A stretch of 64,000 nucleotides of DNA from Albugo candida. Taxonomy: Eukaryota. The stretch spans positions 62,001 to 126,000 of the forward strand of contig JBDOQK010000044.1 in NCBI GenBank assembly GCA_040437565.1, written 5' to 3'. How positions within the stretch are numbered: the stretch's first letter is position 1; each line of letters starts with the position of its first letter. Positions 1-64,000 of the stretch are shown in pieces. The notes under the pieces were generated by a model. It was not told the origin of the DNA. It did not search any database and worked only from the letters and a program-made list of their open reading frames with translations. Both the position numbers and the translations under genes were made by a program.

Positions 1-1140
1 CACTTGTATTGCGGGTCCGCTGAGTGGCACCACACTTACGCACGCGCTCGGAGTGCGGGAGGATTCTGTGACACGCTATGGAATCGCACATATGCTTTCG
101 ATTGCAATCAATATTTGGTTTAAATTAGCACACGATTACCCAATTTTGAACAATGTTTGGGATATCCGAATGGACCAATGGAAAAGTCAAACCGCTAGTT
201 TTTCTTCCGCTTTTTCTCATGCGAATCCGGTTCTCCGATCTCTTGATTTAGCTGTATTCTCAGCGGTTCCAGCGATCCGAGTGAGGTTGAATGGGACGTT
301 GGAAAACATGGACAAGTTGCATCTGTTGAGCATAGCAACTTCAGCTGGTAATATGGCGATTCCGTTCAAAGAGATCACACTAGTTGTTGGGTTACTTTTT
401 CTATTCATGGTTTCTCGGGCAAACCAAAGCGCGAATCGGCTACAATGCATTCTTTCGTGTGTCAGGCAATATCGACGAGGACGCACTTTGACCGCTGGGA
501 TATTGTTGTTATTATTGGGTGGTCGAGTATCTATGTTTAATTATGCGAAATCGCCGACAATGTACTGGCTGTCCTGGCTAATACGTCGAGCGTCACGAAA
601 GCTCCACGAGCTCTCTTCCAAAGGTACTGCATCGCGATCGTCATTACAAATCTCACGAGCACTTTAGGGCTTGATTTCGATACGTGGAATCACAACGATG
701 GAGCTGTCAACATTCATTCCATGCTCTATCCACGAATGGCCAAGCCAGCAGCTGCGTTAGAAGAAAGCCTTTTATCTTCCCAGAAAAGCAAAGACATCCG
801 GGAATCAACAAGTGAAAGTACGGATGCAGGCACGGACGACCCAGAAGTGATCGATGACACCGAGCAAAGTCTCGACGCTTCAGCACTATTGAGTCGATGC
901 GCATCTCATCTTTCTTTAGACTCTCTCACGTGCAATTCAGAAATATCGTCAGCTCGAGACAATTCGACTGTGACGCAATTCATGTCGGAAACCTCTAAAG
1001 CTCGACTCCAAAAGGGTCACTGGTACGTTTACCGCGTGGACAGCAATCATTTGACGGGAATGTTTTGGGATGGTGAAGCTGTCAGCTTGTATCAGAATCT
1101 GTTTCGGCTGATTGCACACCACTACGAAGCTTCCAATTGA
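1..1140 (+). CDS. Lipase-like alpha/beta hydrolase, 3' part only (starts before the window); 2 exons visible
   Basis: Frame 2 from position 2 reads TCIAGPLSGTTLTH, resembling the lipase 'T.iatPh.Gt' motif. A GT..AG intron at 624-667 joins it in phase to GLDFDTWNHNDGAVNIHSMLYP (NDG catalytic-Asp-like motif) and to VYRVDSNHLTG (catalytic-His-like). This merges ORFs 53..667 and 721..1140. Confidence 0.7.
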
Positions 1141-1303
1141 GTATTTATCGGCATGTGTGATGACTCCAATTTCCACATTTCACCGTTTGTGTTTTTAAAG
1201 AAAGCGAAAATACCATTCAAAACGAATTCTGCCGCCAATCACAAAATCCTTTGTATTCGTTTGGGAACGTGTTATCTGAAAATGCATTGGAGTTTGATAC
1301 GTC

Positions 1304-3970
1304 TCAGGAGCCAAACACTTTGTCATTTGCGGATATTTTTTTGAAGGTGCAGTCTCCGTGGCCATCAAACTAAACGCACAGCGATATTGTGAATCATTCA
1401 ATGAAAATCGTTTGAGCAATCACTGAACCTGCAAGACGTATTGGTGATATTTCCATAGAGATTTACGATGCGATACAGTGAATAGCGTGATATTCTGCGA
1501 GCAACAATGTGTGTACATAGCACCTTCGACGTCGACGCTGACTGCAGAAGTACACTCGTCGAGGATCGCGAATTGGGGCTTGTGGTAGAACAGTCTGGCC
1601 ATTGCCACACGTTGTTTCTCACCACCCGATAAGACATCTGTCCATTCTTGCTCGCTATCTAATCCGGCTTCACGCTCTGCAACATACTTGAGCTGAACCT
1701 GATCCAAAAACTCGACCAATTGTTCATCCGTACGACCGTTTTCTTCCATTTCTTGAACAGAATGTGGGTAGATAATCTGATCTCGTAATGTGCCGATGCT
1801 CAAGTACGGACGTTGAGGAATGTAAAACAGATCGCTGCGTTTTGGTTTTGTGATTTTGCCACCAAAAATCGGCCATAGCTCACCCAATACGCGGAATAAA
1901 GAGCTCTTCCCACAGCCATTGGGCCCAACCACAATCACATTCATTCCGGATTCTACCTTTACATTCAGAGAGCGTATTAAAACATCACCGACCGGAGTGA
2001 CCAGAGGAACATCCACAAACTCAATGATTCGATCTTGATACTCGATTTCGCCGTTGTTAGGATGCAGTCCCAGTGCACTTGCGGGATTGTGACTCGAATC
2101 AGTGACGCTCGGGGACTCATGAATCACCGATTGAGAGCGTTTGTCGCTCAAATCAGATAATACGTTGATCATATCGGCAACGCGTGTGGTGAAAGCCGCA
2201 AGTCGAGTCACTTCGCGACCTGATAAGACCAAACAGCCCATGGATTTCGATAGTCTGATGAGCATTTTTCCAGAGCGAAAATAGGATTCCATACGCTGAG
2301 CGAATGTCGCCTTCCCATGCTGCGGATGAGAAGGATCGAGAAATGGTTTCGAAACGACCCAAAAACCCACAATGGTTGCAAAGTACTTTGCNNNNNNNNN
2401 NNNNNNNNNNNNNNNNNNNNNNNNNNNNNNNNNNNNNNNNNNNNNNNNNNNNNNNNNNNNNNNNNNNNNNNNNNNNNNNNNNNNNNNNNNNTCCACAAAC
2501 TCAATGATTCGATCTTGATACTCGATTTCGCCGTTGTTAGGATGCAGTCCCAGTGCACTTGCGGGATTGTGACTCGAATCAGTGACGCTCGGGGACTCAT
2601 GAATCACCGATTGAGAGCGTTTGTCGCTCAAATCAGATAATACGTTGATCATATCGGCAACGCGTGTGGTGAAAGCCGCAAGTCGAGTCACTTCGCGACC
2701 TGATAAGACCAAACAGCCCATGGATTTCGATAGTCTGATGAGCATTTTTCCAGAGCGAAAATAGGATTCCATACGCTGAGCGAATGTCGCCTTCCCATGC
2801 TGCGGATGAGAAGGATCGAGAAATGGTTTCGAAACGACCCAAAAACCCACAATGGTTGCAAAGTACTTTGCTACGATATTGTCAAGCATGCCAACGATAA
2901 ATCGGAATTGCTGAGACTTTTGTATGACACCTCGTAATTTCTCAAAAGCTTTTTCTAAAATCATTTGTTCTCTGCCTTGCCCATTGTAAAAAGCAATCTC
3001 TTCTGCGTGGGTGAGGATTCGGGAATGGATGGACCGATACTTTCCTTCCAATTGCTGTTCGGCGATCGTGAATGTCGCAGCTGGCTGTCGTGTCCACGTC
3101 AAGAAAAGACCAGATGAGATCAGGTATAACAGCATGTAACTTGGGCCCTGCATTCCGATACTTGCCGAGAGCTTGACAGTATAAATGCAAATGTCAAGAA
3201 TTGGCTTGGAGATATTCCCGTACAAGTGAACGACACTCGAAGCAAATCTTTCCACGTCCACTGTCATGACTTGATCGACATTTTTGAGGCGTGTATCGAG
3301 ATTGGTGACTTTGTAAAAGGAGTACTGATTCAGATATTTGGTGTATAGAAATCGCGTCATGCGATTCCGAAAGCGTAACACCAAATCTGTGTGGCCATAT
3401 TTCAGCAGGCAGTTTACGCACGAAACAGGAAGCATCATTGTTGCGAAACGATGCAAATGATGTCTGAAATCCTTATGTGAGCCTGAAATTCTGCAACAAT
3501 CGAGTGCATCAGAGCCTCAAGTAGAATCGATTGTATCCACATACATTGCGTGTTCGGTAGCTGTCATTATTTGTAGCATTACGATGTCAAAGGATGTCCT
3601 CAAAACTAGCAAAATGGCGACAATTATCGCAAGAAAACATTCCGAACTGGTTACGGATGGAATTAGTATCGGAAGAATCGCTCGAAATTGACGCAGAAAA
3701 CTCGTTTTCGCGATAGAGTGTGAAGAATTCGCTTTGGCGGTATTGGTGTTTGATTTTTCGGATGCAATTTTCCTATTTTGCGATTTATCCAGCGCTTGCG
3801 ATGCGTGGTAGTGACCATATTTGCGGACGATGAATGCGATAATTATCTATACATTAGAGCACTCAGTTGGCGGGACGATTGATTGAGTAGAGTATTCGTA
3901 CAATAGAAGCGCCAGGGATTGCTCTGGCGAGTATACGTTTGGATAAAAGCCGTGATTTAAAGCTCTTCAT
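1304..3970 (-). CDS. Peroxisomal ABC transporter, subfamily D (PMP70/ABCD3-like half transporter), multi-exon
   Basis: ABC_membrane_2-type segment with EAA-like motif (HAEEIAFYNG), Walker A GPNGCGKSS, signature LSGGEKQR, Walker B AILDECTSAV and H-loop TVSHRKSLWKYH. The last exon reads FDGHGDCTFKKISANDKVFGS* (stop 1304-1306). Probable ATG at 3970 (MKSFKSRLL), 5' exons approximate. The internal 380-bp repeat is a gap artefact. Confidence 0.93.
2392..2491. other. 100-N scaffold gap; others at 8004-8103, 8730-8829, 20500-20599, 37875-37974, 51536-51635 and 61883-61982
   Basis: Runs of exactly 100 N. Five of the seven are flanked by direct duplications. Confidence 0.98.
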
Positions 3971-6094
3971 CGGAGTGAATATCTATCGAAGCTTTTTTAA
4001 GTGAAAGCTACTTTTTGTACTATGGAAATTGATCATAATTACAAATCTAGACTCACTAGGCATTGAGCAATTGAAAGGAAGTGTAAGCTCTAAACCATAC
4101 AACAGTCGACACACGATGTATGAGAACTGAGCAACGCATACATAGGATAGCTATAGCTACATACGATTTGCACGTTTATAGGGATGTAATAGAAGTCTGT
4201 GGGTCAGCATAACAGGGTGAAGTAAAAACAAATGCGATTATATCACTGCGACTGGATTTTGTTACTTGCAGAATCAGTAGACGTTGTGTAAGCCGTCTTA
4301 ATTGCATTCGGACATTGGTTCACACTGCTTTGCTTGCGTTGTCTCCTTCTGGAATCAACACACGCTACCTTATCCTATCATCAGCGCTCTGAGCGATGAG
4401 TATCACTTGGGCGGGGAATAGAAATACAGAAAGGTAAACGTTTTCAATGGGCTACAACCACTACTCAACGCCGAGGAGCGTAAAGCTCTCATGGAGGGTC
4501 CACTACTTTTCAATTGGTGACTTGTTATCTCGCTTGTTTCTCTCACCAACCCTGGGCATGGATCACATCTTTGGATATTCCACAAGACTGAGACCTTGAT
4601 TCTTGCTATTTGGATACCGCGATCTCATACCTGAATGTCAATACATCTGCTACAAATTCCCAATGGAAAAAACGACAAGATAGATACATGAAACCTTTCG
4701 ATAAAGCGCACATCGTGTCTGCAAGCGCCATGCGGACAACGCACCCAACATGGACGAGGTGGCCTTTTTCTCGGAATCTCCACTGTACAACGACAAGAAG
4801 TTTTACATACTCATGCTGAATGTGCGCAGCGTGCATGACGAGGACAAAGTTTTGAGATTTGTACGGTTTAAACATGTTGGAGACGAGTATCCCCATCTTG
4901 ACTACTACGAGTTTGTATGTGGTCTATTCGGTCTGATAGCGTATAAGAGGAAGGAAAAGTATGGCGTGAGTCGGGATGTAACACAAGCTGAAGCCATCTG
5001 ATATAAAGACTGCCGAGCACAATTGGAACCTACACGCTCGAGTGTGTCCGTAGTTTGACTCATTGTGAGACTGGGTCGCCTCCAGTGCACGTCCGTGGCT
5101 CTTATGCTTAACATCCTAGCAATGTGATGCTTCTTCCCTCTGCAGAGAACTCTTCGACGCAAAAGCTAAGACCGAAACAAATTTTTCCAAGTATTCAAAT
5201 ATTGATCGAAATGGTCGAATAGAACTGTACCCAGGGTGACTGGTTTCACATCCAATTTCAATCAGGAATTATCTTCGTCATTAAAGTGAAGGTGTTCTGG
5301 TAATAGATTGTATCATTCATTCTTTGCGTCTTAGTGCTACAGTTTATAAGCGTTGTTCAAAATGAGTGAGTTAGAGGGTGGATACAATCGCATCATTAGG
5401 AGCTGTCTATCGGCACAAATGCGAGCTATTGAAGAGCTCTGAATGAAAGGACAAGTAGGCACTCAAAAGAACAAGAAATTCAAAATAAAACCCTCTGTAT
5501 AGCCGACAGCTGAGGCTGACATCAGCATCCTTTTGTTTGTATACTTCTTCGAAAAATGCAAGCGGAACCTTGAAGCGATTTATTACGCCAGCAAAACATC
5601 CAAGCAATTCATTAGTTGGATGCTGAGTCTCTTTTACATCGCTACTCGTTGCGTGTATTGTTTCGTATACTTTTGTCAAGCGATAGAGCAAATTGAAGAA
5701 TAAAAGAAGCAGTTAAAGGAAAGACAGGACGAGTTGTAAACGTTGTACAATTAGGCTAAACGGACCATCGCCAATGTTCTGCCCGATACTTTGGCACTGC
5801 AGAATGACCACTGACAGGGACACATTCAGACTGCGTCGGCACCATTCAATTCCATATATGACCCATAATTGACCAGACACCAAACGGCAGAATACTCAAT
5901 CACTTTACTGATCCGATTACGGGTTCAAATGCTTTCATACAAGTCATTGGTGACCGAGCACATCGAATTTCGATGCATTTTAAAATTCGCAACACGTCAA
6001 TCCTGTCATTGGTTGAAATAAGACGCTTTCCAATCAATTGAGTGGGTAAAAAGCACCAAGTGAAAAGAATCGCAAAAGCGCCCCTCCTTCCAAC

Positions 6095-7615
6095 ATGTAC
6101 AATGGCATCGGTTTACGCACAGTGCGTGGCTCTGGAACCAACGGATACGTGCAAAGAAACTTGAGTTATGTCAACCCCAATCGCTCACGACAAAGAGTCT
6201 CTCAAAATCCGTCGAACGGGCAAAGATATAACACGATACAAAAGGAGTCTTCTCGACCAATAAATGCGGAGATTTTGTATCACGAGCAGAAGCGCGCGAT
6301 TGAGGTGAAAGCTTTAGAACTGACAGTGCGACTACAGGATGAGGGCGCTGAAAGTGATACGATTGTGGCGCAAGTCGAGGAGAAGCGTAAAGAATGGATC
6401 AAAGATCTCGAAGATTCTCGGCAACAAGGAATGGTTGGTCGAAAAAGCACGAATAGCCATCAGAAAGCACAGATCAAGGAGAAGGAGAATGCTCGACTCA
6501 AGCAACTATTTCGCATTCCGGAGGATTATATGGCAGGAGAAAGTTTTGATCCCGAAAAGAAGGAGAAAAGGCGACAGGAAAGATTGGAGAAACAAGAGAA
6601 ACGGAGGGAGGAAGCACAAAAGGCTAAAGAGCGGGAGCTGAAAAGTAACCAGCTTGAAACAGATAATTCCCGATTCAACAGGAAAAGGGAAGGTACTCGT
6701 TCTGCAACTGAAGACCGGGACCGGTTCGATTCAAAACCGACTGTCAGGAAAATGGCTCGGCGAAGTGGGGATCGCGGTGATAGCAGACGCTTATCAAAAA
6801 GAAGTCCTCGGTATAAAACAAAGCGGTCAACTTCAAGATCTTTGTCTTCAAGTTCTGAGAAATCGTCTTCTTCAGAGCGAGATATCAAATCTCAACCGGT
6901 TCGAAAAGCACTGCGTCACGAACGGGTCTCTTCACGGGTTCCTCATGGATCAAGCTCCGACTCAAATTCAGACAGCTCATCGGATCGCTCTTCCTCGACT
7001 TCAAGTCGTGCTTATGAGAAAAAGAAGTCCAAAAAGTCAGCGTCTCCGATTCCTCCGGTGAGATCTCGCTCTTCCAGCCCAAGCAAAAAGTATACAAAGG
7101 AATACCGGGGATCTGGAACACCACGTCAACAAGTCTCAACTCGAGTATCTGAATCTCCACATACGACAGAAAGAGCGGGAAAAGTTCGAAATGGAGGTAG
7201 CACCAAAATTCACGACATCAAAAATTCTCGTAGACAGCGCTCACGCTCGTCTCAAAGAGCAAAATATCGGACCAGTGAACTGAATGCAAAGCGTACAAAA
7301 CGACGGGTTTCCTCTTCTTCCGGCTCTGAATCTGATGTCCGATCGGTTCATTCGAATGAATCAGACTCTTCAGCACCTTCGTCCCGCTCGTCGTCGACGT
7401 CGAGTCCGCGAAACAAAAGCCGTTCGCATTCTCGGACGAGTTATTCAACTTCTTCGGCGTCACGTTCCCGATCCCGTACCCGCTATCAAAGCCGCCGTAA
7501 TCGTAGAACAAGCGCGCGACCATCTCGACGGTATACCCGTAGTATCTCGCGCTCGTCGAGTCGTAGTGGAAGCGCTGGTAGAACGCGGAGACGATATTCG
7601 CGTCGATCGAGCTGA
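6095..7615 (+). CDS. CWC21: Pre-mRNA splicing factor Cwc21/SRRM2-like, with RS-rich tail
   Basis: Hallmark N-terminus MYNGIGLRTVRGSGTNGYVQRNLS, cwf21 domain (EILYHEQKRAIEVK) and a long Arg/Ser-rich C-terminus. Confidence 0.93.
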   Translation: MYNGIGLRTVRGSGTNGYVQRNLSYVNPNRSRQRVSQNPSNGQRYNTIQKESSRPINAEILYHEQKRAIEVKALELTVRLQDEGAESDTIVAQVEEKRKEWIKDLEDSRQQGMVGRKSTNSHQKAQIKEKENARLKQLFRIPEDYMAGESFDPEKKEKRRQERLEKQEKRREEAQKAKERELKSNQLETDNSRFNRKREGTRSATEDRDRFDSKPTVRKMARRSGDRGDSRRLSKRSPRYKTKRSTSRSLSSSSEKSSSSERDIKSQPVRKALRHERVSSRVPHGSSSDSNSDSSSDRSSSTSSRAYEKKKSKKSASPIPPVRSRSSSPSKKYTKEYRGSGTPRQQVSTRVSESPHTTERAGKVRNGGSTKIHDIKNSRRQRSRSSQRAKYRTSELNAKRTKRRVSSSSGSESDVRSVHSNESDSSAPSSRSSSTSSPRNKSRSHSRTSYSTSSASRSRSRTRYQSRRNRRTSARPSRRYTRSISRSSSRSGSAGRTRRRYSRRSS

Positions 7616-8926
7616 GGATATGGAAGCGTACTTAAGACGTAAATATAATAAGTTCGCAGTTCGTATTATGTACGCATCGTCACTCGAATTGCAGCGCTAC
7701 ACAAAGCCGGTGTTCAACTTATATATGTAAAAGCTTACAGCTCTGGGTGTGCAGATAATTCTCATCTAGGCTCTTCAGCTTTTAGAGACTACCATTGAGC
7801 TCATATTGTCCATTATTGGAGCGATTGGCTCCATCATCTAATAGCTACATTTATGGTAGATTCAAATGTTGCCGAGCAGGCTAGAGCGAAACTCATTTAT
7901 GGTGCTAGGCGTGGACCACTTTTGCAAAAGGACAATCAGCATCATCATTTTCTCTTTTTGCTGGAAAGCCAGATTTGGCACCAGTCAAGCACCTCACACA
8001 CATNNNNNNNNNNNNNNNNNNNNNNNNNNNNNNNNNNNNNNNNNNNNNNNNNNNNNNNNNNNNNNNNNNNNNNNNNNNNNNNNNNNNNNNNNNNNNNNNN
8101 NNNTTACAGCTCTGGGTGTGCAGATAATTCTCATCTAGGCTCTTCAGCTTTTAGAGACTACCATTGAGCTCATATTGTCCATTATTGGAGCGATTGGCTC
8201 CATCATCTAATAGCTACATTTATGGTAGATTCAAATGTTGCCGAGCAGGCTAGAGCGAAACTCATTTATGGTGCTAGGCGTGGACCACTTTTGCAAAAGG
8301 ACAATCAGCATCATCATTTTCTCTTTTTGCTGGAAAGCCAGATTTGGCACCAGTCAAGCACCTCACACACATCAAGCAGTCGATTGCAAAATCAAACATC
8401 TCAATCAGGTCGCCTATTGTGGGGAAGCAATACGTCGCATTGTGCTTGCAACTGCCTATGTGATAAAAGATGTACGCTATATGTATGTTCCTACTTTTTG
8501 TGAGCTATGAAAGAATCCTTTTGGCTATCAATCCATGTGTATCATTTAGTATACATCATGCTCGCATGAAGACAGCTTGACAGCATATGCGTAGCAATGC
8601 GTAACGATACACCATTTCGTGATGGATGTTCCAATAAAAGTCCAATGAATCTTCTATGTTAGGACAACAGGTGTACGGACGGGAGAAAATCGGTTTGGAA
8701 GCAGCTGCATTTTAGTCGAATCTTTCGTGNNNNNNNNNNNNNNNNNNNNNNNNNNNNNNNNNNNNNNNNNNNNNNNNNNNNNNNNNNNNNNNNNNNNNNN
8801 NNNNNNNNNNNNNNNNNNNNNNNNNNNNNTACCGTAAATTTGGTACAGAGTACCACCAAAGCGCTCATCTGATCGAAAGCGGGATGCACGAAACGTTCTC
8901 CTTTTTGAGACGTATAGAGCCAAAGC

Positions 8927-10876
8927 ATGACCCACTTCGATAGAAATGAACATATCCTCTCATCAGAAACGTTCTCATCAATTGGTGCTCAAGATATTGC
9001 GTCTGAAAGCGCAATGTGGCAGCAGAAAACCATGTTCTTGATGCAAGAAAATGAGCTCTTGTCACTCGAAATAGCCAAATTAGACGCACAAACAAAGCAG
9101 AATATCGCATTAAGAAAACAGCTCAAACGTAAAGAAGAAGAATGTGCGACTTTGACGGCATTTATAGACACATTAAAGGCGACAAATGGCTCTGATCGGA
9201 TTTCTGAGCCGCGACATCCCGACGAGAATGTGGAAAATGTGTACGCTTTACGAGCGGAAAACGAGGATTGGGGACGAAAGTACTCGGAACTGGAGAGAGA
9301 AACGGAGGAAAAGGATAATTTGATCCAGGATTTGCAAGAAGAGCTCGAAATAGGCCGAGAAGCTTTTTTAGAACAAAAAGAAATGGCGAAGGAGATGGTG
9401 TTGAAAGACCATACTTTGAATGAGTACAAACGTAAATTGACAATTACTGAAGCGAAGAATCAAAAACTTTTGGCAATGATTGAGACTATGAAACAGCATA
9501 ACGAGATTGAAGATGAGGAAGGAGCATCTCCAACGGAAGAATGGAAGGATGTTGAAAACACTGAAACACAACAAGCCTGTGACTCGGAAGAGGAAGAAGA
9601 GCCCATGAAAAGTATAGAAACGGGACGCTTGGGTTACGATCATTTATTTCTAGGCCCATCTTTGGCTGGCCCGGACAAACTTGTACCACACACAACGCGT
9701 ATGCTGTGTCCTAAAGGAAAAGTTGCTTATATTTCGCGGGCGATCGGTTCGGGAAAGGACGATGTAGAGCAATGGGAAGCTGAAAAAGACTCTGATAGCG
9801 ATTCGAGTCGTACTGAAGCGCCTTCGACATCTCGCAAATTCGCTGTAGGTGTTCCTCGCACCTTTAGAAAACGTCTGGTTCGCCCTCCTTCCTTCCGTCC
9901 AAAGCTCTCAGTACCTTCTTTGGTTCGAAAGAGACGACAAGCACAAGATCAGAGATCAATGCGTAGCTCGACATACACCCACAAGGACTCCACATGTCGA
10001 TTTTGCAAGATTTTTCCGATTGTTGGCAATCGGTACGCTTGTTCGACATGTGAGGATGTGGAAATGTGTGCCAACTGCTACGGGCTCGGGTGTCATGGAA
10101 TGGAGGACTCGGACGAGCTTTTTGAGCGTGTGGAGACACTCGTATTTGTACGATGCAACTTACTTGCCACCGACCACGAAACCTTTCTGGCGATGCTTCG
10201 ATTCGATATTTGCAACAGTAATCTCCGAAAATACAATTTCTGTCTGAATTGGGTCGCCGATCTATTGGTTGGAAAAAGCACAAGAGAGCTACAAGCTCGC
10301 GCTCTCGAGATTCCAAATATCTCACATCAAATTCGGAAGGAATTTGTGCATAGTTTGATGGAATTGGTTCAATCTCGACGAAGTGATTTGGTGATCAAAA
10401 CTGAATGGGAGGCAGTTTTGGATCAGTACGCATTGGAAACTGGGAAGAAGAACGTTCGTTTCGAAGATCAAGCTTCTGATCACGGGATCGAGACATTGAG
10501 AATTTGGACAATCGACAAATTCCGAACGACTTCACCTTTTGTGGAGAAGAGTATCCTCAAATATCAACGGGACGATCAAATCGCAATTGCTTCGTTAAGT
10601 TTCGATATGGAAGGAATTTTAGAGAAAGAAATTTCTGAGGAATCATACAGTGACCAAGAAATGGAACAAGAGAGCCAAGAGGGTGACTGCGAGTCTCAAG
10701 AGCAGGATGAAGAAGCCCGAGAGTGGGATGAAGAAGGTCGAGAGGAGAGTGAAGAGGAGGGAGAGTGTACTCCGGACGAAATCGAGGAGAGTAAGGAGAC
10801 CCCTTCGACACCGAAAAAGGGTCGAGGTGCTTTCCGTGGGTTTGCGTGGCGGCGCAAGACGAAGAAAGGTCGATGA
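8927..10876 (+). CDS. Coiled-coil protein with ZZ-type zinc finger and acidic tail (5' end may lie in or before the gap at 8730-8829)
   Basis: 649-aa ORF with a heptad-rich N-terminus, the ZZ motif HKDSTCRFCKIFPIVGNRYACSTCEDVEMCANCY..GCH, a Glu-rich C-terminus and a basic tip. Confidence 0.8.
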   Translation: MTHFDRNEHILSSETFSSIGAQDIASESAMWQQKTMFLMQENELLSLEIAKLDAQTKQNIALRKQLKRKEEECATLTAFIDTLKATNGSDRISEPRHPDENVENVYALRAENEDWGRKYSELERETEEKDNLIQDLQEELEIGREAFLEQKEMAKEMVLKDHTLNEYKRKLTITEAKNQKLLAMIETMKQHNEIEDEEGASPTEEWKDVENTETQQACDSEEEEEPMKSIETGRLGYDHLFLGPSLAGPDKLVPHTTRMLCPKGKVAYISRAIGSGKDDVEQWEAEKDSDSDSSRTEAPSTSRKFAVGVPRTFRKRLVRPPSFRPKLSVPSLVRKRRQAQDQRSMRSSTYTHKDSTCRFCKIFPIVGNRYACSTCEDVEMCANCYGLGCHGMEDSDELFERVETLVFVRCNLLATDHETFLAMLRFDICNSNLRKYNFCLNWVADLLVGKSTRELQARALEIPNISHQIRKEFVHSLMELVQSRRSDLVIKTEWEAVLDQYALETGKKNVRFEDQASDHGIETLRIWTIDKFRTTSPFVEKSILKYQRDDQIAIASLSFDMEGILEKEISEESYSDQEMEQESQEGDCESQEQDEEAREWDEEGREESEEEGECTPDEIEESKETPSTPKKGRGAFRGFAWRRKTKKGR

Positions 10877-10995
10877 GGATGCAAGCCAATTATTGGAGAA
10901 AAGTCCTTTGATTTGCTTGCCATTTTAGAATTTCTGCCAATCAATAATGTTAATAGATCGATTTGAACCAATTGTAGCGCACAGTATATCAGATC

Positions 10996-13900
10996 ATGGG
11001 GAAGCTTAGGCTTGCATCGGGTCCGCCCCGGATTTATGAGATCCCCATGGGAGATGGAAGCGATCCACGTAGTTCAAACAGTCAGTATGAAGATGTAGTG
11101 TTAGCCATTCATCCAACATCACAGCTTCTTGCGGTAGTAAAGTCCACAGAGGTCACATTATGGATGCATTCTTTTACTCACATTACAGGCGCTTCTTCTG
11201 AGCCAGCAGACAGCATATTGGACACACTCAGTGATGAAAAGGGCTATGATGCGCATTATCTTTTTTCCTTCCCTCGTGAATTGCGCGGAAACACTCCCAC
11301 CCCCCCGAAAAAACGCACAAAGCCGCATGCAACAGTGTGGGCGTATTGGATCTCTTCGCTGCAGCTAATTATCAGTGAATGTGGGGCTACTAATTGGGAG
11401 CTGTACGAATTCAACGTGGACCACGCTAAAAGCAACTCAAAGCCATTCTCAGCACGTTTGACAACGCACTCTGTCGCCAAAATTCTCGGAAATGACGACA
11501 TCTCATCCTATAACTTCTCTTCATCCCCTCAGAACGAAGATACATTTGCATTCCTTACGCTCGTAACCACCGATTCCATCCCGATCCTATCGGTTCATCA
11601 AGGTCAAGACGAGACAAGACCAGGATACATCTCGAGTATGGCTGTTCTCCACTCTCATGTCTTTCTTGGGCTCTCAGATGGCTTCCTCGCAGTCATTCAT
11701 GTCCCCAGTCACTCAGCACCACGCACGACGACGTCAGGCGATTGGAAAATCGATTTGAAGCCTCATTTTGACTCTGAGAGCGCATCAAATTCCCAGGCCA
11801 GCTGTCATGCACTCAGTGGTGGCTCCATCTCTTTCGATACCGTCTTTCTCGTCGCGTGTTCATCCTCCCAATGCGTCCTTTTGGAGCTCAATATTCCTCT
11901 AAAACAGATCGAAAACTCTGTCTCAATACCAGAGCCTCCAACGACTTGCAAGCTCGTTTCTTGTGCTTTATTCGTGCAACAAACTACTCTTCTTGCGCTG
12001 GGATGGTCCAATAGCAAAACCAGCTTGATTCACATCGAGAAAGCCACCCATTCCGCGTCGATTTCGCTTCATTCCGTTGGAGAATTGAGCCTCGAGTCGG
12101 ATGGGTATCGTGCTTCTCAGCTCGGCTCGGTCGTTTCTATTGCTTGGGCAAGCGATGGAGCCGCTGTAGCGGTGGCTTACGAGAAACGAGGCTTCAGTCT
12201 TTTCTCCACCGACGGGAAACGGATCATGTCGAGTTTCCCTCATCAATATCAACCTGTTTCTCACGACAATGAGACCTGTATTCATGGAGCTTTCCAGGTA
12301 GCGTGGACGCTTCAAGACTCCCTGTTGCTCGTGACGCCTCGTCCTCATCACGCAGTACGTGCCTATGAGCCCGAGGAATTGTACATGGAGATTCAGACCG
12401 AGCTGTACAAAGACGAGGACGGATTTTGTATGTCATTGTCCGGGGCTTTGGGTCGTTGTGGAGCTTGGGTTCGTAGCTTTTCTCCTCGTCCAAGCAATCG
12501 AGAAGCAGGTTCGGCGGAAATGAACGGTAAAATCGATTCCGGGGACCTCATACTGAGTCTGGACGACGGTAAGGATCCAATGGATCTCGTGAATGTCCCA
12601 TTTCACGAGATAATCACTCGATTGAAAAGTGTTCCCACGCACACAAATGTATCCATTCGATTCCTTCGAATACAATGGGAAGCCATTTTCACACTTTTGA
12701 CAATTGCAATTGACAACGAAACCTTTTGCAATCGGAATCTCATCCAAATCCTCAAAGAAGACCCGGATCTTCACGCTCGTTTAGTGGGCTTACGCATGCA
12801 GAATCGTCATGGAGACTACACGACTCGATGGGATGCCGAGCTTGGACAGCAGAGTCTCTCATCCGATGGGATTTCGCGGTATGTTGACGCATGGAAGTCA
12901 CTAAAGGGAACATCAGCGACGCTGTCACGTCAAAAGTATGTGAAATTTATTTTTTCAGTTTTTCCGACGTGGAATCCCGTCGAAATTCTCACTGAAATTG
13001 CCGAGTTTTCCAAGCGTATCAATCATGCACGCTCATCGATCCTTATGGAGTATTCGATCATGCAGCAGGTTCCAATGTCGGGGATCGCGTCGTGCCTTCT
13101 CTTCCTTCAGGCTTCCAGCGCGTACGTTGTCGCATCTCGGGCCTTGGAAACGCCTTGGCAGCTGTCCACAGGCGCTCGATATACTGTTCCTCCGACATAT
13201 GCGCACGCACTACCACTTCGTTTGGCATCCTTCAGCAGCGATACACATCAGCTCGCAGTTGCTGGACAACGAGGCTTTTGTATTTTGAATCTTCTCACGG
13301 GAAAATGGCGCGGATTCGGCAATGTAGCGCAAGAATTGGATCGATATGTGACGGCTCTTTTGTGGCTGACAAATGATGTTATCGCGGTCGGACTCACCAA
13401 GGCGTCGGAGCATCATGAACGCGTGCATATTGAGGCGTATCCGCGCGATCATTTGGACGTGGAAGCTCGCGTAGCGTCTATCTCATTGACGAGCTCTCCA
13501 CCCGCTATTGCCAATGTCGCAAAGAAAGACGTTTGTATCATCGCAATGCAAGTCTGTGGGTCATTTTTATACTGTTTTGGATCGCGTAGCGTGTGGCAAA
13601 TTCGCATGGCAATGGATGCAAAAATCGATCGATTTGTAGTGTGTGAAAATCGGCATTTTCCATACACTTTAGCGAGGAAACTCGCTCAGGATGTCGAGGC
13701 TTTTGGTACGATTTCGACGTTTACATTGCTTCCACGTCTCGTGGATCTTGTGCATTCGGATGAGAAGAATGAGAGCAACGAAGGCAGCTGGATCAGTTCG
13801 GTCTTTCAATCGCTGATCCACGGGCAAGCCCCGGACCAATACGCAAATCAAGACGTTTTCCCTCGGTTTTTATTCCACGATTCCATGCAACAAGACGTTC

Positions 13901-15464
13901 TTTTATGGGATCCGGAGGCGCGATGGATGTACACTGTTGCAAGGAATGTGACTCGTATGGTGTTTTTCCATTTGTCGCTTGAGGAATGTCCGCTTTGGCC
14001 GCCGATGCTTCAAATGTTTGTAGGAATTCACGGTACTTGCGGACTTTCAATTTGGTTTCCGCTTTTGGATGGCGTTTTTCCGTCTCCTTCTGCGTCCTTC
14101 ACAAACGATGTGCATTCATTACGTCTATTTCTCCTCTGTCAAGATCCCTTGCGGTCGAAAACGCACGAGTTGGAATTCGGGACAGCGTGGCCGACCTGGG
14201 AATTATATCAGCAGGTTTTATGTGAGTACGGCATCCAGTTGGATGGAAATGCGAATACATCGTGTCAGGCCGTGTCAATCGCTTCTCCAAAATCCATTTC
14301 AAACGACTCGACGGTCGCGTTACAAATGACAATGTTACATGCTAACGTGACGATCGATTCCGATACCAATGTGCTTGGAATGGAGCCTTCTTTTGGTGTG
14401 TTGGTGGCTATCTCTCAAGATATCTTCTCTATGGTCGCTAGTGATGCTTCCATCACCTCTGTGTACGACGCTTTTGTGCGTGTGCAGCCGATTCTCCATG
14501 TGGCAATCGAGGTTTCCGTGCGTTGGAATCAATGGAAATGGGCCGAACAAATGCTTCAAACGCTTTGGGAAGAGTTCCCATACGCATCGACTGCGACGGA
14601 AATGCTCTTATGGAACGTTGTGGAGGGATTTCATGTCGGAATATACAGCGAGACGGAATGGAAGCGCGTGATTTCACTTGTGCGGCCTCGAGAATGGGAT
14701 ACAGAGAACACGATGAAGCGGGATTTTGCATTGGGAATCGACGAATATTGTGAGATAATCGCTCAGCTGGCACGCAAATGTGAGCCATCTCGCCGAAAAT
14801 CCATTTTTCGCTTCGCAGGCGACCCGTGCGATTTGATTTCTATCTGTAAAGCCCGAAAGCAATTGAAAACCGCAGCGAATTTTCTGATTTTATTGGACAC
14901 GAGCGAAAGTTTGGGATCGGAGGAAGCAGAGAATACGGAGATGATGAGAATTGTCGTATTTCGAAACAATTCTGCTGTCGAATTGGTGGAAATGTGTTTA
15001 AATGAGAAGGAATGGAAGTTGGCGGAGGAGATTGTTCGTGTGGTACGAAGGTGGCAAATTGTGTATTCACACGAAAAAAGCGATGGAAGAGAATGTATCG
15101 ATGAAAAGCTAGCGGAAATGGCATCTGGCGACTTGGAAACACGGAATTTTGAACGATTGGCGTGGATGTGTGATCATTTGCAAGCGAAATTGCCACCGAA
15201 TGGACGTGAGAAGGCAGAGAGCGATTTGGATGAGGAAATGATGGAATGGCTCTCGAATGAATTGCATCAGCGGTTCATTGTGTCGCATCGAGCGCTCGAA
15301 TTGCGGTACGTTTTTTTTTGAGATTTTGAAGTGAGACTGCAACGCTGAGACATTTCTGCTGAATGGTATCCAGGTACCTGTCTCAGGCTTTTCGAGAGGC
15401 GGCTTATAATAGGTGGAGTGCGGTAGTACAGAATGCGTTTGGAAGAAGTGATGCTTCTTTATAG
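10996..15464 (+). CDS. RIC1: RIC1 (Rab6/Ypt6 GEF subunit) homologue with inserted PDZ-like and ACBP-like domains
   Basis: RIC1-like motifs LAVAGQRGFCILNLLTGKWRGFGNVAQE and the C-terminal block EIIAQLARKCEPSRRKSIFRFAGDPCDLISICKARKQLKTAANFLILL. A terminal intron (~15306-15373) leads to a last exon YLSQAFREAAYNRW...SL* ending at 15464. Confidence 0.85.
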
Positions 15465-15503
15465 CCAATTAGAACAGTAGTGATTATTGACCAATTGTAC
15501 GAA

Positions 15504-15860
15504 ATGCTGTCAATACGACACCAATGGATCGCTGCTCGGTGCGTTCGATTGAGACGTTTTTGTAGCTCTCAAAGCGCCTCTGACGTCGAGATGGGTATGA
15601 AAACAAAGCTGATGGAGAGTTTGAAAGCGAGTGATGTTCAGGTCACCGATGTATCCGGTGGATGTGGCAGTATGTATAATATAAAAGTGGTGTCCTCGCA
15701 ATTCGAAGGCAAATCGCGCGTTATACAGCATCGAATGGTTAACGAGGTACATTTGAACAACCCCCTTGACATCGAACGCTGACACACTCTCCAGGTCCTT
15801 AAGAATGAAATCAAAGGCATGCATGGACTTACAATTCGAACAGAAACGCCGGCAAAGTAG
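15504..15860 (+). CDS. BolA-family protein (BOLA3-like, likely mitochondrial presequence), 2 exons
   Basis: [35 protein letters not shown], intron ~15748-15794, then [21 protein letters not shown]. The N-terminus is Arg-rich. Confidence 0.92.
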
Positions 15861-16048
15861 CATGTAACCCAAAACCGGTTTTTTATTCATGTGCGACTTG
15901 TACATTCGCGTCACACGCGATTCTCGTCCAACATGACTGTCACATTGCACGAGAATGATGGTTGCTGCAGAATTGCTCGAAGAATGTTACGCCAATTTGA
16001 ACGTTGAACCGCCAACACTCTTTTTCCTCTATTGTTGGCTCTTCCGTC

Positions 16049-16780
16049 ATGACCGACTCTGCTCTCCTTGCGTCCATGTACGCAAAAAATCGTCGACGAA
16101 TCCATTTTGACGTCATCCAACTTCAAAAGTATTATCATCTTCCGCTACGATCGGTAGGAATGCGTGCTGCAAATAAGGCGTAAAAGCGATCTACTTTGAT
16201 GTTGCAGGCAGCTGAGCGACTTGGTGTTTGTGAGGCAGCACTGAAGCGAATCTGTCGGCGTAATTCCATTCGACGGTGGCCTTATCGTCAGATTTCTTCG
16301 ATTTTGAGACGGATGACGCAGCTTCAGACCATCAAAGCCACAAAAAGAGAGTTGGACGAGTCGAAAGACTTTCTCCTACCCCATGAGCTTGGACATTTGA
16401 GAGCACAAGCACGAGAGGAGCAACACGATGCTTGTTCAGAGCAAGAAGCTATGACTTCCATTTCGCGGATCCAGCAAGAGCTGGACGCGTTAGAGGCAGA
16501 AAAGAATCGAGTGGTTGCAACTGCTCATCTCTCCAAGCAGCTTTCAAAACGCACAAATCGATTACAGCGAATTTTACCCGATTATGATCAGTGCTCTTCC
16601 CACAAAGCGTCCATTCGCCAAAGTGCCACGCGCGAATTGCACGTGCTGGCTACTGTATGCACCGGGGAAGCCAATCCATCCTCCGGTACCCACACATTGG
16701 CAGAGGCACCTATGTATCAAGCGCATGACGCTTTTGCAGCGCATGTGATCATGTCGTTCCGAACAGGGTCAACATTGTAA
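16049..16780 (+). CDS. RWP-RK domain transcription factor, 2 exons
   Basis: Exon 1 MTDSALL...IHFDVIQLQKYYHLPLRS is spliced (intron ~16154-16207) to AAERLGVCEAALKRICRRNSIRRWPYRQI, which completes an RWP-RK domain. Confidence 0.88.
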
Positions 16781-16868
16781 TTTGTGAATGCCTTAAGATT
16801 ATATTTGCAGTATTTTCAATAAGAGCCTCAAATACAAGCGCGCTGGCGTACCGTATTCCGCAAAATGA

Positions 16869-18113
16869 CTAGAAGCTCAATAATGCTCCGACAGGAACAT
16901 GATCGCTACCTTTCACGTTTTCTCGAACAAATGAATCTTTCTACAAGAAACCGTCCAACCAACGTGATGATTAACTTTCATTTCGCGAGACGTATCGAAA
17001 TACGTACCACTTTATCGATGAATCGCTCCGAAACCACAACATAATCGAGTCGCCATCCTTTATTCCGCGTCCGTGCGTTAAAGCGATACGACCAGTACGT
17101 GAATTGCTTCTTCTCAGGATAGAATTGGCGAAACGTATCCACGTAACCAGACTGTAATGCGTCTCCAAAGTTCTTCCGCTCAGCATCAGTGAATCCCGGG
17201 GTTTTATTTCTCTGTCAAGAAAACGTCATAAGTGATCCAATGTGCAAAAGTTAAGGTACAGTACATTGCTTTTGGGATCGTGTATATCGATATCCTGATG
17301 TGCTACATTGAGGTCTCCACACCATATAACAGCTTTTTCGGATTCTTTCTCAAGTGACTGAAGCGTTTGTAACAACACTGCATCCCACTTTGTAGTACGT
17401 TCTCCTAAGCGCTCCAACTTCATACCGGAATTCGGCACATAGGTGTGAACCATCCAAAATCTCTCAAACTCGAGCGCGAGAAATCTACCTTCCGATGACC
17501 CTAAAGTACTGTCATCTAAGTGCGATCGAACCTGTAGTGGCTTCAATTTGGAGCATACGGCTGTCCCCGCATAACCTTTCTTCTGTGCACAAGACCAATA
17601 CTGGAATGGATACTGTGGTAAAAGATCTTCCATCTTCTGCACTTGCGCGCTATTGATCTTGGTCTCACTCAGGCAAATGACATCAGCATTTTCCTCCAGC
17701 ACATATGCTTGGAAATATTGACCCTCATCGTGCTTTAGAAGCGCGCGAAGTCCATTCACATTCCAGGCAATGATTTTCAGCGAGTCTGTGGGTGCATTTA
17801 TTTTTGTCTCCAGGCCAAACGTTGGGCGAACTTCCTTGCAGTACGCCTCCATTTCACTCGATAGAGGTCGTAGAGTCTGTTTCAATGGACGAACGATGGT
17901 GCAGAGCGATGTTTTAGAATCGCTTTTGGTAAAGAATGCATTCCAAGCTTTTGCCTGTGAATTTGCGTTCTCGTGAGTAGGCGCGGACGGATTTTGGCCA
18001 GGTTCGAATTTTCCGATAGTCTCTGATGTCTGCTTTGATGACAAATTATTCGATCGACATGCCGTTCGCAATCGCTTTGTAGTCGTTTTTGCCGCTGTCT
18101 TTGTTCGTTTCAT
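16869..18113 (-). CDS. APEX1: AP endonuclease / exodeoxyribonuclease III family (APE1-like), multi-exon
   Basis: Motifs AWNVNGLRA, ADVICLSETK, KKGYAGTAV, EGR, YVPNSG and CGDLNVAH. Downstream exons give GWRLDY (~17041-17058) and GSDHVPVGALLSF* (stop 16869-16871). Confidence 0.92.
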
Positions 18114-18760
18114 GGTCGATCGGAGGTTTTACGTATTAATATCCAATTGCCAGCAAGAATGGTACTTTTTGTTCAATAAGACGACGTAAAGGCTCCAGTC
18201 TAAAGCTCAAGTTTCATTCAGAACCAATCCGAGTCAAGGCTGGTTGGGAAGGCAACGCTGCTGCGCTGATCAGCTCCGACTGGATGAAAATAAAGAAATA
18301 GAGGAATGACTTAATTGAGAGTTCCGTGAGAATCAGTGCGTGCGCTCTATTTGAATTACGTCTGCTGTCGCAATATCATACGGTATTAGCTGTGCCTATG
18401 CTCTACAAAACATGTGCTGCGATATAAAAGTATTCCCTTTAGTGCACGGACGCATTGTTTTGTCCTGTCCTCTATCCTCTTTTCTACGGACTTCTAGCTC
18501 CTAATTTGCCAACTCTCAAAATATAAATTTATAAAATTAAGAGTCAGTTCTAAGAAGTTATAAGAGTCCCCAAACTCTGCTTTTCCGAGTTGGTGGCAAT
18601 TGTTTACGATCGATCGAAAATACAAATATCAGCTATTCCTACTGCGGCGATACAACGGCGCCCGCGCAAAACGCATTCAAATTGAATCGGAGTCTCCTTC
18701 AGCCGCAAAGTGTATCTCCGCAGAGCATTTCTATTCACGTGAACCAGACGCGGTTACATC

Positions 18761-19771
18761 ATGTCTGCGATTACGATTATATGTTTTGGTTTCCTCACGT
18801 TAGGTACGTCCTTTCATTCATGTCTATATATGTAATATCGAGATGTTGTAGTAGCATTTGCGGATGACACGGTCAATCCTTCACTCTGCTTACGTGTAGA
18901 GACTTGTAATAGAGGCGGATTGTCACTCACATGCAACATCACCAAATTCCAGTGCCCGCCTTGCGTGGCCTTTGATACGAATGGCTGCTTCGAGACGCTG
19001 AATGGCGTTTGTCCGTTTGGTTTTAATTGTGCAGATGCTTGGAATGAAATGAAAGGATTGATTCCACGTTCCGATAATCAGACAAAGACCAATACGAAGC
19101 CTGATACACCTGAAAATCGGACCAAGGAAGCTCCAGTAACGACAACGATTCCTGCACCGACTTTACCTCCTCAAACGGAGAATCCTAGTCCGACACCTTC
19201 TGGATCCAATATGAGTGTGATATTTGCAATCATTGGTGCGGCGATCGGGGTCATTGCTGTTGCGGTCATTTTCCTCACATTAGTCCGTCGATCTCGAGCT
19301 GCTAATGACGACGACGAAGAGATGATCAGCACGTCGTCAGGATACAAAAGTGGAGTTCGTCATAGTGACGTCAAGCCTCCCGTCAATTTTACCCAATTCC
19401 ACACAAACAATGAATTTGAAGCTCGATCCGCGTCGTTTGTATCGTCATCACGATCACAGTCTCGAGTGGATCCGGTGCTTGCGTCTAGTGTAGCTAGCTA
19501 TTACAATCAGTCTCGACCAATTAGCAGTCCTGGATGTAGACGTTCCACGATAGGTGTGGCAAGACCAGTGATTCCACCAGGCCCTAGTCGACTATCTGGG
19601 TACTCCACATCATCGAATCCTATGGCACCGTCAGCCACAGAAAATTCTTCCTCAGTAGCGGCTCCTAACTCTGCAGGTTTGGATGTATACGCTGCCGAGT
19701 ACCGGACAGGGCCTTATGTTCAGAACATCGTGGAATCGCCACGTTCAAGGAGAGAATCTTACGAATTTTAG
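18761..19771 (+). CDS. Type-I single-pass membrane protein: small Cys-rich ectodomain, Pro/Thr stalk, TM helix, Ser-rich cytoplasmic tail
   Basis: A signal-like exon MSAITIICFGFLTL (18761-18803) joins in phase across an intron ending at 18899 to ORF 18920..19771. It contains CPPCVAFDTNGCF..CPFGFNC and the TM segment VIFAIIGAAIGVIAVAVIFLTLV followed by RR. Confidence 0.7.
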
Positions 19772-20037
19772 AGCCTGTACTGTGGATAGTGGTTTTTGTT
19801 ATTTTGATGAAAGAACTGGGCACTTTTTGAAATAATCTCAAACATCCGCATCTCAAGAAGTGGGTCGTGACGTCCTAATTCCGGTGGATTCATTGGAATG
19901 TGATGAACATTACTTTCAGATACAGTACAATACTAATCCCAATATGATAGTGAGTGAGTGGATCAAGCTACGTAACGCTACCTTTACAAAAACGTGAGTT
20001 TTGCTTCCCAAATCGATTTACCACAATTCTGTGATTA

Positions 20038-20463
20038 TTAGAGTTTGTCCATTTTATCGAATCGACCTCCACCGGGATTACGTCGCTTTAGCTCGGCGCG
20101 ATCCGCTTTTCTGAAATCAAATGTACAGGAGTGTTGATCCGCGTACCGATGCTGGTTACAGTATACGTAACCACATCGGCATTCGACTGCGGTGATTCCA
20201 ATTTTTTTCTTGCATTCCCAACACTTTTTCTTATTCAGTTGTAGAGGCTTTGATTCGTTTACATCGATTCTCCCTTCCTGTTGTTTTTCATCATGTTGTG
20301 CTTTCAAAGAGTTTTGATGTTTGTCAGTCGAAATTGATGCATTTGGCGAACCATCTGACATGACCTTTTTCCAGCAAACTGAACACATACCGCCATTTGC
20401 AGCTGACCCAAAAAATCCGCACTTATTCGCGCATAACTGGCTGTCGTCTTGCTTCTGCTGCAT
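20038..20463 (-). CDS. A20/AN1 zinc-finger (stress-associated protein-like)
   Basis: A20 finger LCANKCGFFGSAANGGMCSVCWK and AN1 finger CWECKKKIGITAVECRCGYVYCNQHRYADQHSCTFDF. Confidence 0.95.
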   Translation of the reverse strand: MQQKQDDSQLCANKCGFFGSAANGGMCSVCWKKVMSDGSPNASISTDKHQNSLKAQHDEKQQEGRIDVNESKPLQLNKKKCWECKKKIGITAVECRCGYVYCNQHRYADQHSCTFDFRKADRAELKRRNPGGGRFDKMDKL

Positions 20464-20799
20464 GAAGGCTCAAGTAGTACGAGGAGAATTATTTACGTTN
20501 NNNNNNNNNNNNNNNNNNNNNNNNNNNNNNNNNNNNNNNNNNNNNNNNNNNNNNNNNNNNNNNNNNNNNNNNNNNNNNNNNNNNNNNNNNNNNNNNNNNG
20601 TACGAGGAGAATTATTTACGTTTCAAGCTCACGGCTGATACGTATACTATACATCTAGTATACATCTGCTCGAATATAAGTCAACATCTCGACGAAAAGA
20701 ATCGCCTCGTCCTCTCTGCGACATGCGTCTCCAACTGGCTAGTACTATCGCATGCAAGCCGTGAGGTACACTTTGCAAAATTCACTGGAAACTTCACGT

Positions 20800-21031
20800 A
20801 TGGCTATCACATTTGGAGATATCCCGCGGCTTATCTGTTCCGTCCTTTTGCCACCTTTGGGTGTGTTCTTCCAAGTGGGATGCACAAGAGACTTGGCCAT
20901 CAACATTCTTTTGACCATTTTGGGGTGCGTGCATTGCATGTTTGTATTCTCGACCTCGACTTCATTTTCACGTCATTTGTAGCTATATTCCAGGAATCAT
21001 ACATGCAGTATACATTCTCATCAGAGAATGA
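20800..21031 (+). CDS. PMP3: Pmp3/RCI2 (UPF0057) proteolipid, copy 1, 2 exons
   Basis: MAITFGDIPRLICSVLLPPLGVFFQVGCTRDLAINILLTILG, intron ending at 20982, then YIPGIIHAVYILIRE*. Confidence 0.9.
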
Positions 21032-21324
21032 GACTATATCAAGATTTATTTACATTGCCGTCATCAACTCCGCTTTAATTACAATAAACGTCGTTCTTTC
21101 CGTACCAAAGCACACTTATCGTCGATTCCTTCTCATTAAATCATAAAAATAATATCATAAGTCTCTTCAATTACATGCAACACCTTTACGCTCTATATAT
21201 TTCTGTATACAGCATCTTACTTGACCTAAATTGCAATAAACGACAACACTTCCTTCGTGACATGAAAGCGAGCACTTTTCTCGTGCGTTTACTGATGTCA
21301 TAACGGTCTGTTGGCACTCGCAGA

Positions 21325-21759
21325 ATGGCCAAATCGGAAGCGCATGCAAAGGAAATCGAGACCATTGCCATCCCTGCGGCCATATGGTGGGAGGAGAGTC
21401 CTCCGGTTCAGCGAACGACAGCGACTCCAATAACACCATTACATTACCACGAACACTCGGACACAAAGAACACAGAGGATACAAAGCGTGATGCTGAGCT
21501 ATGCTGCTACAAAGCCGCATTAAGTGTCTGTGCATTCCTACTCCCACCATTGGGCGTATTTCTACAGACAGGTTGCGATAAAAACCTGATCATTAACATT
21601 CTCCTCACAATCATCGGGTCCGTGCAATTAACTCGTGTATTAACACAAACTAACACACAAAGCAGGTGGGTACCCGGGATCATTCACGCTCTATTTGTAA
21701 TTCTCACCACAAAACGTCCATTCATCGACTCCAATCAGCAGACACAAACAATCGTCTGA
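21325..21759 (+). CDS. Pmp3/RCI2 proteolipid, copy 2, with N-terminal extension
   Basis: CAFLLPPLGVFLQTGCDKNLIINILLTIIG...WVPGIIHALFVIL. A 48-nt in-frame, stop-free GT..AG intron (~21618-21665) sits at the same position as in copy 1. Confidence 0.85.
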   Translation: MAKSEAHAKEIETIAIPAAIWWEESPPVQRTTATPITPLHYHEHSDTKNTEDTKRDAELCCYKAALSVCAFLLPPLGVFLQTGCDKNLIINILLTIIGSVQLTRVLTQTNTQSRWVPGIIHALFVILTTKRPFIDSNQQTQTIV

Positions 21760-22024
21760 CACTAACAATTCGCTTTCCATTTTCTAAAAAAAAGAATTCA
21801 AATGATTGGCTATCATATCTTCCTTTTCAACCAATCCCATCCTTTCGCGCTATCTTCACGAAAGACGCGGAAATAGCTCTAAAAAAATCGAATGTTCGCT
21901 TCGTCCTGCGTGATTGGGTGATTCCTACATTCTGTGCGCGCACCAGCTGGTAGACAGATGCATATGGCACGTCTCTACCCCTACAAACGATTCATTTCGG
22001 CTTTCCCATCCACAATACGTGTCA

Positions 22025-24193
22025 ATGGAACATACGCCTCGAAGCAATTTTGTGGTCTTCCACGACCTCGAAGAAGCTCCACGACGTTCCCAATCATCGC
22101 GTCAATTGCCCAATGGAAGCCTATCCCACCGCCCAAGCGATTCCAATGGAATGCGAGCCAGTATGGAGCCTCTTACGTCCGCAGATGCAAAATCAGTGAT
22201 TCTCAGAGCTAATGCGCCGCCCACTTATAGCGGAAGCTTTGAAGATATTATGAAGCAGATACGAGCGAAAAACTACACCAATCAGCAATTCCAGCGCATC
22301 CAGGAGCAGACAGCAATGAATCGGAACACGTTATTCTTCTCCAACATCTCACCATCCTTCTATGAAGCTTCCTACCTCCAAGTCGCACAGGAGACCTCTC
22401 TCAATCGCGTTCGCATTTGCTTTGGCGTTGGACTGCTCGCGCTTCTTCTCTATTACTCGTACGAGTACTCGAGCGGCGAATGGAGCCCATATTCCGTCAA
22501 AGGGATCGCTGTCGGTCGAACAGCAACCGATCAAACACTTTTAATCATTGGCACTTTTGGTGTCATTCTTCCGTCATTTCTTGTCGGAATTCTTCTCACT
22601 TTCATTCCGTTTGGACGTCGACAATTGGAAAGTATCACTGCAGTCGTATTCTTCGTCGTTGGTGTTTTTATGATTGTGAAAAAACCGATAGAAAAATCAA
22701 AAGGTCCCGTGATTCCTCTTCTGATTCTTCTCATTCCGGTCTTTGGAATCACTCGAATGCGATTCGTACGAAGCTGCTGTGTCGGATGGAGCTTTATCAT
22801 CCTCTACCTGACCATCATGTGCATCGCTCGGAACCTCGTCCCGGCGAAAAACACCTTTGACACGTACACTGACATTCTGTATCAGACGATCAATTACGGG
22901 ATCTCTGTGATCGGCGGAATGGTCTCTCAATATCGTCAGGAACTTCTTCGAAGACGTAATTTCTGCCTCCAGCTTCCATTCTCCGGGACGATGGATTCCG
23001 ATGTCATTGAAGCGATCAAAACGGAGAAATTCTCGCGTCATAGTTTGATGAAAACATGGAATTTGGAATTCCGCGATGAAATGGTCGAAGAATGTTTCTA
23101 TCGACATTGGTACCTTATCGATCCGTTCCCTTACGAGAACCCCAATGCCGGAAGTCTCCATCAGCGCGTTTTCACAACCATTCGATTCGCTGTGCTCACA
23201 TTATCGCTCACACAAGCAGTGTTACTTCTTCAGGACGTGAAATTTCTCAAAATTATGCGCGATCAAGCAATCGATCCTTCCGACTTTACCTATGCGCTTC
23301 TCCTTCGATTTGGGATCACTGTGCCTTTGTATTTGTGCTCGGCGTTGTTTATGTACGTTTTAGGCAAAAGCTTTTACCATAAATGGGTCACGGAAGCCGA
23401 AGAAGCCAAAAATGCAGCATTACGGAATGTGTACAACAACGCAATCGATGTGCCTGACGACTCGATCGCTGAGAAAACGTACGGCTCCATTCGAATGAAA
23501 CTCGTTGTCAACACTGCTCAGATACGAAATGCCACGCAGAATCGCATCCTCGACCTTTTGATCAACAAAGGCGGCTACGTGCGCTCCTCCCAAATCTTTT
23601 CCTCACTTGTGATCGCGTGTCATGTCGCGTGTATGGGAAGCATTCTTTTGATCGTTTCCAGCACCAATCAGATACTTCCAGCGGGTGTTTCCAGCGGCAA
23701 GCCCAAGCCTGTGTACTTTATGGGGTTTCTGAATGCTGTTCTATTTGCCCATCGATCGGGATTCCGCGTCCGATTCATTTACGCCACGTACACGACGCTG
23801 CTTGTGGGTGTAGGAATTGTGATTGCAGCGATTATCGCAAAGTCCGTTTGGATCGAATACGCGGGCTTTATGATTGTGATTCTCGTCCTGGGAATGATGA
23901 TCTCGTACGAGGAAGAGCATTTACGTCGAAGTTTTTTCATTCTCAAATCCATTCGCATTTTGGAATTTGAAGAATGGTTTGCGGTCGTCTTAAGGATCCA
24001 AGGCTGGGTCAAAGAGAGTATTCGGAAGCGGCTTTTGAATGTGCGACGAAAAGCTCAATCGGAACGCACGTGTAATGAGAGTACGCCTCCGATTGTCAAT
24101 ACGTCAATGCAAATGACACAGGCCGCAAAGTTTGGAGTGTATGCACAATTGGTGAATCTCGCGATTGGAATTGTCGATTTATTGACTTCGTAG
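22025..24193 (+). CDS. Polytopic (~12 TM) membrane protein with two adenylyl-cyclase-like 6-TM cassettes and no catalytic domain
   Basis: Intronless ORF; first ATG at 22025 (MEHTPRS). Two hydrophobic blocks, each preceded by an F....E..Y/F motif and ending in E...RR.F. Confidence 0.7.
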   Translation: MEHTPRSNFVVFHDLEEAPRRSQSSRQLPNGSLSHRPSDSNGMRASMEPLTSADAKSVILRANAPPTYSGSFEDIMKQIRAKNYTNQQFQRIQEQTAMNRNTLFFSNISPSFYEASYLQVAQETSLNRVRICFGVGLLALLLYYSYEYSSGEWSPYSVKGIAVGRTATDQTLLIIGTFGVILPSFLVGILLTFIPFGRRQLESITAVVFFVVGVFMIVKKPIEKSKGPVIPLLILLIPVFGITRMRFVRSCCVGWSFIILYLTIMCIARNLVPAKNTFDTYTDILYQTINYGISVIGGMVSQYRQELLRRRNFCLQLPFSGTMDSDVIEAIKTEKFSRHSLMKTWNLEFRDEMVEECFYRHWYLIDPFPYENPNAGSLHQRVFTTIRFAVLTLSLTQAVLLLQDVKFLKIMRDQAIDPSDFTYALLLRFGITVPLYLCSALFMYVLGKSFYHKWVTEAEEAKNAALRNVYNNAIDVPDDSIAEKTYGSIRMKLVVNTAQIRNATQNRILDLLINKGGYVRSSQIFSSLVIACHVACMGSILLIVSSTNQILPAGVSSGKPKPVYFMGFLNAVLFAHRSGFRVRFIYATYTTLLVGVGIVIAAIIAKSVWIEYAGFMIVILVLGMMISYEEEHLRRSFFILKSIRILEFEEWFAVVLRIQGWVKESIRKRLLNVRRKAQSERTCNESTPPIVNTSMQMTQAAKFGVYAQLVNLAIGIVDLLTS

Positions 24194-24329
24194 GCGCATT
24201 GAGAACGATACCCTTCCGCTGACGTGTCAATGTATCGATTTTCCATTCAATTGGACGACTTATCGATCGATTGATACAATTGGACGAGTCGATGGCATTC
24301 TTTTTCATACGTTTTGTTTTCATTCGGAA

Positions 24330-25004
24330 ATGGGGTCGTTTTTGACGATACAAAATGATACGTTGCGGGATTATCGGTGTAAAGTGTCAGCCGATGAAGT
24401 AGGACTGGGAATCGCATCGGTGATCACAGCCATTGTCGCAGGCACAGCAGCGTTTTTTGGGGTCGTCGGCTTTGCATCTTTCATTTCGACCAAAATCGTA
24501 GGCGGAGCGGCTGTGAGTTTGTTCGGAGTCAGTGCTTCCGCGCTTGCGGCTACGAGTCAGACAGCTTCTCTTCTCGCGACAATCATTGGCGGTGTTGGTG
24601 CGACGTCGACATTCACATTGATTACAGTCAAAGCGTTCACAGACAAAGCTTCGGTCAGTAATCACATTTTGATTCGATCGAATGAAATGCATCGATATCG
24701 GAAAATGACGCTCTCACTATGGCGACAGGCGACTTGTGTGCGTTCAGAGATCGTCAATACCACCACTGTTCAAATTGTCACAGTTGTCATGCGTCCATTG
24801 TTCACGGGACCAACGATCAATTCGGATCGAAAATACCGCATCAGAAAATGGATCGAGAAGCGAAGTTACAAAGTACAATATATCGTTGCCAAACCAGTCA
24901 ATTCCACTCTCCCTGACCCCGCTCCCGCCCCATCGACCGCGATTCCGGTGGGGCCATTGGCGTCGGGGATCGCGGGTACAAAGTCTGACGCCGAGTTTGG
25001 ATGA
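24330..25004 (+). CDS. Uncharacterised 'MG-NDT / hydrophobic hairpin / WRQATCVR' family, copy 1
   Basis: MGSFLTIQNDT..YRCK, a Gly/Ala-rich hydrophobic middle and MTLSLWRQATCVR..NTTT..MRPLFTG..IRKWIEK. Clearly paralogous to five nearby ORFs. Confidence 0.85.
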   Translation: MGSFLTIQNDTLRDYRCKVSADEVGLGIASVITAIVAGTAAFFGVVGFASFISTKIVGGAAVSLFGVSASALAATSQTASLLATIIGGVGATSTFTLITVKAFTDKASVSNHILIRSNEMHRYRKMTLSLWRQATCVRSEIVNTTTVQIVTVVMRPLFTGPTINSDRKYRIRKWIEKRSYKVQYIVAKPVNSTLPDPAPAPSTAIPVGPLASGIAGTKSDAEFG

Positions 25005-25067
25005 GAGAAAGGAAGGAACGCTGAATGGAGTCGAATACAAGTAAAAATAGAGGTTGTGACAACACTT

Positions 25068-27105
25068 TCAATTGCTTTTTTTCTCTTCAATGGTGCCTTC
25101 GTCTTCATCGAAATGACGATTCTGGTCGACTGGGTAGATGTATCGCTGGTAGACGTACACAAAGAAGACCAAATCGTCGCGGAAACAGCTCAATCGATGC
25201 ATTGTGGGCATTTCAATGATGAATGCGAAGAGATCGTCGATAAACGTGTTGAGAGCTCGATACATTAGGTACCGCCAGGACAAATGTGCGACGCTTTTCA
25301 GCTTGTAATTGATCACTAATTGCGGAGTCATCATGATGAACCCAAAGGCGTAGACGGCGCCAGTGAGCGATCCAATCGACCACGAGTACCAATTTCGATG
25401 TCTTTTGTACAAGAGCGAGTACATAGCGTACCCGACAATCAATGGGATCAATGCAAACATCATGTGGCTCGTAGCCATCGCATCGGCTTGTGAGGTTTTC
25501 AGTAACTCATCGTCCCTCGAATTTTTTTGAGTAAAAGTTGAGGACGTCGAAACTTTGATCACTTTCCACAGATCGATGCAAACGGTGATCGCGGATGGAG
25601 CCAGTACCAATATCGTTGACCGCTCATCGACTAGGTAGAGAACGATCTAAAGAAAAATACGATTCAATAGAGAATTTGAATTTGAGGGAATACGTACAAT
25701 TATTTGTGAGATGAGGGAAATGAGTAACGAGCGGAGAGATACTCCGACCAAATCGCGTTTTTGTCGCCAGAAATTGATGTCATTTTTGAAAGCGAGCCAG
25801 TCGAAAAGGATGTGGAAGAGCGAGACAGTCATTGTGATAGCCAACAAGTATGGATTCGTATCGGCGACCATACTCCGAAGCATTTCAGCGTCTTTCGAGG
25901 TGCCGTGAGACTCATCTCCCAAGAGCTTTTGTTGAGATTGGATTCCGTTCTCCAATGTGAGTAATATGTGCCATCGTGCAAAGGACATTGGCTCCAAGGA
26001 GATTTTCAGGGGAAGGGACCGTATCGATCGATTCAGAGGGATCAAATTGTCTGATTTGACAGTGCTTTCGTCCACATACATTGCTGGTTTGTACGAAAAG
26101 CCCGGCTTCACATTTACGATATGTAAGTGCTTGTACACAGTCGCTGGAATTTCGCGATATGGATACTTTTTGTGGTCAATGACGAGGCGTATGGCCATAT
26201 GCTACAGAGTGTGTCAAGATGGTGTATGGAGAATGAAGAGAAAATTCGTACCGGCTTCCAGTACGAAATAATGTCAGCGTTAAGAGCTGGATCTTCTCCT
26301 TCCAAAAGCTCTTCCTCATGATCCTCAGCATCATTTGAGTGGATTTCTGATTCTGAGGAAAAACCCCATTTTTTGAAGTGAGGGTCCATGAGGTACGACT
26401 CATTTTTAGCGAGTTCATGAGGAGCGTATCGTATCATCGGATTGGATTGATGAATTGATTTGAGAGGATCGTACGACATGTCTTGCGGATTCGAAGAGAA
26501 GCCTTCCTGCGTCACGTGAACATGGAGATAAATGGTTCCGTTGTGTCGAAGTTTGTACCAGATTTCATCATGATCGTGTGACTGCGAATGCATTTTTTCC
26601 ATTTGTTTGCGTAGAAACATTTTCGAGATGGAAAATTCGGCGTTTTGCTGATTTTGTTTCCAATCAAAAGTTAAATTTGTAAAGGTTTTGAGGAAAACAA
26701 CACTCGCGCTTGAAAAATCCTCGTGAGTCCATTCCTCGCGGAGGGATAGATAAGACTCCGCGTGGAAATGCTGTCCTTCCTGAGAGATCGAGTAAGCTTA
26801 GGAAATTGAATTGCAGGATGCACGCACCGTCCACAATGGGTTGACTGTCGGCCCGTCCACATCCGCGAACTGTGGATCGATGATATAGTAGACCTAGGTA
26901 ATTTACAATTCCTCAGCATGTTCGTTTCGCCCTCAGACACCTTTTGAATGGTTGACACGAACCTGACGCACGACAAAGCCAAAGTAGATCAACTGCAGAT
27001 GGGATGTTAGTAGAGGCTTCAAGTGATGGAAGGAGAGTGTTGACGTACGAATACGACGGTGGAAATCGACGCAAATGTGCACCATCCCCTAAGGACTCGC
27101 AACAT
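25068..27105 (-). CDS. CLPTM1: CLPTM1/CLPTM1L-like membrane protein, multi-exon
   Basis: Motifs NGTIYLHVHV, ISYWKP, DTNPYLLAIT..VSLFHILFDWLAFKNDINFW, GFIMMTPQLVINYKLKSVAHL, YRALNTFIDDLFAFII.MPTMHRLSCFRDD and YQRYIYPVD. Joins ORFs 26114..26620, 25647..26198 and 25068..25610. Probable ATG at 27105 (MLRVLRGW), 5' exons approximate. Confidence 0.92.
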
Positions 27106-27342
27106 GACGGAAGTATAAAGAGGGCCGCTTTTAGCGTGAGGGAAAAACGCGCCGTAATAAAAAATTTGTATAAAGTTTTAGAAACCACTTTAGTCTTGTA
27201 CGAGTGCACGATACTTTATGTTCAAGCTGTTTGACAAGTACAGTACAGGGAATGAAGGTAGAGCGGCAAGGTGGAGATTGCGCGTAAATTATAATAAAGT
27301 AAAATTCGAGTATACTTTGATCGCACCGTTATTTACACGTCA

Positions 27343-27608
27343 TCAAAGAATCAAACAACCACCTCCTGACTGTGCACTTTGTTGCCAAGGATTGGCTCCG
27401 TCATTCTCTCCCAAAAACGGATCCGCAACCGATTGACAGTAATCATATATTCTAACACATTCACAAAGACAATTTAGAATTCAATTTATAAGCGGATGCC
27501 TTACTTTTTAGCCGCTTCGGACGTCGTGCAAGCCGCCTCAATCGTCTTTAAATCGATTTGATAGCTTTCGATTTCTTCCGCAAGCTTCTTAGCCTGGATA
27601 TCGCTCAT
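27343..27608 (-). CDS. GPG1: Heterotrimeric G-protein gamma subunit, 70 aa, 2 exons (absent from the ORF track)
   Basis: Exon 1 27608-27505, GTAAG..TTAG intron 27504-27452, exon 2 27451-27343. Translation: MSDIQAKKLAEEIESYQIDLKTIEAACTTSEAAKKIYDYCQSVADPFLGENDGANPWQQSAQSGGGCLIL*. It has the GGL-type S.A...I..YC, DPFL and NPW motifs and a C-terminal CaaX box (CLIL). Confidence 0.9.
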
Positions 27609-28013
27609 TCTCTTACGAGTGCTTTTAGACTGAGTGACGGGACGCCTTAACTAGACAGCTAGCTATCAATGTTCACGTATGCTCGGCAATCATTGGTTGT
27701 TAGTTCCTTCAAAGCGACGAGATAAATGTCAAGCATGCTGCAATTCAAATAGTTGCAATGTGCAATACAAGGCAAAATATATAAATAGAATGCATCACGG
27801 CAAAGGCTACTACTACTCGGTACATTCGGGTCACAAAATGATAGCGTTTGATCAAGAGTAGTGCTTGTACCCTGTCCCTGTATAGTACACTTGTCTTAAA
27901 TGAATGTCATCAATCAGTTATCCACCTGATTGTGCAAAACGCGAAGCAATTCGTGAAGAATGGCCGAGTGATCGTGTACTATCCACCCGCTCACATTGTC
28001 CGCATGTCCATGA

Positions 28014-28799
28014 TCAATTTTGCGTATTATTGGATTGCGTGTTGACTTGCAAACTCAATGGTGCAATAGGTTCAGACGCAGTAAGATTAGACGGCGTATA
28101 CTTGTTTCCCGCTGTCTCCACTGGCTGAATTACCGTACCATTCCCAGGCACAAAAGAGTCCGTAACGGCTGGTTGATTTGACTTTAATGGTGCAATCTGA
28201 GTCTGATTCATGGTAGCATCGCTTAAAAACGGTATAGTGATGTCATCGCTGCGGATTGTACGCCGAGCAAGCCACCATGCAATGTGATGATCTCTGTTTT
28301 TATTTTTAAAGCCACCACTAAAGATAGGTTGCATCACTAAGGATTCTATTCTTTCGGTTGTTTGGTTGATCATATAAGATCGGACACAGGCGGATGCTTG
28401 CCATGAATATGGATACAAATGATCCCACATGTGGCGGCCCATTGGTCGAACCAGCTCGAATTTTTCTTTCTCGAGTTCATTTGCAATCATAGTAAACGTG
28501 GATAACCCAAACCAAGCAAGTGACGTTCCAATCGAGATTCCTCCACTGGTTTTAAAAACAGAATTAGCGACGTTTCCCATCTCTGTATGTAGACATCCGA
28601 AGATTTTGTATTTGTTGACGACATCGCCCTGTAATCTGAAAAGCTTTGGACCAAAAGCAGCAAAAATTGCGGTCATCTCAGCGAGGGTCGATACAACGAG
28701 TAACAAGGTACTGGCGATTTTCAGTGCGGCTTCGTCATACGAGGTTTTGCATCTCCATTCAAATGGTGTGTCGTTCACTATGGTAAGAGTCGTTCCCAT
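28014..28799 (-). CDS. Uncharacterised MG-NDT family, copy 2
   Basis: MGTTLTIVNDTPFEWRCK...HMWDHLYPYSWQASACVR..NQTT..MQPIFSG..IAWWL. Confidence 0.85.
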   Translation of the reverse strand: MGTTLTIVNDTPFEWRCKTSYDEAALKIASTLLLVVSTLAEMTAIFAAFGPKLFRLQGDVVNKYKIFGCLHTEMGNVANSVFKTSGGISIGTSLAWFGLSTFTMIANELEKEKFELVRPMGRHMWDHLYPYSWQASACVRSYMINQTTERIESLVMQPIFSGGFKNKNRDHHIAWWLARRTIRSDDITIPFLSDATMNQTQIAPLKSNQPAVTDSFVPGNGTVIQPVETAGNKYTPSNLTASEPIAPLSLQVNTQSNNTQN

Positions 28800-29462
28800 T
28801 GCGTCAATGTAAATATGATTTTACAAATAAATGGTAGTGAAGACCTTGTGGCTCTGCACGCTGTTAGAGATCATTTTAGTGTACCACTTTACAGTTTCAA
28901 CGTTGCTCGTTTGTGTATGGAAGCGGGAAAGAGGCTACTTTCAAAGTAGTACGTTATGAAGAGTGCTAGTTTAAAGTGAAATCAAGTTGTGATTTTCGTT
29001 AGATCGTTGTTCGATTCAAGGGATTCCAGATTGTGATTGGAGAATTTATTTTATCAGATTATGACAATGCGGGCTGGTAGCAGTTACGTTATGATACGAC
29101 GGTTATGATCACTAACCGGAGAACCAAGTCCGCGGGAAGTGAGTGCTCTTGGATCAATTTAGGAGCGGTTCTCTAGACAAGCCACGTTCGAACAAGGCCA
29201 GAACTGAACAGCGCTTTTATAAACAAGCGACGTTATGTCATGCTTATAGTTGTAATTATCTATCTCGTCAAGAGCCAATCATCCCGCCAATCGAGCGCGA
29301 TTATTAAGCAAATAAAGTATAATGGAACGATCGTTAGACGCATAACTATACTATACATAATATTGTGTAAGAATACGACATGAGAGTCTTTCAAGCGCTA
29401 ATTTTAAAATAGCATGATTCATTAACGATTACTTTATTACTTGCAAATAAATAAGATCTTTA

Positions 29463-30158
29463 CTACCTACCCAGTTTATCATCGCTAACCGTTAAACTTG
29501 TCCGATTATTCTTTTTCAGTTCTGATAGTACAGCTTCGATCTGTGCAGCGGTAATTGTGACATTTCCATGAACCGTCCTGTTGTCTTCTTGTGGATGATC
29601 TGCTACCACAATCACTACATCCTGTGTCTTTGTTCCTTTCTTTTCCGTCCAGTATCCAATACTTTCATTCTTACTCCAACGACCCGGTCTTCTACTAAAA
29701 ATTGGCCGCATATGGACAGTCTCTGTGCGAACTACCGTTCCATTCAGCTCAAATGTGCGTACACACGTTGCCTGCCGCCAAAGAAGAGGAGACATTTTAC
29801 CCCACGCATGATGGCTGCCAGGCGTTAAGGTTACATAACCTTGACTAGCGTACTCCTCCTCGAGGGTACGAACCACCAACATTCCCAAACTCGATCCAGT
29901 TCCAAGCACGCTTAGTGTATTTCCACCAATCTCAGTCAGCTTTCCTAATACCAAGAGTTTTGGCTGGTTCATCCCGGCAACTACGATTTTCTCGCTAAGA
30001 ATGAATGGCCACGTTTTCGCAAAAACAGAAATGATCGCTCCCACCAAGCTCACAGCAGCAGCAATAATAACTCCGATTTTGATCGAGACATCGTCTGAAG
30101 ACACTTTACACTTCCATGGATCCGGCGTATCATTCACTATACTGATGTATGCTCCCAT
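29463..30158 (-). CDS. Uncharacterised MG-NDT family, copy 3
   Basis: MGAYISIVNDTPDPWKCK...HAWGKMSPLLWRQATCVR..NGTVVRTET.HMRPIFS..IGYWTEK. Confidence 0.85.
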   Translation of the reverse strand: MGAYISIVNDTPDPWKCKVSSDDVSIKIGVIIAAAVSLVGAIISVFAKTWPFILSEKIVVAGMNQPKLLVLGKLTEIGGNTLSVLGTGSSLGMLVVRTLEEEYASQGYVTLTPGSHHAWGKMSPLLWRQATCVRTFELNGTVVRTETVHMRPIFSRRPGRWSKNESIGYWTEKKGTKTQDVVIVVADHPQEDNRTVHGNVTITAAQIEAVLSELKKNNRTSLTVSDDKLGR

Positions 30159-30809
30159 CCGTTTTGCACCTCAAGAAGCGCGCAATGCTTTAGCGTACAG
30201 CGCCCTTGAAATGAAACTCTTTCTGGACGCAACGACAAGGTTACATCAGCTCTCCTGAGAGGGGAGTTCCAAAACCAGTGCAAGTTATATTGTGATGATG
30301 GGAAGATTAAGAAAAATCATTGGTGCAGCGGGGAATGTACCATCAAACCTAGAAAGCCAATTTCGTCCCGGCTGAGGATGTTCACCTGTATACAAGATTC
30401 ATTACCGGTCATACCGAATCTGTAGTATTCGACTTTTTGACAAAAGGCGATCGGTGCAACTATATCAGTTATTTGTAGACTTGTTATGACGCACCGACAT
30501 CCAGTAAAACGAATTCCAAGTGTGTTTTGTGACTGCTTCGAAGAGGGACCAACACTCTCTTTGTCATGCAAGACTTTTAATCATGCACGAGTTCGCCTGA
30601 TTCGTTTAAAGCGATTACATTTTATGCGGGAGAGAAAGTACATAAATAATATGTTCGAGAAGATACTTTGAGTTGTCACATGGAATCTCGATCAATTCAG
30701 TTCACCGTTAGGTGCTGTAAAGATATCACGCGATAACATGTGTTATTGTATACTGTATTAGCAGTTACGGTGTTTAGCCTTGCTATAATCAAAACGATCG
30801 TGTATCTTC

Positions 30810-31466
30810 TCATCTGCGCTGCGAGGCGGATTCATTAAAGTATACACGCGCAGTACCGAGACCATTGGCAGCCAATAGTACACCTTGGTCATCGGTCTTG
30901 TTTAAAGGAACAGTTGCGTTCACAGCTATAATATCCTCTGACTTGACTTTTCCTTTTCTGATCCACTTCATTATACTATAGGAATGCCCACTAAATAGAG
31001 GTTGCATCACAATAGTCTCTGCACGCACATCCGTCGCATTTATTTCGTTGATCCGAGTACAGGTGCTTTGACGCCAGATCAGCGGGGTTACGTGCGTCCA
31101 TGTGTGCATCTCATTTGCTGAGATGTTGACATATTGATGCTTGAGAAGCTCATCTTCGAACGCTCTGATAACCATATCGGAGAAACCTCCAATAGTGCTC
31201 ATCCCCGAGAGTATGAAACCAGAAGCTTCTACATTGAAGACTGTTCGTAGAAACTTGGCAGCTGGCATACCCCAGACAAGTGCTGTTTGATCCGCCGTGA
31301 CGCCCATCCAATACGGCAAATAACACCCCACTACACCAGCGACACCACTGATAACAGCCACGCCTGCAGCAATCCCATATCCAAGATTGATAGCGTAATC
31401 GTCTCCTGATAACTTGCACTTCCAAGTATTGGGTGTGTTATTAACGACTGTCAGATAATTACCCAT
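30810..31466 (-). CDS. Uncharacterised MG-NDT family, copy 4
   Basis: MGNYLTVVNNTPNTWKCK...HTWTHVTPLIWRQSTCTR..NATDVRAET..MQPLFSG..IMKWIRK. Confidence 0.85.
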   Translation of the reverse strand: MGNYLTVVNNTPNTWKCKLSGDDYAINLGYGIAAGVAVISGVAGVVGCYLPYWMGVTADQTALVWGMPAAKFLRTVFNVEASGFILSGMSTIGGFSDMVIRAFEDELLKHQYVNISANEMHTWTHVTPLIWRQSTCTRINEINATDVRAETIVMQPLFSGHSYSIMKWIRKGKVKSEDIIAVNATVPLNKTDDQGVLLAANGLGTARVYFNESASQRR

Positions 31467-31782
31467 CGTGAAGTATTCTGGCCAAAACTGCTGCAGACAA
31501 AGGACAGGTACACGTCGATAAGAAAATTAAAGTATGAAGGTCGGCAGTTTCTGCCGGAATGATTTTGTACCACATTGGGAAGCGGTCCAATAGGTTCCGG
31601 TCTCATTGGTCCCACATTTCACTTGATACCAGTAATCGGAACATATGTGCTGATCGCTCGGTGTATCGCAGTTATAAAACCTAATAACAAAATGATGTCG
31701 GTTAGTATTATTATTCTATACATTTAGTTCACTACAGGCGGGGAAGGGCGCTTTTATTAAGTTTATATCAAAACTCCTTCTA

Positions 31783-32496
31783 TCAAATATGGAACGAATT
31801 GTTTGCGCCTACTGGATTTTCTTGAGACGCAGGTAGAGTTGCAGAATATTCGAAGGGGCTTGCAGAGTGAAGTGATCCCAGACTAGAGGTTGGTACAGTT
31901 TCCCTCACAAATGAATGATTTTGTGACGCTTTTACAAGCTCAACGAGCGCAACGACATCATCAGTTTTTACGCCTCGCTTCTTGATCCATGATTCGATAT
32001 TGTAATCTTTGTTTCGATGTATCAATCCACCAGTAAAAATAGGTCGCATCAACAAAGTTTCAGTCCGGACCGTAGTCGTATTGTAATAATAATTACGAAC
32101 GCACGTCGCTTGTTGCCACATGTGAGGAGTCCATTTGGACCATTGGTGGGATTGATTGGACGGAATCACTATAAACCCACGTTTTGCTAATTCAAGCTGT
32201 ATAGACATATGAACATACAGTCCGAGAGATGCGGCTCCGAGAAGTGGACCACTAATCATTCCAGTCATCTCAATGATTCGAGCATTGGTCACAAACCTGA
32301 TAAGTTCGGGTGCGGTAGTCGCTTTACTGATTTGGTATATCCCGGGAGTGTACGAAGCAGCCGTACCCATCAATCCCAGAACTGCAGCCAATCCCGCGAC
32401 AACTAAGTAACCGATGCGTAATGCCAAGACGTCGTTTGTGAGGTTACATTGCCATTCATTAGCCGTGTTGTTGGTAATGGTCAGAAATGATCCCAT
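31783..32496 (-). CDS. Uncharacterised MG-NDT family, copy 5 (true start inferred at 32496, not 32709)
   Basis: The internal Met72 of the track ORF gives MGSFLTITNNTANEWQCN...HQWSKWTPHMWQQATCVR..NTTTVRTET.LMRPIFTG..IESWIKK, which aligns with the N-termini of the paralogues. Confidence 0.85.
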   Translation of the reverse strand: MGSFLTITNNTANEWQCNLTNDVLALRIGYLVVAGLAAVLGLMGTAASYTPGIYQISKATTAPELIRFVTNARIIEMTGMISGPLLGAASLGLYVHMSIQLELAKRGFIVIPSNQSHQWSKWTPHMWQQATCVRNYYYNTTTVRTETLLMRPIFTGGLIHRNKDYNIESWIKKRGVKTDDVVALVELVKASQNHSFVRETVPTSSLGSLHSASPFEYSATLPASQENPVGANNSFHI

Positions 32497-32942
32497 GTAG
32501 TTGGGCAGAGTCAGAAACTTATAGGCTGAGAGAGGCAAGTTATAGAATATAAACGCATGACACGTTTGCTTGCCTCCCAATTGAGAAGTCCACTCTCCAT
32601 AAAAGGGCGCAAGCAAACGCGACCTTATATTCAAGTGAGAAATGGGAATAAATCCATTAAGTATCACATTTTTTGATAAAGTACGATGAATCGTTGATCG
32701 ACGTCCCACCTTACTGGTTGGTAATACAGCGCGTCACAATTTCCTCCTCCAATCCAAACGCTCCATTCGAATCGAACGCGCCGGTAAATTTCCGCGAGTC
32801 CCACACGTACAAATACAATCCACGCAACATGCGGAATCGGCAAAATGCTGCAACTCTTTCAGAAGAGACGGTTTCCCCATTCCCATTCTCATACTCTTAC
32901 TCTCAATCCCAGTTGACTCATTTTCCATCCCCTGCCCTCATT

Positions 32943-32957
32943 TCATTCCAAAATTCC
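32943..32957 (+). promoter_or_regulatory. Candidate oomycete Inr+FPR core promoter element
   Basis: TCATTCCAAAATTCC resembles the oomycete initiator/flanking consensus (YCATTYY..AWTTY). It lies just upstream of the ATG at 32960 in a pyrimidine-rich tract with further TCATT copies. Confidence 0.3.
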
Positions 32958-32959
32958 AA

Positions 32960-33706
32960 ATGGGAGCAAGTCTCGTTCTAATGAATGACACGGGCGATGC
33001 ATGGCACTGCAAAGTCGCAGCCGATACGAAAGCGCTTTTAGCCTCTTATTTCATCGCAGCGGGATTCTCCACATTCGCCGTACTGTTCGGATTAGTCGGA
33101 TTTTACGCGCCAGTTGTTATCCGAATGGCAAATAAAAACGTAGCGCCTGCAATGGTCGCTGGTATCGCCTTTGAAAAAATCGTAAAAGCATCGTTTTACA
33201 TCGAAATGAGCGGATTTTTAGCTTCCGTGTTAGCCGGGACGACGACTTTTGGAATATTCGCTGTGCGCACCGCCGAAGCCTCATTTGTGAAGCACCAATT
33301 TGAGTTAATTCCTCCTGGCGATTCGCATACGTTTCCGATGCGACCGCTTCGCTGGCGTGAAGGGACATGCACTCGCGTGTTTGAGCTCAATAAAACAACT
33401 GTTCGTACGGAAACACTTTCCATGAAACCAATTTTCAGCGGACTTCCTCATCACAATTTCACTCATAGACTCTCCCATTGGATTCAGAAACATCCTCCCA
33501 CGCATGAGGACATTATGGCGATCATTGGCGTTATGAATCAATCGAACAACAGCGTCTCTATCAATGTGAGAATCAATGGCGATACGTTATCACACATGTC
33601 GACGCTGCACGTCCGAGTAGATGGAAAACATATCCCCACAAACACCTCAGCTCCATTGATTGCAAATACGTTCTCGACACCGGTTTCCGTCAATTCGACT
33701 GTGTAA
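32960..33706 (+). CDS. Uncharacterised MG-NDT family, copy 6 (divergently oriented from copy 5)
   Basis: MGASLVLMNDTGDAWHCK...HTFPMRPLRWREGTCTR..NKTTVRTET.SMKPIFSG..LSHWIQK. Confidence 0.85.
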   Translation: MGASLVLMNDTGDAWHCKVAADTKALLASYFIAAGFSTFAVLFGLVGFYAPVVIRMANKNVAPAMVAGIAFEKIVKASFYIEMSGFLASVLAGTTTFGIFAVRTAEASFVKHQFELIPPGDSHTFPMRPLRWREGTCTRVFELNKTTVRTETLSMKPIFSGLPHHNFTHRLSHWIQKHPPTHEDIMAIIGVMNQSNNSVSINVRINGDTLSHMSTLHVRVDGKHIPTNTSAPLIANTFSTPVSVNSTV

Positions 33707-33988
33707 ATGCATCGTATCATTTCAATTTATAAGTTTTCGTAGAAAATTAATTGAGAAATATTCACAAAATTTTCTACTCACTATCCCTCAACTACAAAAA
33801 TTTCTCCCTCAATTAAAAAATTTCTTCCCTCAAACTATTTTGAGCTTTACGGAAAAACCGCTGAGACGCTTACGACACCAAAATGGCTGCCGGCATAGCG
33901 TTCATGGCGTATTACTCACTTTGACATCTCTCCCAACTCGGAGACAATCGACTCATTCGGATAAATTCTTTTACGGCAAAGCGTCTCA

Positions 33989-35167
33989 ATGGACTCACAG
34001 ACACAAACCGTCCGACAAAACGACCGAAAGATTGGATTTCGACGTCATAGCGTCTCGATGCGTCTCTCACGAGACATTGAATCGATTCAGCGTGGAATCG
34101 ATACGTTTTTCGACACAGTAGGGTCTCCAATCGCTCTTTCAAATCGACCTCTACACCGTTTGGAGACCGCAGTACCGCATCCATCGAATGCGTCGACGAC
34201 CTCTGTCGATCACTTGCAATTAAACGGAGCAATCGAAGCGAAAATCCCACACTTTTTATCGTCCTGGTTCCAAAGCAATCCACATCTTACCGACGCGGGC
34301 AACGAGATACCCAACAGCGTTGAAAGAATATCTCTTCCGCCACAAAAGCACAATCAATCGATTCGCTACGAGGAGCTTCAAGTCGGTCGAAAAATCGGTG
34401 AAGGCGCATTCGGGAAAGTATATCGCGGGAAATGGTCCGGTCGAGCTGTTGCAATTAAAGTGCTCGTATGTCAAGACTTGCGAAGTGATATCATGGCGGA
34501 ATTCCAGTCCGAGGTCGAAATAATGAGCATTTTACGTCATCCGAATATCTGTCGTCTTTTAGGCGCGTGCATGGAGCCTCCCAATCGCGCAATTGTGGTC
34601 GAGTTGTGCCCGGGCGGTTCTCTATGGAACGTCTTACGTCTCAAACGACATTCTCTGACGCTTCCAATGCGTACGAAATTCCTTCTCGACACTGCCAAAG
34701 GGATGAGCTATTTACATCACTTTACACAGCCAATTCTCCATCGCGATCTCAAATCTCCAAATCTTCTCGTCGATAGCGAGTACACGATAAAAATCTCTGA
34801 TTTCGGACTCGCTCGTGTTAAAGCGCACGTCCAAACAATGACTGGAAATTGCGGAACCGTGCAATGGATGGCACCCGAGGTGCTTGGGAATCTCAAATAC
34901 ACAGAGAAAGCCGATGTTTTTTCGTACGGAATCGTTGTGTGGGAAGTCATGACAGGCGAATGTCCGTACGAAGGCTTATCGCAAGTACAGGCGGCATTGG
35001 GTGTTCTCAGTCGTAATTTACGTCCGAGAATCCCGAAAAGCTGTCCTCCATTCTTCAAACGCCTCATGCGCTCGTGCTGGGACCGCCAAGCTGATCTTCG
35101 TCCGTCCTTTGCGCAGATTATCATCGCATTAGGCGAATGGGAAGCATGTGGTTCCATCGATACTTAG
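33989..35167 (+). CDS. TKL-group (Raf/MAP3K-like) protein kinase
   Basis: GEGAFGKV, VAIK, HRDLKSPNLLV, DFG, GTVQWMAPE, DVFSYGIVVWE and CW...RPSF. Confidence 0.96.
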   Translation: MDSQTQTVRQNDRKIGFRRHSVSMRLSRDIESIQRGIDTFFDTVGSPIALSNRPLHRLETAVPHPSNASTTSVDHLQLNGAIEAKIPHFLSSWFQSNPHLTDAGNEIPNSVERISLPPQKHNQSIRYEELQVGRKIGEGAFGKVYRGKWSGRAVAIKVLVCQDLRSDIMAEFQSEVEIMSILRHPNICRLLGACMEPPNRAIVVELCPGGSLWNVLRLKRHSLTLPMRTKFLLDTAKGMSYLHHFTQPILHRDLKSPNLLVDSEYTIKISDFGLARVKAHVQTMTGNCGTVQWMAPEVLGNLKYTEKADVFSYGIVVWEVMTGECPYEGLSQVQAALGVLSRNLRPRIPKSCPPFFKRLMRSCWDRQADLRPSFAQIIIALGEWEACGSIDT

Positions 35168-37476
35168 AGTCTCAGTAACGAGAAATCAGATCGTTGACCG
35201 TTTTCTTCCGATTGCATTCGATCCATTTCTATCACAGAGTCTTCACGGACCCGAGAAGCGTCCAATGCGACTCTGCTGCATACGTAATAGTCGTACGCGC
35301 TTCCACTTTGTCCTTCGTTCGCAAACGGCCGCGCATTCGCCGACATTCGACCAAACATCGAGTACTGGCCACAGAGATTCGCATTGAGCTCCACGGGCTG
35401 TCGATACGAATGAAGAGAATTCACTCGAGTCGCTGTGACTTGTAATTGTTTGGAAAATGACGCAGCGTCCTCGTACGCGGCCTGAACTAATTCCGTGACT
35501 GCGTGACATAATGCCGCCATTTGGCTCACAGTTTGTACATTGAGACGTTGGAAGGCTTCGGTATCGGATTCATTGGAAAGAATCGCAACAATGCGAAACA
35601 AAGTGTCCGATGTCGCCGATCGAATGCTTTGTATGCTTTCGAGGCTTTTCTCACGACAGCCTGTGAAGATAGCGACATCGGCTTTGGTCGTAACATGTTG
35701 CAAGAACTCTGTTTCGGAACGCAACGACTCGAGGAACCTCATGTTCTCCTTTTTGTATAATGGCAATTCGGGATGCGTCGATGTTCTTCGGAACGATCTC
35801 TGCTGCTCACTCAATTCATTCGCACGTTCAGCGTCCAAAAACGGAACGGAGACGTGAATTCCCTGACAGAATAAATGGAAAGCGACCTGATACGCTGTAT
35901 CATCGTCTCCAAAAACCACTGCCAATTGTGTCGTGGAAGCCTTTGGTGTCGGCATCATACTATCAAATGTACTGCTGTGTGCCAAGGAAACTCGTTCCGA
36001 CTTGCCGCCTTTGCCGCATTCGCCTGCATTCCGCAATCCCATCGAGCAAAAGACCGGGCCAAAGATTTGATTCACAATCACTGTCGCAATTAAAGTCGTC
36101 GCGAATTCATTCGTCCACGGATCACTGCTCATCGCCTGAATCTCACTCGCGAGACCGAGCGTGACGCCGGCCTGTGGCGACATTGTGAGCCATAAATTCA
36201 AATACTGATGACGCGGAAGCTTTAGCATAAACCTTCCGCACGTGTAACATGAGATGAAATTCGCAATGTATCGAAGTACGACGTAAAAGGATGTCAAAGG
36301 GATCACCATAACGACCTGATCGAGTTTCAGCGCAGCTCCAGTCATGACGAAGAATGGGAGGAAGATGTACGGAGCTGCAGCGTCGAGAATCACATGCATA
36401 TCGTGGCGAATATGACCGTAATGTCCAGCGATACAACTTCCGATCATAAGCACGAGAATCGGCTCAAATTTCACATCCCAATTGTGTCCGTATTGGATGA
36501 TCGTGTACTCGCTCAATGTCGTTGTTGTGATGTAAATCGCGTGACTGAATACGAGCCAGAAGAAGCCTTTGACGTACAGCGAGAAATGGACAGTATGCGC
36601 TCCATGTTTTTCTTTCCCGGGAAGTAGGAAAAGCCCGATGAAAATGACACCAATACCGCCACCGACAATGAGATTGGAGACGATAATTCCGCCGGTGAAG
36701 AGGACGTTGACGAATGTGACGCTGAGTTTCGCACAATACACGGACGACATCAATCGCGCGATGGAGAATGCTACGAGTACGACGAATTCCGACATCATAA
36801 CAGCTCCCATCATGAGATTCGTAAAGCGTCCATTGCTGTGGAGTTCGACTTTGATCGCCATAATCGTCGATGGGGACACGAGGACTGCAATGGATCCGAA
36901 TAAGAATGCAATTGCAAGCTGACAGGTGCCTTCCATCGATCCGTAAAAGAACATTCGACTGCTCACTAGCAACACACTTGTTACGATCACAACAATCATT
37001 GCGAATCGCGTCATTAACAGCTGGAGAATGCCTCGGAGTTGAGGTTTGAGTTCCGGTAAATAGATCTCCTGTCCCGCCTGACACGAAATGAACGCTAAGG
37101 CTAATGAGTTGGTCGCATGGGCTAAGAGATGAACGGATTGTGCAGTGAGCAGATCCGTGAGGTACGGCCCCGCGAGAATGCCAATGAATAGGTAGCCGGT
37201 GATCAATGGGAGTTTAAAGTATTTCGGGAAGATAAAACCCAAAGGATATGCGGCCACAAGGACAATGATAAAGGCTCCAATGGATCGGAAGGAATGCGTC
37301 ACATTGTACCAGCTTGAGAATGGTGTTCCGTGGGTCTGTTGTGCGGCTACTGCTGCAAGGAGTGCGATGCACACAAGTGGGAGCATTGTGATGTGACGAG
37401 CGATTGCGAAGAAGACAAAAGACAACGCGATGAAAAGTATACAATTATGCGATGTAGACCCTCTGCCACATTTCAT
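35164..37476 (-). CDS. Monovalent cation/H+ antiporter (CPA2/Kef-like) with C-terminal RCK/TrkA_N-like domain, copy 1
   Basis: About 12 TM segments, with motifs KLPLITGYLFIGILAGP, FLPFFVMTGAALKL, PQAGVTLGLA and VNQIFGP, then Rossmann-like AVVFGDDDTAYQVA. The start may be the downstream Met (MLPLVCIALL, ~37386). Confidence 0.87.
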   Translation of the reverse strand: MKCGRGSTSHNCILFIALSFVFFAIARHITMLPLVCIALLAAVAAQQTHGTPFSSWYNVTHSFRSIGAFIIVLVAAYPLGFIFPKYFKLPLITGYLFIGILAGPYLTDLLTAQSVHLLAHATNSLALAFISCQAGQEIYLPELKPQLRGILQLLMTRFAMIVVIVTSVLLVSSRMFFYGSMEGTCQLAIAFLFGSIAVLVSPSTIMAIKVELHSNGRFTNLMMGAVMMSEFVVLVAFSIARLMSSVYCAKLSVTFVNVLFTGGIIVSNLIVGGGIGVIFIGLFLLPGKEKHGAHTVHFSLYVKGFFWLVFSHAIYITTTTLSEYTIIQYGHNWDVKFEPILVLMIGSCIAGHYGHIRHDMHVILDAAAPYIFLPFFVMTGAALKLDQVVMVIPLTSFYVVLRYIANFISCYTCGRFMLKLPRHQYLNLWLTMSPQAGVTLGLASEIQAMSSDPWTNEFATTLIATVIVNQIFGPVFCSMGLRNAGECGKGGKSERVSLAHSSTFDSMMPTPKASTTQLAVVFGDDDTAYQVAFHLFCQGIHVSVPFLDAERANELSEQQRSFRRTSTHPELPLYKKENMRFLESLRSETEFLQHVTTKADVAIFTGCREKSLESIQSIRSATSDTLFRIVAILSNESDTEAFQRLNVQTVSQMAALCHAVTELVQAAYEDAASFSKQLQVTATRVNSLHSYRQPVELNANLCGQYSMFGRMSANARPFANEGQSGSAYDYYVCSRVALDASRVREDSVIEMDRMQSEENGQRSDFSLLRL

Positions 37477-38052
37477 AGCGATGTCTTTACATGTGTGAGA
37501 CTTTTACGGAACCAAGCAGTCTTTACAGTCTCTGTTTTCTCCACAAGTGAGCTGCTGGGGCGCATAAGCGCATATGCGATCGAGGCTTTTGGCTCGGGAG
37601 ATTGTGTTTAAAGATAAACGGCGTAGACGCTGTGGCTATGAATTACAGAGCAAAGAACAGGGTCGATGATCAGCGTATAGCGTGCATCTCATTGTGTAGA
37701 GTGAGCGTTAGCCAGCAGAGTTCTCGTGAGATGTGCATACGGTAGGCCCCAGCCGGTGAGTCATAAATTAACAAATTGAGAGATTTTGGATTGCATTTGT
37801 AGCGATTTAATGGACGGAGCGTATAGAGCGCTATGTAAATGCATTGCATGTGAGACAATACGCAAAGACGTCGCNNNNNNNNNNNNNNNNNNNNNNNNNN
37901 NNNNNNNNNNNNNNNNNNNNNNNNNNNNNNNNNNNNNNNNNNNNNNNNNNNNNNNNNNNNNNNNNNNNNNNNNNAATTATATACGGGTATTTGTTCAAAG
38001 CGGTTATCATTCCTCGCAGTATATAAAGTAGAATGTAAGCCTTAAATTACAA

Positions 38053-40602
38053 TTATAACCTTCCATGCTCGGAAGCATTGGAAGGTCGAGCTGTAGAGGT
38101 TCTACGTCCACCAAGATCTACACCTGCAGTATATTCCACCCCATCTTGCTCATGAGAATGATAATCCTCGACGGGACTCGGTAACGGCGACGATATGACG
38201 GCTTCTGACTGCTCATGGTCACGCGTCACATAATACTCATAGGCCGATACCTGTCGAGGTCGTGCGAATGGAGCGGCTTCTGCGGTTCCAAACATGGAGT
38301 AGCGTGAGGTGGGTGCAGCTTGTCGCTTGTTCTCCAATATTTGTCCAATTGTATCGTAAGGAACAGCTCGCGTTGAATTGTGTTGGAAGCGTAATTGGCG
38401 ATCTCGAAATCGTATTCCAACAAGGTATCCCGTGTCCATTGAATGATCTTCCTGCATGAAATACAACGCTGTGGAGTATTGACTTGCAGTACTCACTTCC
38501 CCACTCATTAATTCTGCTTGTGACGAGCTCAATAGCGCCATTCGAGTAGCAGTGTTGGCTAATGCGATGGAAGGCTGAATCGTCAAAACATTCATTCCTC
38601 GAAGTTTCTGCGTAGAAGTGCAATCGGGAACTATAGCAATCATTCGCGGCATTGTCGCCGGTGCGTTCGCTTGAATGCACTGAACACGCTCGATGATATG
38701 CTTTGGGTCTCCTGTGAATAACATCACATCGACATTTTTCGCCATCGGATCGACTGTCGTTCTCGCAAGTGCATCCTGTCTGAGCTTCTCTAGACCTTGT
38801 TGGAGGTGTTTCCATCGCTCATTTTGTTGTTCGTCCAGCAGTGGTAATGTGACCTGAGCACCAGAGATATACATTTGCAAACTGATTTCGAACGCTAATT
38901 CATCCGATCCGAAAACAATTGCATTTTGCGCCCGAAACAAAGTCGAGTCATCGACGGGTTTGTGCCGTGAGATCACACTACTCGATCGATGCGTTCTAAA
39001 TGATTTCTGTTCCACACGAATCTCACTGTATCGCTCGTCGATTTCGTCATTTTCAGTGACACTTTTTTTCGATGGAATGTGTCCTTCGCCGGCTTTCACC
39101 ATTCCCATTGAGCAAAGAACGGGTCCAATAATCTGATTTACAACAACTGCAGCGACAATGGTAGCTGCAAATTCAGCTGCCCAGGGATCCGTGCTCAAGT
39201 TATTGATCTCATTCGCGAGACCTAAAGCGACTCCAGCTTGCGGTGTCATTGTAAGCCACAACGCGTTGTATTGACGCGGTTCCAGTTTTAATAGAAACCG
39301 TCCAGCGATATACGAAGCGATGAAAATGCCGAGATATCGTACGATTACATACACACTCATAAGCGGGATGACCTGAAGAACTTGATCCAATTTGAGGCCG
39401 GCGCCTGTCATGACGAAAAACGGAAGGAAAATGAATGGCGCACAGCTGTCGAGTATCACATGCATCTCATGTCGGATGGATTTGTTATGGCCCGCGATGC
39501 AGGACGCCACCATAAGCACCAAAAGCGGTTCCAATTTGACATCCCATGCATGACCATATTTGTAAATCGTGAATTCACTGAGGGTAAATGTTAAAATATA
39601 AATAGTGTGTCCGATTAAAAGCCATAGAAATCCTTTGAGATACAGCGATCCTGTGATAGTGTGTGAGTGGTGGGGAGTAGACACTGCTTCATTTGGTGTG
39701 TGCGTGTTGCCCGCTTCAATTTCTTGGTCGTGTGAAGAAGTGGTTTTGGAAATTGTGAAAATTGCAATTATGACCAGGGCTAGTCCGCCTCCAATTATAA
39801 TATTAGACAGGATGACACCACCTGTGAATAGAATATTAACAAATGAAATTGGGAGTTCGAGACAGCTGATGGACGAAAGGATTCGAGAGATCGAGAAAGA
39901 GATGAGGACGATGAATTCTGCCAGCATGGTGGCGCCCAGCATGAGATTGGTGAAGGGGCCAACACTATTGAGTTCGATTTTGATGGCCATTGCAGTCGCA
40001 GGGGATCCTAGTACAGCGATAGACCCGAATAGAAGAGCAATTGCTAGTTGACACGTACTATGAAACTCACTATGGAAGAATGGTGCGCTTCCGATCATCA
40101 ACACGCTGGTCATAATTACCATAATAACTGAATACATGACCACTAATAAAATTAATATTCCACGGAGTTGAGGTTTTAAATCGGGGTAATATATTTCTTG
40201 TCCTGCTTGGAAGGAGATGAAGGAGAGAGCGAGTGCACTGATAGTATCTGATAATTTTGCCACACATTTAGTCGTGATTAAATCCGTCATAAACGGACCC
40301 GCGAGAATGCCAACGAGTAGATAACCGGTTATGAGTGGGAGTTTGACATACCGTGGCATCAACATCCCAACAGGATGTGCTGCAACGAGTACGAGAAGAA
40401 ACGCGCCAATATACCGAAACGAGTAGATCGTTGCGCTCCACGATGAAAATGGTGCCACTTTTTCCGTGCTATTCTGCAAATTCCGTCGGAAATTGATGAA
40501 TTCATCCTCTTTGTCAGCGCTCACGCTTAGCCCGCATTGTACCAAGATTAAATAAGCGGAAACGATCAACAAAACCTGATACGTTGTTGTGCAACGACTC
40601 AT
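38053..40602 (-). CDS. Monovalent cation/H+ antiporter (CPA2/Kef-like), copy 2
   Basis: Paralogue of 35164..37476: KLPLITGYLLVGILAGP, FLPFFVMTGAGLKL, PQAGVALGLA, VNQIIGP and NAIVFGSDELAFEIS, with a signal-peptide-like N-terminus. Confidence 0.88.
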   Translation of the reverse strand: MSRCTTTYQVLLIVSAYLILVQCGLSVSADKEDEFINFRRNLQNSTEKVAPFSSWSATIYSFRYIGAFLLVLVAAHPVGMLMPRYVKLPLITGYLLVGILAGPFMTDLITTKCVAKLSDTISALALSFISFQAGQEIYYPDLKPQLRGILILLVVMYSVIMVIMTSVLMIGSAPFFHSEFHSTCQLAIALLFGSIAVLGSPATAMAIKIELNSVGPFTNLMLGATMLAEFIVLISFSISRILSSISCLELPISFVNILFTGGVILSNIIIGGGLALVIIAIFTISKTTSSHDQEIEAGNTHTPNEAVSTPHHSHTITGSLYLKGFLWLLIGHTIYILTFTLSEFTIYKYGHAWDVKLEPLLVLMVASCIAGHNKSIRHEMHVILDSCAPFIFLPFFVMTGAGLKLDQVLQVIPLMSVYVIVRYLGIFIASYIAGRFLLKLEPRQYNALWLTMTPQAGVALGLANEINNLSTDPWAAEFAATIVAAVVVNQIIGPVLCSMGMVKAGEGHIPSKKSVTENDEIDERYSEIRVEQKSFRTHRSSSVISRHKPVDDSTLFRAQNAIVFGSDELAFEISLQMYISGAQVTLPLLDEQQNERWKHLQQGLEKLRQDALARTTVDPMAKNVDVMLFTGDPKHIIERVQCIQANAPATMPRMIAIVPDCTSTQKLRGMNVLTIQPSIALANTATRMALLSSSQAELMSGEVSTASQYSTALYFMQEDHSMDTGYLVGIRFRDRQLRFQHNSTRAVPYDTIGQILENKRQAAPTSRYSMFGTAEAAPFARPRQVSAYEYYVTRDHEQSEAVISSPLPSPVEDYHSHEQDGVEYTAGVDLGGRRTSTARPSNASEHGRL

Positions 40603-41103
40603 TTGATTGCGAAAGGCACGAGTGTAATCAGTGCGTGCTTTTGCTCTCTATACAATTTATACTATTATAGCTCGAGTCTTGTGGTACAAGAAGCATAGGC
40701 GCAGTCATTTTAAGATAGACGCTTTTTTCCTCAAAAATCTGAGCCCTACCCCTGTATCAGAGTACCCTAACCTGCATCAGAACCATTCTTAGCTGTCAAA
40801 ATATTGTGACTGAGCAAGCAAATGATTGTCTTCATCCTACGACACTTTACATCGGCACCCTCTTCGTACTGTATTAAGTTAAGGAGGTATCAACACGTTT
40901 TGCAAATGTCTTTCGACTAATGTTTGAGGAAATTTACATTCTATACCCAGCTGTCTTTTTTACATACCGCACGATGTAATTTATCAAACGCTCGATTACG
41001 TGGTGTTTGTATTGTCACATACTCGTACATTGGCCGGATTTCCACACTATTACTTTCAACTCACATTCGTTGAAGGCGACAGACACGTTCAAACTAGACA
41101 AGG

Positions 41104-41328
41104 ATGTCTACCACGAAAGCGTTTACGAGTAAATTATGGTCGTACCTGCCGCATGTGGTCATGTCTGTCATCCTTCAGGCTCCTATCATGTCTGCACGTC
41201 TAACAGGGCGAAAATTGAGCGGGGAAGACGGAGCTGTCAATCCATTTATTGGAGTTATTTTGGCTGGTGCTATAGGGATTGTATGCGTTGGCTTCATCGT
41301 ATGGTATCAGCGAAGAGATACCCACTAA
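41104..41328 (+). CDS. Possible small single-pass membrane protein (74 aa)
   Basis: ATG-initiated ORF with a hydrophobic N-segment and a clean C-terminal TM helix (FIGVILAGAIGIVCVGFIVWY) followed by QRR. No family recognised. Confidence 0.45.
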   Translation: MSTTKAFTSKLWSYLPHVVMSVILQAPIMSARLTGRKLSGEDGAVNPFIGVILAGAIGIVCVGFIVWYQRRDTH

Positions 41329-41506
41329 GGTGATCAACACTTGGAACAATTATATCATACCATCAAATCATATATAATCTATAATCACACATCAGATTAT
41401 AATTGACTTTTCTCTTTGTAATCTGAAATGGATAAATAGAATGCGCTATTTTTATTCTCCTTTCTAATGCCATTCTCACGCTCCCATCGATTTCCTAACT
41501 GGTACG

Positions 41507-44065
41507 ATGTCGGACTCTCCGGTATCGGAGCGGGAAGACACTCGCACGTTGAAGACGATCCTATCCAACAAAGATCAAGTACGCACTATTAACGAGCAAA
41601 ACGTACTTCACATATCGGGTCATGAAGTAGTGTCACGATCAGACACAATCTCCGAGTCTGAAGACCGAACTTTGCAGAAATCGATACACGACGCAAGACG
41701 ACAATGGAGAGAACTCGAGGAAGAATTGAACGCGGTACGACATCACAATACCGAGTTGTTAAAGACGCTAGACCACCAGCAAAGTGCGTCGGACGTCTTA
41801 AATTCGACGAACTGCTCACTTCGAGCTGATTTGGAGATGCTACAATCACAACAAACTTTCTTAAAGCACAACGAAAACGAGTTAGCAACCAGTGCGCAGG
41901 AGAATAAATTACTACAGGTGAAAATAGAGTCAGTCGAAATGGAAAAAGAGCAATTGCGAAGAATTTTCTCCGACAAGTTTCTCGCCTTCCAAGTGGAATT
42001 AGAGACACTTCAAGACCAGCTGTGTGCTCGCAAAGAAAAGCAGTACCAATACCTCGAAAGAACGCGTCAATTGGAGGATCAATTACGTGAAAAAGAATTG
42101 AATGTTGCACGAATGTCGCAAACACTTGAAGATATTCAGATCAAATCAACGGAAATGGAAGCGCAATGGCGAGGCGAATTGCAAGCGAAGCGAAATTTAT
42201 TGCAAGTGAACGACCAGGTATCTTCAGAGTGCTCCAAACTGGTACGGGACAAGCAAGAATTGCAGCTCCGAATGGATAGAAATGAGCAGGAAAAAAGTCG
42301 ATTGGAGGCGGACTTCCGTCAGGCTTCTGAACAGCTCCGGGAAATGGCCGATAAGGTTTTCCAATTGCTCGAACGACTCAAATCCTCTGAAGTCACAAAG
42401 AATCGAGCTACGGATGCGTACAAACATCAACAAGTCCAATTTACGGCGTCAGAGAAACGAATTCTCGGGCTGCAAAAAGAAATCGTGAAGATGGATCAGA
42501 CTCGAAGTAAGATCGAGTCAGAAAAACAAGTGGTGAGCGAGCAACATGCAGAAATGAAAAGGCTGTTGACGCAAATGAGTGTCCGATGCACTGAACAAGA
42601 AAAGGCAAAGCTTCGGGTTCTAGAAGAGAGGAATAATTATGAGGAGAAAACAAGTTTCTTAACTGGGCGAGTAGCTCATCTTCTTCGTAAATTACAAAGC
42701 GAAGAAGAAGCTCGACAATTGCTGAAGGAAGACGTTAAGAAATTAACACTCGAGTTGGCCTCGTATCAGAAACGACACTGTGAAGTGACTCAGAACCTGC
42801 ATACAATGTCTAGAAATGCACAACTCATGACACAGGCTTTACGGCAATGTGAAGACGAGCGAAATGACTTTAAAGCTCGTCTGGATGCTGCGGTCAAAAA
42901 TGTTGAAGAGGAAGGTCCTCGATCAGCGAGACGGCTGGATGGGGGACAATCTGACTCTATTCAGAGTCGCTTTATACTGGAAGCAGTCCCCTCATTGGGC
43001 CCAAACGGTATCACACTGAAGACTCGACGCTCCGAATCGGTTGCAAGTTTCAATGCGGCTGACGAGTTTCTGAATCGGAATGGGATTCAGTCGTTCTTTT
43101 CAAGTGCCATAAAGCATTCCAAGCCGATTCAAATGCTGACGGAAAAGATTGGACAGCTTTTAACCCGACTTATGATATCCGAAGAAAAAATTCTCGAGTC
43201 AAAAAAGCTTTTGGGTGCAAAGTCAGAGGAGTTGAAGGATGCGATATATAAAGCTACTACGTGGAAAAGCAAGTTCGATATGGAGGTAGACGTAAAGCGT
43301 CGACTTTTACTGCGGTATGTGCATCAATTCAGATGCCAGCATGAAGCATCGGGACCAGGAGGCGGCATCTTACGCCTAACAAAGAGCGGAATTGGGGATG
43401 AAGAGGTGCATGCGATCGCGTCATTGCTTCACAGTCAGAATGGGATCAAAGAATTGCATCTCGATTCCAATTGTATCACAAATGAAGGCGCTCGAGCAAT
43501 TGCCGCGATATTGAGTTACTCGCATTGTCAATTGCGTCATATTGATTTGCGACGAAACCAAATTGAAAAAAAAGGACTACAACTCATTGCCGACGCATTA
43601 GAACGTCATTCCGCTCATCTTTGTGTACATTCTGGGAGGCTGGATGCGTTCGTGGACAAAGAGGCCACGCAATTACGTTGTGTCGTTGATATTAGCGATA
43701 ATACGTCGCCCATCCCGTTGCATGATGACTGCAAGATGTCACCCATCCCGGATCGGGAATGCAACGTTAAGGCTCGAGTCGAAAGCGCGCAACATGGAAG
43801 AAGTAGATCACGCGTTTCGAGGGGGGTTGATGCGTCCGATTGTCTGAATGCACTCGATACGCATGTAGAATTGTCTCCTAGTCGTGCAAATGCGGGATGC
43901 AAATCGGTTTTAGTGGAGAAAGGCAGTACTAAAGAAATGCGATGCAAATGGAACGGAGCTGAGAGGAAATTGCCTCCGTTACTGCTCGCGGAGTCGACGA
44001 CTTTGCCTTTAGCAATCGAGGATGGGAGAGAAGACGTGGAGCAAGAGCCAGCGAAGAGTCAGTAG
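41507..44065 (+). CDS. Long coiled-coil protein with C-terminal RNI-like leucine-rich repeats
   Basis: About 450 aa of heptad-rich sequence, then LRRs (LRLTKSGIGDEEVHAIA, LHLDSNCITNEGARAIA, IDLRRNQIEKKGLQLIA). Confidence 0.85.
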   Translation: MSDSPVSEREDTRTLKTILSNKDQVRTINEQNVLHISGHEVVSRSDTISESEDRTLQKSIHDARRQWRELEEELNAVRHHNTELLKTLDHQQSASDVLNSTNCSLRADLEMLQSQQTFLKHNENELATSAQENKLLQVKIESVEMEKEQLRRIFSDKFLAFQVELETLQDQLCARKEKQYQYLERTRQLEDQLREKELNVARMSQTLEDIQIKSTEMEAQWRGELQAKRNLLQVNDQVSSECSKLVRDKQELQLRMDRNEQEKSRLEADFRQASEQLREMADKVFQLLERLKSSEVTKNRATDAYKHQQVQFTASEKRILGLQKEIVKMDQTRSKIESEKQVVSEQHAEMKRLLTQMSVRCTEQEKAKLRVLEERNNYEEKTSFLTGRVAHLLRKLQSEEEARQLLKEDVKKLTLELASYQKRHCEVTQNLHTMSRNAQLMTQALRQCEDERNDFKARLDAAVKNVEEEGPRSARRLDGGQSDSIQSRFILEAVPSLGPNGITLKTRRSESVASFNAADEFLNRNGIQSFFSSAIKHSKPIQMLTEKIGQLLTRLMISEEKILESKKLLGAKSEELKDAIYKATTWKSKFDMEVDVKRRLLLRYVHQFRCQHEASGPGGGILRLTKSGIGDEEVHAIASLLHSQNGIKELHLDSNCITNEGARAIAAILSYSHCQLRHIDLRRNQIEKKGLQLIADALERHSAHLCVHSGRLDAFVDKEATQLRCVVDISDNTSPIPLHDDCKMSPIPDRECNVKARVESAQHGRSRSRVSRGVDASDCLNALDTHVELSPSRANAGCKSVLVEKGSTKEMRCKWNGAERKLPPLLLAESTTLPLAIEDGREDVEQEPAKSQ

Positions 44066-44274
44066 ACGAACCGATACTAAATTAGCATGTGACACATAAA
44101 GTGATGAGGTCGCATCCTTATTTAAGCCCAGACGCGTGCGATTGATTAATTTTGAAACTTTTTTTACAATCAAACGCATTTAAGCCGAATTGAGAAAAGT
44201 CGTACTTTTACGGTTCCGAAACCACGCACCGGCTGACTTCTAATAACTAACGCACCAATCATATCAACGAGAAA

Positions 44275-45711
44275 ATGCTGCCGATTGAATTATACGTGCA
44301 TTCGAATGTGCGTGCGTTGATGGTCGCCAATAGCTCGATGGAAGCGACAGTAGACTCTCTTCGGAACCAGCTAGCATTGCAAGCAGTGGACTACGATTCA
44401 GTGGATTCTACTTTTTGGGGTATACAGTACTCTTGGATCGAGACACATCGCGAAAAGAGCTCTTGGATTGCATTTGGAGCTTGTACATGTGCCTGTATGC
44501 TGAGTGTCTACAACATATATCAGCATTTGGAGCATTATTCTCGTCCTCAACTACAGCGATACATCGTTCGGATCTTGGCGATTGTCCCGGTATACGCATT
44601 GGGAGCGTTACTTTCATTCCAATTCGTACGACACGCGTTATATTTCGATACAATTCGCGATTGTTATGAAGCGTTTGTTGTGTATAGTTTTTTAGTTTTG
44701 GTATTATCTTTTGCAGGTGGTGAATCCGTTTGTGTGCTCAAAATGCAAAGTGAACCGGAAATCACTCACGTGTGGCCTCTTAACCGTTATTTACATCCAA
44801 TTGCACGCGACGGACGATTATTACGCTCGTGTAAGCGTGCTACAATTCAATTTGTATTGGTCAAGCCGTTTTTTGCAGTTTTATCGTTACTTATGCTCTC
44901 CTTTGGACAGTATCACACATTGCCGTATCAATTGAGTTTATCCGTTGTGTACAATCTCTCCTACACCTTCGCGCTTTATGGTTTAGGGTTGTTCTTTCTA
45001 GCAACAAAACACATTCTCAAGCCTTTTAATCCAGTGTTGAAGTTTTTTGCGGTGAAAAGTGTCATTTTCCTCACGTTTTGGCAAAGTTCGTTGCTTGAAT
45101 TGCTTCCAAAAATGTCGCGTACGGAGCGTTTTGCATGGAAAGAATTCATCTTGTGTTTGGAAATGTTTTTTTTCGCGATTTTGCACTGGGTCGCATTCAA
45201 CGCTTCACAATTCAAAAAAGAGAATTTGGATCGGATGCCGGATTCCGAAGTACTGAAAAATATGAAAGAAGTGATCAGTTTGAGTGATCTTTTCGCGGAT
45301 GCGTATCATAATTTCATGCCATCCTATCGTGACTATATGCTCCAGCGAGCGGATGCTTCAGCCTCGCATTCACGTCAACGTCGAAAAGCAAGTTTGGTGC
45401 TATTTGGGGATGAGGATTCCAGCTGGGTAACACCTTCAAGTACAGGATCCAACTCAAGTGCTTTGGATGAAGGAGGGCTTACTATTGCTCATCCAAATCG
45501 ATTCGTTCCGAGATTTGTGATTGATGATGAAGATTCAGATACACCCGCACAAGAATCATCAGACCTTGAAGCGGTCGAATCTTTGCCAAAAGAGCAAGAA
45601 GATAGTGGAGCAAGCAATGATGTAGAGGATGATAGAAATAGGAAGGATAGTGATAGTGAGTGTCGGGAGCATATGCCAGATGAAGCACTAGACGACTCGG
45701 TGACTCGTTAG
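44275..45711 (+). CDS. TMEM184: TMEM184/OST-alpha family (organic solute transporter-like) protein
   Basis: IYQHLEHYSRPQLQRYIVRILAIVPVYA, DTIRDCYEAFVVYSF, QFVLVKP, PVLKFFAVKSVIFLTFWQ and ILCLEM, followed by an acidic tail. The start Met is uncertain. Confidence 0.92.
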   Translation: MLPIELYVHSNVRALMVANSSMEATVDSLRNQLALQAVDYDSVDSTFWGIQYSWIETHREKSSWIAFGACTCACMLSVYNIYQHLEHYSRPQLQRYIVRILAIVPVYALGALLSFQFVRHALYFDTIRDCYEAFVVYSFLVLVLSFAGGESVCVLKMQSEPEITHVWPLNRYLHPIARDGRLLRSCKRATIQFVLVKPFFAVLSLLMLSFGQYHTLPYQLSLSVVYNLSYTFALYGLGLFFLATKHILKPFNPVLKFFAVKSVIFLTFWQSSLLELLPKMSRTERFAWKEFILCLEMFFFAILHWVAFNASQFKKENLDRMPDSEVLKNMKEVISLSDLFADAYHNFMPSYRDYMLQRADASASHSRQRRKASLVLFGDEDSSWVTPSSTGSNSSALDEGGLTIAHPNRFVPRFVIDDEDSDTPAQESSDLEAVESLPKEQEDSGASNDVEDDRNRKDSDSECREHMPDEALDDSVTR

Positions 45712-45799
45712 ATTGCATTTATGACTTACAAACCATACACAGTACACAAGAATCAATTATCAACATTTATCATTTATCAGAGTACTTTTGCTGATACAT

Positions 45800-47656
45800 A
45801 TGACGCAGGTGACAGCAATCGGAGTCAAAACTGAGAACAGCGGAGACTCTCCCAAGACGGACACATATACTTCTCAGACTCAGCTTGATACTTCATATTC
45901 ATTGGATGCAAATGATGCTACCTGTTTGCGTTCGGCTGTATGCGATACCAATTCGTCGAGTGGAATGGGTGGGACCACAAATCGTAAGCGCGTTTTCGCA
46001 TTTCAGAAGCGATGGTTACACTCGTTACCAATTGCGGAAAGAACGCTCACGGAAGATGAGTATCTAACTCACTTAAGTCATGGTGGAAGTAATGTTCCAG
46101 TGAATGCGCAAGAAATGATCGAGAGTCGTCAAGTGGTTGTATGCATGTTGTGTGATGATCCGACTCTGAATCAAAGCTATTTAAAACTTTGGAGTCGATC
46201 AAATTGTCGTCGTGGACGTATTGAGACGCATTTACTGAGCAAACATCCTGAATTTATGCTTTTATTGAAGCAGAAACGTGCAGCTGAAGGAGAATTAGCG
46301 GTGCAAATATTTCTGGAGTCAATGCGTGAGGGACGTTGTAACTATCGAAATGAACTTAGTATGCGATTATATAACCACGTAGCTACTCCAACTACGCTTC
46401 CACAGGCTGGTTACACGGGTGGGTACGCTCCCGATTCAATCTTACTCGCATCAAATTGCACAAAAGATAATGGCACGGCCGGTTATACTATACCAAGAAA
46501 CGTACCTCTATCACCGGATACAGAGGGTACACTTGATGAAGATTGCGATATGAAGCGGAAACAAGCTCGTACATCACTTTCGCTACAAGAATCGATGCGA
46601 GATGTTTCCATGATTTCGGACAGCAATTCGTCATCCCAGACAGTAGGGTGGCGCAAGCACTATCAAGTGCATTTGTGACAATTTGTCTGTAGGTGGTTTT
46701 GACAGAAGGCGATCAACTATGTATGAGCATGATTGCAATTAATTTATGGATGCTTGGATGGAATGTAATATTGACATTTCGGTACGGGTAAATACTTCAA
46801 GGTTGTGACACTTTGTGCTCTTATTGCGAAAATGTAGAAACTGCGAGAACTTGAGAGAGTTCCAAGCATCCAATCAAAAAGGACCCAAAAACTTGAAGTT
46901 AAAGTCAGATTGCAGTTCGCAACTTATTACGATTCTTTGCCCTTTTGGATCAATGGAAGAGGTTTGTGCTCTTTGCGCCTAAATTGTGAATTTCTTCCAA
47001 TAGTTAGTAATAGGTCAACACTTGGGTTCAGGACATTATTCAGCGGACTTTGAGTGTCAACTGTTTTATCCACTGGAATGCATACGATTTTTCTTCTAGT
47101 GGACCCACGTTGTTTTCTGGGTAAGAATGAAAAGTACATCCATATTTGTACTAATTTGAGGCTGTAGAAACACCGCGATTGAGCTTAATTTGCTTGTCTA
47201 TGAAAAGCTTTTCAGAGGAGGACGAGGATCGATCATTCATCTCATTCCACATCCCAATAATCTGTAAGACGATCGTCTCTGTACTTTCGGGAACTAATCA
47301 AGCGTAGTTGTCAGCGTTTGCATCGGATAGCCGTTGAAGCAATCACGAAATCATTGGCTCAGGAATGGCTTCATTGTAACGTAACAGTGAATTGCATCGC
47401 GTTGGAATCACCCGACAGTTTAGCCACACTTCAAATAAATTCGAGTGCTCAAAATACTTCTGATCAAAAACCAAGACCGAATTTATACGGCTCTGATCAT
47501 TTTATCTGCAACGCAATCTCGTACATATTGAGTCAGTCCAGTGGCATCATCTCTGGAAGTGTGTTTCGATTTCATGGAGATAATTGGAAAATGGCGTTGC
47601 ATTCGGACAGTAGTGGTCAAGGTCGTGTACAGAAGCGTTGTTGTGATTCAATTTGA
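45800..47656 (+). CDS. Predicted fusion: TTF-type zinc-finger-like domain plus degenerate short-chain dehydrogenase/reductase (SDR) domain, multi-exon
   Basis: Exon with KRVFAFQKRWL...VVCMLCDD...RIETHLLSKHP. An intron at 46643-46692 leads to VVLTEGDQLCMSMIAINLWMLGWNVILTF (SDR beta1-alphaA-like). The last exon reads IAVEAITKSLAQEWLHCNVTVNCIA...ICNAISYILSQSSGIISGSVFRFHG. Internal exons and the start are approximate. Confidence 0.65.
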
Positions 47657-48016
47657 AGGATTTCATGGTATGGATCTCTGTGTACCTTCTAATAAAGGGC
47701 CGTATGTCTGAATCTTGATAGCAATTGAATGAAGGTAATGGTGTTATATTGTAAACGTTGAAAATGTGGCTCGTGAGATGTTACAGGAAACAGTATCTCA
47801 AGTGCTACTGGAATCAGCGAGTCGAATTGGCGACTTACAATTTAATTTTGTTTTGTTTACGTGCGCGCTCGAGTATCTTGTGTCTGCACACTACTGTAGT
47901 AGATGACGAATTCAGCGGTAAATACAGCCTTCTAAAACTAGGATCTGTAACCAGAGATTACACAAATATCTCAGGCGTGACGCTTTGAACTGAATACGAA
48001 CGCTTGTGTGAATGAA

Positions 48017-49317
48017 ATGACTTATGCTATGGAACATGACGTCGCACTTCCAAAGCTCAAACTTGATACGTTCATATCACACCCGAAATTCCTAGATTCT
48101 ATTGATCCTCCCAAGTACCCATTCAACTCACCTGCATGGTAAGTATAGAAATGTTTTAAATCTTTATGAAGACAAATTATGGAAGACATTCGAAAATCGC
48201 ATTTATTCTGTATAGGACACTGCAAGAGAAGCCGCGTTCCATTTTATTACTCGATGTATTCAAAAACAACGAAATGATTGGAACGGTCAGTACTTTTGAA
48301 GCTGTAATTTTCGGTTTGAAGCAATTTATGATGATAATCGTGGTCTAGTACAATGTAAACCAAAAAGCAGTGTATCTCATTGGTCGGAATACGTTGATTT
48401 GTGACATTGCACTAAATCACTGTTCCATTTCGAGGTATTATAATATAGAACTATTCTTCCACCTAAGACCCACTTCACTCCAGTATGCTATTTTCGAGTA
48501 TAGGTTACATGCGTCGATCATCCATCACCATGAAGGCTGTACCTATCTTGTGGATCTTGGATCTTGTCACGGAACGTTTGTGGATGAAGTTCCATTACAA
48601 AAGCTACAGCCGACCCTAATCGTCAATGGCTCCATTTTAAAGTAACCGTCACGATCGTACTCGATCGTACTCTCCTTTTCTCGCTAACTTATATTTCGCC
48701 TTTGTGTTAGATTCGGAGCTTCCTCGCGTTATTATTGCTACAAGGTAACGCGTTACAATTCGTGTAATTTTGCTGATGAATATTTACTTTACTGGCTGCA
48801 GACATTTGAATCAAGAGAGCAAATTGTGGAAATTGTTCGTCAGACCACGGGGCTGGAAAACGATGAAATCATTGTGCAACAGAATACTATGCTGAACCGA
48901 GCTATTTCGTATCGATTGGGAATTTCACCGGTACTACAAGGCGCCCACCTGAACGATCCCGCAAGCAGTGAACATGTTAAGCACATTCGGTCGATAGCTG
49001 CAGCCACTACAGAGCAGTACAACACGGACGTGGACCCTTTCCGTGACAAGGACCGGTCGCACGACCAGAGCAAGATGTTCGAAAAAGAAAAGGATGACAC
49101 GCAAAGAGATACCTTGATTGCATCAGATGTACCAGTTGAATTCCGAAACCCGTCGAAGATAAGTCACCTTGGAAAGTGTCAGCTTGGTACCAAGCAGAAA
49201 CGTGTGCAATTCAGTTCCGACCCACCAAATGTCATTCCACATTCTGATTCGAAATTTTCGAAACGAAAATGCACTTCAACTGGAGATCTATCATCACTTG
49301 TAATCGAAGGAGATTGA
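48017..49317 (+). CDS. PPP1R8: FHA-domain protein, NIPP1/PPP1R8-like PP1 regulator, about 6 exons
   Basis: Exons read ..FNSPAW / LLLDVFKNNEMIG / VYLIGRN..CDIALNHCSISR / LHASIIHH..YLVDLGSCHGTFV / FGASSRYY / QQNTMLNRAIS (compare NIPP1 NTAHNKRIS). A PP1-docking RVxF motif is present (KQKRVQFS). Confidence 0.8.
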
Positions 49318-52300
49318 CAGTGTCTGATCACGGCCATAGACATACGGATAGTAAAGCATGTGGCATCAGCTTTGAATGGATGGCCATTCCGACACAGCGG
49401 GTGAAATTCTGTGGATTTTACTTTGGTGAAAGGTAGCGAAGGCACATGTCGATCTTAATTCAAAGGATGACAAGGACTCGCACATTATTATATATATCAG
49501 CAATTGTATTCATTGTTATCGGCGAATTTTCAGTCTACGAGAAGGCGTGCTGTGAATGTGACGATGCAAATATCGTAGCAACATCTATTTAGAAATTAAA
49601 AAGATCAACACATTTAGTAGAGATAGAATAGATCCAGTAGAATATATGCTTTGTTCGTAAAATACTGCTCGACGATGGTTTTGTCGTATAATACTAGAAT
49701 CTTTGTTTTTTTTAGCACTTTTTTAGGCACTTGAGCTTCAATCTCCAGCATTTTACTGCAATTTCGTATCCTCGTAAGGTACAGAAAGATAAAAAAGATC
49801 GCAATCAAACCGATTTGCAATAATACTTGTTCCAGTGTTTTTTTACTCACACGACAGTCTGCATACAAAGGTGTGTCGTCGAAAGTACACCATAGTCATT
49901 CGCAATTTACGTATGATATCATTAGAGATACTGCAATTGAATTTACTCGCCATAATGACTATGAAGAGAAGGATGTTCATATCACGTCTGCTGACTTACG
50001 CTATGTAGACCTAGCAGAACAAGTCGGCAATGTTCGCCTACGTTGCTAATTGGAAGCTTTGCGTAACGTCTACACAATAAAAAGCATCTGATAAAAGTGC
50101 GAGCAAATAATCGTTGAGAGAACCATACCGCCAATAGCCGGTTGGGCTTACACAGCAAAATATTCGGTTGATGGTCTTGGACGTAAAGACGTGTTCTTAC
50201 GAACCAAACGAGCTCCAATGTGCTCAAAACGTTGCCAGTCGACAGACGATAGCATTTTTCAACTACTGACAGTTTCTTAAAAGGACCCCTGAGCAAAATT
50301 TCAGTAAGACCACAGTCCACGGCACAAGACGATCGAACCAAGATTTCATTGCAGAAGTCAAATCGGCTGTTGACGCCATGAGAAACAAAAGTGACAGCAA
50401 TGTATATATTGCTGGGAAATCTGTTTGGTAATTCGTCAACTGTAGACATTGCGGAAGAACATAAGGCAAACATTTGACATCGTTTCGATAACTTTCGATC
50501 GTAAAACTACGACTGACGCAATTTTGCAGTTTCCAACACGGAAACATTTTTCTTGACTTTATCCAGGGGTAAGTGTGCGATCTATTGAATCAGCAAAAAG
50601 AAAACGAATAGAGCTCCAGCCCAAAAGGATCCTATCGTATGTTTTTGAAACTTTCGATGAAAATCCACGCACTACGCTGATTGTCAACAGTTTGAGCAGC
50701 AATCATATCACAAACTGCGTCCACTGAGTGCATGAAAGAAAAAGATCTCACGATATAAGGATGGCACAGACTGGATACGTGTACAGCGAATCATATAAAT
50801 GTCACATCAAGCAGATACTGAGGATACACCTAGTTTATTCGCGAGCGTAACATAGCGACGCTGCAACTTTGTAAGACCTCTGGAATTCACGACCAAAACA
50901 CGACCAAAAATTATGCCGTAGAGAAAGTTTGCATCAAGTGATTGCGAAATACGGTCATCATCGAATTTTTCTCAGTATGTGTGAGAAGACCTTTGGACGC
51001 GAAGAACGGAAAATGAGACTACAAAAAAATAACTCCCAAATCACAGGAATCCTATTAGTGCGATGACGTAGAAATGAGTCACATTCTTCTGCGTCTGCTT
51101 CCATTGGGTTTTTCAATTTCTACTCAACTGTTTGTAGGCTCTTGATCCGTCATAAACACTCTCGCAGTCTTTAAATCACTACAATTCCTTTCAGCCGGAG
51201 GGAACTCGGGATACTTCATGTTATGGTAGGATTACATTCGCAGCATCATTCTTACACTTGATAAATTGGCTGAAGGTTTTTTTCAATTCGAAAGCAGTGC
51301 ACAAAAATGACTTGCGAAACGTCAGAGCCAGGTAAGGGGATTGGTGTCCATCTTCCGATTTGTCTGATGGGGAGGATGTCGTAAAATAGGATTTGATTTG
51401 AAAGGCCAATTCGAGTAAGTCTTTCTGTATAGTTCTAAGGAATGATATGGTGATTTCTAGCTGCCAAACGACTCTGATTTGAGGCTCTTTCTGTATGAAT
51501 GGTCAAATTTCCTTGTGATTGAATTCCTATCTCCANNNNNNNNNNNNNNNNNNNNNNNNNNNNNNNNNNNNNNNNNNNNNNNNNNNNNNNNNNNNNNNNN
51601 NNNNNNNNNNNNNNNNNNNNNNNNNNNNNNNNNNNATACTTCATGTTATGGTAGGATTACATTCGCAGCATCATTCTTACACTTGATAAATTGGCTGAAG
51701 GTTTTTTTCAATTCGAAAGCAGTGCACAAAAATGACTTGCGAAACGTCAGAGCCAGGTAAGGGGATTGGTGTCCATCTTCCGATTTGTCTGATGGGGAGG
51801 ATGTCGTAAAATAGGATTTGATTTGAAAGGCCAATTCGAGTAAGTCTTTCTGTATAGTTCTAAGGAATGATATGGTGATTTCTAGCTGCCAAACGACTCT
51901 GATTTGAGGCTCTTTCTGTATGAATGGTCAAATTTCCTTGTGATTGAATTCCTATCTCCACAGCACACTTGGGCACGCGCTTGCATGTGCAGCTCAAAAA
52001 AATGAGTCGCACCGTTGCCGCTGCTCTCTCCTGTTATCGTCTATTTGCACCCAACTCATTCGAAAACTGTACAAGTGCTTCTACGCAATGTTTTAAGACC
52101 CGTTCAATTCGAATATCTTACCTTTCATCTGCTTGAACTTTACGCATTGCCATTTCCTATGATATTTCCATGTATAATCTCGATGGTTTTGATGGTCTTC
52201 AGTAGACATGAGCTTGAGACATACAAAAGTAGTTAAGAAAGCTGTCGACGCTATACTTTTCTTGTGCGTTGCATTAAGACGGCTTCAGAGACCAACCTTG

Positions 52301-64000: not shown

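Follow-up and report, generated by a model that had tools for sequence, protein, structure and literature searches.

Six genes in the window, which is the whole 64,000-nucleotide stretch of DNA analysed here from the white-rust parasite Albugo candida, encode members of an unnamed and old protein family that is patchily distributed in eukaryotes. As a tentative reading, held with less than even confidence, the gene products may be small proteins which a helical hairpin anchors in the membrane and which present a variable module, probably on its outer side. The hairpin would then hold the protein in the membrane permanently instead of being concealed until insertion, and the protein core would be a membrane-surface platform that shows whatever follows it, a sugar-binding domain elsewhere and a sequon-rich tail in Albugo.

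The cluster is composed of ATG-initiated open reading frames, namely copy 1 (24330..25004, plus strand, 224 aa, HMM E 1.1e-89), copy 2 (28014..28799, minus strand, 261 aa, E 4.8e-100), copy 3 (29463..30158, minus strand, 231 aa, E 1.5e-96), copy 4 (30810..31466, minus strand, 218 aa, E 6.8e-89), copy 5 (31783..32496, minus strand, 237 aa, E 1.9e-102), which was the copy modelled, and copy 6 (32960..33706, plus strand, 248 aa, E 2.8e-102), which is divergent from copy 5. Copy 1 is the outlier of the cluster, with a CLPTM1 gene located between it and the other five. The six intronless frames of 218-261 aa announced in the preliminary description were all found intact at these positions. Searched with an HMM of the six, all six-frame stop-to-stop open reading frames of the window yielded exactly six matches (E 1.9e-102 to 6.8e-89) and no seventh copy, the next match being at E 4.3, which places family membership far beyond chance. 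Spliced transcript contigs of the runs X1 and X4 (one study, with the library type not on record) cover all six genes, five of which are represented by separate gene-sized contigs in X4 (27731-28856 for copy 2, 29402-30201 for copy 3, 30742-31535 for copy 4, 31746-32608 for copy 5 and 32894-33749 for copy 6). Copy 1 is covered by X1 and X4 contigs which extend also into neighbouring genes, and short X6 contigs from a different study add to copy 4. Within the six frames these contigs are free of splice joints; in the adjoining CLPTM1 gene, six short introns have been removed from them. This agrees with the intronless state initially proposed. Equally, a lack of expression of most copies, which would have spoken against the proposal, was not observed, with transcript contigs from one study present for six of six genes.

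A six-way alignment, in which identity to the first copy amounts to 24-29%, contains 16 invariant columns (M1, G2, N9, T11, C17, D22, H121, W131, C136, R138, N143, T145, M154, P156, F158 and W174) and, together with the HMM, upholds the one common plan that had been recognized among the six frames. Both cysteines previously described as invariant, C17 and C136, are present in this alignment. The motif as originally written holds overall, but L5 and T/S6 occur in only five of the six copies and the tryptophan of the H.W element is tyrosine or phenylalanine in two. In the 81-row family alignment, N9 and T/S11 are found in every row and G2 in 75, while Q129, C132, M150, P152 and G156 of the C-terminal part (copy 5 numbering) are conserved in at least 90% of the family. 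C17 and C132 occur together in 65 of 81 rows, C132 alone in nine and neither in seven; C17 is never present without C132.

Two independent AF2 models, of Albugo copy 5 (mean pLDDT 78.1, pTM 0.63) and of the Hypsibius relative P0032, predict the same split beta-sandwich with pLDDT mostly above 90, in support of the earlier proposal of a small beta-rich domain split by a helical hairpin. The predicted sandwich is built from the first 21 residues and around 75 C-terminal residues, between which a long Ala/Val/Gly/Thr-rich helical hairpin of 55-88 aa is inserted; a fold without an insertable hairpin, which would have spoken against the proposal, was thus not obtained. In copy 5, residues 1-22 (32431..32496, minus strand) comprise the MG start, sandwich strands 1 and 2 (E3-8 and E15-21, pLDDT 95-98), the invariant N9-x-T11 and C17. 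Residues 23-105 (32182..32430, minus strand) form the hydrophobic insert, with helices at 23-48 and 88-105 connected by a low-confidence loop (49-87). The C-terminal sandwich part follows at residues 106-182 (31951..32181, minus strand), carries the W-Q-Q-x-x-C and M-R-P-I-F-(S/T)-G motifs and is predicted with pLDDT 91-98 as strands E109-111, E116-122, E127-137, E142-154, E162-166 and E177-182 and a helix at 167-174. Residues 183-237 with the stop codon (31783..31950, minus strand) make up a variable, disordered, sequon-bearing tail (pLDDT 47-59). In these predictions the hairpin leaves the sandwich and returns to it without a detour, so that the sandwich would have to rest directly on the membrane and its two chain ends would have to share one side.

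That no named family could be recognized is borne out by Pfam, a PDB sequence profile and fold searches alike. Among Pfam-A families, nothing exceeds the gathering cut-off for the six copies (DUF3611 reaches 16.6 bits versus 27 and the CFAP184 CBM-like family 12 versus 27) and none does for the core of 65 relatives, in which only C-terminal additions match. The PDB profile search gave nothing below E 0.19, its only matches being non-significant ones to residues 85-161 of paramyxovirus F0 (E 0.19-0.36). No match at E <= 0.001 was obtained with Foldseek, nor with the Hypsibius P0032 model in BFVD. VIA-align returned generic sandwiches only for both models, with Z up to 6.6 and no chain at Z >= 8, and according to the tool, models that lack true relatives typically still reach a best Z of 7-8 and values below 8 are common among unrelated sandwiches. 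These neighbours, with 1-16% sequence identity, include the GBS52 pilin (3phs_A, Z 6.6, rmsd 4.7, 84 aligned residues), SleC (9h68_A, Z 6.5-6.6), a CnaB2 domain (8bdw_A, Z 6.3-6.4) and the transthyretin-like domain of carboxypeptidase D (Z 6.1-6.2). CnaB, transthyretin-like and CBM20-type sandwiches are thus the best structural neighbours of both models, at Z below 8, yet in none of them are strands 2 and 3 separated by a helical membrane hairpin. A confident match to a characterized housekeeping family did not arise.

The comparison with pore-forming folds, suggested in the preliminary description, found no support among the matches listed: no actinoporin, aegerolysin, colicin or ClyA fold stands out in Foldseek or is among the top 50 of VIA-align for each model. 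Pneumolysin domain 4 occurs at Z 5.2-5.5 among about 50 generic sandwiches, and sticholysin II in Foldseek at E 0.78 with a probability of only 0.05. Colicin pore domains and ClyA share a hydrophobic helical hairpin, and actinoporins and aegerolysins are beta-sandwiches that sit on membranes. However, colicin-type domains are all-alpha bundles which bury the hairpin and actinoporins insert an N-terminal amphipathic helix, whereas in the present family the N-terminus is modelled as a beta-strand and the hairpin is without a shield. A colicin- or ClyA-type alpha pore former does not fit the two models, in which only the beta-sandwich and one short helix (167-174 in copy 5) are predicted outside the insert.

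Hydropathy (Kyte-Doolittle) confirms that the hydrophobic middle is real. Family-wide, the insert is composed of 21% alanine, 13% valine and 12% glycine, with a mean length of 70 aa (range 55-88), and is devoid of any charged residue in 16 of 81 members. Lysine or arginine flanks it on both sides and its middle has few or no charges in most members. Family-mean hydropathy displays a helical periodicity of 100-105 degrees in both long segments and a beta periodicity in neither. Glycine and proline are conserved within it at G47 (59/81), P51 (50/81), G61 (50/81) and G67 (62/81). Since only a sandwich of around 100 aa is available to shield an insert of such length, uncharged in 16 of 81 members, a soluble pore-former state looks unlikely, and a permanent membrane anchor is the simpler reading.

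Substrates of N-myristoyltransferase (NMT) carry Gly at position 2, a small and uncharged residue 3 and Ser/Thr or some other small residue at position 6. At the N-terminus, all six copies begin with MG, and position 6 is T or S in all but one. The start of the profile is contained in 148 proteins, 125 of which begin at most three residues from it, 114 of these 125 with Gly2. Of the 23 'extended' proteins, 14 have a Met-Gly precisely where the motif begins, suggesting that their open reading frames were called too long, and proteins with short genuine N-terminal extensions still begin with Met-Gly. A PROSITE-type myristoylation pattern fits 73 of 81 alignment rows. The conserved Met-Gly start is most simply explained as a candidate N-myristoylation signal. 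The N-terminal 22 residues are hydrophilic, with two predicted beta-strands, and the first hydrophobic stretch begins near residue 25. The secreted oomycete effector classes RxLR, CHXC and CCG are recognized by a signal peptide at the N-terminus with the motif of the class behind it; the six proteins, with a hydrophilic N-terminus and no N-terminal signal peptide by hydropathy, do not belong to them.

The profile search retrieved 205 clusters of relatives, whose sources are the water mould Pythium, a diatom, tardigrades and, among plants, Selaginella, Sphagnum and a fern. In these relatives all added modules are C-terminal. A Pfam scan of 65 longer or previously unscanned proteins detected ricin-B above the cut-off in three (P0067, P0095 and P0123), two hevein domains in P0039, B_lectin in P0047 and CVNH in P0060, with Fascin in P0112 just at the cut-off (23.2 versus 23.1 bits). 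Both hevein domains of P0039 have the full pattern of eight cysteines each; Pro/Thr-rich linkers are found in P0038 and P0055, and the tails of several relatives are Cys-rich (9-15 cysteines). Chimerolectins are lectin-linked effectors such as ricin-B- or lectin-fused cytolysins, and the likeness of the family to them lies in a core joined to lectin modules in relatives, a patchy distribution and no signal peptide. A recognizable carbohydrate-binding domain above cut-off, as expected of a chimerolectin, is present in P0039, P0047, P0060, P0067, P0095 and P0123, and Pfam found no lectin domain in the six Albugo copies. Unlike chimerolectins, the non-lectin part carries no known toxic or enzymatic domain and has an unshielded hydrophobic insert of around 70 aa.

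On the part of the tails, four orthologue pairs between A. candida and A. laibachii bear out the earlier statement that middle and tails diverge while flanks are conserved: identity is 84% in the N-terminal strands (74/88), 76% in the C-terminal sandwich (239/316), 64% in the hydrophobic region (215/335) and 38% in the tails (94/249), with 46% for the tail of copy 5. The A. laibachii orthologues are AlNc14C23G2358 (P0004) for copy 1, AlNc14C23G2355 (P0012) for copy 2 and AlNc14C23G2349 (P0003) for copy 6, each a sister with SH-aLRT 100, and AlNc14C23G2351 (P0008) for copy 5; for copy 3, no orthologue was found among the rows in the tree. Four of the six copies predate the split of the two species. 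The family itself did not originate locally in Albugo and is patchy and eukaryote-wide. The six Albugo proteins contain 34 N-x-S/T sequons versus 12.4 expected (ratio 2.74), compared with 61 versus 55.5 (ratio 1.10) in the 19 other long open reading frames of the window. Their tails account for 16 sequons (5.8 expected) and none of the 34 lies inside residues 23-105. The number of tail sequons is kept in A. laibachii (11 versus 8, with four at matching alignment positions), although tail identity is just 38%. We infer that the fast-evolving, sequon-rich tails of Albugo take the place of the sugar-binding modules seen in other lineages. Neither the sequon excess nor the N-myristoylation-type N-terminus had been mentioned in the preliminary description.

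Which side of the membrane the sandwich faces is indicated by conflicting signals. As judged from sequence features, the extracytoplasmic side is more likely, with an N-out/C-out arrangement in which the first helix would be a reverse signal-anchor; the hevein cysteine pattern, the Pro/Thr-rich linkers, the Cys-rich tails, the sequon excess, a net acidic N-tail (K+R 1.81 versus D+E 3.40) and the pairing of Cys17 with Cys132 support this side. The Albugo copies would then be glycosylated parasite surface proteins with diversifying exposed tails. Against the outer face, the sequon excess is indirect and tails outside Albugo hold few sequons (0-3 each). N9-x-T11 is situated in a tight beta-turn and may be structural instead of a glycosylation site, because its middle position, too, is restricted, being D or N in 80 of 81 rows. 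The Cys17/Cys132 pattern would equally fit two buried core positions, as the residues are replaced by V, I or A, and the positive-inside rule is undecisive because the charge flanks are nearly neutral. Furthermore, N-myristoylation takes place in the cytosol, where the modified end of most such proteins stays, and this argues for the opposite topology. A hairpin protein that is N-myristoylated and whose sandwich and two termini point into the cytosol, from an internal or the plasma membrane, is possible though unlikely; with a Gly/Ala-rich hairpin in the bilayer, perhaps as a non-spanning wedge, it would serve to scaffold, shape or mark a membrane domain and, in some lineages, recruit cytoplasmic lectin-type modules. 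The Met-Gly-x-x-x-Ser/Thr start kept even with a lengthened N-terminus, the missing signal peptide with a first hydrophobic stretch only near residue 25 and the K/R-flanked insert with its nearly uncharged middle agree with this location. Equally, cytoplasmic proteins are known to contain four of the five types of fused domain (ricin-B, CVNH, B-lectin and fascin-type). The eight-cysteine hevein domains, mucin-like Pro/Thr-rich linkers and Cys-rich tails, however, are extracytoplasmic hallmarks, and the family-specific 2.7-fold sequon excess and the conserved cysteine pair oppose a cytosolic face as well.

The pore-forming or membrane-fusing role voiced in the preliminary description gains indirect support from the lectin fusions of relatives, but loses ground with the unlikely soluble pore-former and the missing pore-former fold among listed matches. 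A membrane-active effector, in which hairpin and lipidated N-terminus destabilize or permeabilize an apposed membrane (in Albugo a host-derived or partner-cell membrane) targeted by the C-terminal lectin or tail, in the manner of lectin-linked cytolysins or FAST fusogens, is rather unlikely. Fusions to lectin-type domains of five families, which arose repeatedly and independently as is typical of chimerolectin toxins, and the patchy taxon distribution favour such an effector, as do the conserved Gly/Pro of an insert better preserved between orthologues than the tails, neither of which a mere anchor needs, and a composition resembling viral fusion peptides, with the paramyxovirus F0 match being non-significant. 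On the other hand, no listed match to a pore-former stands out, a soluble precursor is hard to picture because amphipathic shielding helices are missing, no beta periodicity suggests a pre-stem, the six Albugo copies are without a lectin domain and an obligate biotroph would presumably gain little from lysing host cells. A still more specific version is improbable: cellular lectin- or tail-targeted membrane-perturbing proteins whose outer-face sandwich would present a myristoylated N-terminus and a fusion-peptide-like hairpin to an apposed membrane, driving lipid mixing, fusion or permeabilization. If true, the family would be a eukaryotic analogue of viral FAST fusogens built on a new principle, and the diversified array of six Albugo genes would operate where haustorium and host membrane meet, or when cells fuse with one another. 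That the genes are decaying duplicates or chance open reading frames is hardly conceivable; the missing annotation and literature on the family would agree with it, but six intact frames, orthologues with conserved cores in a second species, transcript contigs for all six genes and 205 related clusters do not.

With respect to the preferred outer-face anchor, if it and the myristoylation both hold, a lipidated N-terminus would be located on the outer face as in the reovirus FAST proteins p14 and p15. As small membrane proteins, p14 and p15 resemble the present family in lacking a signal peptide, in having around 20-40 N-terminal amino acids ahead of the membrane helix that comes first, and in a Met-Gly start of the myristoylation type. 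FAST proteins, however, are viral, with one transmembrane helix in N-out/C-in topology, a polybasic cytosolic tail and no beta-sandwich, whereas the present family has two long helices and a predicted sandwich that unites both chain ends; no sequence or fold similarity was found between them, and the two helices and the cellular genes with orthologues in two Albugo species place the family outside the FAST fusogens. The lipidated N-terminus of p14 and p15 is an ectodomain that destabilizes bilayers and mixes lipids (PMC7830690), a mode of action that would also favour the membrane-active effector. No precedent other than p14 and p15 was found in which the conflict between the two topology signals is reconciled.

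The array comprises six ATG-initiated open reading frames, and the ORF listing of the window places them at exactly the coordinates assigned in the preliminary description: copy 1 (24330-25004, plus strand, 224 aa), copy 2 (28014-28799, minus, 261 aa), copy 3 (29463-30158, minus, 231 aa), copy 4 (30810-31466, minus, 218 aa), copy 5 (31783-32496, minus, 237 aa) and copy 6 (32960-33706, plus, 248 aa). In the six-copy alignment A1, copies 2-6 are 24-29% identical to copy 1, a divergence at which substitutions between the paralogues are saturated, and 16 columns are invariant, among them M1, G2, N9, T11, C17, D22, H121, C136 and an M-x-P-x-F motif. An HMM built from the six copies and run against all six-frame ORFs of the window recovered the six at E 1.9e-102 to 6.8e-89 and no seventh copy in the window, the next match lying at E 4.3, a gap which indicates exactly six copies without decayed extras. 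Recent gene conversion has been rejected, as DNA repeats between the copies span just 21-27 nt and at least two of them (D1 and I1) fall within conserved coding motifs; the duplications are old. Among named proteins, those nearest to the six copies are annotated as 'conserved hypothetical' in Albugo laibachii Nc14 and Albugo candida. A quick maximum-likelihood tree of 89 members places each of copies 1, 2, 5 and 6 next to an A. laibachii sister protein (AlNc14C23G2358, 2355, 2351 and 2349, respectively; SH-aLRT 99-100), and the tags run in the same order as the window genes. The four sister pairs together with the matching tag order make the array older than the split between A. candida and A. 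laibachii, and the tag numbers suggest synteny between the two species. Orthologues of copies 3 and 4 were not found among the 89 tree members. A. candida has at least one other copy (P0016) at a different place in its genome, and within-species variants are few, at 0-7 per protein.

The genes are transcribed. None of the sequencing runs is recorded as RNA. However, in a CLPTM1-family gene situated between copies 1 and 2 (25068-27505, minus strand), six stretches of 48-69 nt, each with CT..AC ends, are missing from contigs of runs X1 and X4, which belong to one study. As CT..AC ends in a minus-strand gene correspond to GT..AG introns, this gene contains six very short introns and the X1 and X4 contigs derive from spliced RNA. 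X4 provides one gene-sized contig for each of copies 2-6 (27731-28856, 29402-30201, 30742-31535, 31746-32608 and 32894-33749); copy 1 lies within a longer X4 contig that also takes in neighbouring genes. The contigs possess no joints within the six ORFs, which fits intronless genes. Runs X5 and X6 contributed short, low-depth pieces only. The X1 and X4 evidence, coming from one study, documents presence, not strand or expression level. That the ORFs are non-functional is excluded for practical purposes.

Relatives of the six proteins are widespread. Word-indexed searches with A1 and with the 81-row family alignment A2 returned just 5 and 9 proteins because low-complexity words crowded the candidate list, and the family census therefore derives from an exhaustive profile search and a region-restricted search. 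Among 1.84 billion representatives, the exhaustive search identified 205 clusters at E <= 1e-3, of which 155 also pass E <= 1e-10 and 48 pass E <= 1e-30. Oomycete members occur in Pythium insidiosum (adjacent tags P43SY_007608 and 007609; proteins P0169/P0170), P. oligandrum (adjacent Poli38472_000262 and 000263; P0171/P0172) and Globisporangium polare, the adjacent tags in two Pythium species indicating that tandem arrays of the family are not peculiar to Albugo. Other members come from the diatom Epithemia, the tardigrades Hypsibius and Paramacrobiotus, and the land plants Selaginella, Sphagnum and the fern Adiantum. The ESM Atlas contains unnamed eukaryotic clusters only, one dominated by Oomycota (130 members) and one by Cnidaria (61 members), besides a Basidiomycota cluster (scores 0.85-0.87) that is a lead only. 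An Atlas PUD1_2 cluster (0.77-0.79) and bacterial Gly-zipper clusters (TM 0.38) were rejected as under the tool's own bars. Counting fungi, for which the evidence is a lead only, alongside stramenopiles, animals and land plants, the module spans at least four eukaryotic supergroup-level lineages.

The architecture of the module has been assessed by structure prediction. In the AlphaFold2 model of copy 5, calculated with the 81-row alignment (mean pLDDT 78.1, pTM 0.63), strands at residues 3-8 and 15-21 (pLDDT 95-98) precede a helix (23-48), a low-confidence stretch (49-87) and a second helix (88-105), after which six strands and one short helix extend up to residue 182 (pLDDT 91-98), followed by a disordered tail. 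A second, independent model, for a Hypsibius protein of 193 aa (pLDDT 79.3, pTM 0.70), has the same sandwich, with the hydrophobic insert helical at low confidence. Both models support the earlier proposal that a helical hairpin interrupts a small beta domain. Foldseek produced 0 matches at E <= 0.001 both for the copy 5 model against the PDB and for the Hypsibius model against BFVD, and a wide VIA-align search with both models retrieved generic small sandwiches only (CnaB pilin domains, transthyretin-like domains, CBM20 and the PepT extracellular domain) with best Z 6.5-6.6 and no chain at Z 8. Actinoporin, aegerolysin, colicin and ClyA folds, to which a likeness had been considered, do not appear among the matches listed by these fold searches, which is not proof of their absence.

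The hydrophobic insert (residues 23-105 in copy 5) has a mean length of 70 aa (range 55-88) across the 81 rows of A2, is composed of 21% Ala, 13% Val, 12% Gly, 10% Thr, 9% Ile and 9% Ser, and is devoid of charged residues in 16 of the 81 members. Family-mean hydropathy displays a helical periodicity of 100-105 degrees in both long segments; a beta pre-stem was rejected, as no periodicity of 170 degrees was seen. Positions G47 (59/81), P51 (50/81), G61 (50/81) and G67 (62/81) are conserved, and Albugo orthologues share 64% identity in the insert, as against 76-84% in the sandwich and 38% in the tails. A sandwich of 100 aa could not plausibly hide so long and uncharged a hydrophobic stretch, and the insert is therefore read as a permanent membrane anchor, which supersedes the initial idea of an insertable element. 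The insert (positions 30-105 of the A3 profile) also aligned at non-significant E 0.19 and 0.36 with residues 85-161 and 86-164 of two chains of the paramyxovirus fusion glycoprotein F0 (1g5g_A and 3maw_A), where the fusion peptide lies and the first heptad repeat begins; the resemblance is read as common composition.

Both ends of the proteins carry additional clues, absent from the preliminary description. At the N-terminus, the profile start is present in 148 family proteins, 125 of which begin no more than three residues away from it; 114 of these 125 have Gly at position 2, and Ser/Thr occupies position 6 in 77 of the 81 rows of A2. The Met-Gly start matches the N-myristoylation consensus, and the family N-terminus has, at the level of sequence, the pattern of an N-myristoylation signal. 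Met-Gly is positioned exactly at the motif start in 14 of the 23 N-terminally extended proteins, and these 14 are probably over-called ORFs; P0161, one such case, is the window's own copy 5. Several proteins with short genuine extensions still open with Met-Gly, and the fact that it is kept while its spacing from the first strand varies speaks for a role of the free Gly as such. At the opposite end, the additions in relatives, all C-terminal, include a ricin-B lectin (P0067, P0095 and P0123 above the Pfam cut-off, P0055 just below), two hevein domains (P0039), a B-lectin (P0047; P0151 below the cut-off), CVNH (the Selaginella protein P0060) and a fascin-like domain (P0112, just at the cut-off), while other tails either are rich in Cys (9-15 residues) or consist of Pro/Ser/Thr to 42-54%. 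The core is repeatedly coupled to sugar recognition, and its recurrent joining with five kinds of sugar-binding domain indicates that the job of the module is tied to glycan recognition at the membrane. The six Albugo proteins themselves harbour 34 N-x-S/T sequons versus 12.4 expected by shuffling, compared with 61 versus 55.5 in 19 other long window ORFs used as control. None of the 34 resides within residues 23-105. Between the A. candida and A. laibachii orthologues, whose tails are 38% identical, tail sequons number 11 versus 8, 4 of them in the same column. The top ratio among the controls (6 versus 2.9 expected) belongs to a 240-aa ORF at 19049-19771 (plus strand) with no Pfam match.

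No Pfam family was assigned to the core in the six copies or in 65 relatives, PHROGs searched with 3 members gave nothing under E 0.058, and the profile against all PDB sequences gave nothing under E 0.19, the third match being mitochondrial IF3 at E 0.89. In the literature searched, publications with the four A. laibachii, the Hypsibius or the Selaginella locus tags were not found, and broader searches listed nothing relevant. As neither a sequence, profile or fold assignment nor a paper was retrieved, the proteins are regarded as new in family and in architecture, not in mechanism. This conserved eukaryotic module, without family name and without solved or recognisable relative, follows an unusual plan, a beta-sandwich stitched across a membrane hairpin with a lipidation-type N-terminus, which together with the C-terminal lectins of relatives could not be matched to any described kind of architecture.

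As both chain ends build one sandwich, both must be located on the same side of the membrane. The reading we tentatively prefer, while holding it at somewhat less than even confidence, is that of hairpin-anchored membrane proteins: the hairpin would anchor the protein and hold the sandwich on the membrane surface, more likely the outer (lumenal or extracellular) one, and a variable C-terminal module would be displayed, which in Albugo would be a glycosylated, fast-diverging tail of parasite surface proteins. An outer location is favoured by hevein domains with the full Cys pattern and mucin-like linkers in relatives, by the Cys-rich tails, by the net acidic N-tail and by the pairing of C17 with C132, since no row has C17 alone (of 81 rows, 65 have both residues, 9 have C132 alone and 7 have neither). 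Equally, the sequon excess in Albugo, the sequon-free residues 23-105 and the tail sequons kept in A. laibachii point outwards. On the other hand, myristoylation is a cytosolic mark, a signal peptide is lacking, most of the fused lectin types also occur in cytoplasmic proteins, and N9-x-T11, located in a tight turn with its middle residue also constrained, may be structural. That the same proteins face the cytosol as N-myristoylated membrane scaffolds is considered less likely. Less probable again are membrane-active effectors, pore-forming or fusogenic. In their favour are the fusions to lectins, the Gly/Pro positions conserved within the hairpin and a composition like that of fusion peptides; a soluble precursor is implausible, however, and the searches gave no significant similarity to pore formers or fusogens. 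The preferred outer-face anchoring has one documented precedent that reconciles it with the lipidation signal: the reovirus FAST proteins p14 and p15 have short N-terminal ectodomains which carry myristate and act on bilayers (PMC7830690). A lipidation signal of cytosolic type combined with add-ons of extracytoplasmic type poses a sharp topology question, and settling it would tell whether cells, like FAST-encoding viruses, put myristoylated protein ends outside. In Albugo, an obligate parasite of plants, the tandem array is transcribed and of old origin yet diverges fast, and the protein tails are rich in sequons; this makes the six proteins candidate parasite surface or host-interface proteins, which fall outside the usual signal-peptide-based effector screens.

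A functional link of the array to its neighbours has been rejected, as the CLPTM1-family gene and a protein kinase ORF (33989-35167) are ordinary genes. The 3' ends of the CLPTM1-family gene and copy 1 are close, with one transcript contig covering both. Directly upstream of copy 1, a multi-pass 722-aa ORF (22025-24193, plus strand) with many hydrophobic segments has no Pfam match at E <= 0.001 and adds a further membrane protein without annotation. The window also contains seven N runs, each exactly 100 nt long, which represent scaffold gaps or masking (2392-2491, 8004-8103, 8730-8829, 20500-20599, 37875-37974, 51536-51635 and 61883-61982), none of them inside the array. Within the kinase ORF, loose contig ends at 34459/34500 (X1 and X4) and at 34732/34767 (X1) delimit a stretch, 34459-34767, that may be due to splicing not yet annotated or to sequence of an alternative or paralogous kind; the ORF itself reads through as a complete kinase domain.
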